Shown: positions 1-64,000 of the stretch, in pieces
How positions within the stretch are numbered: the first letter of the stretch is position 1
How the letters are laid out: every line of letters begins with the position of its first letter
Position numbers and translations under genes: made by a program
Notes under the pieces: model-generated
Databases searched by the model: none
Told to the model about the DNA's origin: nothing
Seen by the model: the letters and a program-made list of their open reading frames with translations, nothing else
Sequence record: MN850605.1
Direction: 5' to 3' (one strand)
From: Escherichia phage fjerdesal
Length of the DNA: 64,000 bases

Positions 1-1163
1 TGACTTGACGAATACGGGTAATACCAGTATCATCATAAGTAATCTTACCACCCTTCTGGTTAATTAGCAAGTCTCTCAGAGAAGTTTTCAGGTCTGATTC
101 TAACCAGTCAACACCACGGACGATATCAATCCATTCCCCACCAGAAGTAATCCCTCTACGAACCACTGGAACACCACCATCAAGGTCAATAAAGTTACAG
201 TGACGTACATCTAAAGCAGACTTCTGAATACTTGTCAGAGGTCTCTGATTAGATGGTTGTAGAGAAGCTGCTACACCAGTTAGCTGAGCATTACCCCAAG
301 CAATTGAACCTGCATCATATGGAGCACCATAAGCAATGTATGCCATCTCTGGGTAATCTTCTGCTGCTGCGTGATGCCACAAGCAAACTGTACGAGTGTA
401 CATATTCTTAGCAAGCTGTGCTGGAACATCATTTGCACTGGCTAGTTCTGTGCCTTGCAGTGCTGTTACATCCGAGTTAGCTGTAAAGAAGATTTTCTTG
501 CGAGCCTGAATCTCAGAAGCCATTGCTAAGACAAACTGTTGAGTTCTGTCTTCTGCTGCAATGAAATACCAGTCGGTAGAATAAGCTTCGATAGCTGCCA
601 GAGCAGTTGCTGCTGTATCGGCAGTTGTACTTGCAATATATACAGTCTGTGCTGTGGTTGTTACTTTCACAAAGTCATTATCACCAGCTTTGGTAATAAT
701 CATTGTGGCAGAGCCATTGCTACCAGTTACATTCACAGAAACCTTATCTTTGATTGTTGGGTCAGCTTCAATCTGTGTTTTAAACTGTTGCAACACTACC
801 TCAGCAGTGTCTGAATCTTGTGCTGTGTACTGGTATGGTTGAGAAATTCCACCGCCAACAGCTACAGTAATTGAGTAGTCTGTACTTTCGGTAACGGCAT
901 CAGGAATTGATACAGTGTACTGCATAGCACGTCTACCAATATAAAGCTGAGTTACTTTAGGAGTCTGACTCCAAAGTTGTTTAGCAGCCTTATATGCAGC
1001 AGAGTTTTCATCGAAATCTTCAGCAACTTCAGTTAAGGAAGTGTAACCACGTACTCTTTCTTCAAAGTTATCTGTTGAAGCTAAGAATAGTGGCAAACCA
1101 AAACCTTCTCTTGTAGTTCCTGCGGTGTTCAATGTAATATCTACATTAACAATTGGATTCCAC
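1..1163 (-). CDS. putative tail sheath-like structural protein, N-terminal part (gene runs off window start)
   Basis: Open frame from ATG at 1163 to position 1 without stop (not in ORF track because no stop in window); follows head/neck genes; sheath assignment by position and loose resemblance only. Confidence 0.45.
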
Positions 1164-1165
1164 AT

Positions 1166-1765
1166 TTATTTTACCCCTTTGGAGTCTACATCTAGATGGA
1201 TAGTATATTCTGGTGGCTCTTGTCCTTCTTCATAAACCAACTCACCATCAACAATGACACGCTCAATAATACTTCCGCGTTCATCTTTCAGGACTGAGTT
1301 TTTTACAAGAGTTACAACAAGAGGCGCAGAATTTTCGAAATCTGTATTGAGATAAGTATAGTCATTCGGGATAGCTCCAGTGTCTAGTACTGTAGCTCCT
1401 GTTTCTTCAAGGATTAAATCTCTGACTGAACTCATCTCTAATCGTTGTTTAAGCTCAAGCATAATACTGTGAGCACCTTTACCATTTACCGTAATCAATA
1501 CAGGAATCTGAAAAGCAATTCTGTAGCAAACTACATCATCCTCAACAAACTTATCAAGAACCCAACCATAAGGTGTTGCAGCATCTTGACAATATACGGT
1601 GATAAATGGCTGGTCAGGTTTTAAACCTTTGTCATTTGAGTTATCAGAAGGGTAAGCCCTAATTACGTTTGGCCTATTATTTTTATCACGAGCTAATCTG
1701 TGACCAATAACATCCACTAAGGTTCTAACTAGACCTTTTTCAAGTTCTGCTGTTTCTAACTGCAT
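1166..1765 (-). CDS. hypothetical structural protein (neck/tail completion region)
   Basis: 199-aa ORF in structural operon, tightly packed with neighbours. Confidence 0.55.
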   Translation of the reverse strand: MQLETAELEKGLVRTLVDVIGHRLARDKNNRPNVIRAYPSDNSNDKGLKPDQPFITVYCQDAATPYGWVLDKFVEDDVVCYRIAFQIPVLITVNGKGAHSIMLELKQRLEMSSVRDLILEETGATVLDTGAIPNDYTYLNTDFENSAPLVVTLVKNSVLKDERGSIIERVIVDGELVYEEGQEPPEYTIHLDVDSKGVK

Positions 1766-2141
1766 TCATTTTATCCCTTCTAATAATGATATATTCATAA
1801 TGGGACGTATGGGCTAATTGCTGTGACCAATCCATAGTCATAAATACTTCATACTCATGACCATCAATCATAACAATATCAGACTCATTCCACTCTACAT
1901 CATCTGAAGTTCTAAGCTTATATGTGGTATACAGGATTCTTGTATCGGTAAGTCTAATACCTTCCGGTAAAGCAATCTGTGTACCGTTCTTTACAGAACC
2001 TTTGATATATGGCTGGATATTACCTTTACAGTTAACCTCTACAATATCTTGTGAAGCTACCCAATCACCATCATCATTATAATAACCATCTTCAGAGACT
2101 TTACGCTTTACTACAAAGCTGTGTCTGTTTAAGAGTCTCAT
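1740..2141 (-). CDS. hypothetical structural protein
   Basis: 133-aa ORF, 4-nt overlap with upstream gene. Confidence 0.55.
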   Translation of the reverse strand: MRLLNRHSFVVKRKVSEDGYYNDDGDWVASQDIVEVNCKGNIQPYIKGSVKNGTQIALPEGIRLTDTRILYTTYKLRTSDDVEWNESDIVMIDGHEYEVFMTMDWSQQLAHTSHYEYIIIRRDKMNAVRNSRT

Positions 2142-2620
2142 TTCTTAATACCCTTCTTAGTAGAAATTTTATAAGCAAGGTTATCCCTTAAGTCACCTGT
2201 CTCAACAAGAGGTGCGTTAAAGCCTTTTTTCTTGACTGTGGAAGGTGCGTTAGGAGGGAGGATAGCAGAATTACCAAAACCCCTTTTAATTGCCTTTTGA
2301 GCATTCTTTGCAAATGCTTCTAAGGTATTTGAAGGGTCTGTGTTGAGACTGCTAAGTTGCTTATATAGATTCTTCTTAGTCTGCTCTAACAAGGTCTGTT
2401 TGTTTAGCATCATAGTGATTTCAAACAACCTACGATATACTTTACCAGAAGCTGAAGGAACCCCAATAACTTCTTGTAAATACATTAAAGCAGGATAAGA
2501 AAAACCAGAGCTATGTTGACCTTGTTCTTGAAAATACCCAACTTGAGCATTAGCCGTTTGCAAGTTCTTCATAGCCCCGACTAATTTTGCTCTAGCGGGG
2601 TGAATAACCCTTTTAACCAT
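2138..2620 (-). CDS. hypothetical head-tail joining protein
   Basis: 160-aa ORF, overlapping start/stop coupling in structural operon. Confidence 0.55.
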   Translation of the reverse strand: MVKRVIHPARAKLVGAMKNLQTANAQVGYFQEQGQHSSGFSYPALMYLQEVIGVPSASGKVYRRLFEITMMLNKQTLLEQTKKNLYKQLSSLNTDPSNTLEAFAKNAQKAIKRGFGNSAILPPNAPSTVKKKGFNAPLVETGDLRDNLAYKISTKKGIKK

Positions 2621-3069
2621 TATTCATCTCGCTCGATAATAAATACGCCATTAACACGGTTGCAGTAATCTCTGCCTTCGTATCTGGCAGCATCACCATA
2701 TTCTGTGTATTTCTTGACAGAGCAAGGATTCTGACGACGCATGTCAATATCACACTGATTAATACCACCTGCATAGGGTAGTCCTGAAACAGAGCTTTTA
2801 ACAAGGTCGTCATAAACAGCTTTCAGAGACTTGAATCTGGAAGAGTTACGTAAATAAACACCACCAACCTTCTCATCTCCCATCTTGGCTACTTGAAAGA
2901 GTAAATATTTAAGAGCTTTGATGGCTGCTTTCTTTTCATCCTTTCCAGATTCTAGATAGAACCACTCTAGCACAGACTGCTCAATAAGAATTTCATCATT
3001 ATTAGTGTCTGTGCAGAGGATTCTTACTCTATCAAGAGGGTTATTGGCTGGGTCGCCTGTATAACACAT
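2620..3069 (-). CDS. hypothetical head completion protein
   Basis: 149-aa ORF immediately downstream of major capsid gene. Confidence 0.55.
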   Translation of the reverse strand: MCYTGDPANNPLDRVRILCTDTNNDEILIEQSVLEWFYLESGKDEKKAAIKALKYLLFQVAKMGDEKVGGVYLRNSSRFKSLKAVYDDLVKSSVSGLPYAGGINQCDIDMRRQNPCSVKKYTEYGDAARYEGRDYCNRVNGVFIIERDE

Positions 3070-3091
3070 TCATAACCCTCCTTACCTATCA

Positions 3092-4198
3092 TTACTCAGA
3101 GTCTGAGCGAACGTCAACCAGCAGTTGAGGACGTGTGCAGTATGGCAGCATGTAAGAGTGAGCTTCGAAGTCAATACCTTCATCACGGTCTTTTTCGTAT
3201 TCAAATACGTACAACTCCTGACCCAGAGTATTTGCGTAGCCCATCTTCGGACATGGAGCGTAAGCTACTTCAAAGATGTTGTTTGCTTCACCAAGCATAG
3301 AAACGTTAGGGAAAGCGTGCCCTACACCTACAGTTCCATCCTGAGTAACACCATCGATGCTAACCAGAGTATGGGTCTTGCCGCGCTTGTCTTTGAACTT
3401 ACCGTTGTACTGGACAAACTTAACACCACCGTAGTAGAACGTGTTCATATGAGCCTGAACACCATCAGAACCACCAGTTCTCAGAGAGCCAGTAATCTGT
3501 TGCCATGCCAGCGGAGTCTGCTGTGCAAGGTATGCGTCACGAATCTTCGGATGCTTGGTAAGTTTACTGAAGAAAGTTCTGTCAACAACTACGTGAATCT
3601 CTTCACCGTTGATTACAGTACCAGTCTTAGCTTCGTCTTCCATGTGCATACGTAGGTCTTCGATGTGAGCATCAATATCAGAGTTCGGATTGTCAAGGTC
3701 GAAGTAGATAGTCTTCTTAGTTACATCGAACTGTTTGTACAGGTCTGCGTACAGAACACCATTAGCGTCGATAACTTTACCCTTCAGAGCTTGCATGAAC
3801 AAGAACTCACGAGTAATATCGAACTTGGTGCGAATCTTCATCAGCTTCTTAGCACGAACGATAGCTTCAGTGGTTAGTTCATTTGCAGTACCTGGCTGAC
3901 GTACACCCTGAATCTCATCAGGAGTAATGCTTTCAACTTCCTTGAAGTACATCATTGGGAAGCTGATTTGACGAACACGCTCAGGAGCACTTGTTTCAGC
4001 TTTACGGCTAGTGCGGTCTACAGCATCAAGCAAGCTGATATCCCAATCTGTCAAGTCCATCAGGAAGGTTGTCTGAGTTTGTGGTGCTGAACGGAACAGA
4101 CCTAAGTTGGAAATATACCCATAAGTGTTTGGGATAGACTGGACTTCACGAGTCAGGTCAGCAAGTAAAAATCTGCTTTTTTCAGAATTAGTCAACAT
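3092..4198 (-). CDS. major capsid protein (HK97-fold, lambda gpE-like position)
   Basis: 368-aa ORF following protease and decoration-like gene; size and order typical of a major capsid protein. Confidence 0.8.
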   Translation of the reverse strand: MLTNSEKSRFLLADLTREVQSIPNTYGYISNLGLFRSAPQTQTTFLMDLTDWDISLLDAVDRTSRKAETSAPERVRQISFPMMYFKEVESITPDEIQGVRQPGTANELTTEAIVRAKKLMKIRTKFDITREFLFMQALKGKVIDANGVLYADLYKQFDVTKKTIYFDLDNPNSDIDAHIEDLRMHMEDEAKTGTVINGEEIHVVVDRTFFSKLTKHPKIRDAYLAQQTPLAWQQITGSLRTGGSDGVQAHMNTFYYGGVKFVQYNGKFKDKRGKTHTLVSIDGVTQDGTVGVGHAFPNVSMLGEANNIFEVAYAPCPKMGYANTLGQELYVFEYEKDRDEGIDFEAHSYMLPYCTRPQLLVDVRSDSE

Positions 4199-4231
4199 TG
4201 TAAAATTCTCCAGAATGTCTTATTATTGTTA

Positions 4232-4609
4232 TTACAGGCCAGTTGGTACGAAATCAATACCTTTAGCAGCCAGAGCTTTCTTGACTTCAGCAGCATTAAC
4301 GCTTGATTCAAGAGTCAGCAGGTCTTTTAGTTCTGCATCACGGTGGATACCTACCACTTTCAACTGACCATGATAAGACAGTTGCAGGTCTGCGTAGAAA
4401 TTAACGATACATACAGAGTCTGCTTGGGCTTCTTCTCCAGCTTGTACCTTAGTACCATCTGCTTTCAGAACTTCACCTACACGGTATTCTGTTGAAGCAA
4501 CCGGAGTGTACTCTTTACGAGAGTGGCCTGTTGGGGTAATCTGTTCCCAAAGAATGATATCATTCAGAGGTTCTCTGTTACCTAACTTAGTAAAACCTTG
4601 ATATGCCAT
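4232..4609 (-). CDS. putative head decoration protein (gpD-like position)
   Basis: 125-aa ORF between prohead protease and major capsid gene. Confidence 0.5.
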   Translation of the reverse strand: MAYQGFTKLGNREPLNDIILWEQITPTGHSRKEYTPVASTEYRVGEVLKADGTKVQAGEEAQADSVCIVNFYADLQLSYHGQLKVVGIHRDAELKDLLTLESSVNAAEVKKALAAKGIDFVPTGL

Positions 4610-4620
4610 TATTGTGTTCC

Positions 4621-5967
4621 TTATTTGATAAGAGATTTTAGAGCATTCTGGAGAGCCAGTTTGCGTTGTTCAGCGGTGTCTTCGGAAGCATTCTTAGCTG
4701 GTTCTTTTTCTTCTTCAACCAAATCAGCTTCGCCGTCATTACCCACTTCTTCCATAGCGTTGGAATGTTCAAGAACAGCACCAGCAGTTTCTTTCAGCTT
4801 GGTAATTTCTGATTCTTTTTCTTCCATTGCAGAAGCATGGGACGCGATAGTTTCATTAAGTTTCTGGTTAGCACCTTCCATAGCATTCATAAACAGAACG
4901 CTCAGAGGGTTATCAAGACCAGCACCTAAAATAGCCGTTGCAGCTTCTTTTGCATCAAACCCAAAAGCTTCAGCAGAAGCAGAAATCTTATTAGTCAAAT
5001 CTGACAAAGCAGCTTCCTGTTCTTTAGCTTTCATTTGAGCAACCTGAAGACGCAAAGCTTCTAGTTCTTGCTTTTCTTGTTCAGTCATTTCTTCACCTGA
5101 ATTGTTAACGTTTAAACTTACAGGAGCCTCTTCAGAACCTTGTAAGTAATTTAAGAAATCATCTTGAGACATGATTGAGTTAATTAAACCAAGTTCAAGA
5201 GCTTCCTGAGCAGAATAAACATTCGCCTCAGTATTCTTTACAGCTTCTTCAGAGAGATTACGAGATTCGGCTACAAAACCTGTAAAGGTTGCGTAGGTAT
5301 CATTAATTCTCTTTTGAAGTCTTTCTTTGCTTTCTTCTGAAAGTGCTTGGAATGGTGAACCCATACCTTTAAACTCACCAGCTTTGATGACGTTAATTGT
5401 CACGCCATTCTTTTCAAATGCTTTAGTTAATTCCTGATGAACCATAATTACACCAATAGAACCAACATCTGCATCTGGTGATGCAATAATTTCTTCAGCA
5501 GAAGATGCAAGAGCGTATGCAGCGGAACAAGCGAACTCATCTACATAAGCAATAATTTTCTTTTGGCCTCTTGAAGCCATAATGTGACGTGCTAATTCAA
5601 AGCAACCTGAAGCTTCACCACCACCAGAATCAATGTGCAGAACAATAGTCTTGATTGACTCATCTGCTAAAGCTTCGTCAAAGCCTCTACGCAAACCTTC
5701 ATAAGAGCTTAATCCACCTGTACACATTGCATCAATGAATGTCATACGATGGGTTAAACCACCCATAATAGGGATAATAGCAATGTCATCTTTTACTTTT
5801 AAAAGACTTCTTGCTTCACCTTTGGGTTTATCAAAGTTTACTGCTGCTTGGACATCACCCAGCAATCTGTTATTCACATAAGTTGCTGCTGAGTGAGCTA
5901 ATGATTCAGTGGCTAGTAAAGGTTGGTTGAATAATCTATCAGCAAGTCTGAAGATATTCGAACTCAT
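4621..5967 (-). CDS. prohead protease (S49/ClpP-like) with C-terminal scaffold-like coiled coil
   Basis: N-terminal region with S49 peptidase-like motifs (IPIMGG..., DSGGGE...), C-terminal charged coiled-coil; located between portal and capsid genes. Confidence 0.75.
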   Translation of the reverse strand: MSSNIFRLADRLFNQPLLATESLAHSAATYVNNRLLGDVQAAVNFDKPKGEARSLLKVKDDIAIIPIMGGLTHRMTFIDAMCTGGLSSYEGLRRGFDEALADESIKTIVLHIDSGGGEASGCFELARHIMASRGQKKIIAYVDEFACSAAYALASSAEEIIASPDADVGSIGVIMVHQELTKAFEKNGVTINVIKAGEFKGMGSPFQALSEESKERLQKRINDTYATFTGFVAESRNLSEEAVKNTEANVYSAQEALELGLINSIMSQDDFLNYLQGSEEAPVSLNVNNSGEEMTEQEKQELEALRLQVAQMKAKEQEAALSDLTNKISASAEAFGFDAKEAATAILGAGLDNPLSVLFMNAMEGANQKLNETIASHASAMEEKESEITKLKETAGAVLEHSNAMEEVGNDGEADLVEEEKEPAKNASEDTAEQRKLALQNALKSLIK

Positions 5968-5978
5968 TTTTACTCACC

Positions 5979-6311
5979 CTATTTGTTTAAATCTACAGAG
6001 ACTGAAGAGATAACATAGATACCTTCTTCAGCAAAGAATTGAGGTTTGCTAAGAGCACCAGTTGCCACGCATTTATCGTTAGCATCCCACAAGCTATAGT
6101 GTGAGACCGTTGCAGAAGCTGGAACAGTAATATTAACTGTGTCTTCTGAGGCAATTAAGCCATTATCCGGTTCAGAAAAATAAATAGCCACTGGCTGAGT
6201 AACCTTATTTGCTGTAGGGTCTGCCGTTGGGTCTACATTGTGTAAAATAATAGTCGTTGGGGTTAGCGTGGCGAGGATTTTATTCTTACCATCAATAGTT
6301 AATGTTCCCAT
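5979..6311 (-). CDS. hypothetical protein (head module)
   Basis: 110-aa ORF. Confidence 0.5.
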   Translation of the reverse strand: MGTLTIDGKNKILATLTPTTIILHNVDPTADPTANKVTQPVAIYFSEPDNGLIASEDTVNITVPASATVSHYSLWDANDKCVATGALSKPQFFAEEGIYVISSVSVDLNK

Positions 6312-6811
6312 TAATTAAACCTTACTTTTTGTTTAAGGACTGTTGAATGGTTACCAGATTCATCTACCACATTTACAATCATATCATATACTTTGCCTTT
6401 GACAAGTACTTTGTAATCATTTTGTGAAAAAATGTATTCAAGTCTGTTTGTTTCTTTATTAACTGTCATTGGAGATTGAAATGCAGTGTCGAGGGTAATG
6501 AAAGCGGCTTCAATGCTATTAACATTGATACGTTTATTCTCGCAGTTATATAACTTTACACCCAAAAGGCATGAACTGTCAAATGGAATTTTAACAATTT
6601 CACTACAATTTCCTGAAATAAACGGTTTTCCACTCATTGGTGCATCAAGTAACCTACAAATAGTGAAAACGTCAGAGGCTCCACCATCACTTACATAACC
6701 TGAAAGGCTAACCCTTGAGCCAGCCTCTACAGATAATTTGTCAGTGATAATAAGAACACCTCTATACGAATGCACTCGTGTAGCATTTGAAATAGAGATA
6801 ACTTCAGCCAT
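6311..6811 (-). CDS. hypothetical protein (head module)
   Basis: 166-aa ORF directly downstream of portal. Confidence 0.5.
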   Translation of the reverse strand: MAEVISISNATRVHSYRGVLIITDKLSVEAGSRVSLSGYVSDGGASDVFTICRLLDAPMSGKPFISGNCSEIVKIPFDSSCLLGVKLYNCENKRINVNSIEAAFITLDTAFQSPMTVNKETNRLEYIFSQNDYKVLVKGKVYDMIVNVVDESGNHSTVLKQKVRFN

Positions 6812-8286
6812 TATTTATTTGCCTTATTTGCTGTGCTTGGGTCTTTCGCTGAAGGTGTCTTTGCAGTACCTTCTCCAGCGGTCTTATAACCATCTCCTGA
6901 GCGGCTTTGGCTATTTGGAGAAAGCTTTTCAGATACTGGCTGAGACTCATCAGCAGGAGGAAGACCAATATGCTCTCTAAGCTTGTTAGATAGCTCTTTG
7001 TCAACTTCCAAAGCACCTACTGCAACAGTCTTCTGGATATAAGAACCAATTGCTTCAAGGTCTGGAGTTTCGATATCATCATATGTGATTTGCACATGTT
7101 CTTCATCATCCCACATATTAAGAGCATAAGTCTGAGCAACTAAATCGCGGTTAATTACGTTCTTAATTTGCTTCAGCAGAATATCTACTGACATTGCTAG
7201 TAAGCTTGTCTTAGAATCTGCAAGAGAGAATGAACCATATTTTGACTGACCCATAGCAAGAACATCTGACATAAACGCCATCATAATCTGCTTAGAATAT
7301 CTGTCAATAATAGAACCTGTGTCGTATGCTTTAGCACCCTGTCTAGAAACTAATGAGAACTCAAAAATATCCTCTTTAGTATCTGGGTCGATATATCTAG
7401 GCCAGATTAAACCTGCTCTATCATTAGCAATCATATCGTTAACAACAGTTTTGCAGTATTGTACGAAAGCTTTCTTTTCAGGTTCTGCATTTTCATCCAG
7501 ATAATCTGGTGGTAACCCAATTTTTGGCATACCTACCAAGTCTCTTGAAACGCCAACAGCTTCATACTCTTCAATCTGTACTTTATACTTCCACGGTACA
7601 TAAGCATTAAGTAATGGTGAACGACCTTCTGGGTTTCCATATTCATCATCATACTTAAACAGCATGAATTTAGCTCGTGGAAGTTTTCTTGTTAGTGGTC
7701 TTTCTCCAAGATTAATTGCTCCAGCAATATGTGAAACATTTCTCAGATTCTGTCTAACACCAGTAACTCTTCTAAAGTCTTCGTCAAAATACCACTTATC
7801 AAGTGTTGATTGGTTTCTGATTGGTAATTTAGCCCATCCAATTAGACCATCATCAAATTTTGACTGGTACTTTCCTTTTTTGCCCTGTCGCTTCTTATAA
7901 ACTTTCTCGTTAACACAGAACCCATAAGTGCAGAATGACATTACAGAGTTAATAAAATCTGCCCAATCATGCTCCATGTCATCCATTAAAGAATTAAAGA
8001 AGTCTGCTCTTTCAAGCATTTTAGGGTCTTGCTCTTTTCCCTTTGGAGGTACAAATCTCCAGTTGACTTTTCTGACAAACATCTTAATAATATTTACAGA
8101 TGCTGCTACAGCAGGGTCACGCATCATTAATTGGAAAGTTTTAATACTTTCAGGGAACCTTAGTGCCTGACGAGGTTCTTCATAGATTCTTCCATTCTTA
8201 ACCTTCAGACCCAAAGAACCTACTTCACCCATTCTAAATGGTGGTAAGCTTTCTTGTGTTTCTGTAATATCTGCCATTCTTCTCAC
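6811..8286 (-). CDS. portal protein
   Basis: 491-aa ORF immediately downstream of large terminase; size and position. Confidence 0.8.
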   Translation of the reverse strand: MRRMADITETQESLPPFRMGEVGSLGLKVKNGRIYEEPRQALRFPESIKTFQLMMRDPAVAASVNIIKMFVRKVNWRFVPPKGKEQDPKMLERADFFNSLMDDMEHDWADFINSVMSFCTYGFCVNEKVYKKRQGKKGKYQSKFDDGLIGWAKLPIRNQSTLDKWYFDEDFRRVTGVRQNLRNVSHIAGAINLGERPLTRKLPRAKFMLFKYDDEYGNPEGRSPLLNAYVPWKYKVQIEEYEAVGVSRDLVGMPKIGLPPDYLDENAEPEKKAFVQYCKTVVNDMIANDRAGLIWPRYIDPDTKEDIFEFSLVSRQGAKAYDTGSIIDRYSKQIMMAFMSDVLAMGQSKYGSFSLADSKTSLLAMSVDILLKQIKNVINRDLVAQTYALNMWDDEEHVQITYDDIETPDLEAIGSYIQKTVAVGALEVDKELSNKLREHIGLPPADESQPVSEKLSPNSQSRSGDGYKTAGEGTAKTPSAKDPSTANKANK

Positions 8287-8293
8287 CTAGCTA

Positions 8294-9910
8294 TCAACGT
8301 CTAAGCCCCTCATATGGATTTCCCCTCACTAAGTCTGTGTGAGCACCCATTGATGGTGGCTTGAATAATTTAACTTCGTTAAGACTGTTGAAAGCATCAC
8401 TGGTAGCATCCACTTGGTCATCTTTAGTTTTGCCATCACCACAAAAGCCTTCAAGCTCTTGGAAATAAGCTTCGTTCCAACTACCTCTCAAAACTTTTAC
8501 AAGTCCAGCTTCAGAAGCAGCAGAAAACCCCGCAAATCGGGTAACTTTATCTTTATTTGTTGGTTTAGCTCTTGCACGATAGCCTTTCTCAGCAAGTTTC
8601 CTGATGAGGGATGTTGCGTAGGATTTACCAGCAGCGCCTGGGTCTTGAGGGATAAAAATACCAGTTCGCTTACCGTCACTTTCAGCAGTCAAATTAATTT
8701 GTGTTTCGACTCCAGAGGGTCTATCTCTAAATCTTACTACATCAATGATATAATAGCAACCGTCTTTTTTAGATTTACCCATCTTAACACCTGCTGTCCA
8801 GTCTGGATTAGGGTTAACCTCAGATGGTAAAGTTGCTGCTAAGTCCCATGCTCTAACATCAAATATATCTTCTGGGAGTGAATCAACAATCTCACACCAT
8901 TGTCTTTGCCAGTAGTTTGAACCTTCTGCACGAGCCTTCCAGTTACCGAAACGAAGTCTTGCAACGTTTACAGGGGTGTTGTTTTCAAGCTTACCGCGAT
9001 ACTTTGGTTCTAAGAAGTCAAGAATTGGGTTATCATCAATCGTACCAGAGATGAAGGTGTATGTTTGAGGAATCTCAAGAGGGAACATTTCAAGAATCTT
9101 GTCTCTCTCCCAATCAGAAACCATCACACCATCATTCATTACATACCAACGAATACGACCACACTTTTCAGGGTCTGGGTAACCTTCTTCATCTAAGAAT
9201 GGTTCTACCCAATCGTAAATAAAGTGGTCTCTATCTGGGTTCATGGAAATCTTCATGTATGAATCACCTTCAGCACCAGAACGTAGACGGGTTTGTAGGT
9301 ATGAAATCTGTGAAGCAGAGAAGTGTGTACCTTCGTCAAAGTAAATAGCTGAGTATTCAATACCCTGATGGCCTTCAGCGTGCTTTTCAAGTTCTAGATA
9401 GGTAAACTTGATAGTCGCCCCAGAAGGGAATGTGATAGTCATTTTCTGCTCATGAGGAATCCCACCAAACTTACCAAATAGTTTCTTTGCAGCAGGCCAT
9501 AAACCACCTTGTAACTGTGTTGTATTTCGACGGAAATATACAGCATTATAGTTAGGGTCTTCAATAAATCTTAAAGAGTCCATTAACAATGCAGCAGTTT
9601 TACCAGCACCAGCAGCACCACCATAAAGAACCAAGTCAGCATTAGTGTTTAAAAAGACCTCTTGAGAACCCGGTTGAGGGGCTACATAGTTCTTATCAGT
9701 CATCAATTTAAAGATAAGGCGAACTTGGTCTGGTGTGTATCTTAATAAAGTCAGAATTTGAGTTGGAAGGAATTTAGAGGGGTCTTTACCGAATGATTTG
9801 ATAATTTCTTTTACTTCATCAGAAAGCCCCAACTCTCCAGCTAGGACTTTCCTAACATCTTCCACTCGCTTCTGCTTAACAGCATTTAAGTCCATTAAGC
9901 ACCTCCGCAA
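8294..9910 (-). CDS. terminase large subunit
   Basis: 538 aa with Walker A (GGAAGAGKT) and C-terminal nuclease-like region. Confidence 0.9.
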   Translation of the reverse strand: MRRCLMDLNAVKQKRVEDVRKVLAGELGLSDEVKEIIKSFGKDPSKFLPTQILTLLRYTPDQVRLIFKLMTDKNYVAPQPGSQEVFLNTNADLVLYGGAAGAGKTAALLMDSLRFIEDPNYNAVYFRRNTTQLQGGLWPAAKKLFGKFGGIPHEQKMTITFPSGATIKFTYLELEKHAEGHQGIEYSAIYFDEGTHFSASQISYLQTRLRSGAEGDSYMKISMNPDRDHFIYDWVEPFLDEEGYPDPEKCGRIRWYVMNDGVMVSDWERDKILEMFPLEIPQTYTFISGTIDDNPILDFLEPKYRGKLENNTPVNVARLRFGNWKARAEGSNYWQRQWCEIVDSLPEDIFDVRAWDLAATLPSEVNPNPDWTAGVKMGKSKKDGCYYIIDVVRFRDRPSGVETQINLTAESDGKRTGIFIPQDPGAAGKSYATSLIRKLAEKGYRARAKPTNKDKVTRFAGFSAASEAGLVKVLRGSWNEAYFQELEGFCGDGKTKDDQVDATSDAFNSLNEVKLFKPPSMGAHTDLVRGNPYEGLRR

Positions 9911-9916
9911 ATAGAA

Positions 9917-10117
9917 TTATTCAGAGTCTGTAGCAGTCTCTTCTTTCTTAACTTCGAACTTTGCATCAACAGCATCAAGAAGTGCATCCATAGAGGCTTC
10001 TTTGATATCAATACCTGTTGCTACAGATAATCTATCTGCAATTGCCATGATAGTGTTCTGCATAAATTCTAGCTTTTTGTTAGCTTCATAAAGTTCTTTA
10101 TAAACGGTCTCACTCAT
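9917..10117 (-). CDS. hypothetical small protein upstream of terminase
   Basis: 66-aa ORF with GGAGA Shine-Dalgarno 7 nt upstream of ATG. Confidence 0.5.
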   Translation of the reverse strand: MSETVYKELYEANKKLEFMQNTIMAIADRLSVATGIDIKEASMDALLDAVDAKFEVKKEETATDSE

Positions 10118-10164
10118 TATGTTTTCTCCAAATAATTAACCATGTTTCTCCTTAAAAAAGACGG

Positions 10165-10195
10165 CACAGAGACCGTCAAGGAGAAACCACAATGT
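10165..10195 (-). terminator. putative rho-independent terminator
   Basis: Minus strand GACGGTCTCTGTGCCGTC hairpin followed by TTTTTT. Confidence 0.5.
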
Positions 10196-10339
10196 ACGTC
10201 AGAGACATACTGTATAAGCCTTCTTATAAAGTATAACTCTGTAAAAAAGCCCTGTCTAAAAATACTCTTCGGTAGCGAAAGGAAGAATACTTATAGCAGG
10301 GCATTATTATTATTTTAATTGAGAGAGAGTAAAATAACT

Positions 10340-10415
10340 TGGAGAATCCGAAGGGACTCGAACCCTTATAAACCTGTTTTGCAGACAGGCACATATCCAT
10401 TTCTGTCACGGATTC
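10340..10415 (-). tRNA. tRNA-Cys (anticodon GCA)
   Basis: Perfect 7-bp acceptor stem, T-arm AAGGG/TTCGAGT/CCCTT, anticodon loop CTGCAAA, U73, encoded CCA. Confidence 0.75.
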
Positions 10416-10419
10416 AAAT

Positions 10420-10512
10420 TGGAGGAAGATACCAGACTTGAACTGGTACACCGATTTCTCAGCTACTGGCAGTTTAGCAAACTGCTCCCTTACCTTTTAG
10501 GGTTAATCTTCC
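10420..10512 (-). tRNA. tRNA-Ser (anticodon GCT), type II
   Basis: Acceptor GGAAGAT/ATCTTCC, anticodon stem GCAGT/ACTGC loop TTGCTAA, long variable arm, T-arm ACCAG/TTCAAGT/CTGGT. Confidence 0.7.
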
Positions 10513-10513
10513 A

Positions 10514-11248
10514 TTATTTCTGTAATGCGCTCTTCATTTCTGGTGTTGCAATAGTGTCAATCACACCAGTTTTACAAGCATCGTCAAACCAGTCTGGTAA
10601 GATACCTGCTAAGAACCCATTGATATTCGTTTTAAGGTACTCTGCAATAAGGGCAGCTTCTTCTTCAATCATCTGCACAACTTCATCTGCATAAGCTGTA
10701 ATCTTTGAAATACCTTCATTAATCTTACTGACAGCTTGGTTAGCTAAATCAGAAACAGTATCAAGACCCTTATCAATAGCATCTTGTAAGTCACTTAACA
10801 CACCATTAACACTATCTAGTGTACTGTTCATCATGTCAATAGCTTTTTGACCATACTCTGTAGCAACACCCATGATACCACTGAATGGTTTACAACCAAC
10901 TTGTTCTCCTGCTGCACCCATAACATTGGAATACCCCTTTGCTACCTGCATACGTGATGAAAACTCATCAATAGATTTTTGACCGTAGTCTGTCAGAGTT
11001 TTAGTAGTTGCTGTAGTGCTTGTAAGGCTTGTTGTAAAGCTGTTTAGAAGGACTGTTGTAAGTCCAGCAGCAACAAGTTTCTCCTTCATTGTAGGGTCTG
11101 TTACAGAACTAATAGAGCTTACAAGTGATGTAGAAGCAGCTACGGTTCCACCGAGAACTGCTGCACCAGTAATAAGCGGGTTAGAGAACCCTTTACCAGT
11201 TTTTAAGAGATTAAAAATCTCCTTACCTTGTTCTGTCATCTCTTTCAT
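10514..11248 (-). CDS. hypothetical protein (Ser/Thr-rich)
   Basis: ORF 10514..11311 in track; start trimmed to ATG at 11248 because upstream part overlaps tRNA-Phe; AGGTG SD. Confidence 0.5.
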   Translation of the reverse strand: MKEMTEQGKEIFNLLKTGKGFSNPLITGAAVLGGTVAASTSLVSSISSVTDPTMKEKLVAAGLTTVLLNSFTTSLTSTTATTKTLTDYGQKSIDEFSSRMQVAKGYSNVMGAAGEQVGCKPFSGIMGVATEYGQKAIDMMNSTLDSVNGVLSDLQDAIDKGLDTVSDLANQAVSKINEGISKITAYADEVVQMIEEEAALIAEYLKTNINGFLAGILPDWFDDACKTGVIDTIATPEMKSALQK

Positions 11249-11266
11249 TAAGCACCTTTGAAATTG

Positions 11267-11343
11267 GTAGTCCAGTGGGATTTGAACCCTCTTCTCATGT
11301 TTTTCAGACACGCGCTTTAACCATATAAGCTACTTGGACTATA
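11267..11343 (-). tRNA. tRNA-Phe (anticodon GAA)
   Basis: T-loop TTCAAAT, anticodon stem CGTGT/ACATG loop CTGAAAA, D-stem GCTT/AAGC; 5' region slightly noncanonical. Confidence 0.6.
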
Positions 11344-11348
11344 AATTG

Positions 11349-11424
11349 GGGTGACCTACGGGATTTGAACCCGTATAGACCATGTTCACAGCATGGGTCA
11401 TTACCGTTTATGATAAGGCCACAT
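11349..11424 (-). tRNA. tRNA-His (anticodon GTG)
   Basis: Acceptor GTGGCCT/AGGTCAC, anticodon stem CCATG/CATGG loop CTGTGAA, C73, encoded CCA. Confidence 0.7.
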
Positions 11425-11455
11425 TTAAGGACTCTCGCAAGAATCCTTAGAAGTG

Positions 11456-11531
11456 GCAGCGGCATAAGGATTTGAACCTTAATAGGACAGCTTCAGAGGC
11501 TGCTGCATTGCCAGTTATGCTATACCGCTAA
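11456..11531 (-). tRNA. tRNA-Gln (anticodon CTG)
   Basis: D-stem GCAT/ATGC, anticodon stem GCAGC/GCTGT loop CTCTGAA, T-arm TAAGG/TTCAAAT/CCTTA, G73. Confidence 0.7.
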
Positions 11532-11536
11532 ATTTG

Positions 11537-11615
11537 GTACTCCATATCGGATTCGAACCGATACATAACACAGATTTTAAGTCTGGCCTCTCTGCCAATT
11601 GGAGTAATGGAGCAT
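11537..11615 (-). tRNA. tRNA with anticodon TAA (Leu-type anticodon, short variable arm)
   Basis: Acceptor GCTCCAT/ATGGAGT, T-arm ATCGG/TTCGAAT/CCGAT, anticodon loop CTTAAAA, A73; only 76 nt plus CCA. Confidence 0.6.
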
Positions 11616-11617
11616 TG

Positions 11618-11693
11618 GCGGGGGATGTTGGAATTGAACCAACTTCTTCGATTTCAAAGACCGAGGTTTTAACCTTGTAAACTAATCCCCTTT
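11618..11693 (-). tRNA. tRNA-Gln (anticodon TTG)
   Basis: T-arm GTTGG/TTCAATT/CCAAC, anticodon stem TCGGT/ATCGA loop CTTTGAA, G73, A1-C72 mismatch. Confidence 0.6.
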
Positions 11694-11699
11694 AAATCT

Positions 11700-12257
11700 T
11701 TACTTTCTCAGTGGATGAATAAAGAATGCCAACATAACTCTTTCCCTTGAGAATGCTCTTTCTTCTGGGACAACACTTTTTAGTTTCCATCCAATATAAA
11801 TTCTCCAGTAAAATTGTTTACCAAAGATTTTAATTGATGGGATAAAAGCGAATAATCCCCAAGCATTACTGTTCCACATTAGGAGATAACCTGTCTGATT
11901 ATCTTCGGGGTCAGAACTTACGTTGATATTACCTTTCCACTTAGTAACATCTCTTACATCTCTTCCTAATACATGGTAAGAGAAGTTATAAGCTTTGTTT
12001 CTCCAGAGCCATCCGACTCTTTGCATGTAGACACCTAGTTTACCAATCCATCTAATATTAGCCCATCTTTTAACGTGACCTTCATCACCATCAATTGGGT
12101 TGTCATATGTCTCCATCCATCTGAACCCGAAAGGTAAGTGTCCTTTCTTCTCACTGTAGAATGGAACTACAAAAGGTGCTAAGATAACTGCTAAGATTGC
12201 TGCAAATGGCTCTAACAAAGCTAAGAAAATCCATGAAGCATACTTCAAATATCTCAT
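11700..12257 (-). CDS. hypothetical membrane protein embedded in tRNA cluster
   Basis: 185-aa ORF with hydrophobic N-terminal segments. Confidence 0.55.
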   Translation of the reverse strand: MRYLKYASWIFLALLEPFAAILAVILAPFVVPFYSEKKGHLPFGFRWMETYDNPIDGDEGHVKRWANIRWIGKLGVYMQRVGWLWRNKAYNFSYHVLGRDVRDVTKWKGNINVSSDPEDNQTGYLLMWNSNAWGLFAFIPSIKIFGKQFYWRIYIGWKLKSVVPEERAFSRERVMLAFFIHPLRK

Positions 12258-12276
12258 CTAAATAGCCTCTTTAAAT

Positions 12277-12352
12277 TGGCGCAGGATAAGGGATTCGAAC
12301 CCCTATTAACAGCTTCGTAGACTGTTGCTCTATCCATTTGAACTAATCCTGC
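12277..12352 (-). tRNA. tRNA-Arg (anticodon ACG)
   Basis: Perfect acceptor GCAGGAT/ATCCTGC, anticodon stem ACAGT/GCTGT loop CTACGAA, encoded CCA. Confidence 0.75.
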
Positions 12353-12357
12353 AAAAT

Positions 12358-12435
12358 TGGTGTTCCAAGACGGATTCGAACCGTCACTAATACAAGGTTT
12401 GAGCTTGCATCCTCTGCCAATTGGGATACTGGAAC
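12358..12435 (-). tRNA. tRNA with anticodon CAA (Leu-type anticodon, short variable arm)
   Basis: Acceptor GTTCCAG/TTGGAAC, T-arm GACGG/TTCGAAT/CCGTC, anticodon stem GCAAG/CTTGT loop CTCAAAC, A73. Confidence 0.6.
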
Positions 12436-12436
12436 A

Positions 12437-12511
12437 TGGTACTCACTAAAGGACTTGAACCTTTTTCTTCATCTTGTAAGGGTGATGTTTTACCATATAA
12501 ACTAAGCGAGT
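12437..12511 (-). tRNA. tRNA-Val (anticodon TAC)
   Basis: D-stem GTTT/AAAC, T-arm AAAGG/TTCAAGT/CCTTT, anticodon loop CTTACAA, A73. Confidence 0.7.
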
Positions 12512-12518
12512 ATGAAAG

Positions 12519-12607
12519 AGGTCTGAAGTTGTGCCGCTAACTCAACTTCGTGGAATTTGTTACGGTCTTCAGTTGACTCAAAGCGGTCTTTCACTTGACC
12601 TCTGAAT
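12519..12607 (-). ncRNA. structured non-tRNA spacer element (GAGGTC...GACCTC closing stem, internal GAAGACCG motifs)
   Basis: 89-bp gap in tRNA array; terminal inverted repeat and internal hairpin, no canonical T-loop. Confidence 0.3.
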
Positions 12608-12683
12608 TGGTGCTCCCACAAGGACTCGAACCCTGATAAGTTGCTTACAAGGCAACCATAATAACCAATTATACGATAGGAGC
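12608..12683 (-). tRNA. tRNA-Thr (anticodon TGT)
   Basis: Anticodon stem GTTGC/GCAAC loop CTTGTAA, T-arm CAGGG/TTCGAGT/CCTTG, encoded CCA. Confidence 0.75.
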
Positions 12684-12690
12684 ATTAATT

Positions 12691-12765
12691 TGGAGCATCC
12701 AGAGGGAATCGAACCCTCAACCTCAGTTTGGAAGACTGTAATTTTCCCGTTTAAACTATGGATGC
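12691..12765 (-). tRNA. tRNA-Gly (anticodon TCC)
   Basis: Acceptor GCATCCA/TGGATGC, T-arm GAGGG/TTCGATT/CCCTC, loop CTTCCAA, U73. Confidence 0.75.
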
Positions 12766-12771
12766 ACTAAT

Positions 12772-12846
12772 TGGTGGAGTCACTGAGAATTGAACTCAGT
12801 TCCCAAGTTTGCAAAACTCGAATTTTAACCATATAAACTATGACCC
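12772..12846 (-). tRNA. tRNA-Ala (anticodon TGC)
   Basis: Acceptor with G3-U70 wobble (Ala identity), anticodon loop TTTGCAA, T-arm CTGAG/TTCAATT/CTCAG. Confidence 0.75.
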
Positions 12847-12854
12847 CCATTGTT

Positions 12855-12930
12855 TGGTACAGGTGGAGGGAATTGAACCCATCGTCTTACTGATTAAGAG
12901 TCAGCCGCATAACCATTTTGCTACACCTGC
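12855..12930 (-). tRNA. tRNA-Lys (anticodon CTT)
   Basis: Acceptor GCAGGTG/CACCTGT, anticodon stem GCTGA/TCAGT loop CTCTTAA, T-loop TTCAATT. Confidence 0.65.
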
Positions 12931-12937
12931 ATTAATT

Positions 12938-13014
12938 TGGTACACCTAGAGAGATTCGAACTCACACTGAGCAGATTCTAAGTCTGCTGCCTCTACCAGT
13001 TGGGCTATAGGTGC
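12938..13014 (-). tRNA. tRNA with anticodon TAG (Leu-type anticodon, short variable arm)
   Basis: Canonical D-arm GCC/AACTGGTAGA/GGC, perfect anticodon stem GCAGA/TCTGC loop CTTAGAA, T-loop TTCGAAT, A73. Confidence 0.65.
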
Positions 13015-13020
13015 ATTAAA

Positions 13021-13101
13021 TCTTTTTAGAGAACTTCTAAGAACCTGAGCAACAAGGTTCCACAACAAGCGACTAATAACCTTAGAAGCCCTCTAAAAAG
13101 A
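13021..13101. repeat. long inverted repeat (about 20-bp arms, about 40-nt loop) in tRNA cluster
   Basis: tctttttagagaacttctaag ... cttagaagccctctaaaaaga are reverse complements. Confidence 0.5.
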
Positions 13102-13268
13102 CCTAAATAGGTCTTTGCATAGTCTTGTTTAATCCGGTGACTAGAACCTTTGGAGAGCTTGATATTATCTCTTCTCCGTGACACCTACTAGGTGCTTTGA
13201 CAGTGTACGACAATACACGAGGGATAAACCGACAATGCGAACAAGCATGGACGGAGTAAATCTTATTA

Positions 13269-13358
13269 GGCGGTAAGTAAAGGAGTCGAACCCTCACCGT
13301 ATCTCTACAGTGGCAACAGTTTTCAAGACTGTTTGGCTGCCATTAGCCGCTACCTACC
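13269..13358 (-). tRNA. tRNA-Ser (anticodon TGA), type II
   Basis: Acceptor GGTAGGT/ACTTACC, anticodon stem ACAGT/ACTGT loop CTTGAAA, long variable arm, G73. Confidence 0.7.
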
Positions 13359-13371
13359 CCTAATAAGACTT

Positions 13372-13454
13372 TGGCATGGGACGGAGGAGTTGAACCCCTT
13401 TGAAACGGTTTTGGAGGCCGTTGCTCATGCCTTAGAGTCTTAACATCGTCCCAT
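13372..13454 (-). tRNA. tRNA-like gene, possibly tRNA-Trp (anticodon CCA) with atypical D-arm
   Basis: Perfect acceptor ATGGGAC/GTCCCAT, G73, encoded CCA, T-loop TTCAACT; anticodon stem AACGG/CCGTT enclosing 9-nt loop CCTCCAAAA. Confidence 0.45.
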
Positions 13455-13596
13455 ATTATAATTCGAAGCTTACCCTGTTATCTCAACACTGTCAAGCTTC
13501 TTCTCAGATTATTTACATGTTCTGGAAAACATGAGATACAGACCACCTCCCTACAGGAAGACCCGCTAAGGCCGTCTAAGTAATCTGCTAACTATT

Positions 13597-13673
13597 TGGT
13601 ACACCCTACAGGATTCGAACCTGTAACTAACGATTTAGAAGACCGTTGCTCTATCCAATTGAACTAAGGGTGC
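13597..13673 (-). tRNA. tRNA-Arg (anticodon TCT)
   Basis: D-arm GTTC/AATTGGATA/GAGC, anticodon stem ACGGT/ATCGT loop CTTCTAA, T-arm ACAGG/TTCGAAT/CCTGT. Confidence 0.75.
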
Positions 13674-13875
13674 ATTATCTTTAAAGACTCTCTTAGAAAG
13701 CCCTTAAAGATGCCCACCTTATTAATCATACCGTGGGCGAGTACGCCAAATTCTTTGATGAGGGATTGGAAGACCTCACTGGTGTTTAGCCTATCAAGCT
13801 ACTGCCAGAAAAACATTGTCGTTTGCATTTATTTTAAATTTGCAAAATAGACGCTACGCAACGAAAACTAAGGTT

Positions 13876-13904
13876 ACTATAAAGTAGTCACATCTCAATG
13901 TCAA
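13876..13904 (-). promoter_or_regulatory. sigma70-type promoter inside tRNA cluster (TTGACA-N17-TATAGT)
   Basis: Minus-strand TTGACATTGAGATGTGACTACTTTATAGT; reads toward tRNA-Arg(TCT) sub-cluster. Confidence 0.55.
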
Positions 13905-13919
13905 CAACTTTATTGAAAT

Positions 13920-13995
13920 TGGTACTGGTAGGTGGAATCGAACCACCGATGTTCCCTTATCAGGGGAGTGTTATAACCTTCTTAACTATACCAGC
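13920..13995 (-). tRNA. tRNA-Ile (anticodon GAT)
   Basis: D-arm GTTA/AGAAGGTTA/TAAC, T-arm GGTGG/TTCGATT/CCACC, loop CTGATAA. Confidence 0.7.
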
Positions 13996-13996
13996 T

Positions 13997-14073
13997 TGGA
14001 GGTTCAGATGGGAATCGAACCCACATTCATAGGGCTTATGAGACCCTTGCATTACCTTATCTGCGACTGAACC
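13997..14073 (-). tRNA. tRNA-Met (anticodon CAT)
   Basis: Acceptor GGTTCAG/CTGAACC, anticodon stem AGGGT/GCCCT loop CTCATAA. Confidence 0.7.
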
Positions 14074-14077
14074 ATAT

Positions 14078-14153
14078 TGGTAGAAGTGGAGGGATTCGAA
14101 CCCATCGCCTGTCAGATTAAAAGTCTGCCGCATCACCATTCTGCTACACTTCC
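14078..14153 (-). tRNA. tRNA-Lys (anticodon TTT)
   Basis: Acceptor GGAAGTG/CACTTCT, loop CTTTTAA, T-loop TTCGAAT. Confidence 0.65.
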
Positions 14154-14163
14154 ATTAAATTAT

Positions 14164-14297
14164 CTTTGTAGATAAGCTACCCAGACTTGCTTAAGGTCTG
14201 TAGCGATGTGCCTTTTTTGGGTTTAAATCTAGAATTTACCCATTCACCCTTTGTGGTCGCATACTCACAAGTAAGCTTAATAACTTATCTACAAAGG
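14164..14297. repeat. 13-bp perfect inverted repeat (ctttgtagataag / cttatctacaaag) separated by about 108 bp
   Basis: Exact reverse-complement arms at 14164-14176 and 14285-14297. Confidence 0.5.
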
Positions 14298-14299
14298 TA

Positions 14300-14440
14300 A
14301 TTACCAGACCGTTGTTTATCATCTTAAGTGCTACCATTACACCAACTCGACATCTGCCGAGTGAAGGAATCGAACCTTCGCCTTTTCTTTACCGGAGAAA
14401 TAGATTGTTTAAGTTTTGCTGTAAACGGCCTTCTGTAAAT
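14300..14440 (-). ncRNA. candidate Y-RNA-like element containing a circularly permuted tRNA-like module
   Basis: Minus strand order: T-arm GAAGG/TTCGATT/CCTTC (14363-14379), closed acceptor-like hairpin ACTCGGC-AGAT-GTCGAGT (14345-14362), D-arm-like GTG/TAATGGTAG/CAC (14328-14343); flanked by AGGCCGTT / AACGGTCT complementary segments; no anticodon arm. Confidence 0.35.
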
Positions 14441-14586
14441 TTGTTGAGCCAGACCAAGTTTTAAATTTTCAAAATTAAATTGGCTTGAAAATATCATACG
14501 TTCTTGCTGAATTTGGTCTTCTGCTCCTTTAAAGAATACTCGTAAGAACTCTTTAAGGGAGGGGCTAAATAGCCCTCTCAAAATTG

Positions 14587-14661
14587 GCGGCTACGATGAG
14601 ACTTGAACTCACATCATCTCCCGTGACAGGGGAGTATTTTCTCCAGTTAAACTACATAGCC
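14587..14661 (-). tRNA. tRNA-Asp (anticodon GTC)
   Basis: Acceptor GGCTATG/CGTAGCC, perfect anticodon stem CTCCC/GGGAG loop CTGTCAC, G73, encoded CCA. Confidence 0.75.
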
Positions 14662-14666
14662 TTTAT

Positions 14667-14754
14667 TGGTGTGCCGTGTAGGAGTCGAACCTACCGAGTC
14701 TCAATGACAAGGGATTTACAGTCCCCACCGCTACCATCTACGGGATAACGACAC
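14667..14754 (-). tRNA. tRNA-Tyr (anticodon GTA), type II
   Basis: T-arm GTAGG/TTCGACT/CCTAC, anticodon loop CTGTAAA, long variable arm. Confidence 0.7.
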
Positions 14755-14762
14755 ATTTAATT

Positions 14763-14839
14763 TGGCGGTTAGTCAGGGATTCGAACCCTGTGCCATTCGC
14801 TTAACAGGCGACCGCACATACCTTATGTGCTTCCTAACC
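14763..14839 (-). tRNA. tRNA-Asn (anticodon GTT)
   Basis: T-arm CAGGG/TTCGAAT/CCCTG, anticodon loop CTGTTAA, G73. Confidence 0.65.
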
Positions 14840-14917
14840 TTAATACATTGCCAGACCGTGTTTTTTCTTTTATCCGCAAAAAAGTATTTTGTTGCTGAAT
14901 ACGGTCTTCTGCAAAAT

Positions 14918-14994
14918 TGGAGGCGGGTGCAGGAGTCGAACCTGCCGATACCATGCTAATGAGACATGTGAGACGCCCTTTCTCTATACCCGCA
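14918..14994 (-). tRNA. tRNA with anticodon CAT (Met or lysidine-type Ile2)
   Basis: T-arm GCAGG/TTCGACT/CCTGC, anticodon stem CATGT/GCATG loop CTCATTA. Confidence 0.6.
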
Positions 14995-15085
14995 ATTCTT
15001 AATGACCAGACCAAATCTCTTCTTTGTCCGATTTACCTTCAGATGAATAAGATTAAGTTTGCTGTAATTGGTCTTCTGTCAAAAC

Positions 15086-15163
15086 TGGCGTTCCAGAAGG
15101 GATTTGAACCCTCAGATATCCACTTTGAAAGAGTGGTGACTATACCATTTTGTCTACTGGAAC
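15086..15163 (-). tRNA. tRNA-Glu (anticodon TTC)
   Basis: Acceptor GTTCCAG/CTGGAAC, perfect anticodon stem CCACT/AGTGG loop CTTTCAA, G73. Confidence 0.75.
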
Positions 15164-15170
15164 ATTAATT

Positions 15171-15247
15171 TGGTCTCTGTTGGAGGACTTGAACCTCCGG
15201 CCTTACCGCCCCAAACGGAACGCTCTACCAATCTGAGCTAAACAGAG
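15171..15247 (-). tRNA. tRNA-Pro (anticodon TGG)
   Basis: Perfect acceptor CTCTGTT/AACAGAG, D-arm GCTC/AGATTGGTA/GAGC, loop TTTGGGG, T-arm GGAGG/TTCAAGT/CCTCC. Confidence 0.75.
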
Positions 15248-15365
15248 ATAAACTTTTCAAACTCTATGTAACCACTTTAACATTATTTTTTAGTGGTTGT
15301 CAAGAACTTTTTTAAAATATTTTTCAGTATCTTAGAAAAGCTCTCATTTCGCTTCTATGTAGAAC

Positions 15366-15394
15366 ATATTAAAGGGTATTAAACACATTGTCAA
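15366..15394 (-). promoter_or_regulatory. sigma70-type promoter embedded in hairpin (TTGACA-N17-TAATAT), heading the tRNA cluster
   Basis: Minus strand AGGGTATTGACAATGTGTTTAATACCCTTTAATAT; hairpin arms AGGGTATT/AATACCCT flank the -35. Confidence 0.5.
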
Positions 15395-15412
15395 TACCCT
15401 TTTTAAAACTTT

Positions 15413-16828
15413 TTACCAGATATAACGGTCAATCATTACTGCTTTGAGCATTACACTGATTGGGTCAAACTTCTCACCACCAAGCAGAGCTTTTAAAGTG
15501 GCTGGAGAGAACCCTGATACCATTGCTACACCGTTATCCTTAACAGATACTTCGCAAGTACCATTACGGTTTGCTAAGTACCAGAATACCAGTTGTGGCA
15601 TCTCATATCCAGCTTTTTTGTACTTACTCTGAATTGCTTCAAAGTTTGTACGACCGTTAGCTCCATCAACCTGATTGAACTCCATATCGGAGAAGATGAT
15701 AAGCTTACTTGGCATATCTTTCTGAGTCAAGTTGTTTCTTTTACCTGTTTCAAGAATGCGGTCAAAAGCTGCTTGTAAGTTAGTTGAGCCATATTCAACG
15801 TGTCGCATCACCTGACGATGACGGTTTCGTAAATCACCACTCAGTTCGATGAAGTGAGGGTTTGTTGAATAAACCATTAACTCATTCTTAAAGCAACCTG
15901 TATTGCGTTCTGCTACATACAAGGCAAGTGATACACCAATATCCAGAGCAGTAATGGAGCCAAAATTCACCCAAGACATTGAACTTGATACATCAGACAT
16001 ACACAAGATGTTTTCACCTTCTGCCATCCAGTTTGGTAGTGCTTTCCACTGCTCATTAGCAACATCTGCATTACCATACTTGACAGATTTAATCACATCG
16101 TATGGGTAAACAGCACCAGCGTTAATCTTAGTCTCACCTTTTGATAAGGACTCGATGTAAGCTTTGTAACGCTCTCCATCTTTACGGTTAAACAGTTTTT
16201 GGTAACGTGCAGCAGCAAGTGAAGGAATCTTACTGTAGTCAATCTTACCAAACTCATTAGCAGAGATTTTTTGCTCAACTGTATCAGATAGTGCAGACAA
16301 CAGTGTGCGGTACTCTTTCTCACTCAAGTTGGCAAACTTGCAGAAACGTTTTACAAACTGCTTATGACGTGGTTTGACTCGTGGTAACCACTTAGCCGCC
16401 AAACCTGCTGTTGCAGGGTCTAGTAATGCTGCTTCTAAATGTTTGAAGGCATCTGTCTCGAAACGAGTACCTACGAAGATTTTGAAGTCATCAAAACGAC
16501 CAAGTTCTGCAATCTTATCCATAATGCGAAGAACCTGCGTAGACTCTAAAACTTTGTCTTCAATTGCTTGAAGCAAAACAGTTCTGAAGGCTTTACGCTC
16601 ACCCATACCTTCTCGTACATCTCGCATATGAAGCAAAATACGAACTGCAACATCAACATCCTCACGCAAAGCTTTGTAGAACAGGTCTGGTAAGATTTCT
16701 ACGTTGCTACGGCTTGAACCAGCAGCTTTGTAAAAGTCTACAAGAGCAGACATTGATGAAGTATGGTTTACAGCACCATTTTCAGTTCGACCTGCATGAA
16801 GGTGCGCATGTTTAAATAATTCGCTCAT
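15413..16828 (-). CDS. vWA-domain protein, possibly Ro60/TROVE-like (Rsr-like)
   Basis: 471 aa; MIDAS motif DVSSS (CMSDVSSSMSW) and downstream beta-strand LIIFSDMEF typical of vWA; N-terminal ~280 aa helical region with loose resemblance to Ro60 motifs (LVDFYKAAGSS, YPYDVIKSVKYG); no adjacent AAA+ partner. Confidence 0.6.
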   Translation of the reverse strand: MSELFKHAHLHAGRTENGAVNHTSSMSALVDFYKAAGSSRSNVEILPDLFYKALREDVDVAVRILLHMRDVREGMGERKAFRTVLLQAIEDKVLESTQVLRIMDKIAELGRFDDFKIFVGTRFETDAFKHLEAALLDPATAGLAAKWLPRVKPRHKQFVKRFCKFANLSEKEYRTLLSALSDTVEQKISANEFGKIDYSKIPSLAAARYQKLFNRKDGERYKAYIESLSKGETKINAGAVYPYDVIKSVKYGNADVANEQWKALPNWMAEGENILCMSDVSSSMSWVNFGSITALDIGVSLALYVAERNTGCFKNELMVYSTNPHFIELSGDLRNRHRQVMRHVEYGSTNLQAAFDRILETGKRNNLTQKDMPSKLIIFSDMEFNQVDGANGRTNFEAIQSKYKKAGYEMPQLVFWYLANRNGTCEVSVKDNGVAMVSGFSPATLKALLGGEKFDPISVMLKAVMIDRYIW

Positions 16829-16861
16829 ATTTTACTCTCTTCTCTCATTTGTTTGTTGATG

Positions 16862-16892
16862 TGACAGACTTTAGAGCAACTTTGTAGAGTCT
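16862..16892 (-). promoter_or_regulatory. putative promoter (TTGACA-N18-TAAAGT) within hairpin, upstream of vWA gene
   Basis: Minus strand TTGACAGACTCTACAAAGTTGCTCTAAAGTCTGTC; 8-bp arms GACAGACT/AGTCTGTC. Confidence 0.4.
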
Positions 16893-16909
16893 GTCAACAC
16901 CTTTTAAAA

Positions 16910-17281
16910 TTATTTTTTGAGGGTTGCAACAGCAGAGAACGTTGGTTTGTTATCTGTCTGTTGTTGACCACCATTATCAGGAGTCTTCTTAGTGTCTGCT
17001 GCAAGTGCTTTCATCTCACCTGCTGAGTGAGTAAAGATAGTTTTACCTACCTCAATCATGCTCTTGATGGTTACGTCGTCTGTGTTTAACCCGAACTCTG
17101 CAAGCTTAGCAGCGTCCCTTGTAACAATCGCCTCAAACAACTTTGCAGCAAACTCAGCAGAATTATCAATGGTCAGTTGAGCTTTTACAAGTGAGCTTTT
17201 GTTACGAGAGCCTTTTGGTCTTCCAGATGGGTTTCCAGATTGGCCTTTTTTAAACTGGCCTTTGTTTGTTCTGTTTTTCAT
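16910..17281 (-). CDS. hypothetical protein with basic Gly/Ser-rich N-terminus
   Basis: 123-aa ORF, first gene of the minus-strand block after the divergent promoter region. Confidence 0.55.
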   Translation of the reverse strand: MKNRTNKGQFKKGQSGNPSGRPKGSRNKSSLVKAQLTIDNSAEFAAKLFEAIVTRDAAKLAEFGLNTDDVTIKSMIEVGKTIFTHSAGEMKALAADTKKTPDNGGQQQTDNKPTFSAVATLKK

Positions 17282-17402
17282 TGGTATGCCTCTTATAAGA
17301 CCTCTTAAAAGGCTTTTAAGATAAAAGATAGATATCCAGAAAGATATCTGTTTAAATAGCCTTTTTAGAGGAACCTTTTAAGTTATCTTCTAAGTATTTA
17401 TA

Positions 17403-17431
17403 AGCCTACACCTTGTCAAGTACTTTGTCAA
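17403..17431 (-). promoter_or_regulatory. putative minus-strand promoter (TTGACA-N17-TAGGCT) in divergent control region
   Basis: Overlaps conserved motif CCTTGTCAAGTACTTTGTCAAC. Confidence 0.35.
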
Positions 17432-17456
17432 CAACTTTTTTAACTTGCAATAGTTC

Positions 17457-17485
17457 TTGACTTGTTGTATGGATTACTGTACCAT
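17457..17485 (+). promoter_or_regulatory. putative plus-strand promoter (TTGACT-N17-TACCAT)
   Basis: Precedes AAGGAGA SD and ATG at 17531. Confidence 0.4.
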
Positions 17486-17530
17486 CTTACTTAAAGCTGT
17501 AGGTCTGCCTTGTTCTACAAAGGAGACTTA

Positions 17531-17692
17531 ATGAGAAAATCAAATAAACCGAAGAAAGGTAAGAATACCAATCACTGTAAGGAATCAAAAAGGGTAGAAT
17601 TAATCTACTATTCGTCCTCTGAAATTGGTCTGTACCTGTTCTTTCAAAATTACAGAAGACAAGAGGATTATCTATGTGTAGTTCCCAATTAG
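17531..17692 (+). CDS. hypothetical small basic protein
   Basis: Internal ATG of track ORF 17510..17692 with strong SD AAGGAGA 5 nt upstream. Confidence 0.45.
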   Translation: MRKSNKPKKGKNTNHCKESKRVELIYYSSSEIGLYLFFQNYRRQEDYLCVVPN

Positions 17693-17907
17693 AAATCGCA
17701 GATATTATAGATTTATATCAAACTGCAAAGAGTCATGGCTATATAACCTCAATTGGAAAGAATAGTCACTATGATGCTTTGACTGGAATGTATTTCAGGG
17801 CAATGGCTCAATCTAGTGAACAACACTTAATGGTTTCTTCCAGTGAGTTTACTTCGTTTCTCTATTGCAGCAAAATTATAAACCGCAGGAGAACTGAAAA
17901 ATGTTAA
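17674..17907 (+). CDS. hypothetical protein
   Basis: 77-aa ORF, GAGGA SD. Confidence 0.45.
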   Translation: MCSSQLEIADIIDLYQTAKSHGYITSIGKNSHYDALTGMYFRAMAQSSEQHLMVSSSEFTSFLYCSKIINRRRTEKC

Positions 17908-18491
17908 CAGTAAGTTTTAATTACAATAGTGATGGCTCTGTATCAATTAATTCACCATATGCAAATGACCTACTTAAAGAGCTAGTAAACCAGTGTGAAA
18001 GAGGTCTTCACTATGTTCAAAATTCTTTTAAACAGAAAACTATTGCTAATAACTTGATGCGTGTAACAGTGACGGCATCGAATCCAAATTATGACTTTGA
18101 TAGTGAAAGTCCGTACTCATTAGTTGCGCTTGGAGAGAGCAGCCAATTCAAACTTGTTTGCCACGACTCAGAAACATTCCTTAAGGTATTTTCAAACCTT
18201 ATCCATAATAATAAGTACAGCTACGTTGATGGTAGTGTAAACTTCTATCCAGCAAATTATACATGTTTGTTGGTTGATAATATGAGAAAAAGTAAGCAAG
18301 AGCCTACGGAAATTTCATTTGATGTGAACTCTAGTCCAGACGCAGAAACAAGTAAGAACTTTGATATGAGTTACGCATTGTCACTTAGTAAGAAATCCGA
18401 GTTCATTGATTATGTCAATGGATTTGGTTTTAAGTTTGATGAGAGTATGAATCTTAAAAAACTTAAGAACCTACTTAAGACCAAAGCTTAA
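17901..18491 (+). CDS. hypothetical protein
   Basis: 196-aa ORF followed by terminator hairpin. Confidence 0.55.
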   Translation: MLTVSFNYNSDGSVSINSPYANDLLKELVNQCERGLHYVQNSFKQKTIANNLMRVTVTASNPNYDFDSESPYSLVALGESSQFKLVCHDSETFLKVFSNLIHNNKYSYVDGSVNFYPANYTCLLVDNMRKSKQEPTEISFDVNSSPDAETSKNFDMSYALSLSKKSEFIDYVNGFGFKFDESMNLKKLKNLLKTKA

Positions 18492-18502
18492 GTGTGAATA
18501 GG

Positions 18503-18528
18503 GGCTGATGCCCCTTTAACTATTTATA
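18503..18528 (+). terminator. putative rho-independent terminator
   Basis: GGGGCTGATGCCCC hairpin followed by TTTAACTATTT. Confidence 0.45.
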
Positions 18529-18538
18529 AGGATATTTA

Positions 18539-18910
18539 ATGAAAGCTAAGAGTGCAAAAGACTTTTATTGCTTCCTACAATCCTATGTCAATTCCGTGCA
18601 AAATGGTGAAAGGTACAGCCTTAATGATGTTATCCCAACACCTTTGACATGGAGACTCAGCAAATGGCCTGAAGAAGATATTACACCAACAATCGAACAT
18701 CGTACCTACAAACCCGAAATCAATATTCCAGACTCTGAGAATCTATTATATCCAATGTTCCATATTGTTGGTCTTGGAAGATTCCTTATGGATATCCAGT
18801 ATGTAATTGGTAAAGGTTATAAGGTTAAAGGTATTGTTGTTGGTGACGTATCTCCGCATCACAAAGGTTATTTTAGACTAAACGCACATTTAGAGGCTAA
18901 AAAGAAATGA
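18539..18910 (+). CDS. hypothetical protein, paralog of N-terminal domain of next gene
   Basis: 123 aa; shares motifs (KxGxRYxxxxxxxxxLP...YKP...FFMDLQY) with 18907..20040. Confidence 0.55.
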   Translation: MKAKSAKDFYCFLQSYVNSVQNGERYSLNDVIPTPLTWRLSKWPEEDITPTIEHRTYKPEINIPDSENLLYPMFHIVGLGRFLMDIQYVIGKGYKVKGIVVGDVSPHHKGYFRLNAHLEAKKK

Positions 18911-20040
18911 TTAAAGCAAAGACTTACCCAGACTTCAAAGAGTTTGTGAAGGGCTTCATTGCAAACGTAAAGGCTGGTAAGAGATATGATTTTAGAACAT
19001 ATCAAGAGGCTATTTTACCGCTTACCTACAGTTCGTATTGGCCTGAAGCTGATATTGCAGAAGTCGATGAGTTTGACTACAAACCAGACTACAAAGTTCC
19101 ATTTAGTGATGAGTTGCTTTACAGCATTGGTGCTCAAATGAGAACTTCTGACTTCTTCATGGACTTACAATATGCAATTATCAATGGTAAAGACGTTGAC
19201 ACAATTTATTGTGAATGGCTGGCAAGAGTTAAACCATTCTCAATGTTGAATGCTAAGTTGAAGGATGCTATCAAGCCACCAGCAATCACTCAGCAACCAA
19301 CCAATCAAACAGTAAATGAAGGTGGTACGCTTACCCTAAGTGTTATTGCAACGAATGCCACTGGATATCAATGGAAAAAGGATGGAGAGGATATTCCTAG
19401 TGCCACCTCTGCAACTTATACAAAACAGTCCGTAGTACCTTCTGATGCTGGCTCATACACTTGTGTTGTATCTGGAGAGGCTGGAACAAGTGTTACCTCA
19501 GATGCGGCAACAGTTGCTGTTAATGCACTGCCTGTGATTACACAGCAGCCTTCTGGTCAGACTGTCAATGAGGGTGGAAGCATTAACTTGGAAGTGACTG
19601 CAACAGGTGCGACAGGTTACCAGTGGAAGAAAGATGGCTCTGACATTCCTTCAGCTACAAATGCTACCTATAGCAAGTCTGGTGCTCTGCCAGCAGATGC
19701 AGGCTCATATACTTGCGTTGTAACAGGTGCGGGTGGTGCAGTGACATCTAATGCTGCTGTAGTAACTGTGAACGCACTTCCAGTAATTACTCAACAGCCA
19801 ACCAATCAAGAAATCAATGAAGGTGAGACCTTAACGCTGAATGTTGTGGCAACAGGTGCGACAGGTTACCAGTGGAAGAAAGGTGAGGAAGACATCCTCG
19901 ATGCAACTACTGCAACTTACACCAAAGAAGGTGCGACCGCTGCTGATGCAGGAAGCTACACCTGTGTAGTTACTGGTGCAGGTGGCTCTGTAACATCTAA
20001 TGCAGCAACAGTTACAGTTAACCCAGCAGGGGAGGCGTAA
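18907..20040 (+). CDS. protein with N-terminal paralogous domain and three tandem Ig-like domains
   Basis: 377 aa; three ~80-aa repeats (ITQQPTNQTVNEGG...ATGYQWKKDG...DAGSYTCVV) resembling Ig-like/I-set domains. Confidence 0.6.
   Translation: MIKAKTYPDFKEFVKGFIANVKAGKRYDFRTYQEAILPLTYSSYWPEADIAEVDEFDYKPDYKVPFSDELLYSIGAQMRTSDFFMDLQYAIINGKDVDTIYCEWLARVKPFSMLNAKLKDAIKPPAITQQPTNQTVNEGGTLTLSVIATNATGYQWKKDGEDIPSATSATYTKQSVVPSDAGSYTCVVSGEAGTSVTSDAATVAVNALPVITQQPSGQTVNEGGSINLEVTATGATGYQWKKDGSDIPSATNATYSKSGALPADAGSYTCVVTGAGGAVTSNAAVVTVNALPVITQQPTNQEINEGETLTLNVVATGATGYQWKKGEEDILDATTATYTKEGATAADAGSYTCVVTGAGGSVTSNAATVTVNPAGEA
19276..20030 (+). repeat. three tandem ~250-bp direct repeats encoding the Ig-like domains
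   Basis: Nucleotide-level repetition visible (cagtggaagaaag..., tcatacacttg...). Confidence 0.6.
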
Positions 20041-20504
20041 TGCAACTCTCAAGAAAAGGTTTAGATGCTATTAAGTTCTTCGAAGGTCTGGAGTTAGAGG
20101 CTTACGAAGATTCTGCCGGAATCCCAACAATCGGGTATGGGACAATCCGTATTGACGGAAAACCTGTTAAGATGGGTATGAAGATTACCGCTGAACAAGC
20201 TGAACAGTATCTTCTCGCAGATGTTGAAAAGTTTGTTGCAGCAGTGAACAAAGCCGTCAATGTTCCAACTTCTCAGAATGAGTTTGACGCACTTGTAAGT
20301 GAAACATACAACATTGGTATCACAGCTATGCAGGATTCCACATTTATCAAGCGCCACAATGCTGGTAATAAGGTGGGTTGTGCAGAAGCTATGCAGTGGT
20401 GGAACAAGGTTACAGTCAAAGGTAAGAAGGTCACTTCAAACGGACTGAAAAACAGACGTAGAATGGAAGCTGACATTTATCTTGACAGTGTATACCCAAA
20501 GTAA
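20040..20504 (+). CDS. endolysin, GH24-type lysozyme
   Basis: 154 aa; N-terminal EGxxLxAYxDxxGxxTIGYG motif typical of phage lysozymes. Confidence 0.8.
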   Translation: MQLSRKGLDAIKFFEGLELEAYEDSAGIPTIGYGTIRIDGKPVKMGMKITAEQAEQYLLADVEKFVAAVNKAVNVPTSQNEFDALVSETYNIGITAMQDSTFIKRHNAGNKVGCAEAMQWWNKVTVKGKKVTSNGLKNRRRMEADIYLDSVYPK

Positions 20505-20514
20505 TATCTTCATA

Positions 20515-20540
20515 GGCTCCTTCGGGAGCCTTTTTTATTT
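20515..20540 (+). terminator. rho-independent terminator
   Basis: GGCTCC-TTCG-GGAGCC hairpin followed by TTTTTTATTTT. Confidence 0.6.
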
Positions 20541-20555
20541 TCTAAGGAGAAAACT

Positions 20556-20954
20556 ATGAAACTTTGGGCTAGTGACTTTGGGACTTTTAAGTACACTCGT
20601 AATGGCTCGCTTGTACGCATTGTCGGGAACAATGTGGTTTCAAGAGGTGACAAGGTATATACACGGTTTACTGTAGAGCTTGTTGAACTGTCACCTATTG
20701 AGTCTGTGAACAATGGCCTGTTCAAGTTTGAGACTTACAATGTCAACGAACATGGACAATTCAACCCTCTCGGTGAAAGTGGACTTGATATTATTTCAGA
20801 GCACCCATTGACAAAAGAGCAACTTGCAAGTTATTATAAAACTGTTCTGGAAAGGCAGTTAGCAACACATGAACAAGAAGCTAACTATCATTTACAACAT
20901 TGCGAAGCTTTAAGAGCAAAAATCGAACAAGCAGAGAGAGGTTTCTATGAATAA
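20556..20954 (+). CDS. hypothetical protein
   Basis: 132-aa ORF with SD AAGGAGA. Confidence 0.55.
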   Translation: MKLWASDFGTFKYTRNGSLVRIVGNNVVSRGDKVYTRFTVELVELSPIESVNNGLFKFETYNVNEHGQFNPLGESGLDIISEHPLTKEQLASYYKTVLERQLATHEQEANYHLQHCEALRAKIEQAERGFYE

Positions 20955-21336
20955 AGAGATTCAAGTAAAAGTTGACACTTTTGGCCATGATGGCCGTGAA
21001 GACGCTGGTCTTGCTGATGCAGTAATTTTTGAGTGTAATGGTAATATCAGCCTTCGTTTTACAGGCTCAGGTAGCACACTACGTAGGATGCGAGATGATG
21101 CAGATGGCTGCCCTGTATTTGGTTGGTATGACATGGAGTTCCCACTTTATGCAATCCATTATCCAGATGGTGGGGAAGATTGGACAACTCAATCAATCCG
21201 TGATGAGCTTAACGGTATTCCAGTTGAGCAAGAAGAGCAAGAGCCTGTTGAACTCACCTTCACTTTTATCAAAGAAGAGAAAGTTGGTGATTTGTCTGTA
21301 ACTGAAGCAATTCAAGTCTCACAGGTTATTCGTTAA
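20947..21336 (+). CDS. hypothetical protein
   Basis: 129-aa ORF, overlapping coupling. Confidence 0.5.
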   Translation: MNKEIQVKVDTFGHDGREDAGLADAVIFECNGNISLRFTGSGSTLRRMRDDADGCPVFGWYDMEFPLYAIHYPDGGEDWTTQSIRDELNGIPVEQEEQEPVELTFTFIKEEKVGDLSVTEAIQVSQVIR

Positions 21337-21629
21337 TGAGTAAAGTACAGGTTGTTTTCCCTATTTGTGACTTCTCACTAGAGCGTGAACTTGACCTGTA
21401 CGAAGAAATTACTGACGAAATCATCTGGTCTGTTGTAGAAGAGGCTATCAAGAAGCTGTATGGTGGCCTCTTAAACCCATCAAGTAAAAAGCTCAACACT
21501 AAACAAGTAGCTGATACGTACACTGCATACGATGCCTACAACAAGCCTTTTGAAAATACCTGCTTTGACCTTATGGTAGGTAATAATAAAGTCAACTATT
21601 TCTTCGTCAGAGAGTTTAACGATGAGTAA
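21336..21629 (+). CDS. hypothetical protein
   Basis: 97-aa ORF. Confidence 0.5.
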   Translation: MSKVQVVFPICDFSLERELDLYEEITDEIIWSVVEEAIKKLYGGLLNPSSKKLNTKQVADTYTAYDAYNKPFENTCFDLMVGNNKVNYFFVREFNDE

Positions 21630-21966
21630 GCTCCATGTCACAGTGTACAAAAACTTCTCAGATATCAAAGAGTCTTTAACAAATAAGCTTGACTTACAAC
21701 GTAAAAGACTCTTTTTAATGTACGATATAGACAACTACAACCATCCTAAAGAGTTCAACTACAAAGATGGTACAAAGGTTGTTGAGTTTGAAGATTCTGT
21801 GACGGTGTATGTCAAATATGACTTACCAGCAAAGTACATAGGGATGTTAGAGTATTACATATTCAAACATACAGGTATGCGTGGTGAAGCTGTCAAGATA
21901 TCTTCTATAGAAGTTTTTGAGAAACCTAACACACAACTTAAAAAGTATTTAATGAGGAAACTGTAA
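21622..21966 (+). CDS. hypothetical protein
   Basis: 114-aa ORF. Confidence 0.5.
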   Translation: MSKLHVTVYKNFSDIKESLTNKLDLQRKRLFLMYDIDNYNHPKEFNYKDGTKVVEFEDSVTVYVKYDLPAKYIGMLEYYIFKHTGMRGEAVKISSIEVFEKPNTQLKKYLMRKL

Positions 21967-22547
21967 TGTCCGAAGAGCAACAGGATATCATTCCACAAGT
22001 AACATTAGTCCAACATTTTGGAAACATTGAAGGGTGTGTTGCACTTTTTCAACCGAGTATCAATTCCCCTGCAAAAGTTTGCAAGTTGACTATGAATGTT
22101 AATAACATTAGTGTCTGCCTTGTTGATGAAGTCCAGTACTTCAAGTTTAATGACAGAGAGGTTGATGCTGCACTATTGAAGTACCGAGCAAGCCTAGAAA
22201 AAGACATCGACCACAAAGAACTTGTAACACTGTTTGGTGACCTTCACAAGCTTCTTGAAAAGGTTATTAAGCGCACATATTACATGAACAATGGTTCAAT
22301 CATCACCACTTTGATTTCACCATGTATTTCAGAGCCAATTTTAACTGATGATGGTGGATACTACGTGGTAGCATCAGCAGATTCTGATTGGTGGATGAAG
22401 AACACAGCACTTAAAACAGTGATTGATGCTATCCGTGAACACATCCCTTCATTCAGCCCGTGGAAAGGTAAAAGTGATGATTTCATTGCACTATTGAGTG
22501 AAGAGAGTAACAAGCGCAGTGCATTACTGCCTAAAAAATACTCTTGA
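21966..22547 (+). CDS. hypothetical protein
   Basis: 193-aa ORF. Confidence 0.5.
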   Translation: MSEEQQDIIPQVTLVQHFGNIEGCVALFQPSINSPAKVCKLTMNVNNISVCLVDEVQYFKFNDREVDAALLKYRASLEKDIDHKELVTLFGDLHKLLEKVIKRTYYMNNGSIITTLISPCISEPILTDDGGYYVVASADSDWWMKNTALKTVIDAIREHIPSFSPWKGKSDDFIALLSEESNKRSALLPKKYS

Positions 22548-22630
22548 CCGAGTATACAAAACTGATTATGATGGGAGCTATCGAGAGGTAGTTCCCTTTT
22601 TAGTTTCTAGAGAAGAGACATGGTAAAAGA

Positions 22631-22849
22631 ATGAAAAAGTTAACTACAGTTGAAGATTACTACAAACTTTCCCTGTTAGAACAGTATCGCAGAAGCCAGA
22701 ATATCAGAAAATGCTATGGTAAGTACGCTGAAGGCGATTTTTACCATTGCTATGATGCAGATTTAAAAGGCGTAACACCTAGAGGGAAAGTTCTGCAAAG
22801 ATTTGTTGACCTTGAATGGAACAAACGATTGAGAGGGGTTGGGAAATGA
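22631..22849 (+). CDS. hypothetical protein
   Basis: 72-aa ORF. Confidence 0.45.
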   Translation: MKKLTTVEDYYKLSLLEQYRRSQNIRKCYGKYAEGDFYHCYDADLKGVTPRGKVLQRFVDLEWNKRLRGVGK

Positions 22850-23349
22850 TTTACGAAGAAAGATACAAAATAGATTACCAGAAGACTGGTCATCATGTCT
22901 CCCTAAGAGTAACAAAACCAAATGGAGATACCGGTATCATAGCACATTTTGGTGGTGATTACTGGTACGGTACAGGTTGCTTTGAAGGCTACAGTCAAGA
23001 ATACTTGAAAGCTTTCTACAGAGACTTTACAAACGACTACAATAGGGTTGTTGACGAAAAGAACAAGTGTATTAAGCATGAATACCATGCCAGAGGTTGT
23101 CTAAATATTGTTATGATACTAGTGTTCTTCTTAGCAACGTTACTAGCTGTATCAGCAATCAGCTACATAGCTCAAGACTTGACCATTACACAGATTACTG
23201 CAAAGTTGCATGATGTCTGGTACTTGTATGTTGTTCCTTTAGCTGGTATCATCATCTCACTAATGAGGTTCAGAGTTCATAAGAAACGACTTAAGGATTC
23301 TGAGGTTAAACTTGAAGAGGTAAGTAAAGAATGCAACCTACAATTATAG
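22846..23349 (+). CDS. hypothetical membrane protein (two C-terminal TM segments)
   Basis: Start at internal ATG with GAGAGGGG SD (ATGA overlap with upstream stop); hydrophobic segments LNIVMILVFFLATLLAV and YLYVVPLAGIIISL. Confidence 0.5.
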   Translation: MIYEERYKIDYQKTGHHVSLRVTKPNGDTGIIAHFGGDYWYGTGCFEGYSQEYLKAFYRDFTNDYNRVVDEKNKCIKHEYHARGCLNIVMILVFFLATLLAVSAISYIAQDLTITQITAKLHDVWYLYVVPLAGIIISLMRFRVHKKRLKDSEVKLEEVSKECNLQL

Positions 23350-23425
23350 CTGTATGTGTTCGTTTTGCAATCGCTGAAATGATTAACAAGGTAATCTTAA
23401 AAGATGCCTATGGAGAGACTAAGTA

Positions 23426-23650
23426 ATGATTAAGACACCTGTACCAATTTTTGGATTTCCTTCTATAGAAGAGTTCAAAGTTTATCTTGACAAAAACTTC
23501 TATAATGAGCAACCTGTAACGCTTCTGAAGAGTGACTTATCAGAACTTCTTGATATGGTTATCAAGGCAACTTCTGAGAAGGAACCTGAGCAGAAAGCTG
23601 AGAAGAAGACTAGCAAGAAATCCGATAAGAAGACTGAAAAGTCTGAGTAG
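23426..23650 (+). CDS. hypothetical protein with Lys/Glu-rich C-terminus
   Basis: 74-aa ORF. Confidence 0.45.
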   Translation: MIKTPVPIFGFPSIEEFKVYLDKNFYNEQPVTLLKSDLSELLDMVIKATSEKEPEQKAEKKTSKKSDKKTEKSE

Positions 23651-23704
23651 TAACTTGAGGGGGTTACTCGATAGCCCCTTTGTAGAAACTTAGAAGGTAG
23701 CGAA

Positions 23705-24133
23705 ATGAAAGAGCATGTAGGTAAAGAGCTTGACATTGTAGATGCAAAGACACAGAGGTATATAGCTACTGTTAAGTTTCTTGGAATTAGTGATATGAGT
23801 GATGGTTATCCTCTCAACTGCATAGTACTAGACAAATTTAAGGTTTGTGGTATTAATTTTAATGAGGATAACTTTATAAGCTTTGATAAGGACGGTTTCT
23901 GGCGTGGTAAGAGCCACCCTCAGGCAAATGAGTTTGATATGCGTCTAGTAATACCACAAAAAGGTAACCCACAAAACGTAAAAGATATCCTTGTAGAAGC
24001 CTATGAAGAAGGTATAATTGATATTGTGCATGATGTTGAAAAAGCTTTAAAGCTTGTTATGCCACATTTAGAATCTGGAAAGCTGACTTTAGAGATGCTT
24101 AATAGGGTTATTCGGAGAGCTTATGAAGGTTAA
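23705..24133 (+). CDS. hypothetical protein
   Basis: 142-aa ORF. Confidence 0.5.
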   Translation: MKEHVGKELDIVDAKTQRYIATVKFLGISDMSDGYPLNCIVLDKFKVCGINFNEDNFISFDKDGFWRGKSHPQANEFDMRLVIPQKGNPQNVKDILVEAYEEGIIDIVHDVEKALKLVMPHLESGKLTLEMLNRVIRRAYEG

Positions 24134-24587
24134 AGAGATAGTACAAAGAGCAATGCTTGACAACTCGACTAAAGATGAGATGTACACAGAAATCTGTGAT
24201 AAGTTGAACTGTTCAAGACATGCTGCTAAGATTCTTGTACATTGTTTTATTTGGGAATGTTCAGAAGCTTATATGAAACACGTAGCTTTTGAGAGTTCTC
24301 ATTTACTCGGTGATGCAAAAATAGGTGTAGCACTAAAAGAGCCTGAGATGAAAACAGTACCTAAAGTTGGTAATGTGTATAAACTAAAAAATTTTATTAC
24401 AGGCGAGATTGTTGCAGAAGGTGAAGTGCAACAGGTTTATCATGATGGTAAATATCTGTTTAAGATATTCGAGTATGATAGTCGTTACAGACACTTATGT
24501 GGGATTACATTTTTAGTTTCAGAAGATGACCTCATCAAGAACAATAGTAATAAATTCGCAGTACCAGAATATCAAGTTTTACGATAA
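24123..24587 (+). CDS. hypothetical protein
   Basis: 154-aa ORF. Confidence 0.5.
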   Translation: MKVKEIVQRAMLDNSTKDEMYTEICDKLNCSRHAAKILVHCFIWECSEAYMKHVAFESSHLLGDAKIGVALKEPEMKTVPKVGNVYKLKNFITGEIVAEGEVQQVYHDGKYLFKIFEYDSRYRHLCGITFLVSEDDLIKNNSNKFAVPEYQVLR

Positions 24588-24600
24588 TGGTGTGATAGAT

Positions 24601-25149
24601 ATGGAAAAAGATAACTTAAAAGATGTTGAAGGTAACTATCTAGTACTTGACTGGAGTGATGTTCGAGAAGCACTCTCCGAAGAAAATCTTGACTGGTTCG
24701 AACAAATTATCTTTGCAGTACGGCATAACAGAGAAGTTGAAAATGGTAAAGAGCCACTTGAAGGAATCTTTGTAGAAAGGTCTTATCCGTTCTATGAAGA
24801 CACTTTGCAGAAAGTTAAAATGTACTTTAGACAGAAGAACCGTAAAGTGGTCACTATGGTATCTCTTGGTGGACAGAGTATGTCTGTGATGGAAGATATC
24901 AACCCTAAGAGACCGAGTAAAGGCGTTTGTATAAAAATCACAGGACATGAAGAGTATATCTCAGTTGATGACTTTAGTGCATTCTGTAATGGCTCTTGTG
25001 TCTTTAATGGTTTTCACTATGATATCCGAGTTTACCCAATCAAGGGTGATGATATCATGATGCAGGTATTCGATAATAACAATGGATTTACTCATTTTTA
25101 TCAGACAACCAAGTCATCATTGAAAACAGTTCTGGAAACACTGATTTAA
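24601..25149 (+). CDS. hypothetical protein
   Basis: Track ORF 24526..25149 trimmed to internal ATG to avoid 62-nt overlap with upstream gene; start uncertain. Confidence 0.45.
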   Translation: MEKDNLKDVEGNYLVLDWSDVREALSEENLDWFEQIIFAVRHNREVENGKEPLEGIFVERSYPFYEDTLQKVKMYFRQKNRKVVTMVSLGGQSMSVMEDINPKRPSKGVCIKITGHEEYISVDDFSAFCNGSCVFNGFHYDIRVYPIKGDDIMMQVFDNNNGFTHFYQTTKSSLKTVLETLI

Positions 25150-25160
25150 AATATCTTAAG

Positions 25161-25186
25161 AGCCTCCTTAATTGGGGGCTTTTTAA
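25161..25186 (+). terminator. rho-independent terminator ending the plus-strand block
   Basis: AGCCTCC-TTAATTG-GGGGCT hairpin followed by TTTTT. Confidence 0.55.
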
Positions 25187-26744
25187 TTTTTATAAAATTT
25201 TATCGGTTGTCCCAACCTCTGGGTCACCATCATATGTGAATAAAATATCTATCCTTCTTAACAACCTTCTTAATCTTACTCTCTATATAGTTATATAGTA
25301 CTATATAGTATCTTAGTAACTATCTAGTGGTCTTAATAGCCCTCTGTATAGCCCTTCTAAATAGCCATCTAAACACTCTTCTAACAAGCCTTCTAAACAA
25401 CCTATACAATCATCTTAACCATCTCTCTATATCCTCTTAGAAGCTCCTATACACCTCTTAATCTCTAGGTTAGCTATGTTACTCTCTATAGGTGTTCACT
25501 AGGTACTACTAAGCCTCTATATAGACTGTTTTAACAAACTTAACAGGAATATCTTCACAGACCTTATCTCACAAGGTCTAACACGGTACTAACAAGGTAT
25601 CTTATAAGCCTGTTATTACCTGTATTTTTAAAAGGCTGTATAGGTAATTATTCAGAATCTTAAAATTTTTATAAAATAGGGCTATCAAGTCATTTTTTAG
25701 GGTCTTTGAAGGAACTGAAAAATATCTGATTAGGATGTATATCTGCTTGGTAGCCCTTAACAGCCCCTTAACACCCCCTTTGCAAAATTTTAAAATATCC
25801 TTAACAATCTCTTAACAGTTCTCACATCTTCTTAACAACCCTTCAAAGGTCTTAACAGATTCTTAACAGAACTAACAAGGCTGTAACAGTTTTCTAACAA
25901 GTGCTGAATAGGCTTTACAGAATCTTAACAGATGACTAACAAGAGCTAACAAGTTAATTTTAAAGAGTTATTTTGTTAAGATAATTAACAAGTTCCTAAC
26001 AAGTGTTTAATCTTTTTAACAAGCTATTAACATGGTCACTATCTCTTGGTCTATAGTTCCCTTTCCCTCTTAGTGATTCTTTAAACATACCTCTTAAAAG
26101 CTCTCTATAGCTCTTTATAAGCTCTTTTAAGTCTCTTCCTAGTAGTTACACCCCAACTATACAGAAAGCTTTTTATAGGGCTTTACAGGAGCTTTTAAGG
26201 CTATGTCAAAGGCTCTTACAAGGCTTTTACATGGTCTTAACAGAGATTTAACAAGGGGCTAACAAGTCTCTAACAAGTGCCTTAAAAGCATAACTATGTA
26301 GGGATTGTTAAGAAATTGTTAAGAAAATGTTAAGGGGGCTAGCATTTACGTAACTTTTAAGCTACTTTATATCCCCTATAACATACTTTTAAGACACTAA
26401 CAAGCCCTTTTTAGATATTCACAAGATAGCTAACGAGATGATAAAGCTTACACCCTTATAAGATTCTTTTAAGGCTGTAGGAAGCTTTATAAAGAGCTTT
26501 TAAGGGTGAGTTAATGCAATCCCTTAAGTTAGGTTGATAAGGCTGTTATAGAGCTTTATAGAGCGTTTAAACGGTTGCCCTTCCCTTTCGGGTTATGGGC
26601 TTTTATTTAAGTTGATTTGATAAGAGATTATAGAGTAGACTATAGAGTTATTGCTTTTAAGGTCTGGTAAGATTCTATCGAATCAGTAGGGTAGATTCTG
26701 GAAAGGAAAGGAAAGGGATTGTATAGAGGTTATTACATAGACGT
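25187..26744. repeat. 1.6-kb ORF-free motif-dense region (CTTAACAR / CTAACAAG array; GCTTTATAAAGAGCTTTTAAGG family)
   Basis: No ORF of 60 aa or more on any strand; many short direct repeats; lies between convergent plus- and minus-strand gene blocks. Confidence 0.6.
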
Positions 26745-26790
26745 AAAAAAGCCCCTATGAGAAGGAGCTTTGCAGGTATCTGGGGCTATT
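26745..26790 (-). terminator. putative terminator for minus-strand early array
   Basis: Minus strand GCCCC...GGGGC hairpin followed by TTTTTT. Confidence 0.35.
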
Positions 26791-26807
26791 TAGCCCCGTT
26801 GCGTCGA

Positions 26808-27056
26808 TTAGTTGTAACCTTGTTTATTGTAGTACAGTGAGATAATCAAGTCACCCCAGTAATGATAGTGATGCTCGTCGTTTAATGCCTCTTTTACAGC
26901 GTCTTTCCAGAAGTCATCAGTAGGGTTATAATCTGGGATAACTTGCTTGATAACTGTCTTCACTAATGAAAAGCATTCATCAGTTCCACCGATATCAAAT
27001 TTAACGTCCAGAGTATAACAGCCATAAGCATTGACAGTTGCGCGGATAGTTGCCAT
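26808..27056 (-). CDS. hypothetical early protein
   Basis: 82-aa ORF preceded by conserved promoter-hairpin-SD cassette. Confidence 0.55.
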   Translation of the reverse strand: MATIRATVNAYGCYTLDVKFDIGGTDECFSLVKTVIKQVIPDYNPTDDFWKDAVKEALNDEHHYHYWGDLIISLYYNKQGYN

Positions 27057-27122
27057 TTTTTGAATCTCCTAGTTTAAGGACTTTACTTAGTGGGGAAGGT
27101 CATTCCCTCCCCGTTGATTAGT

Positions 27123-27151
27123 AATTTACTGCATGTTGGCGTATGTTGCAA
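27123..27151 (-). promoter_or_regulatory. early promoter cassette type A (TTGCAA-N17-TAAATT) followed by 5' hairpin and SD
   Basis: -10 overlaps stop codon of upstream gene; hairpin GGGGAGGG/CCTTCCCC then AGGAGA SD. Confidence 0.55.
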
Positions 27152-27389
27152 GCCTTTTTTCGTTGTATTTTGTCAGAATCTCACAAGATAAAACATCATA
27201 TTTTGTAACCGCTTTGCCTTTGTCGAGGTCAAAGAATCCGAACGCTTTACCATCTTTGAATCCGACAACTTCGTAAGATTCTTTGATGATTTCACCATTG
27301 AACAAATCACTTTCGATACGGTGAAATAATGCTACATCTTCTTTGTCGGTTGCAATTTGTAAAAGTGTGGTTAATTCTACGTTTTCCAT
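27126..27389 (-). CDS. hypothetical early protein
   Basis: 87-aa ORF. Confidence 0.55.
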   Translation of the reverse strand: MENVELTTLLQIATDKEDVALFHRIESDLFNGEIIKESYEVVGFKDGKAFGFFDLDKGKAVTKYDVLSCEILTKYNEKRLATYANMQ

Positions 27390-27449
27390 CTTGATGCCCC
27401 TAGTTTAAGGATTTTATTGAGTGGGGGAGGTCATCCCCCGTTAATGAGT

Positions 27450-27478
27450 AATTTACAGATTTTTGATTGTCTCGTCAA
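27450..27478 (-). promoter_or_regulatory. early promoter cassette type A (TTGACG-N17-TAAATT)
   Basis: Conserved GTAAATTAC -10 region followed by hairpin and SD. Confidence 0.55.
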
Positions 27479-27983
27479 TGTCTTTTTCAATAGCTTTTAA
27501 AGTTTTTTCTAAGTTCTTGATATTGAAAGATAAACCCTCTCCCAATGTTTTGCTGTAACCACTAGGGCGCAAGTCATGCAGTTCGATTTCTTCCACTTCG
27601 AAGAGACTAACCAACTCACCGCTTACACTGTAAGCCATTGAAACAGTATTTACAGGGGCTTTATAGAACTTGTTTAAGGACTTGATAGAACGCTCATAAG
27701 CCATTTTATAACCGTTTAAAAGGTCTTTAACGTGGTTGCGAACGTTTTTACACTCATCTAAGTAAATCCCTAAGAATAGCGGTAATAACTCTGCTACAGC
27801 TTGCATAAAGTGAGAGACTACAACGGTTGCAACATTACGACGATGTACATAATAAGCCCCATTTTCTGATTTAGTGATGGTTGCAAAGTGTACCCCATTG
27901 CAGCGAAATTCGTAGGTATCTTTAACAGGCTTAGCCATTACAGCATTTGAACGAATGTAGTTGATAGCTTGAAATTTGTTCAT
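27453..27983 (-). CDS. hypothetical early protein
   Basis: Track ORF 27453..28028 trimmed to ATG positioned by conserved cassette SD. Confidence 0.5.
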   Translation of the reverse strand: MNKFQAINYIRSNAVMAKPVKDTYEFRCNGVHFATITKSENGAYYVHRRNVATVVVSHFMQAVAELLPLFLGIYLDECKNVRNHVKDLLNGYKMAYERSIKSLNKFYKAPVNTVSMAYSVSGELVSLFEVEEIELHDLRPSGYSKTLGEGLSFNIKNLEKTLKAIEKDIDETIKNL

Positions 27984-28046
27984 TTTTGAATCTCCTAGTT
28001 TAAGGACTTTATTTAGTGGGGAGGTCATTACCTCCCGTTGATTAGT

Positions 28047-28075
28047 AATTTACTTGTTTTGATATCTGATTGCAA
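28047..28075 (-). promoter_or_regulatory. early promoter cassette type A (TTGCAA-N17-TAAATT)
   Basis: Same architecture as other cassettes. Confidence 0.55.
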
Positions 28076-28203
28076 GCAATTTTTTAAGTTTATCTATAAA
28101 GAATCTTTTAAGTTAATCCCTTTTAGATAAACCCCCTCGAACAAATCTACCAATGTCAAGGGGCGTTGTCAATACTTTTTGAAAGTTTTTTGTAAGTTAT
28201 TGA

Positions 28204-28545
28204 TTAACTGATGAATATTTTTTCAGGTTTTACATAGCTGATACGCTGACTTTTTAGCAGGTCATCCCAGATTAACGCGGCGATATGGGCATAACCGGAT
28301 TCACGTAAAAGCTTCATTGTTTTACTTCTCGTTTCAAAACGGCTTGCGTAGTACTCACTATTTAAAACCGTTTTATTCCCTTCGTTATCTACATGGATAA
28401 TCTGCATCACTTGAAAGGGGCTTGTGTCCTCGCCTTTGTTCCACTGTTCAAAGTATTTTAGGCACTGCATAGGTGACATCTTATCACTTACTTGAGTTGA
28501 CCAAGATGAATTTTCTTTATCGGTAATTACGGTTACATAAGCCAT
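28204..28545 (-). CDS. hypothetical early protein
   Basis: 113-aa ORF. Confidence 0.55.
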   Translation of the reverse strand: MAYVTVITDKENSSWSTQVSDKMSPMQCLKYFEQWNKGEDTSPFQVMQIIHVDNEGNKTVLNSEYYASRFETRSKTMKLLRESGYAHIAALIWDDLLKSQRISYVKPEKIFIS

Positions 28546-28610
28546 TTTTGAATCTCCTAGTTTAAGGATTGTACTTAGTGGGGAAGGTCATTCCCTCCCC
28601 GTTGATTGAC

Positions 28611-28639
28611 AATTTACAGATTTTTATCAGGCTTGTCTA
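28611..28639 (-). promoter_or_regulatory. early promoter cassette type A (TAGACA-N17-TAAATT)
   Basis: Same architecture. Confidence 0.5.
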
Positions 28640-28870
28640 GTCTTTTTCAATGATAATTTCATACTGACCATCTACGCTGTCAAAATAGATACCGTCTTCA
28701 TCTTCTGTCTTAAAGTAACATTGTATATCATCACTAGCGGGATAGTCTTGTCTTGCTATCTGACAGACCTGAACAGCATTTTCTTTACTTCCTGTAAACT
28801 CCTCAAGCCCTTTAAAATCACATGAATGACCATTACAAATAGAAAGGATAAGATAAACGGTTGTAAGCAT
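28637..28870 (-). CDS. hypothetical small secreted/membrane protein (Cys-containing)
   Basis: 77 aa with N-terminal hydrophobic segment MLTTVYLILSICNGHSC. Confidence 0.5.
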   Translation of the reverse strand: MLTTVYLILSICNGHSCDFKGLEEFTGSKENAVQVCQIARQDYPASDDIQCYFKTEDEDGIYFDSVDGQYEIIIEKD

Positions 28871-28936
28871 GATTTAAGCCTCTTAAAAGCCCCTGTGAGG
28901 GGCTAATCAGTGTTTATAAGGTGATTGCATAGGTTT

Positions 28937-29479
28937 TTAGAAAAAGCTCTTTAAATCTCTCTCTGTGATGTTTCCCGCTAGTGTATCCATGATGTCACAA
29001 AAAACCTGAATACTATCCGACTGTTGAATACTTTTAGCAAGAAGCTCCAGAGACTCATCAAGATAATTTAAATTTGGGTTATCCAATGAAGGAAGACAAA
29101 AAGGCGAAAACATCGCATTAAACTCGGTTACGTAAACCTTTTTAATCCAATTTAAATCGAAGTATTCTGTAAAACTTGCTACGCCAGACATATTATCACA
29201 AGAATAATCATCATTCAGGTCATCCTCTGGGATATCAAGTTCTAAGATAACAATATTTTGGGTTTTCATCTGGAAAGCGGCCGTAATAGTGGCATTACCT
29301 AACGCTTGCTGGATGCCTTCGGCTGTTATCTCTTCCTCATCGTCGCCATAGATTTTATTTTCTGGATACACGTAAAAATTGCCGTCCATGTCCGAACAAT
29401 TCCATGCACCTGATGGCTTGTCACCGTTATTAATCAGGTTGAGGAAATTTTCTTGAGTAGTACCGTGAAAGCATTTCAT
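28937..29479 (-). CDS. hypothetical early protein, possible ADP-ribosyltransferase fold (HGT motif)
   Basis: 180 aa; N-terminal FHGTTQENFLNLINNG resembles the H-G-[ST]...N...I...G NAD-binding motif of H-Y-E class ARTs (PARP/diphtheria-toxin/Tpt1-like), followed by GNFYVYPE; unverified. Confidence 0.5.
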   Translation of the reverse strand: MKCFHGTTQENFLNLINNGDKPSGAWNCSDMDGNFYVYPENKIYGDDEEEITAEGIQQALGNATITAAFQMKTQNIVILELDIPEDDLNDDYSCDNMSGVASFTEYFDLNWIKKVYVTEFNAMFSPFCLPSLDNPNLNYLDESLELLAKSIQQSDSIQVFCDIMDTLAGNITERDLKSFF

Positions 29480-29530
29480 TTTTGAATCTCCAGTTTAGGA
29501 TTTAGTGGTAAAGCTCTTTATCTGGGGCTT

Positions 29531-29559
29531 ACTTTATCGAACTATAAGCCCCTTGTAAA
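29531..29559 (-). promoter_or_regulatory. early promoter cassette type B (TTTACA-N17-TAAAGT) with GGGGCTTA/TAAGCCCC hairpin
   Basis: Near-identical cassette copies at about 30333, 31404 and 31751. Confidence 0.5.
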
Positions 29560-29564
29560 GTACT

Positions 29565-29768
29565 TTATTTGTTATTTTTTACTACTTTTAAAACCGCACG
29601 ATAGCCTAAGCAATAGGAATCACCGAAGAGCGACCGACCCATGAAGGAGTCCTCTGTAATATCTTTCGCCGTGACGGTTTTTTCTACGCCGTGAAAGAGA
29701 ACTACATCACCGACTTTAATATCTTTGATGTGTGTAGTTTCAATGGTTAAACCGTTAATAATAGCCAT
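29565..29768 (-). CDS. hypothetical early protein
   Basis: 67-aa ORF. Confidence 0.5.
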   Translation of the reverse strand: MAIINGLTIETTHIKDIKVGDVVLFHGVEKTVTAKDITEDSFMGRSLFGDSYCLGYRAVLKVVKNNK

Positions 29769-29831
29769 TTTTGAATCTCCAGTTTAGGACTTTATTTAGT
29801 GGGGAAGGTCATTCCCGCCCCGTTGATGTGT

Positions 29832-29860
29832 AATTTAATCTATCTGAAAACCAATGTCAA
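29832..29860 (-). promoter_or_regulatory. early promoter cassette type A (TTGACA-N17-TAAATT)
   Basis: Consensus -35; preceded on plus strand by T14 tract. Confidence 0.55.
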
Positions 29861-29875
29861 CAATTTTTTTTTTTT

Positions 29876-30280
29876 TTAGAGTTCTGCATAAATTGCATCA
29901 CAGATACCACGAAAATCATGATTTGTCAAATTACGTTGTAACCAAGTGGCGAAAAAGTCAGCGATTGCAAAGTTAGCGTCATACTCGACAGATAGCCACA
30001 CTTTAACAGCAAACCGAAACATTTTCAAATCAAGCTCTTTATTCATTACCTTAGATTTGCCTAACATGTCGGACATTTCATATTGTGCACCGTCTAGCGT
30101 GATACCTGCTGCAACGTCAGCCAATGAGTTTTTTACGTTTTCAACGTCTAAGATAACGCTTTGAATCTTCCCAATAATGTTGTGCAATGTTTCGTCCGGT
30201 GCTGATGACGTAATAACATTAATCCGGTTAACGGTCAAACGTGCTTTTAAGATTGATAACTCGCGATTATTAATAGCCAT
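29876..30280 (-). CDS. hypothetical early protein
   Basis: Track ORF 29876..30295 trimmed: upstream MENLK codons are part of conserved cassette; SD-positioned ATG gives MAINNRE... Confidence 0.5.
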   Translation of the reverse strand: MAINNRELSILKARLTVNRINVITSSAPDETLHNIIGKIQSVILDVENVKNSLADVAAGITLDGAQYEMSDMLGKSKVMNKELDLKMFRFAVKVWLSVEYDANFAIADFFATWLQRNLTNHDFRGICDAIYAEL

Positions 30281-30332
30281 TTTTAAGTTCTCCAATTTAG
30301 GATTTAGTGGTAAAGCTCTTTATCTGGGGCTT

Positions 30333-30361
30333 ACTTTATCGAACTATAAGCCCCTTGTAAA
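30333..30361 (-). promoter_or_regulatory. early promoter cassette type B (TTTACA-N17-TAAAGT)
   Basis: Cassette copy. Confidence 0.5.
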
Positions 30362-30366
30362 GTACT

Positions 30367-30639
30367 TTATACTAAATGCAGCTTTTTACCTTTTACTATG
30401 ATGTAACTCGATGCGCTATTGCTTTGCACATCCTGATAAATTCTGCGCAAACGGCCTTCGTAGTATACTTTCCAACTGGTTGGAATCTTTTTCCCGTATC
30501 CTGTAGCAGTTTTTTGTAGTCCTGCAAGTTGCCAATCTAAGATATGTTGTTCGGCTTGTAAATCCTCGAAGTGCATTACACCGTTCACATAGTGACGAAG
30601 GGTTACGTTTAAGGTGCGACCGTTGTTAGTAGTATACAT
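30367..30639 (-). CDS. hypothetical early protein
   Basis: 90-aa ORF. Confidence 0.5.
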   Translation of the reverse strand: MYTTNNGRTLNVTLRHYVNGVMHFEDLQAEQHILDWQLAGLQKTATGYGKKIPTSWKVYYEGRLRRIYQDVQSNSASSYIIVKGKKLHLV

Positions 30640-30701
30640 TTTGAATCTCCTAGTTTAAGGACTTTGTTTAGTGGGGAGGTCATTACCTCCCGTTGATTAG
30701 T

Positions 30702-30730
30702 AATTTACTTGTTTTAAAAACCAAAATCAA
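30702..30730 (-). promoter_or_regulatory. early promoter cassette type A (TTGATT-N17-TAAATT)
   Basis: Cassette copy. Confidence 0.5.
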
Positions 30731-31059
30731 GAGAAATTTTTTCGTTTGCTCAATTCTTGAACAATTACAGCGTAGTAGTCTTTTAAGTCACTGACATTTA
30801 AAGCATTTATCAGAGAATTATAATCATCGACTAACTGAAAATCATCTTTGAAAATGTCGCTGATTTGATAAGTTTTTGATTGAAATCTGAAGCTCATTTC
30901 TAACCGTTTTATTTGTTCATCACTTAAACGCTCCAGAAAGCTCATTACAAGGCTATTATTGACCTGTTGCGTGATTGCCTTATTTGCTAGATTATAGGCT
31001 TTATATGCCTTATATAGCGCGAAAATGGCAATGATTGCAGTGATACCAGTCATTAACAT
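30727..31059 (-). CDS. hypothetical membrane protein
   Basis: 110 aa with N-terminal TM segment. Confidence 0.5.
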   Translation of the reverse strand: MLMTGITAIIAIFALYKAYKAYNLANKAITQQVNNSLVMSFLERLSDEQIKRLEMSFRFQSKTYQISDIFKDDFQLVDDYNSLINALNVSDLKDYYAVIVQELSKRKNFS

Positions 31060-31349
31060 GGTGTTTCCTCTTTACGTGATACTTTGCCATTTACAGTTAT
31101 CTCATAAGAATCTAGTAAGTCACTTTTAGATTTTACTGGACTTTTAAAAGTATCATCATAAATATTTACTTGCAATACAGGTTTTTTATACTCCCTGCAA
31201 CTATTCCATAAACAAATCACTACACGACGGCCTTTTATTTTACCGTGCAACCATTCCATAACATCATGATTATTTCTTGATGTCTCGATAAAATCAATTT
31301 TGTTGAGTAACTTGCTTAGATTTTCACGAACTTTATTGGATAATTTCAT
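31053..31349 (-). CDS. hypothetical early protein
   Basis: 98-aa ORF. Confidence 0.5.
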   Translation of the reverse strand: MKLSNKVRENLSKLLNKIDFIETSRNNHDVMEWLHGKIKGRRVVICLWNSCREYKKPVLQVNIYDDTFKSPVKSKSDLLDSYEITVNGKVSRKEETPC

Positions 31350-31403
31350 TTTTGAGTCTCCTAGTTTAAGGGTTAATTTGATAAAGCTCTTTATCTGGGG
31401 CTT

Positions 31404-31432
31404 AAGATATCAACTTTTAAGCCCCTTGTAAA
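31404..31432 (-). promoter_or_regulatory. early promoter cassette type B variant (TTTACA-N17-TATCTT)
   Basis: Cassette copy. Confidence 0.45.
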
Positions 31433-31440
31433 GTACTTTA

Positions 31441-31698
31441 TCAGATTAAATTGCCAGTTAATGATAAGTGCATTTTGTAACCTTGTTTAGTGAATACGTT
31501 CACTTTACCGAGTGTTTTTACACCTTTAAAAAGGTTATTTGAACTGCGTTTTAAGGTTAAATGTTTATCAGCCTTCACGCCCCACCTTACATTAGATTGT
31601 TTTCCGTTGTCAACCACTTTCCCGCATAACTTTTTAGCCATAACGCGAGCGTCATCACGAGTTTTTGCAGCAATTACAACGTTTTTGATAATAGCCAT
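31441..31698 (-). CDS. hypothetical early basic protein
   Basis: Track ORF 31441..31713 trimmed to cassette-positioned ATG (MAIIKNV...). Confidence 0.5.
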   Translation of the reverse strand: MAIIKNVVIAAKTRDDARVMAKKLCGKVVDNGKQSNVRWGVKADKHLTLKRSSNNLFKGVKTLGKVNVFTKQGYKMHLSLTGNLI

Positions 31699-31750
31699 TT
31701 TTAAGTTCTCCAATTTAGGATTTAGTGGTAAAGCTCTTTATCTGGGGCTT

Positions 31751-31779
31751 ACTTTATCGAACTATAAGCCCCTTGTAAA
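31751..31779 (-). promoter_or_regulatory. early promoter cassette type B (TTTACA-N17-TAAAGT)
   Basis: Cassette copy. Confidence 0.5.
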
Positions 31780-31784
31780 GTACT

Positions 31785-32165
31785 TTATTTAATTTTGAAG
31801 ATAGTTACGTAACCATCACTACCGATTATTTGAGACACTCCAGCTTTTTCTACTTGATAGCCCATATTTTCAAGATGATAAACAGCATCATCATAACCAT
31901 ATGCGCCACCCTGATAACGTCTCTTATCGCATTTTATCAGGTTTTTACCACGTCCCGCAAGTGCATGCAAAATGGCTTTTTCACTTGAAAGAGTACCATC
32001 TAGCATTGTCGCCGTGTAATGGTTGATTTTATTCCCGTTAATATCATACTTGAAATTGAACGAGTGAACAACAATAACGTTACCTTTAAAATTCTCATCA
32101 AGTGACTTCTCCAGTACGCTACGAAAGTTGTCTTTGTTGATGAATTTAGGTGCACGATATTTCAT
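31785..32165 (-). CDS. hypothetical early protein (first gene of array)
   Basis: 126-aa ORF. Confidence 0.55.
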   Translation of the reverse strand: MKYRAPKFINKDNFRSVLEKSLDENFKGNVIVVHSFNFKYDINGNKINHYTATMLDGTLSSEKAILHALAGRGKNLIKCDKRRYQGGAYGYDDAVYHLENMGYQVEKAGVSQIIGSDGYVTIFKIK

Positions 32166-32214
32166 TTTTGAATCTCCTAGTTTAAGGACTTTAATTTTTG
32201 GGGTCCGGCATTTC

Positions 32215-32227
32215 CCCCCCCCCCCCG
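32215..32227. repeat. homopolymeric C13 (G13 on minus strand) in 5' leader hairpin position
   Basis: 13 consecutive C at 32215-32227, replacing the GGGGAGGG arm seen in other cassettes. Confidence 0.7.
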
Positions 32228-32236
32228 TTGATGCAA

Positions 32237-32265
32237 ATACTAGATAACCCCGTTCAAAGAGTCAA
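32237..32265 (-). promoter_or_regulatory. strong sigma70-type promoter (TTGACT-N17-TAGTAT) heading the early gene array
   Basis: Minus strand TTGACTCTTTGAACGGGGTTATCTAGTAT followed by CAACGGGG leader. Confidence 0.6.
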
Positions 32266-32385
32266 GAAAATTTTAAAAATATTTTTGGGAAAACTGTAAT
32301 GAAACGTGCGCACACGACTACCACAAAACAGAACACAAATCAAGAATTATTTTTCAATCCGCTACAAATTTTTCTCTTGACTTTT

Positions 32386-32416
32386 GGGGAGAGGGGGAGT
32401 AAGAGGGGGAGAGGGG
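32386..32416 (+). other. G-quadruplex-forming motif (G4-N3-G5-N7-G5-N3-G4)
   Basis: GGGGAGAGGGGGAGTAAGAGGGGGAGAGGGG on plus strand. Confidence 0.5.
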
Positions 32417-32440
32417 TTGGTCTGGCTCTCTATAAAAACC

Positions 32441-32624
32441 TACCTGCACAATTCTAAAATGATTTTTCTTGCCCGACCTGAGCGGGGTCTGCACGTTTTG
32501 AAAATGAAAAAGCTCTTTGGAGATTACCTGCACAGTTTGAAAATGAATTTTTCTCTTTGGAGTTCAAAATACTCTCTACAGATTTCTCTATAGAGATATA
32601 CCTGCACAATTCTGAAATGAAAAA
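32441..32624. promoter_or_regulatory. iteron-like direct repeats (TACCTGCACARTTYTRAAATGAA, 3 copies plus 1 degenerate)
   Basis: Copies at about 32441, 32488 (degenerate), 32524, 32598. Confidence 0.5.
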
Positions 32625-32693
32625 GCCCTCCTTACCTGAAAAATTTACCAGATAAGAAAGGCTTAGTCTATTGTGAATATCCTACGAAGTTTC

Positions 32694-33479
32694 TTAGTTC
32701 TTTGCGGCTAAGAAGGTAACTTCTGGCGAAGAGAAAACTGTCTCGATATCCTCATCAGTTCTTGCATAGATGTAAGTATCTGCATCACTGCCAAATGTTA
32801 CTGCAATCCTGTGATTGCTCTTCGACAGGTGGGTAACTAGAGCGTTACTTAGAGACATCTTTTCAACCGGAGGGTTACTTTGATGTATCTTACCTTTTCT
32901 TCGTCTGAAGAGGGTAACTGCATTATCCGTGAACACAACTACACCTGCGAAGTATTCTGGTTCACAGTAGTTCTTCCAACCTGAGCGTAACTTGTGGTAC
33001 ATCTCTCCTTCATAGACATATAGATAAACATCTACGCTCTTCATTACCTGATTGATGATAACTGTGACGGCTTGAGGGTCCAACCCACCGATACCTGCAC
33101 CAATCATAGGTAAACCAACTTTCTTCAACTGATTAACTTCACAGTATCTGTTAAGTTGCTTCAAAGATGACTCTAAAGCACTGTATCGGGCATCTTTACC
33201 AGTCTTAAGCTGAGTGTAAAGGTTAGCTATACGACCTTGTTTTAAACGTGCTACGGAGAAATTACCTAGTAAATTTTCACAGGGTTTGTGGCCTATACCA
33301 CCTGCATATAGATAAACTTCTGTATCGGTCTCATATGCTTCTGGGTAAAGTTTAGAAATCTTGTCAGCGATACCTGCACCCATTAAATTCATACAGTTGC
33401 AACCGTGACCAATGATGTCAAACTTACCTTTATCAAATGCAGCAAAGATGTCACCATTGATGATTTTTACAATACCCAT
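32694..33479 (-). CDS. macro-domain protein (ADP-ribose binding/processing) with C-terminal extension
   Basis: 261 aa; N-terminal INGDIFAA...FDIIGHGCNCMNLMGAGIADKI and VGLPMIGAGIGGL match macro-domain glycine-rich motifs. Confidence 0.6.
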   Translation of the reverse strand: MGIVKIINGDIFAAFDKGKFDIIGHGCNCMNLMGAGIADKISKLYPEAYETDTEVYLYAGGIGHKPCENLLGNFSVARLKQGRIANLYTQLKTGKDARYSALESSLKQLNRYCEVNQLKKVGLPMIGAGIGGLDPQAVTVIINQVMKSVDVYLYVYEGEMYHKLRSGWKNYCEPEYFAGVVVFTDNAVTLFRRRKGKIHQSNPPVEKMSLSNALVTHLSKSNHRIAVTFGSDADTYIYARTDEDIETVFSSPEVTFLAAKN

Positions 33480-33680
33480 TTAACATCTCTCCCAAGATTC
33501 TTTATCTTCTGAAGGTTTTACACGTTGCCCTTCATGGTCTACCCAGATGCACCCACAACCTTCACAGATTACTGGCATTGCATAACCAGCTTTAAAGTCA
33601 TCTTCAGTGATGAGACCTTTTAAGTCACCTGTATCACGTCCGAACATTTCGATAGAACAATCTTTGCAGAAGTCAGCCAT
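33480..33680 (-). CDS. hypothetical small Cys-rich (zinc-ribbon-like) protein
   Basis: CKDC...CEGCGC motifs; start chosen at internal ATG, uncertain (track ORF 33480..33758). Confidence 0.35.
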   Translation of the reverse strand: MADFCKDCSIEMFGRDTGDLKGLITEDDFKAGYAMPVICEGCGCIWVDHEGQRVKPSEDKESWERC

Positions 33681-33900
33681 TGATAATTGCCTCTTGAATG
33701 ATGATACCTTTACCACAACGACTTTTAAAGTCTTCCAATGGCTGGGAGATAAAGCCACGTAAGCAATAACTGAATGCTAATTTTTTCCTGTAGATTATCA
33801 CATCATTTGCTGTAAAAGGAATCACTTCATTTCTTCCAATGGATACTGCTGACCGGATAATTTTCCGTGTCTTTTTATCTCTGGCTAGTATTACTTTCAT
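33673..33900 (-). CDS. hypothetical protein
   Basis: 75-aa ORF. Confidence 0.4.
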   Translation of the reverse strand: MKVILARDKKTRKIIRSAVSIGRNEVIPFTANDVIIYRKKLAFSYCLRGFISQPLEDFKSRCGKGIIIQEAIING

Positions 33901-34240
33901 AGTTTACCTTCTCAGTTAGTTCATATAAATCAACATGCTCAATACTATCAATGTTGATACCAATCTTTTTGAAGCGTTCTATCACTTCGTTGTCAGTCAT
34001 CCATATCAGACACCAATGATTGTGGATGGATTCTTCAAGAAGGTCAACACAATCTTTAAAAGTTTTTGTATCACTTCTTGTTCCAACTACTGCGATTGTT
34101 CCATATAACCACTTACCATTACCATAAGTTACTTGTGCTACACCAACTTCTTTATCGTTCTCGTAGTAAACGGCTACAAAGTCTCTTCCATTAAGCTGCA
34201 TTTGTAAGTTCCTCTGTTGGTAATTCACCATTTTCAGCAA
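33875..34240 (-). CDS. hypothetical protein
   Basis: 121-aa ORF. Confidence 0.5.
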   Translation of the reverse strand: MLKMVNYQQRNLQMQLNGRDFVAVYYENDKEVGVAQVTYGNGKWLYGTIAVVGTRSDTKTFKDCVDLLEESIHNHWCLIWMTDNEVIERFKKIGINIDSIEHVDLYELTEKVNYESNTSQR

Positions 34241-34505
34241 AGTATTGAAGGTACGGCAACAGTTCTTTTACCTGTTCTTGATTGAGTTTCATTCTTTGGT
34301 TACCTACAAAATCTTTGCCTACTAATGCTGGGATATCAAGTGTTTTCCAGCCACCATCTAGGTACTGAACAGAGACCTCTTTAGCGCCTAACCAGATACA
34401 TGGTTCATATGATGAACTTTCTTGTAAAGTACAAATCTCTCCTTTAGCATCTTTAAATTCTGCATAAGAAAATCCACGATTTGTTGGCTGGAATTGCATA
34501 ATCAT
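34191..34505 (-). CDS. hypothetical protein
   Basis: 104-aa ORF. Confidence 0.5.
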   Translation of the reverse strand: MIMQFQPTNRGFSYAEFKDAKGEICTLQESSSYEPCIWLGAKEVSVQYLDGGWKTLDIPALVGKDFVGNQRMKLNQEQVKELLPYLQYFAENGELPTEELTNAA

Positions 34506-34771
34506 TTCCTCGTTTTTAGAACTGCTAAGATTTCTTTAGAGTCTGGTAAGAACCATGTGTAGTGATTCTCTTTGATTTCTGGATGAGTGTCAACCTTTAT
34601 TTTGCACTCTTTACCAACATGCTTAAGTTGTGCTGTGACACCTTGCATAAAGATATGACACATCACGTTATCCATAATGGTTGGTGAGAAATCAACCCGC
34701 ATATAAGTTTCTTTTGGTCGTGGTAGCAGTAAGTACCCTTCTACATAGAAAGTATCTTCGTTCTCTGTCAT
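34502..34771 (-). CDS. hypothetical protein
   Basis: 89-aa ORF. Confidence 0.5.
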   Translation of the reverse strand: MTENEDTFYVEGYLLLPRPKETYMRVDFSPTIMDNVMCHIFMQGVTAQLKHVGKECKIKVDTHPEIKENHYTWFLPDSKEILAVLKTRK

Positions 34772-35037
34772 TGCTGCTTATTCCCTAATAAAATCATGTC
34801 AATAAGGTTATTAGCTTTGATTGTACACTGGTAAAATCCGTCACGGTAGAACTCAAGTGCTGCTGCTACATCACTACCTGTGTTGCCTTTGATGATATAC
34901 CGTGATTCTTCTTGAGTGTACTTATCACTCTCACTTACTTGGGAGTTTTTGAATGTACTGCTCACTTTGTTCGTTGAACACCCTGACATAATTATCAGTA
35001 ACACAAACATTATAAAACTCTGGCTTAGTTTTTTCAT
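34768..35037 (-). CDS. putative lipoprotein, possible o-spanin (Rz1-like) overlapping next gene
   Basis: Signal peptide with lipobox-like IIMSGC; 3' part overlaps 34931..35278 in another frame. Confidence 0.4.
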   Translation of the reverse strand: MKKLSQSFIMFVLLIIMSGCSTNKVSSTFKNSQVSESDKYTQEESRYIIKGNTGSDVAAALEFYRDGFYQCTIKANNLIDMILLGNKQQ

Positions 35038-35278
35038 ATGTTAGTACCTCTTTTGTGTGCTTATTCTTAGCAAGCACATCTTTCAAATCATTTTTGTAAT
35101 TGGTGCTCAGTGTAGCTAATCCTTCCTGATAAGCGTCTTTAGCTACACTTATCAGCTTCTCATTGTTTAGCTCAGTTTCAGCAACTTGGTAGTCTCTGTA
35201 AGAGTATCCTCCCCAGACACCTGCCCCAACTAAGAAAACAATTATGAAAGTAGCTTGACAGAACTCTTTAAATGTCAT
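34931..35278 (-). CDS. putative i-spanin-like protein (N-terminal TM, periplasmic coiled coil)
   Basis: 115 aa; TM segment FIIVFLVGAGVWGG then charged helical region. Confidence 0.4.
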   Translation of the reverse strand: MTFKEFCQATFIIVFLVGAGVWGGYSYRDYQVAETELNNEKLISVAKDAYQEGLATLSTNYKNDLKDVLAKNKHTKEVLTYEKTKPEFYNVCVTDNYVRVFNEQSEQYIQKLPSK

Positions 35279-35299
35279 TTAACAATCTCCTAAAATGAA

Positions 35300-35326
35300 A
35301 AAGGCTCCCGAAGGAGCCTGTATCTT
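35300..35326 (-). terminator. rho-independent terminator
   Basis: Minus strand GGCTCC-TTCG-GGAGCC hairpin followed by TTTTT. Confidence 0.55.
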
Positions 35327-35330
35327 AACC

Positions 35331-35810
35331 TTAACCGAGGACTTTAGCAAGGATATTCGCAGCCATCGAAGAAGCTTTTGCAGCAGCAACTACGCCAGCT
35401 TTGACAGTGCTATCCTTAATAGCAGATACCGTTGCAGCATCAGTAAAGAGATAAGTGATTGTTTTGGAACCACTTGTAAAGGAAAGCATAAGAGTAGTTT
35501 CCAGATTGAAAGAGCGATACGGAGCACCTTCTTTAACGATACCTTCAGCACCTAACTCTGAAGCCTTACCCATATCATAGATAGTCATCAGGTTTTCTTT
35601 GTGTGCAGTCGTTGAACCAACACCTTTTACGTGCTTCTTAACGTTCAACAATGCACGATATTCACGAATGCTACCATCAGCTTTTACATTAACAGCACGG
35701 AAAATTTTACCTTCAAAGTTGCCTTGAATCATTTTACGAACTACTTCAGATTTGTTTGCCGTATCGTCCAGTGCTACCGTAATGATATTGTTCATAAGTT
35801 CTTCTCTCAA
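35331..35810 (-). CDS. hypothetical protein
   Basis: 159-aa ORF. Confidence 0.55.
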   Translation of the reverse strand: MREELMNNIITVALDDTANKSEVVRKMIQGNFEGKIFRAVNVKADGSIREYRALLNVKKHVKGVGSTTAHKENLMTIYDMGKASELGAEGIVKEGAPYRSFNLETTLMLSFTSGSKTITYLFTDAATVSAIKDSTVKAGVVAAAKASSMAANILAKVLG

Positions 35811-36502
35811 TGTTTAACTAACATAGTTTTAATGTGTGGAAGGATTCTGTTTACCTTCTGAACATTATTCTCTGTATCTTCTATAAAGCATACTATATTA
35901 AAGTAAGGAAGAATGCAAGACTGAATCATCCTCACTTTCAAACTTTCTGCACTTATAGAGTTAGTTCCAAAACCACGCATAAAAAGCAAGTAATCATGCT
36001 CTATATTGTGCCTTAAAAACATCTCAGTAGGTATTCTCTGAGATTCACCTCTTGCTGTCAAGAGTCCAACTGCTGCATGATTTGCAATTGCATCAATAAT
36101 GTTGAAAACATATGTTGGCTTTGCTCTTACAGAATCAAGAAGATTAGTGTACTGTGAGAATGACCCATCAGTCAATTCCGTTGAGCAATCTTCGTGATTA
36201 AAATTTGTAAGAACACCATCAATATCTGCTAAGATGAGGTTACCTTTTTCTACAAGCTCTTTATTGACTATGACTAAACTATCACGCCTTACACCTATAG
36301 TTTGTCCAGTCTCTTTGTCCACAACGTTCACAATTGGTTCTGCTGTGTGGAACTCTTCCAGTGAACATACAACTTCTCTTGCAGTGTCTTCAAAATCCCT
36401 GAACTGTTCTGGAGTCCATACACAGGAATCAAGACCTAACTCATGAGGATGCAAGTCATAAGCGTGGCACAGGACTTCATCAGACTTTCTTAATTTTTTC
36501 AT
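35807..36502 (-). CDS. HAD-superfamily phosphatase-like protein (putative nucleotidase)
   Basis: 231 aa; LILADIDGVLTNF matches HAD motif I (DxDGx). Confidence 0.5.
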   Translation of the reverse strand: MKKLRKSDEVLCHAYDLHPHELGLDSCVWTPEQFRDFEDTAREVVCSLEEFHTAEPIVNVVDKETGQTIGVRRDSLVIVNKELVEKGNLILADIDGVLTNFNHEDCSTELTDGSFSQYTNLLDSVRAKPTYVFNIIDAIANHAAVGLLTARGESQRIPTEMFLRHNIEHDYLLFMRGFGTNSISAESLKVRMIQSCILPYFNIVCFIEDTENNVQKVNRILPHIKTMLVKH

Positions 36503-37028
36503 GATTTACCTTAGAAATGTTTGTTGCAAATTCACATTGAGCGATAACTTTCATATTGTTATAGACATCTTGAGAGTATTTCTTAGCTTTAGGGATTCTG
36601 TACGAATACCCAGCATTATATGATGCTAAAACTTTTTGTAAAGTCTTCTTTGACTTTGGGTGACCATGTACCTTCGTCCAAAACTCAAGCTCTTTATGTG
36701 TTTCTTTTGCGGCATAGTCAAAATCTTTTAAGAGTTTCTTTTTAGCAACATTAGGACTAATTTTGTTACGCTTTACAACAGTCTTCAAGTGATTCTGGAA
36801 GATACCGTAGTCATGGGTCTTTTTATTTTCTACCTTCAGACCTAACTCTGACTCTTGTAAGGCTATAGCTGCTAGAGTGATACCCCAACCTTTACCCATG
36901 TTATTCTCACCATACTGGTAAGCTTTTAACATGTTCACTTTTTGGCTAATTGATAGCTCTGGGCAGTCAACTGCATAAGATAAGTGTGCTGTAAACATTA
37001 AGCACAAACCTAGAATCAATTTCTTCAT
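36480..37028 (-). CDS. secreted lytic transglycosylase (SLT-domain) with signal peptide
   Basis: Signal peptide MKKLILGLCLMFTAHLSYA; SLT-like motifs QESELG, GIFQ, YNAGYS. Confidence 0.55.
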   Translation of the reverse strand: MKKLILGLCLMFTAHLSYAVDCPELSISQKVNMLKAYQYGENNMGKGWGITLAAIALQESELGLKVENKKTHDYGIFQNHLKTVVKRNKISPNVAKKKLLKDFDYAAKETHKELEFWTKVHGHPKSKKTLQKVLASYNAGYSYRIPKAKKYSQDVYNNMKVIAQCEFATNISKVNHEKIKKV

Positions 37029-37095
37029 TGGTTCTCCTGTTTAGTTTATCGTGACAACAATTATACAGCACTCTGCACAAAATACAAATAAAAAA

Positions 37096-37122
37096 GGCCG
37101 CCGAAGCAGCCTTTTAAGAAAT
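37096..37122 (-). terminator. putative rho-independent terminator after rIIB
   Basis: Minus strand GC-rich hairpin followed by TTTTTTT. Confidence 0.45.
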
Positions 37123-37128
37123 TACTTA

Positions 37129-38238
37129 TTAGATTTCACGTTTACGTTGAGAGATAAGTTCACCAGCAGTGCCAACGATGACATGCAAAGCTTCAGTCTT
37201 ACCGTCCCATGCTTCCAGCACTTTACGTTGATTATCAACGATTGCTGCAACTTCATAACGAGAGGAACGCATCTTCATATCGTTGTAATCAGTTGGAACA
37301 GATACAACATCTCGTGGGTGGACACGAACTTTCAGGATTGTATCACCTGAGAAGCTGCGAACATAATCCCAAGCACCAACATGAAGACCTTGAGAGCAAG
37401 TCACGTTACGGTTATTATCAACCATCCAACGTGGCATCTCTACAATGTTACCCAAATCGTTAGGAACTTTGTAGGTGTGGGAGTCAACCAGCTTACCTTC
37501 ACGAGTAGAGACTTTCTTCCAACCAATGATGTAGCCTTCTTCATCAATCTCAACATCGAGATGAGATATGAATCCCCAAAGCTGTTCTACAGAGTCTTTT
37601 GATGGGTTTTCCATCAGTTTTTCGAAGAACATTACAAGTCGTTCAAAACCTTTATCACCAGTCTTCATCATGTGAAGAATACGGTCAACCAGAGTAGAAC
37701 GCATCTCAACAGCACCGTAGAAGAGCTTGTCACCTTTGATTGTGATAGCACCCTGAGTGAAGTTTTCGATAGACTTACGAATGTTCATCAGTTCAAATGC
37801 TTTCTTGAACTCACCTTTCACAACATGAACTACAATCTCTTGATAGTTTGGATGAGTAGACTCAACAATTTCAGATTCTGAACCATAAGTCATAATTACA
37901 GAATCACCAGTAATCATGTACTCAATCTTGTCATCTTTCTGCATAGCTTCGTGCAGTTTATTTACTGGAGCTTGCTGTACAGTGTCTTTAACGACCTTTT
38001 CAACTGGTTTGCCAGCTTTCTTTTTAAAAGTCTTAGCAACTTGTTTCAAAGTCTTCGTAGCTGGTGTAGAAGTTACCTTTTTATTCCCTTTTAGGGTTGC
38101 TTCATGACGCTCTACAGCACGACCAACTGAACGGGTTGAAGTGTTAAATTTCTGTGCAATAGCTGTTTTGGTCAGCTTACCTTCTTTAACCAGTTTGTAA
38201 ATTTCTGCGTCAATCTGTGCTTTAGTTTTAGTAGTCAT
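37129..38238 (-). CDS. rIIB: rIIB-like protein
   Basis: 369-aa ORF immediately downstream of rIIA homolog; size and position as in T4-type rII locus. Confidence 0.6.
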   Translation of the reverse strand: MTTKTKAQIDAEIYKLVKEGKLTKTAIAQKFNTSTRSVGRAVERHEATLKGNKKVTSTPATKTLKQVAKTFKKKAGKPVEKVVKDTVQQAPVNKLHEAMQKDDKIEYMITGDSVIMTYGSESEIVESTHPNYQEIVVHVVKGEFKKAFELMNIRKSIENFTQGAITIKGDKLFYGAVEMRSTLVDRILHMMKTGDKGFERLVMFFEKLMENPSKDSVEQLWGFISHLDVEIDEEGYIIGWKKVSTREGKLVDSHTYKVPNDLGNIVEMPRWMVDNNRNVTCSQGLHVGAWDYVRSFSGDTILKVRVHPRDVVSVPTDYNDMKMRSSRYEVAAIVDNQRKVLEAWDGKTEALHVIVGTAGELISQRKREI

Positions 38239-38282
38239 CTTATTACTCTCTCTTGTTAGTTAATCAATCAATTTGTGAGGCT

Positions 38283-38312
38283 ATTTTAAGGGGCTTTGAA
38301 GCCCCTTGTCAA
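38283..38312 (-). promoter_or_regulatory. promoter with hairpin in spacer (TTGACA-N18-TAAAAT)
   Basis: Minus strand TTGACAAGGGGCTTCAAAGCCCCTTAAAAT; perfect GGGGCTT/AAGCCCC hairpin between -35 and -10. Confidence 0.45.
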
Positions 38313-38317
38313 ACACT

Positions 38318-40684
38318 TTAATCGTAAATTGTAGTCCCTTCTGGAACACACTTCACATCAAAGCCTAAAAACTTACTCACTTCGATAGGTGATACTTTAT
38401 TCCAATCTAAGTGTGAAAGCAAGAAGTTTTCTTGTTTTCTTTTTGAAAGATAGTTTGTCAGCTTAATAACCATGCGGTCACCCGCTTTCTTAATCTTTTT
38501 GTACAGTTTTGTGTCATTATCAAGGCATGACTTCAAATCCTGAAGAACACTGATAGTGTAAGTGTATGCAAACGGTGCAGCCACATACTGAATCTTACCA
38601 AACATTGCCTCAACAGCATCTTCATTCCCTTCTAAGAAGATTGTCTTAATAGTATCCCTTGAATAACAATACCCGCGAGAAATCTTCCTGTTATTAAACG
38701 TAAAGTTTCTGGCAATAATCCAACTGCTTGTAAGGTCAAGGACACCATTCATATAGATACGTGTCATATATCTGTTATGGTTAATCCAGTGAACATCAGT
38801 TAAGCTGTCGTTCAAGAGTTTCTCATCTACTTCAATCCAATCTTCTGGTATCTTTTTCCAATTTGCTTTTCGGAAAACATAGACTGTCTTACCTGTAACA
38901 TTAGCAACTGACTTAGCTACATCTTCTGGAGATGAGCAAAAACATCTACCATCAACTGTGTCACCAACTGCCTTAATATAAAGCTGAGGTTCTTCAATTG
39001 TGTCTAAGTCCTCTGAAACCTCTTTATAGGAAGCTACAGATTCTGCTGGAACAGCTTTCCAGAGTTTTACAACACCTCTCACAGCCTCTTTACGCTGATA
39101 ATGATGCTCCTTATCAGACATTTTCACAATCTTTAACAAGCTTTTATCAAGTTTGTGTAGATTGATTAAATCATCTAACTCTTTTTCAGTCGAGAATACA
39201 AACACAATACCATTGTATCTGTGGAACAGGCCTGACTCGTTAGCGTAGTCTCGACATGCACCACGCAAGATTTGATTTCGTCCTACAGTCTTCTCAGTAC
39301 CGTTTTTATTGCGACGGTCATTAATCACGAACAAAAACTGTTCAATTTGGCTTTTACGCATTGCACCAAAGATATTGAACATACTTGCCTCTTGAGTGTA
39401 GGAAAGTGCTGTTGCACGAATCTTACTCTCTAAAGAGTTGAACTTGACATAAGCAACTGGGTCATAAAGGTAATCTACTTTAGGGATGTTGTTTCCGTTC
39501 CTATCAACCTTAATATTACCTTTACCGTCACGTTCATAAATGACTGAGCCGTCTTCTGCGTAGATAATCCCACGACGAATGTTTAGCAATTCTTCTTCCA
39601 GAGAATCAAGCTTAACGCCTCCCCACTCTAGCTTTGGACACACAGCATTAAACATCTCTCGTGAGTTCAAACGTAACTCAGCATAAGCCTGTGCAGCATC
39701 CATGAGTGTAGGTTGGCTATTAACTTTCTTGATAACATCCTTTGTAATGGCTTCAGTTATCTTTTTAGTAGCCTCAATGATAACATTTTTTGTCGTGTCA
39801 TTCATCTGCAATGCTTCACGAGAAGCTGCAATAGCAACTGAACCAATAGGCATGTAGATGTTTACAAGGTCTACGCTCCTACGGAAAAATTCTGGCAATA
39901 CTTTGAAGAAATCATCACCAAGTAATGCTTCCATATTAACAGGGTAGGCAATGTTACCCATCACCACATTAAACTCTGTCCTGTTACCACTAGAACGCCA
40001 GCTTTGCTTATGAATCATGGCATCATAAACACCTTCTTCACGGGCAATGACGTTCATATCTGCTAATACATCGTCGTACTCAATATTACTTTCTGGTTTT
40101 ACAGTGAAGTATGAGTACACATTCCCAGCTTCTTCAAAGAACTTTGAGATACGGTGGTCAGCAACTGCCACACGTACAGCTAAACCATTAGGTTCTTTTG
40201 TTGGGTTAGTTGTCAGCTTAGTTACTTGAGGGATACCATTCTCAAGATAAACAGAGTACTTATTAACAACACCGTCAACATAGCTAGATACTGTGAATGA
40301 CTGAGCAATTGCAAATGGTGACTTTGAGCCGATACCCATTGCACCAATGTAGTCATTAGAGTCATTCTTCGTAGAAGCTCCATAGTTTAGGTACAAACTC
40401 ATAACTTTATCATGAGTCAATCCAGTTCCAAAATCACGAACTTCGAAGTAAGGCTCAAAACGAGTAGGTAAATGCACATGGAATGGAATGTTCTCTTTTC
40501 CAGCTTCTTTCTGAGCATCTACTGCGTTACATGACAGTTCACGAATCACTGCCCTTTCTTTAAAGGTGTATACACCAGAACTCAAAAGGCTGAACATCTC
40601 AGGTGTCATTGTAATCTGTGCTTGAGACGTCTCTAAAGAAGTTGAACTCTTAATCACTTCTGCGTGGTCATTTACCATGCGCAT
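38318..40684 (-). CDS. rIIA: rIIA-like protein
   Basis: 788 aa; N-terminal FSLLSSGVYTFKERAVIRELSCNAVDA closely matches T4 rIIA N-terminus as recalled. Confidence 0.75.
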   Translation of the reverse strand: MRMVNDHAEVIKSSTSLETSQAQITMTPEMFSLLSSGVYTFKERAVIRELSCNAVDAQKEAGKENIPFHVHLPTRFEPYFEVRDFGTGLTHDKVMSLYLNYGASTKNDSNDYIGAMGIGSKSPFAIAQSFTVSSYVDGVVNKYSVYLENGIPQVTKLTTNPTKEPNGLAVRVAVADHRISKFFEEAGNVYSYFTVKPESNIEYDDVLADMNVIAREEGVYDAMIHKQSWRSSGNRTEFNVVMGNIAYPVNMEALLGDDFFKVLPEFFRRSVDLVNIYMPIGSVAIAASREALQMNDTTKNVIIEATKKITEAITKDVIKKVNSQPTLMDAAQAYAELRLNSREMFNAVCPKLEWGGVKLDSLEEELLNIRRGIIYAEDGSVIYERDGKGNIKVDRNGNNIPKVDYLYDPVAYVKFNSLESKIRATALSYTQEASMFNIFGAMRKSQIEQFLFVINDRRNKNGTEKTVGRNQILRGACRDYANESGLFHRYNGIVFVFSTEKELDDLINLHKLDKSLLKIVKMSDKEHHYQRKEAVRGVVKLWKAVPAESVASYKEVSEDLDTIEEPQLYIKAVGDTVDGRCFCSSPEDVAKSVANVTGKTVYVFRKANWKKIPEDWIEVDEKLLNDSLTDVHWINHNRYMTRIYMNGVLDLTSSWIIARNFTFNNRKISRGYCYSRDTIKTIFLEGNEDAVEAMFGKIQYVAAPFAYTYTISVLQDLKSCLDNDTKLYKKIKKAGDRMVIKLTNYLSKRKQENFLLSHLDWNKVSPIEVSKFLGFDVKCVPEGTTIYD

Positions 40685-40870
40685 AATACTTTCCTCTTAG
40701 TTTACTGTTAAATTACTTATTAAACATTTTACCAGAACCACCACACACAGGGCAACAACCTGCTCTTGTATACCCTTCCCCATTGCAGTAGTCACACTTC
40801 TTGTGTTCTGCAAAGTACTTGCAAAGAAGGTAAACAAATACTGCTACGCTACCGAGTGACAGTAAAATTT

Positions 40871-41224
40871 CTATCCAATATGCTTGCATGACTCACCTCT
40901 CATATTTTTGTAAAGGATAAAGCTTCTGTCATGAACGATACTTGTAGATACTGCAAAGTTACTTTCAAGCATCTGTTTGTTTGGATTGTAGAAGCTTTTT
41001 TTAAACTCGTCAAGTGCAAATTGGTGATTATCTGGAAGACCTTTTACGCAAACCTTTATCGTGATTGCTGCTGCGACCTTGCCAGTCAGTTCTTCTTTAG
41101 CTGCTACTAAAATTTTGTTAAGGAATTTATGACCATCTTCCGGCTTCTTAATGTTCTCCCAACGTTCTTCTAAGACAATGTTGATGTTCATCTCTTTGAT
41201 TTTCATAGTATTCACCAAGTCCAA
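40871..41224 (-). CDS. hypothetical protein
   Basis: 117-aa ORF. Confidence 0.5.
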   Translation of the reverse strand: MDLVNTMKIKEMNINIVLEERWENIKKPEDGHKFLNKILVAAKEELTGKVAAAITIKVCVKGLPDNHQFALDEFKKSFYNPNKQMLESNFAVSTSIVHDRSFILYKNMRGESCKHIG

Positions 41225-41556
41225 TTAACTAATATGCCATCAAAACCTTTTGCTAAAGGTACACCCTCGTGTTCATAAAATTCAGGGTTAACTTCGAATC
41301 CACGATTTTCAATATATTCTATCATGTATTTCATCACAAAGCTAACCTCTTCATAGTTATCTGGGTCTCGACCAAAGAACTGCTCTATGACAAACATGCC
41401 TTCTTTTGTAGCAAATTGGCAGTGGTGGTTATAGATGCCTTCACAAAACTTTTCAAACTTTTCTTTACCTAAAACTTCTAAGATGTCTGTGTAGGCAACT
41501 TGTAAGTATTTAGGTTGGGTAGGTTTCTTATTAAACCATATAGAAAGGTTATCCAT
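41212..41556 (-). CDS. hypothetical protein
   Basis: 114-aa ORF. Confidence 0.5.
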   Translation of the reverse strand: MDNLSIWFNKKPTQPKYLQVAYTDILEVLGKEKFEKFCEGIYNHHCQFATKEGMFVIEQFFGRDPDNYEEVSFVMKYMIEYIENRGFEVNPEFYEHEGVPLAKGFDGILVNWTW

Positions 41557-41580
41557 AGCATTCTCCAGAAATTAAAAAGG

Positions 41581-41606
41581 CTCCCGTAGGAGCCTCTTAT
41601 CATATA
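41581..41606 (-). terminator. rho-independent terminator
   Basis: Minus strand GGCTCC-TACG-GGAGCC hairpin followed by TTTTT. Confidence 0.55.
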
Positions 41607-41609
41607 CTT

Positions 41610-43391
41610 TTAAAGCTGCTTGTCAATATTATTTCGAATATCACCAAGAGTTGTGTAACCGTACTGCTCAGAGTCGCTAAAGACTAAACGTAAAGCACAA
41701 GCTGGATGTTCAAGTGCATCTGCAAAGCTCTGGAATCCATAGCCATCTACAGCTTTCAAATTCTCACCATCCCACATAGGTGCTACACCACCAAAGGCAG
41801 ATTTCTTAACACCACTATCTGTTTTAGGGTCTTTTGCAAGCATAATCTCTTTGCCACCAATGCTTGCAAGAGTTGCTTTGACAGCAAATGCAAAGGTGTC
41901 ACGAGTCATGTACTGGTAAGTGTAAGAGCCTACACCAAACACCACGTTAGAGCTTGCAAACCCCATTTCATACAGACGCTTTAGGATTTCGTTTGCACGT
42001 TCCAACGTGATAGAGTCACCATAGATAAGTCCAATGTGCTCATCCAGTACCTTAAAACCTTTAGAGTTGATAGTTCCTCCAAAGATGTTATACAATGTCT
42101 TAATAGCTCCATCAATCTCTGCTACAGGGCGTGTTACAACGTTTGCAGAGCCAACCATATAAGCGTTCTTCAACATCACTGTGTCAGCAACTTCAAAGTC
42201 TTCTCTGTCAACAACCATTTCGTAGCCTTCTGACAGTAGCCATCCAGCAATACCATAGCTGACGTTTTCAAGCTTCATGTTCAGAACAGCATTCAGCATT
42301 GTGTCACTGGCTTCCAGCTTACTAAGGTGCTCATAATAAGCCTTTTTAGCGCACTCTAAGTGGATTGCTTTATAACCTGTGACAATGTGTACAGGGTCTC
42401 CAGAGTCAGGACGAATTACCAGTTTGCCATCACGTTCCATAATTTCTTTACGGAGTGCTGGTAAGATTTCTGACACAGTTCTCCAGAAGTTATAAGTATC
42501 TGAAACAATACTTGCAATACCCGTTGGGTAAGTTTCTGTTAAGAAACGACGGAAGGTTTGTAACTCACCTTTAAAGCGTCTTTCTTCTTCAATCAACTCA
42601 TTGCCACCTTCCCAAGCAATGTTTGCACACATTACAGAGTGCTCAGTGGCTGGTACAGAGCTACCAATATCAGAGATTGGGTAGGACTGTCCATAGATTC
42701 GTTTAGCCGTATACACAGCAGGGAAGCTATCAGTTCCTTTAAAGCTGGTTAAGTGACCTACAGCGTTAAATGCGTCATCAGTAAAGCCGGACATACCACG
42801 CATAGCAAAATCATGGCACTGATAAGGTAAATGTAAGTCATTGTCACAAGTAAGGTCAGCCCACTTCTTACAGATGCGTTTGTAATGCAATGCAATAGTT
42901 GCAATGGTGCAAGCCTTCCAAATTTCAGCAGAGAAAGCATCTTCCAGATAACCTGCTACCCAATGAAAACCTGAAACAGTGTTCTGAAAGACAATCATCG
43001 GGACACGCATTGGAACAACTGTGCCTTCTTCTACAGCGTATACTTCAACTGGTAGATAACCTAAGTCGTGAAGTGCTTCCCAATGCTCTCGACCGATAGC
43101 ATCTTTACCCAGAACACCATTCATGACTTCTAAGATTTCATCAATGGCTTCTTTTTTATCACGTTCAAAGAAAGTGGCATTCCAGTGGTCTATCAAGTAA
43201 TCTTTAACAAAACGTTGAATACCAAAAGCCACTACACCGTCAATTGCTAAAGGGCTGTTAAACCATTTATCACTACGTGGTGTTAGGTTGAACATCAAGT
43301 ACTCTGTTGCGCTAGGATACTGGTAAACATGACCAGATTTGTAAGCATCTGCATTTAAACCTGCTGGTACTGCATAAAGTGATTTAGTCAT
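41610..43391 (-). CDS. nicotinamide phosphoribosyltransferase family protein (NAMPT/NadV-like; possible NARP1 Namat)
   Basis: 593 aa; N-terminal NADAYKSGH... and overall NAPRTase-family look; adjacent to Prs-like gene. Confidence 0.7.
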   Translation of the reverse strand: MTKSLYAVPAGLNADAYKSGHVYQYPSATEYLMFNLTPRSDKWFNSPLAIDGVVAFGIQRFVKDYLIDHWNATFFERDKKEAIDEILEVMNGVLGKDAIGREHWEALHDLGYLPVEVYAVEEGTVVPMRVPMIVFQNTVSGFHWVAGYLEDAFSAEIWKACTIATIALHYKRICKKWADLTCDNDLHLPYQCHDFAMRGMSGFTDDAFNAVGHLTSFKGTDSFPAVYTAKRIYGQSYPISDIGSSVPATEHSVMCANIAWEGGNELIEEERRFKGELQTFRRFLTETYPTGIASIVSDTYNFWRTVSEILPALRKEIMERDGKLVIRPDSGDPVHIVTGYKAIHLECAKKAYYEHLSKLEASDTMLNAVLNMKLENVSYGIAGWLLSEGYEMVVDREDFEVADTVMLKNAYMVGSANVVTRPVAEIDGAIKTLYNIFGGTINSKGFKVLDEHIGLIYGDSITLERANEILKRLYEMGFASSNVVFGVGSYTYQYMTRDTFAFAVKATLASIGGKEIMLAKDPKTDSGVKKSAFGGVAPMWDGENLKAVDGYGFQSFADALEHPACALRLVFSDSEQYGYTTLGDIRNNIDKQL

Positions 43392-43436
43392 CTTTTAATC
43401 TCTCTCAAAATGGGGCTTGGAAGCCCCTATAAAGTT

Positions 43437-44318
43437 TTAATCAAGGTTTGCTACAGTAACTTGGCTATAATGTGTTAAGCCACGGTCTTTAGCTTCTCCT
43501 AAAGAGTTTGTAGTGTAGATATGGTCAATACCATTGTCAAGCAAGTTTTCAACATCTTTAGAGAAGATACCATGTGTTACATAGAGTTCCACACGTTTTG
43601 CACCTGCTTCACGAAGATGCTTAGCTGCTTCTATGAAGGTTCGACCACCATCACAGATATCATCCAGAATCATGACTGTTTTATCTGTCAAATCAACATC
43701 ATCAAGGATTCGCATACCAGTAATTTCACCAGTCTTAAGGTTACGCACCTTAGACATTGTGATATATGGTTTATCCACCTCTTTAGCGGTCTCTGCAACC
43801 TTCTTAGCAGCACCTGCATCTGGGGCTACTAAGTAATCAACCAGTGGGTCATTTGCATAGTGGACTGCAATCTCCTTTTGAGGAATACTCTGGAAGCAGT
43901 TAAACAGGTTATCTGGAACGTAACTGTGAGGGTCAACTGCACAGACTGCACCAAACCCCATTGCATTTATCTGTTTAGCAAAAACCTTTAAAGCTGCTGC
44001 GTCGCCTTTAAACATGTGACGGTCATAACGTGCATTTGGTAAGTAGTAAAAGATGACAGTCTTTAAAGCATAATCATGAGGAATTAAATCATCAATTGCT
44101 TCTTTAGCAAGTGCCACAGCAAACAATGTATCCTTATCATAACCTTTTACAATCATAATCACATTGTTGATGGATGATGCTGCATAAGCAGTGAAATCAA
44201 CAAACTCTGGCGAAAAGTGTCCACCAATCTCACCAGAAGGAAATTGGATGATGTTAAACTCATCTTCATGAGTTCCTTTAGTTGGTGAATGAACTGTAAC
44301 ACGGATAGATGTTTTCAT
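43437..44318 (-). CDS. ribose-phosphate pyrophosphokinase family protein (Prs-like; possible NARP1 Adps)
   Basis: PRPP-binding motif VMILDDICDGGRT; start set at SD-preceded ATG (track ORF extends to 44333). Confidence 0.7.
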   Translation of the reverse strand: MKTSIRVTVHSPTKGTHEDEFNIIQFPSGEIGGHFSPEFVDFTAYAASSINNVIMIVKGYDKDTLFAVALAKEAIDDLIPHDYALKTVIFYYLPNARYDRHMFKGDAAALKVFAKQINAMGFGAVCAVDPHSYVPDNLFNCFQSIPQKEIAVHYANDPLVDYLVAPDAGAAKKVAETAKEVDKPYITMSKVRNLKTGEITGMRILDDVDLTDKTVMILDDICDGGRTFIEAAKHLREAGAKRVELYVTHGIFSKDVENLLDNGIDHIYTTNSLGEAKDRGLTHYSQVTVANLD

Positions 44319-44329
44319 AGTTTTCTCTC

Positions 44330-44608
44330 TCAATCAAAAGTTACGTTTGTTACTGCCATTGCAGATTTGCATTTTGCAGGGTCTACAACGTGATAAAGTA
44401 CACTACAGTTACCTGTGCTGTCTGGTACAGGTTTAACCCATTGTTGCTTGACAGTTGGTTCGCCTAAGTCTTTGTAAGAACCATCTGTAAAGTTGTTTAC
44501 CATCTCAAGTGCAATTGGCTCTGGAACATGACCACGTATCATGTACATTTCACAACCATTACCTCCTTCACTGACTAATGGTAAAATCTCCCACTTTTCT
44601 TTAGCCAT
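44330..44608 (-). CDS. hypothetical protein
   Basis: 92-aa ORF. Confidence 0.5.
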   Translation of the reverse strand: MAKEKWEILPLVSEGGNGCEMYMIRGHVPEPIALEMVNNFTDGSYKDLGEPTVKQQWVKPVPDSTGNCSVLYHVVDPAKCKSAMAVTNVTFD

Positions 44609-45116
44609 TATAAGTTGCCCTATAAACTGTCTCGAACTTCAACAGGAGAGATATTGCCAAATCTGTATAGTTGTTGTCAAGCACATCTGGCATATTATTT
44701 TTGATATATCTCTCTTGCTCTTCATAGGTCATCTTAGGGGCACTTAAAAGGCTATCTCCTTGCTTCTGGTTATCAGCTTTAGTCTGAATAAACCAGTTTG
44801 CACAGTGATGTTCACCACCTTTTGTAACAGGTTTGTGGTGGCCTAATGTGAAGGATTGACTGCCTGTGTATCTGCAAAGTTTATTGAGTACTGTAATGGT
44901 GTTCTTCACAACAAAACATTCATACAGGTTGTCTATGGTGTAGTATGGATAATATCGAAATAATGCTCTTTCACGAGTACTCTCACGATTCCAGAGAATC
45001 ATGTGATTGGAGTTGGAAGGGTCGTATTGGTGGGAGTCAATGAACTCTTGACGTTCCTCAAAACTGAGTCTTAACACTGACATTGCAGCAGAACGTTTCA
45101 GATTTGACAGATACAT
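44601..45116 (-). CDS. HNH homing endonuclease
   Basis: 171 aa; HNH motif LGHHKPVTKGGEHHCANWFIQTKADNQKQG. Confidence 0.65.
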   Translation of the reverse strand: MYLSNLKRSAAMSVLRLSFEERQEFIDSHQYDPSNSNHMILWNRESTRERALFRYYPYYTIDNLYECFVVKNTITVLNKLCRYTGSQSFTLGHHKPVTKGGEHHCANWFIQTKADNQKQGDSLLSAPKMTYEEQERYIKNNMPDVLDNNYTDLAISLLLKFETVYRATYNG

Positions 45117-45167
45117 ATTATCTCCAAAATAAAAAGGGAACCTTTACAGTTCCCTTATAGTATCTGC

Positions 45168-45488
45168 TTACTGAGCTACTTTCAAGATTCTTGTGAATGG
45201 AATTTCACTTTCTTCCATTAACTCTTTAGTTTCTTTGGTAACTTTCACAAAGTTATCTAGGCAGATAATCTTCTTATCTTTCTTACTATAGGTTAATTTA
45301 ACCTTTTCAATATCTTTCTCAGAGCTTTTCTCTTCATTGAAGAGTTTTACAGCCTCTTTGAATGGGAGATATGAGCCATCATTATCACTAATGAATCCTG
45401 TACCACAATAGTAGGAGTTATGCTCTCTAGCCATAAACTGGCACAGTAAGAAAATCTGTAATTTACGAGTGTTATAAACTTTGCTCAT
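45168..45488 (-). CDS. hypothetical protein
   Basis: 106-aa ORF. Confidence 0.5.
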   Translation of the reverse strand: MSKVYNTRKLQIFLLCQFMAREHNSYYCGTGFISDNDGSYLPFKEAVKLFNEEKSSEKDIEKVKLTYSKKDKKIICLDNFVKVTKETKELMEESEIPFTRILKVAQ

Positions 45489-45490
45489 GA

Positions 45491-45775
45491 TTATTTAGCC
45501 TTCTTATTACGTTTACGGTTACGAGCTTTCTTAGCTGCTCGTTTAATAGCTGCTGCACCAGACGGACGGTGGGCTTGTTTCTTACCACCTTTGCCACGGC
45601 CTACATAGATGTAAGGCTGCTGTTCAATTTGGCTTGTAATAACCTGTGCAACCGCTGAAGCATCTACACCGACCTGCTTTCCAGTCATAGAAACAATTGC
45701 TGCTGCTTTTGCCAGTGCCTTCAAGAATCCAGCTTTCATATTACCTAAAATTCCCATTTTTAGTCTCTCTCTCAT
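45491..45775 (-). CDS. hypothetical protein with highly basic C-terminus
   Basis: 94 aa ending KRAAKKARNRKRNKKAK. Confidence 0.5.
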   Translation of the reverse strand: MRERLKMGILGNMKAGFLKALAKAAAIVSMTGKQVGVDASAVAQVITSQIEQQPYIYVGRGKGGKKQAHRPSGAAAIKRAAKKARNRKRNKKAK

Positions 45776-45855
45776 TAAAGTTTAATACAGGGCTTATGAA
45801 GTTCTTCTTCAGTGATACCAATTGGAGTTATACCTTAGTCCATTTGCCAGAATAA

Positions 45856-46341
45856 TCACTCTGCTCTCCACTGGCAATCACCTTGCCACCCATACTCTTT
45901 TCTCCAGAGGTTTTGGTTATCAGAACCACGATATGGTTTAACTGTTGGTTTAGATGAATCATACTTACCATCAATCACCACGTCAACATATTTCATCACA
46001 TCAAGGTGAATTTTTTCATGTAACTGAAAACCTGTCCATAGCCAGATAGATTTCTCTGGATAGATTGATTTAACCTTCTGACAAATCTTAGTGACTTCTC
46101 CAATGTTACGGTCATCCAATGGTTCTCCACCGAGGATAGACAGCCCACTTAAAGAGTCATCTTCCAAAAGTCTTAGAATGCCATAAAGGTTTGCATAAGT
46201 GAACTCTTTACCAGCATTAAACTTCCAAGACTCCCTGTTAAAGCAACCTTCACAGTGATGTTTGCAGCCAGCTACGAAGAGACTTACACGGACCCCTTCA
46301 CCATTAGCTGTGTCAAATGGCCTAATCTCCATGTAATTCAT
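45856..46341 (-). CDS. nrdG: anaerobic ribonucleotide reductase activating protein (radical SAM)
   Basis: CxxxCxxC radical-SAM motif (CKHHCEGC); start at SD-preceded ATG. Confidence 0.8.
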   Translation of the reverse strand: MNYMEIRPFDTANGEGVRVSLFVAGCKHHCEGCFNRESWKFNAGKEFTYANLYGILRLLEDDSLSGLSILGGEPLDDRNIGEVTKICQKVKSIYPEKSIWLWTGFQLHEKIHLDVMKYVDVVIDGKYDSSKPTVKPYRGSDNQNLWRKEYGWQGDCQWRAE

Positions 46342-46463
46342 TAGTTTAACCTCCAAATCAAAGGGTTTGGTAATCCAATTACTGACGCTACTAATGTATA
46401 TACAAATGCCACCATTAAGAAAATGACAAACGCACCTATAACCCTATACATTCACAAATTACC

Positions 46464-46763
46464 TCACCAATACATATAAGTGTTCTTAGCGGCTTTCTTT
46501 GGAGACTTGCTATCAATATCAAAATCTTCATCTAAGAAGGATGTCTTAGAAAGCTGCCTTATTTGTGTTCTTGTAAGACGTTTAGTGGCCTTCTTAATCT
46601 CTCTACAAGGCTGACTTGTAAAGTCATAAGAGCCACCTTTTCTGGACATCATATCAGAATGGAAGTAGACATCTGAAGCATTTTCTCTGTTACGTACCTC
46701 ATTCCTCCACTCATAGAGTCCGTGAACGTTCTTTAAACCTTTTCTTCGAATTGTTTTACTCAT
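46464..46763 (-). CDS. hypothetical protein
   Basis: 99-aa ORF. Confidence 0.5.
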   Translation of the reverse strand: MSKTIRRKGLKNVHGLYEWRNEVRNRENASDVYFHSDMMSRKGGSYDFTSQPCREIKKATKRLTRTQIRQLSKTSFLDEDFDIDSKSPKKAAKNTYMYW

Positions 46764-47155
46764 TCAAACACCACCTGACAAGGAACCTGTTTAGTAATAA
46801 ACTCTTCACAATGCTCTTTAATGAAGTTTTGTAATGGTACACAGTCTTGTGCACAAGTCATTAGCATAATGTACTCTGGATTCATAATATTTTCAAGACT
46901 GTAGAAGACAACATCGTCAGATAGCTCGTGACCATCTTCTTCAGACCAAGTTCCAGTGACTACAGCTAATTTGTCAAGTAATTCATTAGGCAAAGCTACA
47001 CCATCTTCTACGGAATCACTCAGAACATTGTCGCCAATATACAATGTGAAGGTCGTATGGAATGTTGAATATCTTACGTGATTCTTTTCGCAAGAGCCAC
47101 ACTCTGAGGCATAATCTTTAATCCACTCTAACTGTTTTTTGTTCAACTTAATCAT
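46760..47155 (-). CDS. hypothetical protein
   Basis: 131-aa ORF. Confidence 0.5.
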   Translation of the reverse strand: MIKLNKKQLEWIKDYASECGSCEKNHVRYSTFHTTFTLYIGDNVLSDSVEDGVALPNELLDKLAVVTGTWSEEDGHELSDDVVFYSLENIMNPEYIMLMTCAQDCVPLQNFIKEHCEEFITKQVPCQVVFE

Positions 47156-47352
47156 AATTTCACCTTAGTTGGCAATGCACTGAATGCTATGACTAACCCT
47201 AAAAATGGTTTGAAGCATGACCATAAATCCATCTGACCCTGATATGCGAAACTCCATTGTGGGTCTGAAAAACCCCATACCATAACACTAACCCCAAAGA
47301 AGAAGATTAGAATGTGGAGAATGTATATCAACGCTTTTGATATTTTAAACAT
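47152..47352 (-). CDS. hypothetical small membrane protein
   Basis: 66 aa, two hydrophobic segments. Confidence 0.45.
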   Translation of the reverse strand: MFKISKALIYILHILIFFFGVSVMVWGFSDPQWSFAYQGQMDLWSCFKPFLGLVIAFSALPTKVKL

Positions 47353-47506
47353 TTTAACTTGCCTCTTAATTCACAATAAGAGAGTCCTAAAAAGAACCCT
47401 AGTAAGACAGAACCTATGAACAACCCAATAATACTCTCTGCCATATCTAACATCCAATAAAAAAGGTGATGTAAGCCTATCAAGACTCACATCACCATGT
47501 CAAGTT

Positions 47507-49651
47507 TTACATAGAAACTCTGTCACGAATCTCAGCGATTTTTGCATCGTTCATTCGGGATTCACCTTTAATCTTAGTCCATCCAAGATACCCACACACC
47601 CTGTTAATCACAGAGATATCATGTGAGTGACAAACTTCACACTCTTCAATATCTGATTTTGGTCTGTTACCACAATGCTCACAGATTGCTAAGTCAAAGT
47701 TAAGTCCCTGATAGAAACCTTTCAACATCCCTCTTGTAATACAACTTTTAAGTGCTGATAAGTTTTCTGGGTTAGCTACTCTTACATACTGGATTCTACC
47801 GCCTCTACAGATATGGAAGAATGGTTCTTCTAAGTCCTGCTTCTCAAATGGTGAGATGTCTGCTGCAACATTCATATGGAAACTGTTTGTAAAGTATTCC
47901 TTATCAGAAACGCCTTTGATAACGCCAAACATATCTCTGAACTGTTTTAGTTGAGTTCCGCAAAGTGATTCTGCTGGAGTACCATAGACGGCATATAAGA
48001 AGCCATCTTCATTTTTAAACTCTTCGGTTTTCATGTTGATGTATGCCAGAACATCATATGCAAAACTATAGCTTCCAACTTCATGAAGTCGTTTACCTTC
48101 AGCAAGAACAGACAACTCATCAAGCGCAGTAACACCAAAAGAAGCTGTGAAGGACTTCACAATATCCCAACCAACCTTGTCAGTAGGTTTCTTAGTTCCT
48201 TTGTACAGACCACCTTGTGTGAATGCAAGAGGGTTAGAACTTGCTGGCATATTAGCAATCATTTCGTAGCGTTTCTTATGGAAACTACGAATCATCTCTA
48301 GGTACTTATCAAGCTCTTTCCAGAAATCTAAACCATTCTCTTTAGAATACTGGTAAATCATTGGTAAGTTCAAAGATACAGCACCAATGTTAGCACGACC
48401 AACGTAGAACTCTTCTCCACCCTCATTAAGATATGGAGATAAGAAAGCTCTACAACCCATCGGTGAAATTACCTTACCAGAACGCTCAAAAGCCTCTGCT
48501 ACAGCACCATGACCAGACACACTTAAGAAATCTGGGTACATTGCTTTAGAGCAACACTCAATAGCTTTACTGTACAGTTGACCTTGACAGATATTCTCAT
48601 CATGTCTCTTCTGGTCATAAATATAAACCAGTTTAGGGAATACAACAGGTTTTTTGCTCTTGCCTTGTCCATTCATACGAACATCTAGGAGAGTACTTGC
48701 AATCATGTATTGGAGTCGATTATCCTCATTAGACATATCTGAGTCAAGTAAACCAAATGTTAAAGTTGTGAATGCAAAATCACCACGGCTACAAGGTACG
48801 GTATTTAGTTTCATCTCAAGTGACTGAAAACCTTGAGTCAGTTCAATTTGTAACTGCTCCATTACATAATTGTGGTAATGCTCTTTAGGAATACCATAAG
48901 ATGATGCTTTCTCAGCATGATAGCGTAGAGACTTCTTAGCATACGGTACAAGTACCTTATCAATCTCTGCTAAAGTAAAACCACCAAATTGCTGTGCAGT
49001 TGCTGAAAGTACTACGTCACCAATAACCTGCAACGCTGACAGTACAGATTTAGGTTCACAGTACTCAATGCCGGACATTTCAAAGCCACCTTTTAGTACT
49101 TTACCAATGTCAAACAGGCAACAGTTAATACCACCAAAAATCAGGTCTCTCAAATCGTGGATATAGATAAAGCCTTTCTCAATGGCTTCAAGTTCCTCTG
49201 GTGTTAGATGATACTGTTTAAAGATTTCTTTAGTCAGGTAACCACGGATAATTGAACCTTTCGTAGAAATTAAACTGCTGTCAAAGTTAGCATTTTCACG
49301 GTCACCTAAGAAGAGTGTGTCTCTAGTCTTTTGGTAAAGTTCATCCCAATTTTGAGCAACCTCTTTACGGTAATTTCTGTATGTTGAGTAAGACTCGTAA
49401 ATCTCGTGATTAACTTCTGCCAAAGCACCCTCAACAATACTGTGAATATCATTTACTGAAATGAGCAAATTATTCTGCTTAGTGGACTTTACCAGAATCC
49501 TCATGAATGCTGACTCAAGAGCTTGGGTAACATCTGGTGGCAGTTCTTTATATCCAACCCTGTTAGCTGACTTTGTTACTGCCGCTAAAACTTTTTTGAT
49601 ATCAGGTTCTTCAAGTGAGCCATTCTTTTTAATAATCTGTACTTTGTTCAT
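47507..49651 (-). CDS. nrdD: anaerobic ribonucleoside-triphosphate reductase
   Basis: 714 aa; C-terminal Cys cluster and glycyl-radical motif RVCGYLG. Confidence 0.85.
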   Translation of the reverse strand: MNKVQIIKKNGSLEEPDIKKVLAAVTKSANRVGYKELPPDVTQALESAFMRILVKSTKQNNLLISVNDIHSIVEGALAEVNHEIYESYSTYRNYRKEVAQNWDELYQKTRDTLFLGDRENANFDSSLISTKGSIIRGYLTKEIFKQYHLTPEELEAIEKGFIYIHDLRDLIFGGINCCLFDIGKVLKGGFEMSGIEYCEPKSVLSALQVIGDVVLSATAQQFGGFTLAEIDKVLVPYAKKSLRYHAEKASSYGIPKEHYHNYVMEQLQIELTQGFQSLEMKLNTVPCSRGDFAFTTLTFGLLDSDMSNEDNRLQYMIASTLLDVRMNGQGKSKKPVVFPKLVYIYDQKRHDENICQGQLYSKAIECCSKAMYPDFLSVSGHGAVAEAFERSGKVISPMGCRAFLSPYLNEGGEEFYVGRANIGAVSLNLPMIYQYSKENGLDFWKELDKYLEMIRSFHKKRYEMIANMPASSNPLAFTQGGLYKGTKKPTDKVGWDIVKSFTASFGVTALDELSVLAEGKRLHEVGSYSFAYDVLAYINMKTEEFKNEDGFLYAVYGTPAESLCGTQLKQFRDMFGVIKGVSDKEYFTNSFHMNVAADISPFEKQDLEEPFFHICRGGRIQYVRVANPENLSALKSCITRGMLKGFYQGLNFDLAICEHCGNRPKSDIEECEVCHSHDISVINRVCGYLGWTKIKGESRMNDAKIAEIRDRVSM

Positions 49652-49670
49652 TATTGCCCCTTTACATGCT

Positions 49671-49696
49671 AAAAAGGTCTCCGAAGAGACCCTTTC
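49671..49696 (-). terminator. rho-independent terminator
   Basis: Minus strand GGTCTC-TTCG-GAGACC hairpin followed by TTTTT. Confidence 0.5.
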
Positions 49697-49699
49697 ATT

Positions 49700-49906
49700 T
49701 TAAATCTTTTTAGAAAACTTCGAAACGAGTTTTCTTAGTTTTTCAGTGATGCCTAACTGTATCTCTAATATTTCAAAGATAACCCATAGTAACATGGCCC
49801 CAAACAATGAACCTTGTTCAAAATCAGTAAATAGGTTAACAATCAGCATACCAATCACAATAGCTGGTGCATCAACAACCAAACCTTCCCAAATGCGTTT
49901 AAGCAT
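49700..49906 (-). CDS. hypothetical small membrane protein
   Basis: 68 aa, hydrophobic. Confidence 0.45.
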   Translation of the reverse strand: MLKRIWEGLVVDAPAIVIGMLIVNLFTDFEQGSLFGAMLLWVIFEILEIQLGITEKLRKLVSKFSKKI

Positions 49907-50141
49907 TATTCACCTCTGCCATAAAATTCTGTAGCGTCCCAACAGGCCTTAGGTTTTGTCCATCAGTTTTCATGATGAATGGCATCTGACGAACTGGCAT
50001 CTGTGCAATATCCATCAGGTCTGACAGTTCATAATCCTGCCCTAACATTCTCACAACATGGTCAATACCACGAGCTTTTGCAAAATTCTTTGCAGTCTCA
50101 CACTGAGGGCATCCAGTTTTGGAGTAAATCACATAAGTCAT
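49899..50141 (-). CDS. glutaredoxin-like protein (NrdH/NrdC-like)
   Basis: 80 aa with CPQC redox motif near N-terminus. Confidence 0.7.
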   Translation of the reverse strand: MTYVIYSKTGCPQCETAKNFAKARGIDHVVRMLGQDYELSDLMDIAQMPVRQMPFIMKTDGQNLRPVGTLQNFMAEVNNA

Positions 50142-51214
50142 TAAGGAACCTCTAAAAATCCACTATTCAAATCATCTACAACAGTATTCAATAGGTACGC
50201 ACCGTTCTGTTGCTCCTGATTAGCATTCTGCTCTTTATCAATTTCCATCTTCTTAATCATGTACTTCAAAGGTGGTTCTTTAGGAGCTACAAAATCTCTG
50301 GGAATGCCAAACATATCATACAGTGGGGCAGCATTATAGTAAACCCACTCATGAAGAAGCTTTGTATTTAAGCCAACTACAGCACGTCCTTCGGAGAAGA
50401 TATAATACGACCATTTCTCTTCACTTTCAACTACTTCATCTAAGATTACTTTAATCTCTGGAAGAATTTGTTGAAAAGCTTTCTGCCACTCATCATCTCT
50501 TAAAGTTTCTTTTAAAACTTCAATATCAATTTTAGTGTGAAGGATTTCATCAAGCATAATCTTCTGCACAGCTTGAGCAATACCCTGAAATTTATCTTGA
50601 GCATCAAGTGCAAAAGTACATGCAAAGGATGCCATAAAAGATATACCTTCAAGTGCAGTCACTGCAAATAGCCCTTTCAGAATCACTTTATGGAAGTGTA
50701 AAGGGTCTTTGTCCAGAAGTGAATCACGCACATAACTCAGACGATAGTTTATACCTTCATCCAGTAATTCTTCAAGAACACGATTCACAGTTTTTAATCG
50801 GTCTTGCACAGCAACATTCTGGTTAATCTCATCTAAGATTGTTTCAGGGTTTTTAATACATTGCCTTACAATCTCTGAGTAAGTAAGGGCATGTAGGTTT
50901 TCAATCTCAGACTGCTTCATAATTGCAGTTGCATAGATGTCATCAGAGATAAATGGTGCAAAGGCAAATGCCAAGCTCTTAGCAACTTGAGTATCCGCTT
51001 CCCATTGCCACTTAAGAATCTCAAGCATTACACCTGACATTGATGCTGGGACACTCTCAAAATCAAGACGTGATTGTTCAAAAGGGAACTCATCTTCTGA
51101 CCAGTCTTGTGCTTTTTGTTGTTTATAAAGTTCAAAGATTTTTGGGTAGTGCTTGTTAAGTGAGTCAAAAGTTTTTCTCTCGCCACCTAAAAAGATTGGG
51201 TGCTGGTTAATCAT
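50141..51214 (-). CDS. nrdB: ribonucleotide reductase small (beta) subunit
   Basis: Di-iron RNR small subunit look; start set at ATG with AGGAGA SD (track ORF extends to 51274). Confidence 0.8.
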   Translation of the reverse strand: MINQHPIFLGGERKTFDSLNKHYPKIFELYKQQKAQDWSEDEFPFEQSRLDFESVPASMSGVMLEILKWQWEADTQVAKSLAFAFAPFISDDIYATAIMKQSEIENLHALTYSEIVRQCIKNPETILDEINQNVAVQDRLKTVNRVLEELLDEGINYRLSYVRDSLLDKDPLHFHKVILKGLFAVTALEGISFMASFACTFALDAQDKFQGIAQAVQKIMLDEILHTKIDIEVLKETLRDDEWQKAFQQILPEIKVILDEVVESEEKWSYYIFSEGRAVVGLNTKLLHEWVYYNAAPLYDMFGIPRDFVAPKEPPLKYMIKKMEIDKEQNANQEQQNGAYLLNTVVDDLNSGFLEVP

Positions 51215-51468
51215 AGTGTGATTTCTCCTTTCTTTATCATTTCTAAGGCTTGTTTTCTGTCTAAAACTTCCCAATTTTCTTTGTTAAACATCTCATAAGG
51301 TCTTGCGTAGATTTTACCATCTGCTGTAGAGATGTAAGAGGCTCCAGTGACCCATAAGTCATCATTCTGCTTTATCATGATACCTGTGCTACTCACATAG
51401 TACAATGTTTTGCGGGGTTTGTAGAGCAAGTATATTGGTCGCTCATGTTTTTCTATTAAATCTTTCAT
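51211..51468 (-). CDS. hypothetical small protein between nrdA and nrdB
   Basis: Start chosen at SD-preceded internal ATG of track ORF 51211..51552. Confidence 0.4.
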   Translation of the reverse strand: MKDLIEKHERPIYLLYKPRKTLYYVSSTGIMIKQNDDLWVTGASYISTADGKIYARPYEMFNKENWEVLDRKQALEMIKKGEITL

Positions 51469-51523
51469 GGTCTCTCCAAAGTTATTTTTAGAGGGTCTTT
51501 TACGACCCTCATAGTTGTTAAAA

Positions 51524-53758
51524 CTAAACACCACAACCCTCGCAATAAGCATCTTGCAGTGCAGATTTACCTACACCAATGCGACTGTTAAGGTAGTACA
51601 TGGTTTTCATACCTACCGAGTTGGCATAAATCATGTACTTCAAAGCTTGAGACAATGATACCTTCTTAGCTTTTGCGTAGTCAACATAGAAATCTGAAGA
51701 GATAGCTTGACCAGTGAACTTTTGAACAATTGCATAACAATCAATCATATCAAAGGTGTCAATATCCCAAGCAATTTCATAGACATACTTCAACTCTTCA
51801 TAATCTGGAACAATAAACAGTACGTTACCAGTTGCAGACTTTTTAGTTAAAATAAAGTCACGAATTGGATACAAGCCATTTGTCGTATTAGTTGCTAGTG
51901 AAGAACTCTCATTAGGCATGTAAGCTTCTAATACAGAGTTTCGGATTCCACCATTTTCTTTGATACGTTGTGCTAAGTCATCCCAATCATATCGTAGTTT
52001 TGCATCATGCTTTTCATCAATCTTCTTGTTAGCTGTCTTTGGAGGAACCCAGCCTTCAGGATACTTAGTGAACTTCATGTATTCTGGAACACCACGCTCT
52101 TTAGCAAGTCTCAGAGAGGCTTCATGCAGATAGTAAGAGTGCATTTCAGCAAGCGCATGAAGCTTCGTTTTACCTGCTCGTGAAGAGTAGTTCACGTAGT
52201 TCTTCGCAAGGTAATGAGCCACATTTGTAAGGCCAATCCCAACAGAACGACGCTTCTGAACATGGTTACGCATCGACGGATACGGATAATCCATAAGGTC
52301 AATAACGGAGTCAACCATTGCAAGAGCATAATAAGCAACGTCAGCGTATTCATCTTCTGAAATTCTCCCTGCAACCAAACTAGCTAGGAAGCAAAGAGCC
52401 ACCTCACCATCCTCTTTCACAGCATCGTCTCTGTAAAGGTCTGTCTCTTTCTCAAAACCATACACTGGCAATACAATTTCCATACAAAGATTTGACATCT
52501 TCAATGGTTCTTTAAATGGTGTATGTGTGTTTGCATTGTTAGTGAAGAATGGGTACACACGACCTGTAGCATAACGCTGTTGAATAAACAGCTTAGCAAT
52601 TTCACGAGCCTTTACCCGTCTGTGCTTAACACCTGAATGTACTGCATGACCAACTGCCATAGCAAACTCATCAGCAGATGCTGTGTAGAACATGTCATAG
52701 AGTTTTGGTGCATCTTTGTAAGAGAATAGCAACCAATCTGTATCATACTGAACGCACTGCCAGAAATAATCGTTTGTGCCGAATGAGTAGTCCATCTCGT
52801 TAATACGTTTAGAAGGAACCGTTGTAGGGTGCTTCAAACGCAGTAAATCTTCAATCTGCGGGTCTAGAGCAGTGTAGAAGTTATTAGCTGAACCACCACG
52901 ACTCTTCTGTTTGTTTGCCTCTACAGATGAACGTACAAGCTTGTAATAAGGTAGCTTACCCATGTGCTCAATAGTATTTTGACGGATACCATCACCAATA
53001 GTGCGAGTCTCCATCAGCATACCAATACCAGCTTGCTTTGTAGTCATATCATAAGCAACCTTTGCAGCAATACCAAGAGATTCAGCAGTATCATTTGCCT
53101 TAATCAAACAGCATGACGCATAACCCGATTTAGTTGCTCTTAAACCGTTTAAATAAGGCGTAGGAGCGTTAATCTTCAGGTCAGATAGGTAAGTGTACAG
53201 TTTGATAACATCTTGCAGTCTACGGTGCTTTGGTTGCTTCTCAAAGGCTTTCATAGCCATACCCATAAACATAAATTGTGGTGACTCAAACAGTCTTCCC
53301 GTTTTAATATCACGGATGCCGTACTTGTCTCTGAACTGTTTCAAGACTGCATAACCGTAAGAGATATCTTTTGAGTGCACGATGTAACCTTGCAGGTATT
53401 CAAGCTCTTCCTGTGAATAATCCATCTTCTCCCAAAGTCCTGCTCTCTCCATATTTTTAACGAAGGTAATCAGCGTAGGAACCTTAGTAAAGCCTCCAAA
53501 GGCTTCTTTGTAGATAATCCCTAGAAGTAGCCGCCCAGCCATATCTGAGTACTCTTGAGTTTGTTTGTCAACACAAACATCAATCATGGCTTGGTGCATC
53601 TCTTTTGTGGTACAACCTTCATAGACACGTTTCATAGCTTCCATAGTGACTTCTGACCAGATAATTCCACGCTTATCTGCCCATGATGCCCATTTATTCA
53701 ATCTTTCTGGGTCAAAGCTTACTACTGTACCGTTTGATTTTTTAATTGTCTTAATCAT
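51524..53758 (-). CDS. nrdA: ribonucleotide reductase large (alpha) subunit
   Basis: 744 aa; class I RNR large subunit look with C-terminal CEGCGV-type tail. Confidence 0.85.
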   Translation of the reverse strand: MIKTIKKSNGTVVSFDPERLNKWASWADKRGIIWSEVTMEAMKRVYEGCTTKEMHQAMIDVCVDKQTQEYSDMAGRLLLGIIYKEAFGGFTKVPTLITFVKNMERAGLWEKMDYSQEELEYLQGYIVHSKDISYGYAVLKQFRDKYGIRDIKTGRLFESPQFMFMGMAMKAFEKQPKHRRLQDVIKLYTYLSDLKINAPTPYLNGLRATKSGYASCCLIKANDTAESLGIAAKVAYDMTTKQAGIGMLMETRTIGDGIRQNTIEHMGKLPYYKLVRSSVEANKQKSRGGSANNFYTALDPQIEDLLRLKHPTTVPSKRINEMDYSFGTNDYFWQCVQYDTDWLLFSYKDAPKLYDMFYTASADEFAMAVGHAVHSGVKHRRVKAREIAKLFIQQRYATGRVYPFFTNNANTHTPFKEPLKMSNLCMEIVLPVYGFEKETDLYRDDAVKEDGEVALCFLASLVAGRISEDEYADVAYYALAMVDSVIDLMDYPYPSMRNHVQKRRSVGIGLTNVAHYLAKNYVNYSSRAGKTKLHALAEMHSYYLHEASLRLAKERGVPEYMKFTKYPEGWVPPKTANKKIDEKHDAKLRYDWDDLAQRIKENGGIRNSVLEAYMPNESSSLATNTTNGLYPIRDFILTKKSATGNVLFIVPDYEELKYVYEIAWDIDTFDMIDCYAIVQKFTGQAISSDFYVDYAKAKKVSLSQALKYMIYANSVGMKTMYYLNSRIGVGKSALQDAYCEGCGV

Positions 53759-53777
53759 TTTTGAATCCTACAGATGA

Positions 53778-53800
53778 AAAGAGCCTCCGAAGAGGCTCCC
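53778..53800 (-). terminator. rho-independent terminator
   Basis: Minus strand GGAGCCTC-TTCG-GAGGCTC hairpin followed by TTTT. Confidence 0.5.
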
Positions 53801-53804
53801 TAGT

Positions 53805-54143
53805 TTAAATCTTGAAAATTTGCTCATTCTGCCACATATCGTAAAACTTATCACTTACTTTTGTGACTGAAGAAGTGTGCATACAGTTCAGGGAGAACCA
53901 TGATGATGTATTATCATCCATAATTGTTTCAAGTTTTTGTGTAACGTTCACATCCATGTCTGCAACAACGTAATTACCTCGCATCTTGCAAACAATTCTT
54001 CCAAACAAGATTGCACTTCTCCCTCTTCGGTCATCACAGTACATAACTGTGTCTCCGTGCTTAACGTCTTGTCCGATGCTGTCAACACCTAACTTAGCAC
54101 CTGAGATAATGTCATCATAAGATAGCTTTTTTGCTTTAGACAC
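53805..54143 (-). CDS. hypothetical protein
   Basis: 112-aa ORF. Confidence 0.5.
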   Translation of the reverse strand: MSKAKKLSYDDIISGAKLGVDSIGQDVKHGDTVMYCDDRRGRSAILFGRIVCKMRGNYVVADMDVNVTQKLETIMDDNTSSWFSLNCMHTSSVTKVSDKFYDMWQNEQIFKI

Positions 54144-54468
54144 GGTATTTCTCCAAGTTTCTTTTTAGATATAACCAACCGTAGTCAGTCCTTTCTACAC
54201 CCATAAAGAGTGGAGCCATCACAACTTTACCGAAAGTATTCCTGTGTTGGCAGATTTCAAAGGAATACTCTTTCTCAATATCAATCCCGTATTTGTACAG
54301 GACTGCTTTTAAAACTTGTTCATTGTCCAGAAGAGTATCTGGAGTCTCACCATACTTTTCTAGTAACGGGTCATTCATAAACACCGTCATAGAAATATTG
54401 TAGTTTGAGAAGTGGCTCTTCTGAGCCACACCCTCTTTATTAATGTTCTGTGAATCCATTATAACCAA
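54136..54468 (-). CDS. hypothetical protein
   Basis: 110-aa ORF. Confidence 0.5.
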   Translation of the reverse strand: MVIMDSQNINKEGVAQKSHFSNYNISMTVFMNDPLLEKYGETPDTLLDNEQVLKAVLYKYGIDIEKEYSFEICQHRNTFGKVVMAPLFMGVERTDYGWLYLKRNLEKYRV

Positions 54469-55195
54469 CCCCTTTTAACCAACACTTCAGGTTATTAGCA
54501 TCATAATTCAGTTTCGGGTATGAGGTTACATGGAGCTGCTCACCATCATAGTAGATAATATCTGCAATCCATAGTCCATTCTCTTTACAGAAGTCTTTAT
54601 CTGCTTTAGAGGTAATTGGATTAACTTCTACAAAACCATCTACACCCAAATCCTTTAAGCTATCTACAATACCTTTGCAGATAACGCATGTCTCAGATAC
54701 TACCACAAAAAGTTCTTGGCTTTCAAGTTCTACAATGTATTCACCAAGCTGTACTTTAGGGAGATTTGATTGCTTTATAATCTTCCCATCGGCTGCACGG
54801 ACAATCGCATACCACTCTTTACCATCAACTACTGACATTCTGATAACACACTCTTGACCAGTACGCTTTTCAATGTCTGCAAGACGTTTTAAAGCTTCTT
54901 CATAGTCATCTGTGTACTTCAGGTCATTATTATGGCAAACAGCTTCCATAGCACCGTTATGGTCATGTTGTGACAGGTAAATCAAACCGTCAAGAACATA
55001 TTGTAAATCTGCCTGAGCATCCAGTGTCTCAATGGGGTCTTTCTCTTCAATTGCTTTTACAAGCTCTTTTGCTTCTTCAAGCATACACAGAGATTGAGAT
55101 TTTAAAGATTCCCAATACTCATCACTGTAAGGTTGCTTTTGAGTGTTTCCACAACGAAGGTTCCAGTTTTTTACTGATTCTCTTGAGTTAAACAT
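54440..55195 (-). CDS. hypothetical protein, possible MazG-like NTP pyrophosphohydrolase N-domain with C-terminal CxxC thioredoxin-like region
   Basis: N-terminal EEAKELVKAIEEKDPIETLDAQADLQYVLDGL; C-terminal CVIC motif; weak. Confidence 0.45.
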   Translation of the reverse strand: MFNSRESVKNWNLRCGNTQKQPYSDEYWESLKSQSLCMLEEAKELVKAIEEKDPIETLDAQADLQYVLDGLIYLSQHDHNGAMEAVCHNNDLKYTDDYEEALKRLADIEKRTGQECVIRMSVVDGKEWYAIVRAADGKIIKQSNLPKVQLGEYIVELESQELFVVVSETCVICKGIVDSLKDLGVDGFVEVNPITSKADKDFCKENGLWIADIIYYDGEQLHVTSYPKLNYDANNLKCWLKGVGYNGFTEH

Positions 55196-55434
55196 TCGGA
55201 CTCCTTAAAATATTTGTTAACCTTTAGCTCTCGTGTTTCAATATACTCTAGATGCTCACGTAGCTCTTGACGTTTAAGCATTAGGTGCTGCATTTGAGAT
55301 TCAACAGCTTCAACTTCTTTAATTATTGACTCTCTAGCATTTGCAAGAACGCGCTCAAGTTCTTCAATCTTGCTGTCAACTTTTGCTACATGACTCACAG
55401 CTTTACTTTTGTTAAACATTTTATTCTCTCTCAA
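55171..55434 (-). CDS. hypothetical coiled-coil protein
   Basis: 87-aa ORF. Confidence 0.45.
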   Translation of the reverse strand: MRENKMFNKSKAVSHVAKVDSKIEELERVLANARESIIKEVEAVESQMQHLMLKRQELREHLEYIETRELKVNKYFKESECLTQENQ

Positions 55435-55440
55435 TAGTTA

Positions 55441-55941
55441 TCAAGCACAATTTGCTTTCATGACCTTATGGATTCTTTTTTCAGCATCTTCATAAGTTTC
55501 TTTAGTAATAAACTTAATTGCTGCAATATTGGCATTGTAGAAGAGTCTGAGCTTCGAGTCAATCCTTTTTGTCATTACATCGAATTTATGTTGAAGGTTT
55601 GCTTCACCATAGACTAGGCCACCTTTTGTGTAGTAGGTCTGAATAATGTAAAAGTCAAAAAATTCTTTTCCAAAGCTTTCAATATCTTTTTTAATATACT
55701 CAGAAGAAGTCTCATAAGTCATCCAATCACTTTCCTTAGTGACTACCTTCTTCCGAGTCTTGCCAGCAACTTTTCTTTTGGTCACACTGTTAAGCTGTTT
55801 CTTACCCAAATAGTACTGTCCAGTCTTTTTGCAGTACACTAGGTAGACAAAACCAAAGTGCTTTGCTGGGTCAACTTCACCACATAGTGAAACCCAATGT
55901 CCATATTCAGGACAATTGCCAAAACCTTTTATTTTTCTCAT
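55441..55941 (-). CDS. hypothetical protein, possible GIY-YIG-like endonuclease
   Basis: FGFVYLVYCKKTGQYYLGKK loosely resembles GIY...YIG; weak. Confidence 0.45.
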   Translation of the reverse strand: MRKIKGFGNCPEYGHWVSLCGEVDPAKHFGFVYLVYCKKTGQYYLGKKQLNSVTKRKVAGKTRKKVVTKESDWMTYETSSEYIKKDIESFGKEFFDFYIIQTYYTKGGLVYGEANLQHKFDVMTKRIDSKLRLFYNANIAAIKFITKETYEDAEKRIHKVMKANCA

Positions 55942-56462
55942 TCATAAGCTTCTCCGTGATTTGTAAACTCTTTATGGAGTTCTTCTCTTTTCTTTTTGAC
56001 AACTAATTCAGCCTCAGCGATAGAGTCAAATAAACCTAGATGATAGCAAACTTTATTATGCTTGACTTGTGCAGCCCATCTACCTCTTTGCTTATGGTAA
56101 TATACACCCTTCACACCAGATTTATTATCTCTTCTTTTGGCTGCATTACAGTTATTATCTGACCTGCTACACTCTCTCAAATTGTCGAACCAGTTGTCGT
56201 GCCTGATACCATTCTTATGGTCAACAAATTTTGGTAGGTATCCTTTCATATACAAGAATGCCAGTCTGTGTGCTGCATATCTTTTCCCGAAGAGTTTTAT
56301 GTAGATATAACCACTATGATGTTTAAGACCCGCTACTGAGCCAGCTTTGGCCTTACCTTTTCTATTAACTAACCAAGTAAAGACCCCTGTTTCGGGGTCA
56401 TAGTGCAGGTATTCTTTAAGAGTTTGTTGGGTTAACATTTGGTGTCCATCCATACTTATCAA
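55938..56462 (-). CDS. HNH homing endonuclease with AP2-like DNA-binding domain
   Basis: HNH motif VDHKNGIRHDNWFDNL...N; AP2-like SGVKGVYYHKQRGRWAAQV. Confidence 0.65.
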   Translation of the reverse strand: MISMDGHQMLTQQTLKEYLHYDPETGVFTWLVNRKGKAKAGSVAGLKHHSGYIYIKLFGKRYAAHRLAFLYMKGYLPKFVDHKNGIRHDNWFDNLRECSRSDNNCNAAKRRDNKSGVKGVYYHKQRGRWAAQVKHNKVCYHLGLFDSIAEAELVVKKKREELHKEFTNHGEAYE

Positions 56463-57462
56463 AAGTGAAATCGTCTTTCTTATTTCTTTCCTGATAAGCT
56501 AAGAAAAAGTGTTGCTGCATTAACTCTAAAGGTGTTCTGGTAATTGTTTGACCATCCCACGAGACATAAGTGTATGACTCTTTCTTAGCATAAAGCTCAT
56601 AAATTGCATCAAGACACTCTTTGTAAGTGGTTTTACCTTCAAGGGCTTTCATTATAGTAACCTTACCAACACCCTTTAAACCGAAATAATTATCCGCATT
56701 ATCACCAGCCACGGCTTGATAGCAAAGAAATTTAAAACCTACCCCAACTGTCTTCTTAGCTTTGGGTGTCGATTTTATTGGGCAATCCCAAATTTCACCA
56801 ACGTTGTTATCAGCAATGAAAATCAAAGGTGACTTTTCATAGGTCATATCAATGCAGTAAGTCCCTTCAGCTTGGCGAAGGTCTTTATCAATACTCATCA
56901 AGGCAGCCTTTTTACCCATCTTTTCAGCTTTAGCAATAACGATAGAGTCAGCTTCGAATCCATCAAGAATTAGCTTGAACTCTGGCCTTGACAGAAGATA
57001 CTCGCGACAAGCAACTAAGTGTGTTGGTGTGACAGCATCTTTACGGTTACCTTGATATTGGTGCTCAAGACCTTTAATGTCTTTATGTTTATGCACACCT
57101 TTCTCTGTTAAATAACCTACCCAAGTTCTTTCTTTACCAACAACCTTAAGCCATTCCTGAAGCACCTGTTGAGTAGCCATGATAGCTTCTTTTTCACTCT
57201 TAGCTTCTTTCCAAGTCTGTCTTTCCCATTCATCTTCATCAAATGTCAGGCCAAGCTCTTCCACAAGGATTCTCTGGTCTGCTAACCATCTTGCAGCATC
57301 TTTCGCATTATCAAACGAATCAGATTCTTCTGCTGTGAGTTTATTGACATATTTATATTTTGCTTTCTCAACTACACAAGCACCTTTATAGGCAATACTG
57401 TCAGAGTCAATAAAAACATGTGTAACTGAATCGGGAAGTTTTGTTAATGTGTACTTCTCCAT
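56416..57462 (-). CDS. 5'-3' exonuclease / RNase H (FEN family)
   Basis: 348 aa; acidic active-site clusters (FIDSDS..., FEADSIV..., SIDKD) as in T4 RNase H-type flap endonucleases. Confidence 0.65.
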   Translation of the reverse strand: MEKYTLTKLPDSVTHVFIDSDSIAYKGACVVEKAKYKYVNKLTAEESDSFDNAKDAARWLADQRILVEELGLTFDEDEWERQTWKEAKSEKEAIMATQQVLQEWLKVVGKERTWVGYLTEKGVHKHKDIKGLEHQYQGNRKDAVTPTHLVACREYLLSRPEFKLILDGFEADSIVIAKAEKMGKKAALMSIDKDLRQAEGTYCIDMTYEKSPLIFIADNNVGEIWDCPIKSTPKAKKTVGVGFKFLCYQAVAGDNADNYFGLKGVGKVTIMKALEGKTTYKECLDAIYELYAKKESYTYVSWDGQTITRTPLELMQQHFFLAYQERNKKDDFTFDKYGWTPNVNPTNS

Positions 57463-57482
57463 TATGGCTCTCCATATGAAAA

Positions 57483-57510
57483 AGCCCCATACTAAGTACA
57501 GGGCTTTAAA
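57483..57510 (-). terminator. rho-independent terminator
   Basis: Minus strand AGCCC...GGGCT hairpin followed by TTTTT. Confidence 0.5.
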
Positions 57511-57524
57511 GTAACTTTTAGAGA

Positions 57525-58382
57525 TTAGTCTTCTGTGTCGAAGTCTTCATCTTCTTCGTCATCTGGGTCTGGCAAATCTTCATCATCACCATCATCAGAA
57601 GTATTCGAAGATTTATGGTCTGTTGCGTCTTCTTCAGTGATTTCACCGTTATCTTCAACACCATCAAGACCAAGCATAGCCAGTTCATCTTCATCCAGTT
57701 CAGGTTCACCATTAGCACCGTTACCACCAGTGTAAGGTACAAGGGTATCAATGATAAACTGTTCCTGAATAGGTTTTGTCAGAACATTGTTCTCAAAAGT
57801 GTAGAAGTGAGTAGAAAGAATCACACTACCAAAAGAACCGTTACCAACTGCGATATCTGGATGAATTACATCATAGTTCTTGTCATCTTCATGTTTATCA
57901 GATGCTTGAGCTTTGATTTTCTTCATCGGCTGCTTAACAGCTACACGCTTACCATTTACTTCTTCAATCAGCATTACAGGGAATGACTGTTTAGCTGTCC
58001 ATACAGCACCATCTTTATAAGCTGCTGCACGACTTACTTTCAAGATGTAGTAGGTGTCTGCTTCAAAAGGTGGTTTACAACCAAACTTCTCTTCGAAGTC
58101 ATCTGCATCAACTGCTTCAGTAGTAACTTTGTCCCAGCCTTCTGGGTTTTTCTTAGACTTAGTAAACTCTTTAAACAGCTTGTTACCATCTTCTGCCAGA
58201 ATTGACACACTGTAGTTACAGTCTTTGCCTGGGAATTTCTTATCAATAGACTTACCTTTCCCCGGACGTGGTGAAGTATTCAGGTAATAAAACCAGACAT
58301 CTTTCAGCAGGTAACGCAGAGTTTGACGTTCAGTACCGTTGTATTTCTCTACCGGAGCTTTCATTTTAACAACTTTAGACAT
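57525..58382 (-). CDS. single-stranded DNA-binding protein with acidic C-terminal tail
   Basis: 285 aa ending DDGDDEDLPDPDDEEDEDFDTED; position next to primase-helicase. Confidence 0.55.
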   Translation of the reverse strand: MSKVVKMKAPVEKYNGTERQTLRYLLKDVWFYYLNTSPRPGKGKSIDKKFPGKDCNYSVSILAEDGNKLFKEFTKSKKNPEGWDKVTTEAVDADDFEEKFGCKPPFEADTYYILKVSRAAAYKDGAVWTAKQSFPVMLIEEVNGKRVAVKQPMKKIKAQASDKHEDDKNYDVIHPDIAVGNGSFGSVILSTHFYTFENNVLTKPIQEQFIIDTLVPYTGGNGANGEPELDEDELAMLGLDGVEDNGEITEEDATDHKSSNTSDDGDDEDLPDPDDEEDEDFDTED

Positions 58383-58454
58383 TATTTAAACCTCTATCTC
58401 AATTTATGAAGAGTACCAATTCTAATTTGTTGATACTCTATTGTCAAATACTAA

Positions 58455-58604
58455 TTACTGGAAGTTGTGCTTATCTTTAGAAGCTGCTTTACGTGCAGTT
58501 TTTCCAGTTCTTACACGTTTCTCTTCATAGTATTTTGCTGGTTTTCCAGCAGTGGCTTTTAAGGAATCCCCAAAAACTTTTTCAAATGCTTTAGAGTGTT
58601 TCAT
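58455..58604 (-). CDS. hypothetical small basic protein (below 60-aa ORF-track threshold)
   Basis: 49 codons MKHSKAFEKVFGDSLKATAGKPAKYYEEKRVRTGKTARKAASKDKHNFQ with GGAGA SD 6 nt upstream. Confidence 0.35.
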   Translation of the reverse strand: MKHSKAFEKVFGDSLKATAGKPAKYYEEKRVRTGKTARKAASKDKHNFQ

Positions 58605-58855
58605 GATATTCTCCGATATACTTGATATTCAAACACATTTTCTTTAATTATAAACAGCCAGCTAATATTATGCTGAGGCAGCGCAATGATGACTGTAATC
58701 ATGCTCTGGTGGAAATCTTGTTTTATCTCAACTTCCCCATCGCATTTCATGTGGAGCATTCTATAGAACCTATCAATCTTTGTCAAACACTCTTCCTGAA
58801 ATTTATTTAAACTTTTTCTTCAAAGAAGGGTGTGAACCCCTCTCTTTTATAACTA

Positions 58856-60847
58856 TCACTCAGTTTCAAACGGGCAGTCATCTGCATCCTCACTTAATAC
58901 AGGTGGAATCGTTGAGCTTTGACGTTGTTCTTCAGTATAGACTTCACCAGTCTCACGGTCAAACACTTCATCCTCATAATGAGGCAAAGAGTCATCATAA
59001 TGGTCTTCAGCTTCACCAATACCAAACTGTTGACGAATATTTTCTGCTGCGCCATCAATGTCAACACCACATCCAGAAGCTTTAATAAGACGTCCTGTAT
59101 CTGGATTATACCAAGTATGGCCAGCAATACCTGTTGACTTACCATGACGACGACACTTAGTTAACTTGATTTTTGTCAAGTTTTTCTTAACTGGGTCTGG
59201 GTCAACCTTGTTACGCATTAACAGAATGTTATTCATAGAAATCTGAAAATACGCACCAGAACCTTTGATATCCTCTTCAGAGATATCTCCACCTTCAGAG
59301 TTAGCTTTCTGACCACCTGCACTCTTACGAACGTGACATACGTTTACCTGCGCATACTGGTAGCGTTTGCAACGACGCAATAGCTCAGACAAAACTTCTT
59401 CTTCATCCGTATCAGAACGTGACAGGGCTAACGTGATAGGGTCAAGAATGATAATCTTACAGTCTAAACTGTTAACAAGATAGTCAACAAACTCTAGCAG
59501 GTTATCTTGGTCAATTGCCCCTTGATGGTCAACGATATGGATACGACGGCCTTTAGATAGTTCTGCGTGTGCTCCTTTTAATTCATCCCAATCCCGTTCA
59601 TCATAAGGAATCTCAGAAATCTGCTTGCTCAGGTGGATTGCACAGAGCATCTCCATCAACTCTTCATAGGTATCTTCTACAGGAATTACACCGATATTAT
59701 AATCAGTTTCTTTCCAAGCTGAGTAAATCATCTCACGAGTGTAAGCTGACTTACCTACTGAAGATGGTGCTGCAATAGTTGTAATCTCACCTAGACCATA
59801 ACCACCATAAGTCAGCCTGTTCAAATCTCCGAAAGATTCTGGGAAAGGAATCAATGGAATCTGACCACGATTCTTCATTGCCTCAAAACCATCTGCAAAG
59901 TTCTTGATACCAGCAGGACAGTAACGAGGTGCATTGTAGATACGCTGCTTAAATCCTTCCAGAACTGTATCTTTCTCTTTATAGAACTTTGTCCACCACT
60001 CGTTAAGGTCTTTTACGCCTTCTGGATACTGGAATAAGCGAACCTTCTCAATAGGTAGGATACCAGCAGCCTCTTTGGTAGCTTTAGCACCTGCTTCATC
60101 GTTATCAAAGCACAAGTAAATCTCATCAAATGATGTGATGTACTGATAGTTGTCTTTGATAGACTTAATGTTTGCACCTGATGGAACAGATACGTGACAG
60201 TAATTCTTACGACGAGACTTGTCCTTAATCGCAAGAGAAGTCATATAGATTGCTGTCGCACATTCCATCTCACCTTCCCAGATGAATAGACGGTTACCAC
60301 CTTCTGGAGCAATCCATGAACCGAACATTGCTAGTTCACCTTTAATGTCTCCAACACCACCAGAAAAGTCTTTTAGCTTACCACGTAGGTGCTCTTTTGG
60401 ATGGTCTTCTGGGTAACGGTGACGAACACGGTAGCCAACATGTTCTAGCTTACCATCTTCATTACGTTTGTAAGTTGGATAGAAGTGCGCATCAATTTCA
60501 CCGTCACTGTCAATGTCAACCTTGATACCTAAGCGTTCAAGGACTTTTGCAGGAATCTTCCTATCCTTTAAGTCCATTGCTTCAAGGTTTTCTTTCACAT
60601 CGTCTAAATCCATTCCACGGAAAGTACGGTTTTTATTGTCTGAACCAGTAGAATAAGTGCTCACGATTTGTCCTTTATCAAAATCCCACTCTGGGAAACC
60701 TTTGTTACAACTAAAGCAAGTCATTGAATAAGAATCATCGTCATGATGATAGATTGAACCAGCATCTGATGAACCACAACGTGGACATGCGCAATGACCA
60801 ACAAACTGACCAGCCTCTTTCAATTTACGACCTTTAGACATTAGCAC
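58856..60847 (-). CDS. DNA primase-helicase (T7 gp4-like: zinc ribbon, TOPRIM, DnaB-like helicase)
   Basis: CPRC...CFSC zinc motif, TOPRIM acidic motifs (WEGEMEC, FDNDEAG), Walker A APSSVGKS. Confidence 0.85.
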   Translation of the reverse strand: MLMSKGRKLKEAGQFVGHCACPRCGSSDAGSIYHHDDDSYSMTCFSCNKGFPEWDFDKGQIVSTYSTGSDNKNRTFRGMDLDDVKENLEAMDLKDRKIPAKVLERLGIKVDIDSDGEIDAHFYPTYKRNEDGKLEHVGYRVRHRYPEDHPKEHLRGKLKDFSGGVGDIKGELAMFGSWIAPEGGNRLFIWEGEMECATAIYMTSLAIKDKSRRKNYCHVSVPSGANIKSIKDNYQYITSFDEIYLCFDNDEAGAKATKEAAGILPIEKVRLFQYPEGVKDLNEWWTKFYKEKDTVLEGFKQRIYNAPRYCPAGIKNFADGFEAMKNRGQIPLIPFPESFGDLNRLTYGGYGLGEITTIAAPSSVGKSAYTREMIYSAWKETDYNIGVIPVEDTYEELMEMLCAIHLSKQISEIPYDERDWDELKGAHAELSKGRRIHIVDHQGAIDQDNLLEFVDYLVNSLDCKIIILDPITLALSRSDTDEEEVLSELLRRCKRYQYAQVNVCHVRKSAGGQKANSEGGDISEEDIKGSGAYFQISMNNILLMRNKVDPDPVKKNLTKIKLTKCRRHGKSTGIAGHTWYNPDTGRLIKASGCGVDIDGAAENIRQQFGIGEAEDHYDDSLPHYEDEVFDRETGEVYTEEQRQSSTIPPVLSEDADDCPFETE

Positions 60848-61034
60848 CTCTTCGTTGTAGTTCTGCCTTCAATCCATTTTCAATCTTGTCCAGTTCATGA
60901 ATTTCATCTGCAATCTCTTTCCTTCGTGATTCAACTCTCTTAAGACGTTCAATCATTACCTCATTGGAAAGAGATGAGAGTTCCACTAAACGGTGGTCAA
61001 TAACTTTAAAATTGTCTTTTACTCTCATCTTCAT
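60834..61034 (-). CDS. hypothetical coiled-coil protein
   Basis: 66-aa ORF. Confidence 0.45.
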   Translation of the reverse strand: MKMRVKDNFKVIDHRLVELSSLSNEVMIERLKRVESRRKEIADEIHELDKIENGLKAELQRRGANV

Positions 61035-61042
61035 TCTCTCTT

Positions 61043-61786
61043 TTAAACTTTAATGATGGCTCTTAGCTTGTTCTCAAGGTCTGCAAGAGTACCATTATTA
61101 TGAATAATGTCACGCTCATATTTTGTAGAAATCCCATTTTCTGAAACATGTGATGAAACTTTGTCCACATTGTCTCTTTTTACTTCAATAGTTTGGTGTG
61201 CAAATCTACTCAGCCATTCAGCTTCAGAGTCAAATCTTAAATCACTGATTAAGACAAAACCATATTGGTTTCTAAGTGAGCACATTTCATGGAATCTAAC
61301 CATTCTTTTTTCAAGGTCTTTAGACCAGAACTTGTCGCCCATTACTTTACGGACAACTTCAGTACCCCAAATCTGTTGAATTTGTCTTGATGAGAATTTA
61401 TACTTTTTACTAAACCCCAGACGTGTCAATAGAGTCGGTTTAGCAACCTTCTTAAGCTCCATGATTAATCGTCCGGTTAACTCTGACATAAGCTTGAAGT
61501 CCATATGGTAACGTTCATCTCTGAAGGTGAACTCCATAGCTTCCGTAACTTTAAACATCAGTTCAGAGTATGATAAGTCAAAAACCTGTGGAGTCTCTTT
61601 AGTTTCACCGTACAGGTCATTCCAAGTCAAGTCAAATATCTTTGATGCAGATAGTTTAAGGTTGTCTGCAAAGGCCATTACAGCAACATTGTAGCCATAC
61701 TCATCCTCTAAGATGTTCTTCACAATAGAACATGAGGTGTCTTTTCCAGAACGTGCCTTTCCAGTAAATGCGATAATATTACTCAT
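61043..61786 (-). CDS. deoxynucleoside monophosphate kinase
   Basis: N-terminal IIAFTGKARSGKDT P-loop matches T4 gene 1 dNMP kinase N-terminus as recalled. Confidence 0.7.
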   Translation of the reverse strand: MSNIIAFTGKARSGKDTSCSIVKNILEDEYGYNVAVMAFADNLKLSASKIFDLTWNDLYGETKETPQVFDLSYSELMFKVTEAMEFTFRDERYHMDFKLMSELTGRLIMELKKVAKPTLLTRLGFSKKYKFSSRQIQQIWGTEVVRKVMGDKFWSKDLEKRMVRFHEMCSLRNQYGFVLISDLRFDSEAEWLSRFAHQTIEVKRDNVDKVSSHVSENGISTKYERDIIHNNGTLADLENKLRAIIKV

Positions 61787-61804
61787 TTTATCTCCCTTAA
61801 TTAC

Positions 61805-61831
61805 TAAAAAGCCCCCAACTAAGGAGGCTTG
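61805..61831 (-). terminator. putative rho-independent terminator
   Basis: Minus strand AGCCTCC...GGGGGCT hairpin followed by TTTTT. Confidence 0.45.
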
Positions 61832-61847
61832 TAAGATTTATAAAGAC

Positions 61848-62648
61848 TTAGTGCAGTTGCTCAGCAGACTCTTTTTCAGCCATAGCTGAGATTTGCTTCA
61901 CAAAATCATCACCGAAGTTAATGCGTAGTTTTTCTTCAATGATTGAAGCACCAATGTTCACCAAAACATCATTGATGGCTTGCATACTAACGCCACCAGT
62001 CATCTCCTCAATGAACTCAATACTTACACCCATCATCTGTGAAAGTTGGATTAGTGCAACGATATTCATCATCGTAGAGATAGCTGGAATCATCAGTGCA
62101 ACTTTCACCTGAAGTGGTTCTATATCAGCTACAGAGTCATTTTCAACAGCTTCTTCCAAAGAATCTTTGGTTTGCTGGATAATTTCTTGGATTCGTGGGT
62201 TTAGTTCTTCTACCCCCCAATCAAGTTTTTCATATCGTGACAGCTTCTCTTCCATTCGCTTCTCAAGAGCAGCCATAACAGCACTTGTTGATGAAATTAT
62301 CATGGAAATTAACTCATTATTACCTAATGACAGTAATAAGTCCTTTTCTTCAGAGTTAAGGGAGATATAGTCATTTTTCTGCATCTCCTTAAAAATGAAC
62401 TCTGCAAGAGCATCAACACCTACGACTATAGATGCTAAAGCAAGTGTAGTGTCTGTCAACATCATGTTAACCTGTTCTGCAAAAGCACCGTTATCAGACT
62501 TGTCTTCAGGCAAGTTATAGCTTGAAGGCATAAACTGTTCTGTGTAGTTGTTCCCACGAAGAATCATAGCCATGCTTTCTACGGCATTGATTAAAAATGC
62601 TTCGTCAATACCTTTTTCTTCAAGCATCTTTTCTACATCGATATTCAT
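61848..62648 (-). CDS. hypothetical protein
   Basis: 266-aa ORF. Confidence 0.55.
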   Translation of the reverse strand: MNIDVEKMLEEKGIDEAFLINAVESMAMILRGNNYTEQFMPSSYNLPEDKSDNGAFAEQVNMMLTDTTLALASIVVGVDALAEFIFKEMQKNDYISLNSEEKDLLLSLGNNELISMIISSTSAVMAALEKRMEEKLSRYEKLDWGVEELNPRIQEIIQQTKDSLEEAVENDSVADIEPLQVKVALMIPAISTMMNIVALIQLSQMMGVSIEFIEEMTGGVSMQAINDVLVNIGASIIEEKLRINFGDDFVKQISAMAEKESAEQLH

Positions 62649-62649
62649 A

Positions 62650-63072
62650 TTATTTCTCTCTCAGTTGGTTAAGTTTCTTTCTAGAACATTTTAAGTTTTC
62701 GGATGAAGAAAAGTCAAGTGTCTTTTCAGAACGTGGATAATAGTGCCTATCCCAAGAAGTTTCAACATCGTTAATCAGTGACGCTAGATTACACAGGTCT
62801 GTACCACTTTGCAACCTCTTTTTAAGAGAATCTAGTAAAGCAACTGTGTCTTTAGCTTTACGTCTCGCTGTAGCAACATCTTTCATATGCTCAAATACAG
62901 AGCATTTTAAGTCATCTTCATAGTTTTCAGACAACTCTATTTCATGTTGTATATCAACCATTCTCCTGTGATGGTGAGCATATTCCCGCTGAGCAGCAAT
63001 GTCAAGTTCTTCCAACTTCTGCAAAGCTCTAACAAAGTCAGCTATGTCTGGGTGAACAAACATTTTCTGCAT
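62650..63072 (-). CDS. hypothetical protein
   Basis: 140-aa ORF. Confidence 0.55.
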   Translation of the reverse strand: MQKMFVHPDIADFVRALQKLEELDIAAQREYAHHHRRMVDIQHEIELSENYEDDLKCSVFEHMKDVATARRKAKDTVALLDSLKKRLQSGTDLCNLASLINDVETSWDRHYYPRSEKTLDFSSSENLKCSRKKLNQLREK

Positions 63073-63248
63073 GTAAGCCTCTTTTAAGTAACTATTAAGT
63101 TTTAATCTTTTATCTTAACGTATTCTATACGTTATACTTTAAAGCTTTTTAAAAGCTATTAAATAATCTTTTAAGAGTTTTAAAGTATCTGTATAGTTAA
63201 ACTGTTAAGTAACCTTTTAAGTAAAACCCACTTCGCAAAGATTAACAC

Positions 63249-63269
63249 CTTGTCAAGTACATTGTCAAC
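63249..63269. promoter_or_regulatory. conserved 21-bp motif CCTTGTCAAGTACATTGTCAAC in divergent promoter region
   Basis: Near-identical to CCTTGTCAAGTACTTTGTCAAC at 17411-17431, also in a divergent intergenic region. Confidence 0.45.
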
Positions 63270-63328
63270 TTGCTTTTTATAATTTTTTGCAGTAATGTAT
63301 GAGGTTAATGATTTTAGAGGGAGTAAAA

Positions 63329-64000
63329 ATGGAAAACGTAGATTTTAAAAACTTACATTTGGTTGGTGATACAGAAACTGATGGTTTACTCCTTGAGTTC
63401 ACTAAAGTTCACGTAATGGCCTTTGCAGACTATAAATCTGACGATGAAGAGCCACCTGTATGGGTCTTTACAGATGAGCCTATCCTCGGTCACAAGTACA
63501 CTAAGTACATTAAGGGTGGCTTACGAGAAGGTATTGAGTTTGCGTTAAAGGCAAAACGTCTTTGCATCCATAATGGTCTCGGTTATGACTGGTGGGTTTT
63601 CAATCACATTGCACCTGATTTATGGAACTTTGATAATCCAAAGTGTAAACCGTGGAGTAATTTCTTTCAGGACTCTCTTATCCAGTCTCGTGTTCAGTGG
63701 ATGGATAGACCAACTCCAAAGGGTTATAAAGGTGCTCATGGTTTGGCTGCATGGGGTGCTCGTGTCGGTGTTCGTAAACCAGAGATTGAGCATTGGGGTG
63801 TGTGGAATGCAGAAATCTTCACGCGTGTTGTAGAAGATATTCGTATTAACGCCAAAACTAAACGGGCACTTGATAATGAGTATCTCAAGCTTAAGAAGTG
63901 TGGCATAGACACTTATGAAACCTACATGCGAGCTAAAGAAACATCTTTCTGGATGAGTCAACAAGCTATCAATGGTTGGAAAGCTGATAAAGAGCTTATG
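63329..64000 (+). CDS. DNA polymerase (family A), N-terminal 3'-5' exonuclease domain; partial, continues beyond window
   Basis: ATG at 63329 with GAGGGAG SD; Exo I motif LVGDTETDGL and Exo II-like IHNGLGYDWWVF; no stop within window. Confidence 0.7.
   Translation, partial: MENVDFKNLHLVGDTETDGLLLEFTKVHVMAFADYKSDDEEPPVWVFTDEPILGHKYTKYIKGGLREGIEFALKAKRLCIHNGLGYDWWVFNHIAPDLWNFDNPKCKPWSNFFQDSLIQSRVQWMDRPTPKGYKGAHGLAAWGARVGVRKPEIEHWGVWNAEIFTRVVEDIRINAKTKRALDNEYLKLKKCGIDTYETYMRAKETSFWMSQQAINGWKADKELM

Follow-up and report, generated by a model that had tools for sequence, protein, structure and literature searches.

Two near-identical copies of a short motif in the genome of Escherichia phage fjerdesal are probably the cores of promoters for the host sigma-70 RNA polymerase, read from the minus strand. 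In the most economical reading, each core would also offer the polymerase a second hexamer (hexamer 2) on which to dock. The two copies are likely to be the sigma-70 promoters P41 and P97, which lie upstream of genes 41 and 97.

A Motif Shared by Two Divergent Intergenic Regions

The stretch of DNA that we analyzed (64,000 nucleotides of record MN850605.1, hereafter the window) belongs to a Felix O1-like myovirus (Felixounavirus), with best matches to phages Tribble, VpaE1, and warpig at 99 to 100% identity, and is inverted relative to the Felix O1 reference. It contains two copies of a 25-mer, ACACCTTGTCAAGTAC[T/A]TTGTCAAC (ACACC...CAAC), at positions 17408-17432 and 63245-63269, identical at 24 of 25 positions. 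These are the only matches in the window at three or fewer mismatches, and 100 dinucleotide-preserving shuffles produced 0 matches. The shared motif is real and non-random. Copy 1 lies between a minus-strand gene (16910-17281) and a plus-strand gene (17531-17692), which corresponds to gene 40/gene 41 of Felix O1. Copy 2 lies between a minus-strand gene (62650-63072) and a plus-strand gene starting at 63330, which corresponds to gene 96 (DNA polymerase)/gene 97. Both intergenic regions are divergent, genes 41 and 97 being the first genes of the minus-strand transcriptons at these junctions. The 28 kb of Tribble equivalent to the part of the genome beyond the window contain one copy, at the equivalent of the 63k site (96/97), and no other, which indicates that there are two motif copies per genome. 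They are about 45.8 kb apart on a genome of about 88 kb.

These results agree with the first-pass annotation, which had located the motif in two divergent intergenic regions and had proposed a genome-wide search as a check: across the window and the Tribble remainder, that search returns two matches, both sites being in divergent intergenic regions. It had also described two TTGTCAA half-sites 5 bp apart, and each copy is indeed made of two TTGTCAA units with 5 bp between them and a 12-bp period. As for the boundaries, the sequences hold but need slight adjustment. What was given as a 21-bp motif at 17411-17431 is 22 nt long (CCTTGTCAAGTACTTTGTCAAC, 17411-17432), its end having been off by one, and the second copy, given as 63249-63269, starts one position earlier (CCTTGTCAAGTACATTGTCAAC, 63248-63269). 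An Rfam search of the window returned tRNAs only, with no RNA family at either motif site.

Anatomy of the Predicted P41 and P97 Promoters

The minus strand of the motif reads G-TTGACAA-(A/T)GTAC-TTGACAA-GGTGT, i.e., two perfect TTGACA hexamers 12 bp apart in one orientation, and both copies read toward genes 41 and 97. The overlap with candidate -35 elements noticed earlier is borne out, since the minus-strand half-sites are two perfect sigma-70 -35 hexamers. The elements of the two predicted promoters are as follows.

17408-17432, minus strand: P41 core, copy 1 of the 25-mer, G TTGACAA AGTAC TTGACAA GGTGT
17426-17431, minus strand: P41 hexamer 1, TTGACA, putative -35, preceded by TTAAAAAAGTTG and kept in all Ounavirinae lineages sampled
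17414-17419, minus strand: P41 hexamer 2, TTGACA, within the spacer (from about -24 or -23 to -18), invariant in Felixouna-, Susp-, Moogle-, L032-, and Hafnia-type sequences
17403-17408, minus strand: P41 putative -10, TAGGCT, after a 17-nt spacer; the relatives all fit TAnnnT
About 17395-17397, minus strand: P41 predicted transcription start
17436-17441, minus strand: P41 A6 tract, UP-element-like; an A-tract at the same offset is found at other promoter-like sites of the window
17372-17383, minus strand: shared leader box ACTTAAAAGGTT, about +13 to +24 as counted from the predicted P41 start; ESh20, SUSP1, and Hafnia P41 have it too
63245-63269, minus strand: P97 core, copy 2 of the 25-mer, G TTGACAA TGTAC TTGACAA GGTGT
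63263-63268, minus strand: P97 hexamer 1, TTGACA, putative -35, with single-hexamer counterparts in Erwinia-type phages L122 and L123
63251-63256, minus strand: P97 hexamer 2, TTGACA, in the spacer, kept across genera while the linker varies
63239-63244, minus strand: P97 putative -10, TAATCT, of the extended -10 type with TGT in front of it, after an 18-nt spacer
About 63231-63232, minus strand: P97 predicted transcription start
63274-63278, minus strand: P97 A5 tract, which on the plus strand reads as the T-tract opening the P96 spacer
63211-63222, minus strand: shared leader box ACTTAAAAGGTT, about +10 to +21 as counted from the predicted P97 start; EcSzw-2 has AACTTAAAAGAC

In this arrangement, the promoter core would span the -35 hexamer and the spacer up to the edge of the -10, and the full anatomy would consist of a UP-like A5-6 tract, a TTGACA -35, a 17- to 18-nt spacer, and a weak TAnnnT -10 (TAGGCT or TAATCT). 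Hexamer 1 matches TTGACA at 6/6 positions at both sites and in all relatives sampled. TAGGCT is found at N17 and TAATCT at N18, each with only a 3/6 match to TATAAT. P41, P97, and most other promoter-like sites have the A5-6 tract, which is separated from TTGACA by 4 nt, at about -45 to -40. UP elements are A/T-rich stretches, often A-tracts, at about -38 to -59 to which the alpha C-terminal domain binds, and their proximal subsite has the consensus AAAAAARNR at -46 to -38. Each predicted promoter is upstream of its gene and in the same orientation, and a promoter scan of both intergenic regions returned no other minus-strand candidate that could serve gene 41 or 97. A stock promoter scan called neither P41 nor P97 on the minus strand. 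A palindrome, TCTTAAAAGGCTTTTAAGA, is also present at 17303-17321.

P41 (17.4 kb) would head a transcripton comprising gene 41, a Ro-like protein, 26 tRNAs, and morphogenesis genes, and P97 (63.2 kb) one comprising gene 97, dNMP kinase, nucleotide-metabolism, rII, and early-cassette genes. Felix O1 is without its own RNA polymerase (Whichard 2010, PMC3185647), and in phages of this type neither an RNA polymerase nor a recognised sigma or anti-sigma factor is encoded.

The Promoter Architecture Is Conserved across Ounavirinae

Loci in related phages were located independently of the motif: the gene 41 protein served as the anchor in 28 Ounavirinae-like viral contigs as well as GenBank records, and the gene 97 protein in 30 contigs. 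Felixounavirus, Suspvirus, Mooglevirus, and a further lineage (L032/L112) all keep the same succession of an A-tract, TTGACA(A), 5-6 variable nucleotides, TTGACA(A), (G)GTG, and TAnnnT. The distance to the downstream ATG is about 150 nt for gene 41 and about 197 nt (196-198) for gene 97. The -10 candidates in these lineages (TAGGCT, TAGCCT, TAAGTT, TACTCT, TAATCT, and TAGTCT) are at N17-18 from hexamer 1. Every lineage has T1, A2, and T6, with free variation at positions 3-5, as would be expected of a -10 element. At the P41 site, the equivalents of TAGGCT in relatives are TAGCCT, TAAGTT, TACTCT, TAGAAT, and TAAAAT; at the P97 site, those of TAATCT are TAGTCT (Mooglevirus, L112) and TAATGT (Hafnia phage). 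TAGGCT is also the -10 candidate at 47503 and is present at P97 of phage Arno18.

More distant relatives carry a single hexamer at the homologous places. In Erwinia-type phages, the gene 41 site reads TTGACA-N16-TAGAAT or TAAAAT, and the gene 97 site of L122 and L123 reads TTGACA-N17/18-TACATT, 178-179 nt before the ATG. The Pectobacterium phages Wc4-1 and Arno18 have TTGACA-N18-TACCCT and TTGACA-N17-TAGGCT, respectively. Together, the protein-anchored conservation and these single-hexamer relatives suggest that hexamer 1 is the -35 and TAnnnT the -10, both kept across the subfamily. The upstream hexamer would be the functional -35 because of its spacing, its conservation, and its homology to the single-hexamer Erwinia and Pectobacterium promoters.

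Hafnia phage SarahDanielle, whose gene 41 is 55% identical, has tandem TTGACA hexamers at three places in a whole-genome scan. One is in the region between the DNA polymerase and the gene-97-like gene (TTGACA GAAC TTGACA AGAGGTT TAATGT, with a period of 10), another is in the 40/41 region (with a period of 11, followed by TACTCT), and the third is within a tail-fibre coding sequence. In both intergenic tandems, TAnnnT is 17 nt from hexamer 1. The doubled hexamer has thus stayed with these two promoters even in distant relatives, but its offset is not fixed (10, 11, or 12 bp).

P41 and P97 Belong to a Phage-Wide Family of Promoter-Like Sites

A regular expression, TTGACA-N16-18-TAnnnT, run over both strands of the window, matched 20 minus-strand and 2 plus-strand sites, and at least 10 intergenic sites besides P41 and P97 show the architecture of A-tract, TTGACA, N16-18, and TAnnnT. 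The intergenic matches at 17431, 15303, 15394, 16897, 13904, 29860, 28172, 58447, 38312, and 63268 have a common upstream sequence, AAAAA(A/G)GT(T/A)(G/C), as illustrated by the following sites.

17431: TTAAAAAAGTTG followed by TTGACA
15303: TTAAAAAAGTTC followed by TTGACA
15394: TTAAAAAGGGTA followed by TTGACA
16897: TTTTAAAAGGTG followed by TTGACA
13904: TCAATAAAGTTG followed by TTGACA
29860: AAAAAAAAATTG followed by TTGACA

This common context argues that hexamer 1 is an ordinary member of the host-type promoter family of the phage. One further member of the family is doubled.

28144-28172, minus strand: third tandem-hexamer promoter, TTGACA ACGCCCC TTGACA TTGG TAGATT, with a 13-bp period and a predicted transcription start near 28137

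The 28172 tandem is a paralogue of P97, including its leader GGGGGTTTATCTAAAAGG, is conserved in phage AYO145A, and is not at a strand-switch point. Near-exact tandem hexamers are also present in the window at 43540, 58786, and 13495.

A palindrome of the type-B early cassettes, TAAAGTACTTTA, has four exact copies (29556, 30358, 31429, and 31776), 0.59 being expected at one or fewer mismatches.

29556-29567, minus strand: one of the four copies of TAAAGTACTTTA, overlapping the -35 of a type-B promoter, ATAAAGTAC TTTACA AGG-N14-TA(A/T)(A/C)(G/T)T

On the gene strand, these sites read ATAAAGTAC-TTTACA-AGGGGCTTATAGTTCGA-TAAAGT, one copy ending in TATCTT, i.e., a promoter of the form TTTACA-N17-TAnnnT with a hairpin in the spacer. 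The gene strand of the palindrome and hexamer 2 of the motif have AAAGTACTT[G/T]ACAAGG in common (15/16), and the rIIB promoter at 38312 carries the same TTGACAAGG module. The relation to the type-B palindrome that had been proposed earlier is real, but what the sequences share is a -35 module, not an operator palindrome. We also considered CTTNNAAG as a specific operator class and set it aside; it is in excess genome-wide (105 vs. about 20 in mononucleotide block shuffles), with a mild intergenic concentration.

A Second Conserved Hexamer in the Spacer

Hexamer 2, like hexamer 1, is invariant in 22 distinct sequences from about six lineages, and the linker between them is hypervariable. Its variants are AAGTAC, AAGGAC, AAGCAC, TTCCTC, AATGAC, AGCCTC, ATGCAC, ATACAC, ATGCGC, AATAAC, ATTCAC, AATCAC, and AACCAC, and the 5-nt linkers of P97 are TGCAC, TGTAC, TGCGC, TACAC, TTCAC, AGCAC, ATCAC, and ATAAC. 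Within every genome examined, the linkers of P41 and P97 differ, which rules out gene conversion as the source of their similarity and argues that it is kept by selection. Of the 22 promoter-like spacers, 3 contain an exact TTGACA, against a mean of 0.09 after shuffling, with at least 3 in 1 of 20000 runs; a control with random genomic windows gave P=0.001. From these sequence patterns, hexamer 2 is under purifying selection in the Felixouna/Susp/Moogle/Hafnia clade. Since a plain sigma-70 promoter needs no conserved TTGACAAGG in its spacer, something beyond a textbook promoter appears to have been selected.

We discarded the possibility that hexamer 2 is the -35 of a second promoter, as there is no consistent TAnnnT 15-19 nt downstream, where the sequences are TACTTA or CACTTA (P41), AAGTGG (P97), and GGGGGT (28172). 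Instead, hexamer 2 would be a second, non-productive docking register for region 4 of sigma-70, and this extra register might raise RNA polymerase capture or tune the occupancy of two promoters with weak -10 elements. That hexamer 2 is read by region 4 of RNA polymerase, as an auxiliary or competing docking site, has somewhat less than an even chance of being right, and it is unlikely that a dedicated phage regulator reads it. There is a similarly small chance that the spacer TTGACA is a purpose-built regulatory element, i.e., a second docking site of the sigma-region-4 type whose reader would be a phage early protein or a remodelled RNA polymerase, switching both long rightward transcriptons and the 28172 early promoter together. 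As for the likeness of the two copies, they would be alike because they represent the same promoter subtype under selection, not because a regulator links the strand-switch points.

Candidate Promoters on the Plus Strand

Each minus-strand promoter has a candidate partner on the opposite strand.

63270-63298, plus strand: candidate P96 (DNA polymerase), TTGCTT-N17-TAATGT, back to back with P97
17457-17485, plus strand: candidate P40, TTGACT-N17-TACCAT, serving the plus-strand genes and kept in FelixO1, ESh20, and SUSP1 (three genera)

P96 has equivalents in Suspvirus (TAATGT), Mooglevirus (TAGGGT), a Hafnia phage (TTGCAA-N17-TACTAT), and phiEa21-4 (TTTATT-N17-TACTAT), and in the window its -35 is only 1-2 bp away from hexamer 1 of P97 as read in reverse complement. 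Across Felix-, Hafnia-, and Erwinia-type phages, the gap between these two elements is 2-6 bp. P96 and P97 thus look like conserved back-to-back promoters with interdigitating upstream regions.

An alternative is that the motif itself works on the plus strand, TTGTCA (5/6 to TTGACA) being a -35 or an upstream activating site of the promoters that drive gene 40 and the DNA polymerase gene in the divergent direction. We regard this as very unlikely. The scan does find TTGTCA(17425)-N18-AATAGT with an upstream TG, the P96 -35 does abut the motif, and in Felixounavirus a TATAAT (63278-63283) lies 9-10 bp past it. However, this TATAAT is GAAACT or GAAGAT in Suspvirus and Mooglevirus, a 5-bp indel puts the -10 candidates at different distances from the 17k and the 63k copy, and the base that makes TGTCAA into TTGTCA varies (ESh20, Hafnia, L112). 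Moreover, P40 and P96 are better plus-strand promoters, and the motif is not at a consistent distance from them: it would fall between -38 and -57, between -61 and -80, or, in the Hafnia phage, beyond -110.

Weighing a Regulator-Binding Site or a Role outside Transcription

The first-pass annotation had interpreted the motif as a dedicated operator coordinating the strand-switch points. This finds no support, since the repeats are direct and vary in period, both copies face the same way, and the third copy is off the switch points. A related idea is that an operator overlaps each promoter, a phage DNA-binding protein acting on the TTGACAA direct repeats or on hexamer 2 alone to turn off the two long "rightward" transcriptons or set their timing. 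Such a protein would account for the conservation of hexamer 2 and its AGG flank where a plain promoter spacer needs no sequence, and a second box shared by P41 and P97 (ACTTAAAAGG, at about +10 to +24) suggests co-regulation. A candidate even exists: a 99-aa XRE/HTH_3 protein (Tribble_061, in the DNA polymerase transcripton beyond the window), the only recognisable DNA-binding protein found, has a distribution (Felixouna-, Susp-, and Mooglevirus) that matches the 12-bp-period form. However, XRE-type dimers usually bind inverted repeats, and the Hafnia phage keeps the tandem hexamers with no XRE homologue detected. The adjacent genes 40, 41, and 97 show no DNA-binding domain, and the products of genes 40, 41 (DUF5681), and 97 had no informative match in Pfam, PHROGs, or the PDB. 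The geometry is no better for a dimeric HTH operator, the palindromic part AAGTACTT not being conserved and the half-site spacing varying from 10 to 13 bp. Periods of 10 and 11 bp within one Hafnia genome, along with 13 bp at 28172, mean that a rigid dimeric operator does not fit. The GTAC centre is limited to some genomes, being replaced by variants such as AGGAC, AGCAC, TGCAC, TCCTC, and ATGAC, and the GTAC palindrome was therefore rejected as the functional centre. Finally, the repeat unit is the exact -35 consensus of RNA polymerase and is present singly at many other promoters. An operator overlapping the promoters is thus, in our view, rather improbable, and the sigma-70 promoter core remains our preferred reading of both copies.

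A site for a host response regulator that reads direct repeats, such as the pho box of PhoB (CTGTCAT-N4-CTGTCAT) or a site of the OmpR or PhoP type, is scarcely credible. By eye, the plus-strand TTGTCAA-N5-TTGTCAA resembles the pho-box consensus CTGTCAT-N4-CTGTCAY, but the first and last base of each unit are off consensus, and the units recur every 12 bp instead of 11 in the three main genera, with periods of 10 and 11 bp in the Hafnia phage. On the plus strand, no -10 is kept 10 bp past the repeats, the TATAAT at 63278 being specific to Felixounavirus and absent at the 17k copy, and the same hexamer occurs singly as a -35 genome-wide. A non-transcriptional role, such as replication-origin iterons or a packaging or recombination site at two near-opposite map points, would suit the separation of the copies on the genome and the abundance of short CTTTTAAG-class repeats in both intergenic regions (29 observed vs. 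5.6 expected). We nevertheless consider it highly improbable: there are two repeat units per site and no more, orientation and distance to the downstream genes are strict, TAnnnT is always at promoter spacing, and distant relatives carry single-hexamer promoters at the homologous places. Several other readings were tried and rejected. A T4 MotA-box-like site (CTTGCTTTTT at 63269) has downstream -10 partners that are not conserved across genera. By-eye comparisons with IHF (WATCAANNNNTTR), sigma-E (GGAACTT-N16-TCAAA), and sigma-32 (CTTGAAA...CCCCATNT) showed mismatches at key positions, the matches depending on the non-conserved linker.

Relation to Known Promoters and Biological Significance

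The promoters themselves have already been predicted, and the conserved doubled -35 architecture has not been described before; overall, the novelty is modest. The literature on Felix O1-like phages, surveyed for transcription-start, RNA-seq, and promoter experiments, offers computational predictions only. For Felix O1, P41 was predicted as TTGACA-N15-TATAGG at 21515-21541, and divergent promoters were assumed between genes 96 and 97, where no homologous sequence was found (Whichard 2010, PMC3185647). That P41 prediction concerns the same sequence and uses hexamer 1 as the -35; it differs from ours in the -10 register. In NC_028825 (vB_EcoM_AYO145A), both motif copies are annotated as sigma-70-like promoters, on the same strand as proposed here. 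These two sets of annotations are pattern matches, with other -10 registers or odd spans, and mention neither the second hexamer nor the paralogy of P41, P97, and the 28172 promoter (P_28172).

As in the strong sigma-70 early promoters of virulent coliphages and the UP-element promoters of E. coli, we find a TTGACA, a 17- to 18-nt spacer, and an A-tract, for use by an unmodified host polymerase. In contrast to strong coliphage early promoters, the -10 is weak and a second perfect -35 hexamer is conserved 10-13 bp downstream, within the spacer. Short direct repeats about one helical turn apart over the -35 region are reminiscent of the pho box and of the lambda CII and P22 C1 sites (TTGC-N6-TTGC). 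However, the period here is 12 bp (10-13), not a fixed 11 or 10, the unit is the -35 consensus, and the repeats are at -35 and about -21, neither flanking nor replacing the -35. The P1 and P2 promoters of lac and of gal are overlapping or competing promoter registers. P41 and P97 resemble them in having two potential docking registers for RNA polymerase within one turn. Unlike in lac and gal, the second register has no usable -10 and would be non-productive, and no switch factor of the CRP type was identified.

The temporal control of transcription in Felix O1 has been described as unknown (Whichard 2010, PMC3185647). If the spacer TTGACA were purpose-built, it would provide a first handle on temporal control in Felix O1-type phages; if hexamer 2 merely modulates RNA polymerase docking, this would be ordinary promoter biology. 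Felix O1-like phages are widely used for typing and biocontrol of Salmonella and E. coli. Our analysis pins the two divergent regions to specific, probably host-type, back-to-back promoters and gives a phage consensus (A-tract, TTGACA(A), N16-18, TAnnnT). This consensus, with the "double -35" at P41, P97, and P_28172, would offer easily mutated targets for transcription-start mapping, reporters, and phage engineering.

Repeats and a candidate palindromic operator

The repeat CTTTTAAG/CTTAAAAG is strongly over-represented, with 29 occurrences observed against 5.6 expected, and clusters in three places:

17282-17400: first divergent intergenic region
63073-63230: second divergent intergenic region
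26090-26660: 1.6-kb non-coding region

Several of the units form 12-bp tandem pairs. At 17303-17321 the repeat forms a perfect palindrome of 19 bp (TCTTAAAAGGCTTTTAAGA), just upstream of the ribosome-binding site of gene 41. As a candidate palindromic operator, of the type read by XRE proteins, the TTGTCAA motif (the 25-mer shared by the two divergent regions) is less convincing than these units.

The non-coding region in which the third cluster lies is an ORF-free stretch of 1.6 kb, at the convergent junction of the transcriptons of Felix gene 23 and gene 24:

25160-26790: ORF-free stretch

It is dense in short repeats with a 10-12-bp period (CTTAACA, CTAACAAG, CTTTTAAG and CTATATAG), and one record annotates "repeat_region" features within it. 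Identity across the region is 80-95%, which is below that of the flanking sequence, and the region contains the start or the end of several GenBank assemblies. Possible roles for this stretch are as an origin, as a terminus or in packaging.

Elements at predicted promoters and in cassettes

Further elements lie at predicted promoters or in the early gene cassettes (P41 and P97 are the inferred minus-strand promoters of genes 41 and 97):

43505-43552, minus strand: near-exact tandem TTGACA ATGGTA TTGACC ATATC TACACT (12-bp period), within the 3' end of a coding sequence
63225-63238, minus strand; 28125-28143, minus strand; Hafnia L125 10228-10250: shared predicted 5' ends of P97-type transcripts
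29469-29568, 30271-30370, 31342-31441, 31689-31788: type-B early cassettes, GC-rich hairpin within the promoter spacer
38290-38320: rIIB promoter, GC-rich hairpin within the spacer
32190-32215, minus strand: G-run of about 13 nt, a homopolymer that reads as C on the plus strand, in the type-A cassette 32165-32237

The tandem at 43505-43552 precedes the ATG of a 593-aa gene (41610-43391) by 149 nt, a distance equal to that between P41 and gene 41, and may be an internal promoter sharing the design of P41. The predicted starts of P97-type transcripts are G-rich and U-rich (GTGGGTTTT, GGGGGTTTA and TGGGGTTTT), followed by (A/C)(C/T)TAAA(A/T)(A/G)GG. This start is kept even in the Hafnia phage, a distant relative, and may function as an element of the leader RNA or as a contact site for RNA polymerase.

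The spacer hairpins read GGGGCTTA...TAAGCCCC, or GGGGCTTCAAAGCCCC. Their place inside the promoter spacer means that the stem-loop, which may be a terminator or processing site of the upstream gene, interleaves with the next gene's -35 and -10. Between copies the stem is retained and the -10 varies (TAAAGT and TATCTT). In the type-A cassette, the G-run stands in place of the hairpin present in the other cassettes of that type; the run may be prone to slippage, or it may be an artefact of assembly.

A gene downstream of P41

The second gene after P41 borders a cluster of 26 tRNA genes, located directly downstream:

15413-16828, minus strand: gene for a 471-aa product with DUF2828 and DUF7788 domains
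10340-15247: tRNA gene cluster

RefSeq labels the product "RNA-binding protein", and we read it as Ro60/TROVE-like.

Follow-up and report, generated by a model that had tools for sequence, protein, structure and literature searches.

What 1.66 kb of DNA without evident genes does for a phage was the question raised by positions 25150-26807 of Escherichia phage fjerdesal, where an earlier note had recorded dense short repeats between convergent gene blocks and had offered genome termini or packaging, a partition or protein-binding array, an origin, or a source of non-coding RNAs as candidate roles. The DNA analysed here was a window of 64,000 nt. The region 25150-26807 matched 256 phage records, nearly all of them Felix O1-like, and Escherichia phage heid aligned to it at 94.8% identity with 100% coverage; judged by these matches, the phage is a Felixounavirus. 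As the note had stated, the region contains no ORF of at least 60 aa, the longest ORFs being of 37 aa (25327-25440, plus strand) and 30 aa (25996-26088, minus strand). The flanking genes converge on it, the plus-strand ORF ending at 25149 and the minus-strand ORF at 26808, and the claim that each block is closed by a terminator also held. At 25158-25183 the plus-strand block ends in a rho-independent terminator detected by the scanner as a 10-pair stem followed by a T-run, with a terminator annotated at the equivalent relative position in KhF3 and Moogle. The minus-strand block ends in a hairpin with U6 at 26748-26771, within a minus-strand fold of 26730-26812 (-26.4 kcal/mol, z = -3.6), and here too a terminator is annotated in the equivalent position in Moogle. 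Since both gene blocks are transcribed toward this junction and halted at their terminators, we propose that the repeat arrays between them are kept free of transcription.

Counts of the motifs were used to assess the repeats themselves, and the enrichment was far beyond chance. The TAACA core occurs 36 times in the region against about 4-5 copies expected, and 29 times on the plus strand against 2.5 expected from the remaining window. Between 25750 and 26030, TAACA was found 18 times (17 on the plus strand, one on the minus strand), TTAACA 12 times and CTTAACAR in its exact form eight times (seven plus, one minus), so that the figure of more than ten CTTAACAR given previously is too high for the exact 8-mer; the figure of about five CTAACAAG in some 280 bp agreed with the five counted. 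Over the whole 64-kb window CTTAACAR numbered 26 versus 8.9 +/- 3.2 in shuffles, half of these falling inside the region, and CTAACAAG numbered 15 versus 3.6 +/- 2.0, with ten inside the region. The second family that had been noted is real, its core CTTTTAAG being present nine times against 0.5 expected, but it is a loose one, with copies (families D6-D8) at about 26097-26134, 26165-26202, 26452-26508 and 26534-26577 only 69-78% alike. A third family, CT(C/A)TATAG, has five sites where 0.05 would be expected.

Comparison with related phages located this DNA at the ends of their genomes. The records of Pr103Blw, D4, SPJ41 and CRP22, which come from different laboratories, carry exact terminal duplications at both ends, of 581, 581, 613 and 579 bp, respectively. 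The four share the same two junctions, one between ...ATATCTGCTT and GGTAGCCCTTAACA and the other between TGTTAAGGGGGC and TAGC, which align to the window between 25748 and 25749 and between 26339 and 26340. The records of NBEco004, Ro111lw and EcSzw_1 start with their first base at the same nucleotide. In the Pr103Blw record the 581-bp direct terminal repeat (DTR) is annotated at both ends and was determined with PhageTerm, while the UAB_69 record annotates a 618-bp DTR in the same place with boundaries 2 nt wider on each side; the accessible text of the UAB_69 paper reports short DTRs. For UAB_Phi87, a DTR of 608 bp was demonstrated by Bal31 sensitivity and run-off sequencing, the accessible account giving its length and not its position. 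At the end of the Erwinia phage vEam_W_25 record stands a remnant of an Illumina adapter, and the phage's own sequence breaks off within about 1 nt of the homologous left cut site, so that a real DNA end was sequenced there. Close relatives thus have fixed ends at homologous nucleotides, and their virion DNA carries a copy of the intervening sequence at each end; of the roles proposed earlier, genome termini or packaging is the one borne out, as both ends of the relatives fall inside the region, at 25749 and 26339.

From the 87-93% identity between this DNA and the DTRs of its relatives, we infer that the ends of the fjerdesal genome lie at 25749 and 26339. Alignment to the Pr103Blw and UAB_69 DTRs, together with the duplications in the four relatives, predicts a DTR of 591 bp (25749-26339) that begins GGTAGCCCTTAACA... 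and closes with ...TGTTAAGGGGGC, each boundary being uncertain by about 2 nt. The DTR is present as a single, collapsed copy in the assembly; each boundary sequence occurs exactly and once in the 64-kb window, and a search across that window for a second copy of the repeat found none. The homologous DTRs of UAB_Phi87 (608 bp), UAB_69 (618 bp) and Pr103Blw (581 bp) show the same 87-93% identity, and in Pr103Blw and UAB_69 the repeat lies between the same convergent genes and has the same boundary nucleotides (within 2 nt for UAB_69). By this homology the repeat here is the same element as the other Felixounavirus DTRs, and its predicted length differs from theirs because units of 11 and 22 nt have been gained or lost. 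A terminal repeat at this location is therefore already known, having been published for relatives in the genus.

The predicted DTR is densely occupied by TAACA, with 25 copies of the core. Directly outside the left cut site lies an invariant box, TGTATATCTGCTT (25736-25748, plus strand), and just within it the main direct array extends over 25757-26032 on the plus strand, with 17 TAACA cores in the form of CTTAACAR, CTAACAAG or TTAACA at spacings of mostly 11, 20 or 31 nt, and one inverted copy at 25974. The central part of the repeat (26036-26235) is without TAACA and consists of units of about 10-11 nt of the AGCTYTTWWAAG / CTTTTAAG family, with TRF arrays of period 10-11 at 26087-26137 and 26209-26239. 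Four direct TAACA copies at exactly 11-nt spacing follow at 26237-26275 on the plus strand (26238, 26249, 26260 and 26271), and then three inverted TTAACA copies, again at exactly 11-nt spacing, at 26305-26333 on the minus strand, the last of them 6 nt from the right cut. This inverted triplet, which is near-invariant across three genera, forms inverted repeats (I1, I2 and I7) of 70-86% complementarity with the left-end array. From the right end inward the sequence begins GCCCCCTTAACATTTTCTTAACAATTTCTTAACA, and both predicted virion ends, read inward, begin CCCTTAACA. The Kolesnikvirus right boundary, ATGTTGCAG followed by AGATG, is without the CCCTTAACA end motif.

Unique non-coding DNA lies on either side of the repeat. 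The left flank (25150-25748), which in virion DNA would adjoin the inner edge of the right-hand DTR copy, contains degenerate TCTTAAnAGCC units of about 12 nt (25331-25403), CT(C/A)TATAG sites and TRF arrays of period 10-12; it is 94.7% identical to that of Felix O1, compared with 88.5% for the adjacent gene. The right flank (26340-26807), which would lie just inside the left-hand copy, starts with the conserved TAGCATTTACGTAAC, contains CTTTTAAG / GCTTTATAGAG units and includes a variable island at 26650-26740.

In phages with short DTRs such as T7, replication yields head-to-tail concatemers with one copy of the repeat at each junction; a terminase cut at one repeat boundary begins a genome, a cut at the other completes the genome before it, and the repeat is duplicated along the way. 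With high confidence, we regard the whole region as a Felix O1-like concatemer junction of the same kind, made up of the left flank, the DTR and the right flank, with the TAACA arrays as putative sites for a packaging factor. The resemblance to the T7/T3 junction, with its 160-bp repeat, pacB, pacC and SRL/SRR arrays, lies in a short, exact, non-permuted repeat present once per junction and, as predicted here, in sequence-specific terminase cuts at both boundaries; the T7 repeat reportedly also has associated arrays of short direct repeats (Dunn and Studier 1983). T7 further provides the precedent of specific pac signals at the concatemer junction. However, there is no sequence similarity to T7, and this phage is a myovirus with a T4-type large terminase and no recognisable gp18-like small terminase. 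Its arrays, moreover, are for the most part located within the repeat instead of alongside it; they follow a phasing of roughly one helical turn and have the opposite orientation at the right end. The repeat is also four times longer. As the arrays inside and beside the DTR differ from those of T7 in both sequence and placement, the relation is one of analogy and not of family membership.

The enzyme expected to cut both repeat boundaries is encoded about 16 kb away. The full-length large terminase subunit gene, terL, occupies 8294-9910 on the minus strand (PHROG 979, E = 2.6e-233; Pfam Terminase_6N and Terminase_6C), its DNA neighbourhood being 96-100% identical to those of Felixounavirus relatives, and on the basis of Bardina et al. 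(2016) it may belong to the DTR-generating Felix O1 clade. No small terminase could be recognised with PHROGs and Pfam beside TerL or in the genes flanking the region, the nine ORFs scanned matching only families of unknown function. The ORF upstream of TerL is a 'hypothetical protein' in all 60 relatives sampled, none of which has an annotated small terminase there, and Whichard et al. likewise identified none. The 66-aa product encoded upstream of TerL was considered as a DNA binder and set aside, being acidic, helical-looking and unlike a DNA-binding protein.

A rival account takes the region to be mainly a spacer between convergent transcription units, filled with low-complexity repeats born of slippage, in which nothing beyond the two cut sites functions. 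That account draws on the convergent blocks, each with its own terminator, on the TAA or TAG found within every motif family, which leaves the DNA full of stop codons, and on the varying copy number of the 11-nt unit, heid having one extra TTGTTAAGAAA unit and Pr103Blw one 11-nt unit fewer. Across genera, however, conservation is higher in the non-coding DNA than in the genes beside it: the repeat retains 80% identity to SUSP2 and 77% to Moogle, compared with 58-66% for the two flanking genes. Within it, TAACA columns are 95.5% conserved and spacer columns 83.6% (circular-shift p = 0.003), and in Moogle and SE5 the TAACA cores are unchanged although the spacers between them have diverged. The TGTATATCTGCTT box is identical in 13 genomes of three genera and also in Kolesnikvirus SE5, and both it and TGTTAAGGGGGCTAGC are invariant or near-invariant over three genera. 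SE5, whose flanking genes show no detectable similarity to those here, retains the TGTATATCTGCTT box, eight TAACA cores and much of the spacing pattern; this pattern of copy spacing persists in the Kolesnikviruses of Erwinia and Salmonella even though the spacers cannot be aligned. The length of the region is also steady, at 1.59-1.74 kb among the 13 genomes compared in detail from three genera, and measures about 1.45 kb in SE5. This pattern suggests selection on the DNA itself, and we consider it improbable that the region is mainly a spacer. Flanking-gene synteny with Kolesnikvirus, pursued as a route to a candidate binder, was dropped at zero similarity.

The copies are also set out along the helix in a regular manner. 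Autocorrelation across the whole region peaked at lags of 10-11, 21-22 and 31-32 (z = 4-9, computed against all other pieces of the same size in the 64-kb window), the motifs as a whole being phased at about 10.5-11 bp and the TAACA copies showing their best phasing at a period of 10.25-10.5 nt. A bent DNA segment arising from this phasing was considered and rejected, since predicted curvature was near the window mean: with Bolshoy-type parameters in a wedge model, the region averaged 6.4 degrees/turn and the window 6.2, and 25% of windows of the same size equalled or exceeded the region. At SPP1 pacL/pacR and the R-sites of lambda cosB, multiple short boxes at helical-turn spacing stand beside the cut and are usually read as DNA wrapping on an oligomeric specificity subunit. 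The short phased boxes near the cut here may be analogous to these small terminase sites; those systems, however, use headful or cos packaging with an identified small terminase, in contrast to the 25 copies, unelevated curvature and lack of a recognisable small terminase here.

The short TAACA motifs thus probably serve the DNA-packaging machinery as docking sites. The 25 copies, at multiples of the helical turn and facing inward at both ends, would be sites for a packaging specificity factor, either TerL itself or a small protein that has escaped recognition, which could build up along one side of the helix and determine where the two cuts fall. Accessory sites for this nucleoprotein complex may be provided by the CTTTTAAG and CTMTATAG families of the flanks. 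The protein-binding array envisaged in the earlier note is in this sense plausible and fits the motif-specific conservation, although no TAACA-binding protein was recognised. As a counterpoint, the greater part of the array is inside the repeat at a distance from the cuts, and so many copies are not obviously needed for cutting specificity alone. We offer only tentatively the fuller proposal that the arrays, conserved in four Ounavirinae genera, form a recognition platform for DTR packaging without a recognisable small terminase, with TerL or a small protein as the reader and the opposite orientations setting both cuts, and possibly also act as origin iterons that couple replication to end formation.

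An origin could also be envisaged beside or instead of packaging, the arrays being iterons at which an initiator binds phased TAACA and melts AT-rich DNA. Phased short direct repeats are numerous in the region, and its most AT-rich stretch (25600-25699, 24% G+C in the composition profile) adjoins the main array at a distance of about 50 nt from the left cut. Strand composition flips within the region, the plus strand changing from C-rich (to about 26150) to G-rich (from about 26450), and conservation of the motif cores is not confined to the cut sites. The likeness to iteron origins such as lambda ori and plasmid oriV is one of helix-phased direct repeats beside an AT-rich stretch. Phased repeats and AT-rich stretches are, for their part, specific to origins in neither case. 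In contrast to iteron origins, the core here is shorter (5-8 nt) and its copies more numerous, no adjacent initiator gene or DnaA boxes were found, and the arrays coincide with mapped ends. DnaA-box-like TTWTNCACA occurs seven times in the window against 10.8 expected and once in the region, and PHROGs and Pfam revealed no initiator or DNA-binding domain in the flanking genes. The inverted orientation of the motifs is sufficient by itself to produce the composition flip, and the mapped genome ends account for the boundary conservation without an origin. On this evidence we consider an origin role, whether added to packaging or replacing it, unlikely.

For a partition centromere of the parS/parC type, no ParA/ParB-type gene pair was found beside the array, the flanking genes matching only PHROGs of unknown function. 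The partition array suggested previously is unlikely because the phage is virulent, as are its relatives, which carry no genes for lysogeny, and because no par gene was seen among the nine ORFs scanned.

Several records of relatives annotate 'hypothetical proteins' of 25-53 aa within it, and the region could be envisaged as encoding non-coding RNAs or small peptides. An ORF of 26 aa (25735-25815) has stayed intact in 12 of the 13 genomes, and when folded as a single strand the repeat is more stable than shuffled sequence (z = -3.6 and -2.6). The annotated small ORFs, however, are not conserved between genomes. In the 26-aa ORF variable columns fall at codon positions 1/2/3 as 7/2/6, unlike coding sequence; it is frameshifted in LMP34, has AGGA abutting its ATG and spans a physical end of the genome. 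The stability of the fold is explained by the inverted motif arrays at the two ends of the repeat. Rfam 15 at E <= 1 returned a single match in the region, Phe_leader, which overlies the plus-strand terminator and, at 26 bits (E = 0.16) where the gathering score is 55, is not a credible one; the tRNA scan found none in the region, and sigma-70-like promoters were not enriched (11 versus 7.1 +/- 3.1 in shuffles). The suggestion of a non-coding RNA source thus found no support, and a role in encoding RNA or peptides is very improbable.

No description of the TAACA arrays was found in the literature searched, nor was a Felixounavirus transcriptome, and the main text of the PhageMaP study of Bas63 contains nothing on this intergenic region. 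Published descriptions of Felixounavirus DTRs, in their accessible text, give length and existence without motif architecture. While the repeat itself is known, the architecture of its arrays thus appears to be undescribed.

Felix O1-like phages are widely used in typing, biocontrol and therapy directed at Salmonella and E. coli. Records of the genus begin at arbitrary positions, and in several of them spurious small 'hypothetical proteins' are annotated within the repeat, so that the predicted boundaries would be of value in annotation by giving the true ends of this genome. The cut-site boxes and the phased TAACA array offer mutable targets for the study of DNA recognition and cutting without a recognisable small terminase, and the same elements could be targeted in packaging-competent or packaging-deficient constructs.

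Related phages place their physical genome ends within the region 25150-26807. The Pr103Blw record opens inside it and has, at each end, 581 bp labelled 'short direct terminal repeat', a repeat derived with PhageTerm in the paper on this phage, and comparison of record ends revealed exact terminal duplications in Pr103Blw (581 bp), D4 (581 bp), SPJ41 (613 bp) and CRP22 (579 bp), whose records come from different laboratories. PhageTerm use is documented for Pr103Blw and D4. All four duplicated records share the same junctions, between ...ATATCTGCTT and GGTAGCCCTTAACA on one side and between TGTTAAGGGGGC and TAGCATTTACGTAAC on the other, which align to positions 25748/25749 and 26339/26340 of the window; the records of NBEco004, Ro111lw and EcSzw_1 also open at these nucleotides. 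From this alignment, a 591-bp terminal repeat is predicted for fjerdesal at 25749-26339. Each boundary sequence occurs once in the window, and thus the assembly holds one internal copy of the repeat, in concatemer-junction form.

A 618-bp direct terminal repeat (DTR) is annotated at the same place in UAB_69 (2096-2713 of record L007), the paper on which reports the repeat; on either side it extends 2 nt beyond the boundaries seen in the four records with terminal duplications, an offset that may reflect staggered cuts with 2-nt overhangs or an artefact of method. UAB_Phi87 has a 608-bp DTR, for which the text consulted gives no coordinates; its ends were demonstrated through the sensitivity of terminal fragments to Bal31 and through run-off sequencing. 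Short terminal repeats were already inferred in the original Felix O1 paper. The candidate role of genome termini or packaging region, raised in the earlier note, is supported by relatives' record ends mapping inside 25150-26807. These ends show the region to be the terminal-repeat region of the genus, with fixed, conserved cut positions, and we consider the assignment of the termini highly probable. The same element has been published and annotated as the DTR in UAB_Phi87, UAB_69 and Pr103Blw; the terminal repeat and its location are already known for the genus, where the feature is ordinary. The record of Erwinia phage vEam_W_25 (L019, PP079183.1) was found to end in 9 nt, AGATCGGAA, which are the start of an Illumina adapter and a contaminant in the deposit. 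At most ~1 nt separates the last phage nucleotide before the adapter from the homologue of the left-cut position, and the remnant marks a true physical DNA end.

An ORF scan of 25150-26807 returned nothing longer than 37 aa, in agreement with the claim that ORFs of at least 60 aa are lacking. The ORFs that border the region stop at 25149 (plus strand) and at 26808 (minus strand), and the terminators claimed for both convergent gene blocks are present, as a hairpin with a T-run at 25158-25183 (plus strand) and as a hairpin followed by U6 at 26748-26771 (minus strand; fold z = -3.6). The suggestion that the region is a source of non-coding RNA, or of peptides, is contradicted: Rfam gave one match only, below threshold, no tRNA was found in the region, promoter-like sites are at background level, and the small ORFs annotated in relatives, where some pipelines put short 'hypothetical proteins' in the homologous stretch, are not conserved. 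Of 13 genomes from three genera, 12 have an intact 26-aa plus-strand ORF (MYICLVALNSPLTPPLQNFKISLTIS, 25735-25815); however, its variable columns number 7, 2 and 6 at codon positions 1, 2 and 3, it is frameshifted in LMP34, and it straddles the physical end, starting 14 nt outside the left cut, so that it is whole only at concatemer junctions and the right virion end. The codon-position pattern and the frameshift argue that the ORF is a by-product of cis-element conservation.

The motif density reported in the earlier note is real, and its observation as a whole was confirmed. Of the 91 TTAACA copies in the whole 64 kb, 20 lie in the region; 13 of the 26 window copies of CTTAACAR (shuffles, 8.9 +/- 3.2 for the whole window) and 10 of the 15 of CTAACAAG (shuffles, 3.6 +/- 2.0) fall in it, and their shared core TAACA occurs 29 times on its plus strand, where the rest of the window predicts 2.5, with 7 further copies inverted. 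Within 25750-26030, CTAACAAG was counted exactly five times, where about five had been claimed, while the 'more than ten' copies of CTTAACAR proved to be eight exact 8-mers, alongside 12 TTAACA and 18 TAACA. The second family then proposed has an enriched core, CTTTTAAG (9 versus 0.5 expected), but is otherwise loose (69-78% similarity among copies). For a third family, CT(C/A)TATAG, 5 sites were counted versus 0.05 expected. Distances between motif copies are 11, 20-22 or 31 nt, sequence autocorrelation across the full 1.66 kb has peaks at lags of 10-11, 21-22 and 31-32 (z = 4-9 relative to all other pieces of equal size in the window), and Tandem Repeats Finder returned many short arrays of period 10 to 12 in the region, the predicted intrinsic curvature of which was unremarkable.

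The repeat starts with 17 direct TAACA cores (25757-26032, plus strand), its central 200 nt are built from AGCTYTTWWAAG / CTTTTAAG units, and four direct copies at 26237-26275 (plus strand) and three inverted copies at its end (26305-26333, minus strand) both keep an exact 11-nt spacing. With direct copies at the start and inverted copies at the end, both virion ends, read inward, open with the same words, the left beginning GGTAGCCCTTAACAGCCCCTTAACA and the right GCCCCCTTAACATTTTCTTAACA. Between the left and right ends of the repeat, complementarity is 70-86% across 22-47 nt (inverted repeat pairs I1, I2 and I7), and because of this the repeat's single-strand fold is more stable than shuffles (z = -3.6 and -2.6). 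The left flank (25150-25748) carries degenerate 12-nt TCTTAAnAGCC units and CTMTATAG sites; at its end come the 100 nt with the region's lowest G+C content (24%) and a box, TGTATATCTGCTT, that abuts the left cut. Close relatives differ in how many 11-nt units they carry, as seen when heid and Pr103Blw are aligned to 26300-26334 and 26277-26290: the right end of the repeat contains one more TTGTTAAGAAA unit in heid, and one 11-nt unit is missing from Pr103Blw. In UAB_69, 22 nt are inserted into the main array, so that lengths differ by whole helical turns.

Sequence conservation contradicts the reading of the region as a passive spacer. The repeat is 80% identical to SUSP2 and 77% to Moogle, whereas the two flanking genes reach only 58-66%, and in a 13-genome alignment of three genera TAACA columns in the repeat are 95.5% conserved versus 83.6% for other columns (circular-shift p = 0.003). 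All 13 genomes have 1.59-1.74 kb of non-coding DNA with 22-31 direct and 5-8 inverted TAACA copies. In Kolesnikvirus (Salmonella phage SE5, Erwinia phage vEam_W_25), convergent genes with no detectable similarity to those flanking the region enclose a non-coding stretch of 1.45 kb; it holds TTAACA in 17 direct copies, and to the right of these come inverted ones. Eight of its TAACA cores align with those of the window (spacing 11-20-20-20-9-11-11 versus 11-20-20-11-9-11-11) while the spacers have diverged, and the TGTATATCTGCTT box is identical in SE5. These comparisons are evidence that the non-coding DNA itself is under selection. In the right flank (26340-26807), an island at 26650-26740, adjoining the minus-strand terminator on its upstream side, has column conservation of only 47-60%, the rest of the flank being conserved, and contains a GGAAA x3.4 microsatellite (26700-26716).

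Phages with short DTRs, such as T7, form concatemers in which each junction contains a single copy of the repeat; the terminase cuts at both of its boundaries, and processing leaves the repeat duplicated. In T7, specific pac signals are recognised by terminase. We propose that the helically phased TAACA cores are putative protein-binding sites, on which a nucleoprotein complex would be built on one DNA face; the inward-facing copies beside each boundary would position the two cuts, the flank motif families would be accessory sites, and the terminators would keep convergent transcription out of the complex. That the arrays are packaging recognition sites is a tentative reading, to which we give slightly less than an even chance. 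A replication origin with iterons could coexist with a packaging role; the phased repeats, AT-rich stretch and composition flip fit it, but DnaA-box-like sites are not enriched and no neighbouring initiator was found. For packaging, the proposed cutter is the large terminase subunit, TerL (8294-9910, minus strand). No small subunit (TerS) was recognisable by PHROGs or Pfam, or in the annotations of 60 sampled relatives, an absence already noted in 2010. The region would work like the T7/T3 concatemer junction, though outside that family: there is no sequence similarity, the phage has a T4-type TerL without a recognisable gp18-like TerS, and the arrays sit inside the repeat. The published descriptions searched give only the existence and length of the repeat, and its motif architecture (phasing, core-specific conservation over four genera, inverted arrangement at both ends) appears to be undescribed, a modest, testable addition to the known terminal repeat.

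The region matches 256 phage records, nearly all Felix O1-like myophages and most classified as Felixounavirus, with Suspvirus and Mooglevirus at 77-82% identity; the stretch is mostly unannotated there or tagged only 'repeat_region' or 'terminator'. Escherichia phage heid comes closest, at 94.8% identity along the entire region, and garuso is only 91.2% identical, whereas the TerL-upstream segment 9880-10340 is 100% identical to garuso and vB_Eco_Tribble; as judged from these identities, the differing closest relatives indicate that ancestry within the genus is mosaic. The 26 tRNA genes clustered at 10340-15247 (minus strand), directly upstream of a 66-aa ORF and TerL, agree with reports of more than 20 tRNAs in this genus. 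One match (H59) lies in the 147-kb record of Staphylococcus phage SA1 (GU169904.1), where 135357-137078 is a Felix O1-type region (88.6% identity, 97% of query), which suggests a chimeric or contaminated deposit.

What the first reader, a model, noticed from the sequence alone, without database searches (positions are those of the whole stretch)
26808..32265. Array of 13 small early genes, each with its own promoter-hairpin-RBS cassette (PeSL-like modular architecture)
Between almost every pair of small genes there is a conserved 70-95 bp cassette. Type A: -35 (TTGACA-like) inside the 3' end of the upstream gene, 17-bp spacer, -10 TAAATT overlapping the stop codon, then a GC-rich hairpin (GGGGAGGG-AATGA-CCTTCCCC) and AGGAGA SD. 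Type B: TTTACA-N17-TAAAGT with GGGGCTTA/TAAGCCCC hairpin arms, in at least 4 near-identical copies. The cassette even contributes the first codons of two genes (MENLKMAI). This resembles promoter-early-stem-loop cassettes reported in T4-type phages and suggests cassette-mediated gene shuffling of host-takeover or anti-defence genes.
Basis: seen in the sequence. Interest (0 to 1): 0.65.

Follow-up and report, generated by a model that had tools for sequence, protein, structure and literature searches.

The report
Promoter-hairpin-RBS gene cassettes in Felix-O1-like phage
A Felix-O1-like coliphage carries 13 small genes of unknown function, 11 of them preceded by one of two repeated ~100-bp promoter + hairpin + ribosome-site cassettes, and comparison with about 30 relatives shows that genes are gained, lost and moved exactly at these cassettes, as described for the "PeSL" cassettes of T4-like phages.

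Summary
The window is a Felixounavirus, 99.5% identical to Escherichia phage heid. On the minus strand of 26808-32272, 11 of 13 small ORFan genes are preceded by a ~100-bp cassette: 7 of type A and 4 of type B. These cassettes occur nowhere else in the ~88-kb genome.

Across 246 unique copies from about 30 relatives, three features hold:
- **Promoter:** conservation follows a sigma-70 pattern. TTGaca and TAnnnT are kept at exactly 17 bp, while the type A spacer varies.
- **Hairpins:** they are maintained by covariation. G·U pairs and GNRA loops point to the sense RNA.
- **Boundaries:** the upstream stop codon usually lies in or within about 15 nt of the promoter hexamers (type A: inside a hexamer in 74 of 137 copies).

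Gene content differs between phages in units of gene plus cassette. Some families change order or position, and deletion junctions are chimeric cassettes.

This meets every sequence-testable criterion of the PeSL cassettes of T4-like phages, in an unrelated phage subfamily and with unrelated sequence. Earlier papers noted only fragments of it.

Not shown here: promoter activity, what the hairpins do (no U-tract, so not canonical terminators), and the function of the genes. The "MENLKMAI" reading is an ORF-calling artefact.

Verdict: a new member of a known kind, of moderate interest.

The parts
32623..32664 (-). Intrinsic terminator upstream of the array (17-bp stem + T-run), after the Macro-domain gene 32694-33479
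   Evidence: equals t13 of Felix O1; Macro domain
32163..32272 (-). Cassette A-1: AT-rich UP region, -35 TTGACT (32265-32260), N17, -10 TAGTAT (32242-32237), degenerate hairpin with G13 run, AGGAGA SD, ATG 32165
31785..32165 (-). ORFan gene, 126 aa (phrog_4495, unknown function)
31696..31794 (-). Cassette B-1: stop TAA = first triplet of the cassette, -35 TTTACA (31779-31774), N17, -10 TAAAGT (31756-31751) in the loop of a ~20-bp hairpin, SD GGAGA, ATG 31698
31441..31698 (-). ORFan gene, 85 aa (true start ATG; the TTG-extended 'MENLK' form is an artefact)
31347..31449 (-). Cassette B-2: -35 TTTACA (31432-31427), -10 TATCTT (31409-31404, TG-extended), 33-nt inverted-repeat arms 31373-31405 / 31417-31449 (RNA fold -29.5 kcal/mol, z = -5.8). 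Chimeric relative to the two cassettes that flank an extra gene in phage AYO145A
   Evidence: (I1)
31053..31349 (-). ORFan gene, 98 aa; forms a two-gene module with the next gene
30727..31059 (-). ORFan gene, 110 aa, N-terminal hydrophobic helix; no cassette, overlaps the upstream gene by 7 nt
30637..30734 (-). Cassette A-2: -35 TTGATT (contains the upstream stop TGA), N17, -10 TAAATT (30707-30702), hairpin GGGAGGT-AATG-ACCTCCC, SD, ATG 30639
30367..30639 (-). ORFan gene, 90 aa
30278..30378 (-). Cassette B-3: -35 TTTACA (30361-30356), -10 TAAAGT (30338-30333), long hairpin 30311-30369 (inner stem GGGGCTTA/TAAGCCCC 30326-30354); 100% identical to B-1 over 100 nt
29876..30280 (-). ORFan gene, 134 aa (ATG start)
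29766..29866 (-). Cassette A-3: A14 UP tract, -35 TTGACA (29860-29855), N17, -10 TAAATT (29837-29832), hairpin GGGGCGGG-AATGA-CCTTCCCC, SD GGAGA, ATG 29768
29565..29768 (-). ORFan gene, 67 aa (absent from some relatives together with the cassette that follows it)
29477..29572 (-). Cassette B-4: -35 TTTACA (29559-29554), -10 TAAAGT (29536-29531), long hairpin, SD, ATG 29479
28937..29479 (-). ORFan gene, 180 aa, very acidic (pI 4.1); two-gene module with the next gene
28637..28870 (-). ORFan gene, 77 aa; no cassette; preceded by its own hairpin AGCCCCTCACAGGGGCTTTT
28543..28644 (-). Cassette A-4: -35 TAGACA (contains the upstream stop TAG; 28639-28634), N17, -10 TAAATT (28616-28611), hairpin GGGGAGGG-AATGA-CCTTCCCC, SD, ATG 28545
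28204..28545 (-). ORFan gene, 113 aa
27981..28081 (-). Cassette A-5: -35 TTGCAA, N17, -10 TAAATT (28052-28047), hairpin GGGAGGT-AATG-ACCTCCC, SD, ATG 27983. The 220-bp spacer also holds an extra promoter-like site TTGACA-N17-TAGATT at 28172-28144
27453..27983 (-). ORFan gene, 176 aa
27387..27483 (-). Cassette A-6: -35 TTGACG inside the upstream gene (27478-27473), N17, -10 TAAATT (27455-27450) whose TAA is the upstream stop codon, hairpin GGGGGA-TGACC-TCCCCC, SD variant AGGGG, ATG 27389
27126..27389 (-). ORFan gene, 87 aa (absent from several relatives together with one cassette)
27054..27157 (-). Cassette A-7: -35 TTGCAA inside the upstream gene, N17, -10 TAAATT (27128-27123; TAA = upstream stop), hairpin 27092-27112 GGGGAGGG-AATGA-CCTTCCCC, SD, ATG 27056
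26808..27056 (-). Last ORFan gene of the array, 82 aa
26745..26798 (-). End of the array: B-like remnant hairpin GGGGCTAAATAGCCCCAGATA, then intrinsic terminator AGCTCCTTCTCATAGGGGCTTTTTT
   Evidence: position corresponds to t23 of Felix O1

Best explanation
The array is a hyperplastic early-gene region built from PeSL-type composite cassettes.

What each ~100-bp cassette contains:
- It starts at or near the stop codon of the upstream gene.
- It carries a host sigma-70 promoter. Type A is TTGaca-N17-TAAATT. Type B is TTTACA-N17-TAnnnT.
- It carries a G/C-rich stem-loop that forms in the sense RNA.
- It ends with a near-invariant 5'UTR (CCT(T)AAACT(A)GGAGA), a 7-9 nt spacer and the ATG.

How it most likely works:
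- Host RNA polymerase starts at a conserved C-A step about 7-8 nt after the -10 (inferred).
- In type A, the mRNA then begins with 3 free nucleotides followed by an 8-bp hairpin. This is the geometry of a 5'-terminal stabiliser.
- In type B, the -10 sits in the loop and the 5' arm lies upstream of the start site. The ~20-bp hairpin therefore exists only in transcripts that read through from upstream.
- In copies where the upstream stop codon lies in the -10 (type A) or in the cassette's own TAA (type B), both types place a GC stem about 16 nt after it. Its common job is therefore most likely to end, attenuate or protect the 3' end of the upstream message. Each gene would then be an insulated, mostly monocistronic unit (inferred by analogy with the tested PeSL stem-loop).
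- Because the same 60-100 bp recur 7-17 times in direct orientation, homologous recombination between cassettes deletes, inserts, duplicates and transposes whole genes while always rebuilding an intact stop-promoter-RBS-start junction. This last step is shown by comparative data.
For: Repeat reality and clustering.

Lineage: there are 305 copies in 28 loci. B-type matches in IMG/VR occur only in 84-94-kb contigs, mostly the same Felix-O1-like contigs already retrieved.

Promoter signature:
- In 76 unique A promoters the -35 is T.97 T.88 G.97 A.72 C.64 A.59 and the -10 is T1.0 A1.0 A.83 A.75 T.53 T1.0. The spacer window is a fixed 17 nt, but spacer columns are only 33-76% conserved.
- The region upstream of the -35 is 80% A+T.
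- In B, CTTTACA is invariant while the -10 varies through at least 12 hexamers, and 122 of 125 copies fit TAnnnT.

Hairpins:
- B: 20 pairs, 97.1% of cells paired against 32-57% when partners are slid. Five pairs have double changes, covering 76 cells, reached by 0 of 500 shuffles. There are G-C to U-A swaps and 156 U·G cells.
- A: 121 unique copies carry 50 different hairpin sequences, and all fold. The stem starts 3 nt after the predicted start in 116 of 121. The sense strand is more stable than the antisense (-13.3 vs -11.0 kcal/mol, p = 5e-15). GAAA/GAGA loops occur in a subset of the more divergent loci (L025-L030; L027 = Mooglevirus Michonne).

Stop codons embedded in the cassette.

Shuffling:
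- Family 17 lies before family 14 in L005 and after it in L018.
- Family 19 sits at two different loci.
- Family 9 is tandemly duplicated in Michonne.
- The chimeric junction is localised to GAGC|TTTA|TC, with five further junctions inside cassettes.
- 46 of 57 variable junction types carry a cassette, against 1 of 5 constant ones (p = 0.01).
- All four loop-type x SD-type combinations occur at one position.
- 35% of B copies are closest to a non-orthologous copy.

Other points:
- The flanked genes are unrelated ORFans.
- The PeSL definition and its tested promoter and terminator functions are in PMC2839356 and PMC4122927.
- Felix O1 orthologues ORF16, 20, 21 and 22 were maximally expressed at 5 min.
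Against: - There are no transcript 5' or 3' end data for any Felix-O1-like phage in the searchable literature. Promoter use and start sites are therefore inferred from sequence.
- The -10 hexamers match the consensus at only 4 of 6 positions, and some -35 hexamers are weak (TTGATT, TTGCAA).
- Neither hairpin is followed by a U-tract, and the terminator scan flags none of them. Termination is therefore not predicted by the canonical rule.
- Some unpaired positions are nearly or fully invariant for no known reason. Examples are ATCAAC before the A stem and AGA in the B internal loop.
- The published RT-PCR places orthologues ORF17, 19 and 23 at 25 min, and it also puts some structural genes at 5 min, so it is a weak witness.
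- Eleven variable junction types have no detectable cassette.
Confidence: 0.75

Rival explanations
1. The hairpins are RNA processing and stability elements, not terminators. Under this view the type B ~20-bp stem with a 3x3 internal loop is an RNase III site, like those between the early genes of phage T7. It would cut read-through transcripts into monocistronic mRNAs with a protective 3' hairpin. The type A stem would be a 5'-terminal stabiliser against RNase E. This rival keeps the promoter and shuffling roles and differs only in what the stem-loop does.
For: - No U-tract follows either stem.
- The B stem has 20 pairs with an internal loop and folds at -24 to -29.5 kcal/mol (z = -3 to -5.8).
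- Covariation, U·G pairs and GNRA loops show selection on the sense RNA.
- The A stem starts 3 nt from the predicted 5' end in 116 of 121 copies. Established work on E. coli mRNA decay shows that 5' hairpins protect only when very few unpaired nucleotides precede them (own knowledge).
Against: - No cleavage data exist.
- The only experimentally tested analogue, a PeSL stem-loop, behaved as a strong terminator in a lacZ assay.
- The A stems (7-8 bp) are too short for RNase III.
Confidence: 0.3
2. The inverted repeats act in DNA, as operators for a phage-encoded dimeric regulator that switches the whole array off (or on) together. This is what was proposed for the ESAS inverted repeats of cluster K mycobacteriophages.
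For: - Some positions that need not pair are invariant (AGA in the B internal loop) or nearly so (ATCAAC before the A stem).
- The B repeat straddles the promoter.
- The genome encodes an annotated 'transcriptional regulatory protein' elsewhere (heid_101).
Against: - Types A and B share no operator-like sequence.
- The stems change sequence freely while keeping pairing: 50 A variants, and G-C to U-A swaps in B.
- Frequent G·U pairs would be A·C on the other strand.
- The sense strand folds significantly better than the antisense.
All of these point to RNA rather than duplex DNA recognition.
Confidence: 0.1
3. The repeats are only leftovers of tandem duplication of a gene together with its upstream region, with no role in gene exchange.
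For: The repeats are direct, closely spaced and in one orientation.
Against: - The 13 proteins show no similarity to one another (best E = 0.65) and fall in 13 different PHROGs.
- The cassettes are up to 100% identical.
- Cassettes are mosaic and move between positions.
- Indel junctions are chimeric cassettes.
Confidence: 0.03

Closest known systems
PeSLs (promoter-early stem-loops) of T4-like myoviruses: RB49/phi1, T4/PST, KVP40/nt-1 (Arbiol et al. 2010, PMC2839356; Comeau et al. 2014, PMC4122927)
   Same: - Same order of parts: upstream stop codon, AT-rich region, sigma-70-type -35/N17/-10, G-tract/C-tract stem-loop with G·T pairs, SD and ATG.
- About 100 bp are conserved.
- The stem-loop is placed across the -10 (type B) or just after the -10 (type A). 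Both are among the five described PeSL subclasses.
- They are concentrated in one hyperplastic region and flank ORFans.
- Indels and replacements between close relatives end inside the cassettes.
- Even the T4/PST promoter consensus (TTTACW-N17-TAYWAT) resembles type B.
   Different: - The host phage belongs to a different subfamily (Ounavirinae, about 88 kb, not T4-like).
- There is no sequence similarity to published PeSL consensus stems.
- There are only two sharply defined types, which share a near-invariant 5'UTR.
- Type B has a second, outer helix that makes a ~20-bp structure.
- RNA-level covariation is demonstrated here, which was not done for PeSLs.
- Promoter activity, terminator activity and mini-circles are untested here.
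Start-associated sequences (SAS) and extended SAS of cluster K mycobacteriophages (Pope et al. 2011, PMC3203893). This analogy was already drawn for the 26-bp repeat of Citrobacter phage Mordin (PMC4611695)
   Same: - A conserved motif that includes AGGAG but extends beyond what pairs with 16S rRNA.
- It lies a few nucleotides upstream of the ATG of many unrelated non-structural genes.
- It is present in one orientation.
- It is often preceded by an inverted repeat.
- The Mordin repeat CCAACAATCCTAAACTGGAGAATCTA is the 3' end of the cassettes described here.
   Different: - SAS elements are scattered over half a genome and are not known to contain promoters.
- The ESAS inverted repeats do not covary as RNA, whereas these stems do.
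- No role in gene shuffling was shown for SAS.
RNase III processing hairpins between the early genes of phage T7 (own knowledge)
   Same: Long imperfect hairpins with an internal loop sit in the spacers of an early, host-polymerase-transcribed gene array. They would leave a 3' hairpin on the upstream mRNA.
   Different: T7 early genes share three upstream promoters rather than one per gene. Here the hairpin loop contains a promoter. Cleavage is untested.

Membership tests
PeSL cassettes | Sigma-70-like promoter (-35, about 17 bp, -10) | tested here: met
   All 11 window copies have a 17-bp spacer. Position frequencies over 76 unique A promoters and 125 unique B copies show the TTG...TAnnnT pattern with a variable type A spacer.
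PeSL cassettes | [quoted passage not shown] | tested here: met
   The region from -57 to -36 is 80% A+T. In type B the stop lies 8-15 nt before the -35 in 123 of 128 copies. In type A it lies inside the -10 or -35 hexamer in 74 of 137 copies.
PeSL cassettes | Stable stem-loop (G-run ... C-run, G·T pairs allowed) within or next to the promoter | tested here: met
   Folds range from -14 to -29.5 kcal/mol. Covariation is shown for B. There are 50 stem variants of A, and all of them pair. The first window copy (32163-32272) is an exception.
PeSL cassettes | Shine-Dalgarno sequence and start codon at the 3' end | tested here: met
   GGAG is invariant in B and nearly so in A, and lies 7-9 nt before the ATG in the aligned copies.
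PeSL cassettes | Concentrated in a hyperplastic region and flanking ORFans | tested here: met
   All copies lie in one 5.5-kb stretch of an ~88-kb genome. All 13 proteins lack Pfam hits and fall in PHROGs of unknown function.
PeSL cassettes | Insertions, deletions and replacements between close relatives end in the cassettes | tested here: met
   Maps of 28 loci are. Cassettes are enriched at variable junctions.
PeSL cassettes | Promoter activity in vivo | not testable with these tools
   Only RT-PCR timing of Felix O1 orthologues is available. No TSS data were found.
PeSL cassettes | Stem-loop terminates or attenuates upstream transcription | not testable with these tools
   No 3'-end data exist. 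The sequence lacks a U-tract (see the intrinsic terminator row).
PeSL cassettes | Excision of gene + cassette mini-circles | not testable with these tools
   This needs inverse PCR on infected cells or virion DNA.
PeSL cassettes | Described host range: T4-like myoviruses | tested here: not met
   The window is a Felixounavirus of the Ounavirinae. This is a taxonomic limit of the original description, not a mechanistic criterion.
Canonical intrinsic terminator | GC-rich stem followed directly by a run of U | tested here: not met
   The scan flags none of the cassette stems. The tails are ACUAAGUAAAG (A) and AGAUAAAG / CCACUAAA (B).
SAS / ESAS (cluster K mycobacteriophages) | [quoted passage not shown] | tested here: met
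   CCT(T)AAACT(A)GGAGA is near-invariant in 246 unique copies. The sequence is unrelated to GGGATAGGAGCCC, so this is an analogy and not membership.
RNase III site (T7-early type) | About two turns of dsRNA, often with an internal loop; cleaved by host RNase III | tested here: inconclusive
   Type B has 20 pairs in 3 segments with a 3x3 loop. Cleavage is not testable here. Type A is too short.

The most novel reading that the evidence does not exclude
The cassettes may be more than PeSL look-alikes. In this reading they form an integrase-free 'gene-cassette' system whose junctions are selected as RNA. In type B a working promoter would sit in the loop of a ~20-bp RNase III-type hairpin, so each gene would be expressed both from its own start site and from processed read-through RNA. 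Type A would give its mRNA a 5' protective cap-like hairpin. The two types (AT-rich versus GC-rich discriminator) would then give two regulatory classes that can be swapped onto any gene by recombination.
Probability: 0.2. Interest if true: 0.7.

Novelty: new member of a known kind. Interest (0 to 1): 0.5.

Why it matters
Papers on Felix-O1-like phages state that early transcription and its timing are unexplained. They list only a handful of promoters. This array supplies 7-17 candidate host-type promoters per genome.

It also shows that the PeSL design is not peculiar to T4-like phages. Self-contained expression cassettes that double as recombination sites have arisen, with unrelated sequence, in another widespread group of therapeutic and diagnostic phages.

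There are two practical consequences. The array is a natural landing pad for inserting genes into Felix-O1-like phages. It is also the place to look for their strain-specific accessory genes.

Tried and rejected
- **Rfam scan of 25000-33000:** only chance-level miRNA and leader hits, far below the gathering scores.
- **Literature search for TSS or transcriptome data on Felix-O1-like phages:** nothing found.
- **Function of the array proteins:** Pfam gave nothing. Each protein falls in its own PHROG of unknown function. PDB sequence searches of the 180-aa and 176-aa proteins gave nothing meaningful.
- **Single-sequence AlphaFold model of the 180-aa protein:** unusable (pLDDT 38), so no fold search was run.
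- **Column-wise pair counting for type A:** abandoned because stem length varies and the alignment is out of register. It was replaced by per-copy folding.
- **The 4-bp UCCU...AGGA mini-hairpin over the SD:** it appears in every fold, but its pairs never vary except for one linked T/A insertion (by eye). It can be neither supported nor rejected.
- **Loci L032 and L033** (Macro gene 41% identical): they carry no cassettes and match no known phage.
- **Tandem-duplication origin:** rejected.

Full report
**Identity of the window**

The 6.1-kb stretch is 99.5% identical to Escherichia phage heid (MN850577, Felixounavirus, Ounavirinae). It has 80-95% matches in 258 Felix-O1-like phage records. All 13 ORFs of the finding lie on the minus strand.

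The array follows a Macro-domain gene (32694-33479) and a strong intrinsic terminator (32664-32623). It ends with another terminator at 26745-26769.

**The observation**

Reading the minus strand upstream of each start codon and running the repeat finder gives two cassette types.
- Type A has 7 copies. It reads TTGaca-like -35, 17 nt, TAAATT (TAGTAT in the first copy), ACTAATCAAC, an 8-bp stem GGGGAGGG/CCTTCCCC, ACTAAGTAAAGTCCTTAAACTAGGAGATTCAAAAATG.
- Type B has 4 copies. It reads TAAAGTACTTTACAAGGGGCTTA-loop-TAAGCCCCAGATAAAGAGCTTTACCACTAAATCCTAAAYTGGAGA...ATG.
- Two B copies are identical over 100 nt.

Core motifs give 4-6 matches each against 0.00 expected, all inside 26808-32272. Profile searches of the window plus the other 27.6 kb of heid find no further full copy.

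Two genes have no cassette. Gene 30727-31059 overlaps its neighbour. Gene 28637-28870 has its own hairpin.

'MENLKMAI' is an artefact. The TTG lies in the SD, and relatives annotate the ATG.

**Are they promoters?**

I collected 305 cassette copies from 28 loci: Felix O1, AYO145A, I14.1, HK3 and IMG/VR contigs found through the Macro gene.

Type A, 76 unique promoters:
- The -35 is T.97 T.88 G.97 A.72 C.64 A.59.
- The -10 is T1.0 A1.0 A.83 A.75 T.53 T1.0.
- The spacing window is a fixed 17 nt, yet spacer columns are only 33-76% conserved.
- The upstream 22 nt are 80% A+T.

Type B:
- CTTTACA is invariant.
- The -10 position runs through TATCTT, TAAAGT, TAAGAT, TAGTAT, TATGAT, TACCTT and others.
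- 122 of 125 copies fit TAnnnT.

Conservation of exactly the positions that sigma-70 reads, with free variation elsewhere (the type A spacer, the inner -10 positions), is what selection for promoter function predicts. Mere repeat homology does not predict it. Actual initiation is not shown.

**The stem-loops**

Type B folds into three helices of 6, 5 and 9 bp with a 1x1 mismatch and a 3x3 loop (-24 to -29.5 kcal/mol, z = -3.0 and -5.8 for the two copies folded). On 125 unique copies:
- 97.1% of cells pair, against 32-57% when partners are slid.
- Five pairs carry double changes in 76 cells, reached by 0 of 500 shuffles.
- One pair switches G-C to U-A 13 times.
- Another pair is C-G in 83 copies and U·G in 40. 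A third is U·G in 116.

Type A, 121 unique copies:
- There are 50 different hairpin sequences, and all of them fold.
- The stem begins exactly 3 nt after the A of 'AAC' in 116 copies.
- 81 of 846 pairs are G·U.
- The sense strand folds better than the antisense (-13.3 vs -11.0 kcal/mol, p = 5e-15).
- Some of the more divergent loci (L025-L030; L027 is Mooglevirus Michonne) use GAAA/GAGA tetraloops.

These features argue for selection on the sense RNA rather than on duplex DNA.

**Geometry (inference)**

The usual start, 7-8 nt after the -10 at a C-A step, would put the type A stem at +4 of its own mRNA. It would leave the 5' arm of type B upstream of its own start. The B hairpin can therefore form only in read-through RNA.

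Stop codons are built into the cassettes:
- In 38 A copies the TAA of TAAATT is the upstream stop.
- In 36 A copies the stop lies in the -35.
- In 55 B copies the cassette's first TAA is the stop.

When the stop lies in the -10 (type A) or in the cassette's own TAA (type B), both types place a GC stem about 16 nt after it.

The stem shared by both types is therefore best explained as acting on the 3' end of the upstream message. It could terminate, attenuate or block exonucleases. There is no U-tract, so canonical intrinsic termination is not predicted. RNase III processing (type B) and 5' stabilisation (type A) remain live alternatives.

**Shuffling**

I clustered the ORFs of the loci and interleaved them with the cassettes. 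This shows the following.
- Families 13, 14, 15, 16, 24, 26 and 32 are present or absent together with exactly one cassette.
- Family 17 lies before family 14 in L005 and after it in L018.
- Family 19 sits at two different places.
- Family 9 is duplicated with its cassette in Citrobacter phage Michonne (L027).
- The two-gene modules 8-1 and 5-6 travel together in nearly every locus.

The window's cassette at 31347-31449 is a chimera of the two cassettes that flank family 13 in AYO145A. The switch is localised to GAGC|TTTA|TC. Five other indels also join inside cassettes.

Further support:
- Cassettes mark 46 of 57 variable junction types but only 1 of 5 constant ones (p = 0.01).
- Loop type and SD type occur in all four combinations at a single position.
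- 35% of B copies are most similar to a copy at another position.
- The 13 proteins are unrelated to one another.

**Comparison with what is known**

PeSLs of T4-like phages are defined by the same parts in the same order. They allow the same stem positions and show the same association with ORFans and indel end-points. One PeSL was shown to be a strong promoter, and one stem a strong terminator. Every criterion that can be tested on sequence is met here.

The differences are the phage group, the sequence, the sharply bimodal types with a shared UTR, and the extra outer helix of type B.

Parts of this system were noticed earlier without interpretation:
- The Felix O1 genome paper lists the 57-bp and 39-bp direct repeats. 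It states that temporal control is unknown.
- The VpaE1 paper repeats that question.
- The Mordin announcement reports the 26-bp 3' end of the cassette as 'reminiscent of SASs', with role unknown.

An exact B-type pattern occurs in IMG/VR only in 84-94-kb contigs, nearly all of them the Felix-O1-like contigs already retrieved.

**Limits**

No transcript mapping exists for this phage group. The RT-PCR timing for Felix O1 is coarse: ORFs 16, 20, 21 and 22 peak at 5 min, and 17, 19 and 23 at 25 min. The gene products remain of unknown function, so 'host takeover or anti-defence' is a guess.

**Verdict**

The PeSL-like interpretation and the cassette-mediated shuffling are supported by comparative evidence. 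What the hairpin does is inferred. This is a new member of a known kind, with interest 0.5.

Noticed in passing
window 25150-26800: A 1.6-kb stretch with no ORF of 60 aa or more lies between the array's terminator and the convergent plus-strand genes. It is packed with short same-strand repeats. Eleven of the window's 17 exact CTTGTTAG copies lie at 25381-26404, all on the minus strand, together with TGTTAAG and CTATAGAG motifs. The same gene-free gap exists in Felix O1 (ORF23-ORF24). It looks like an iteron-type region (origin, packaging or binding array).
   Followed up: partly
window 32265-32620 (minus strand): The non-coding leader between terminator 32664-32623 and the first cassette holds four spaced repeats of about 21 nt (CATTTYMRAAWYGTGCAGGTA). 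It also holds a C-rich tract, CCCCTCTCCCCCTCTTACTCCCCCTCTCCCC. Its function is unknown.
   Followed up: no
window 38290-38325 (minus strand): TTGACA-AGGGGCTTCAAAGCCCCT-TAAAAT is a promoter-like site with a GC hairpin inside its 18-nt spacer. It lies between the 788-aa gene and gene 37129-38238. This is the classic PeSL layout, here outside the array and next to a conserved gene.
   Followed up: partly
window 32209-32221: A homopolymer of 13 G (minus strand) replaces the usual GGGGAGGG arm in the first cassette and abolishes the hairpin (z = -0.05). Relatives carry the normal stem here. It may be a slippage-prone tract or a sequencing artefact.
   Followed up: partly
window 26778-26798 (minus strand): GGGGCTAAATAGCCCCAGATA follows the last gene. 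It is a B-type inner hairpin plus the invariant CCCCAGATA, but without a promoter or RBS. It sits directly before the terminator and may be the remnant of a lost cassette.
   Followed up: no
window 27984-28203: This unusually long 220-bp spacer contains a second, better promoter match (TTGACA-N17-TAGATT with TG, 28172-28144). The match lies inside a CCCCT...AGGGG inverted repeat, upstream of cassette A-5. AYO145A annotates a promoter at the homologous place.
   Followed up: partly
window 28937-29479 and 28637-28870: The 180-aa protein is very acidic (pI 4.1, 31 D+E against 9 K+R). This is a feature of DNA-mimic anti-restriction proteins, but no homology or usable model was obtained. Its constant partner is a 77-aa acidic protein with a hydrophobic, Cys-containing N-terminus.
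   Followed up: partly
all cassettes, e.g. window 27066-27079: A mini-hairpin (U)CCU-UAAACU-AGG(A) covers part of the SD in both cassette types. The 'long' and 'short' forms differ by a linked insertion of T on one side and A on the other, which adds one U-A pair. No half-changed forms were seen by eye in the alignments.
   Followed up: partly
window 10340-15247: A cluster of 26 tRNA genes lies on the minus strand, as is usual for Felix-O1-like phages.
   Followed up: no
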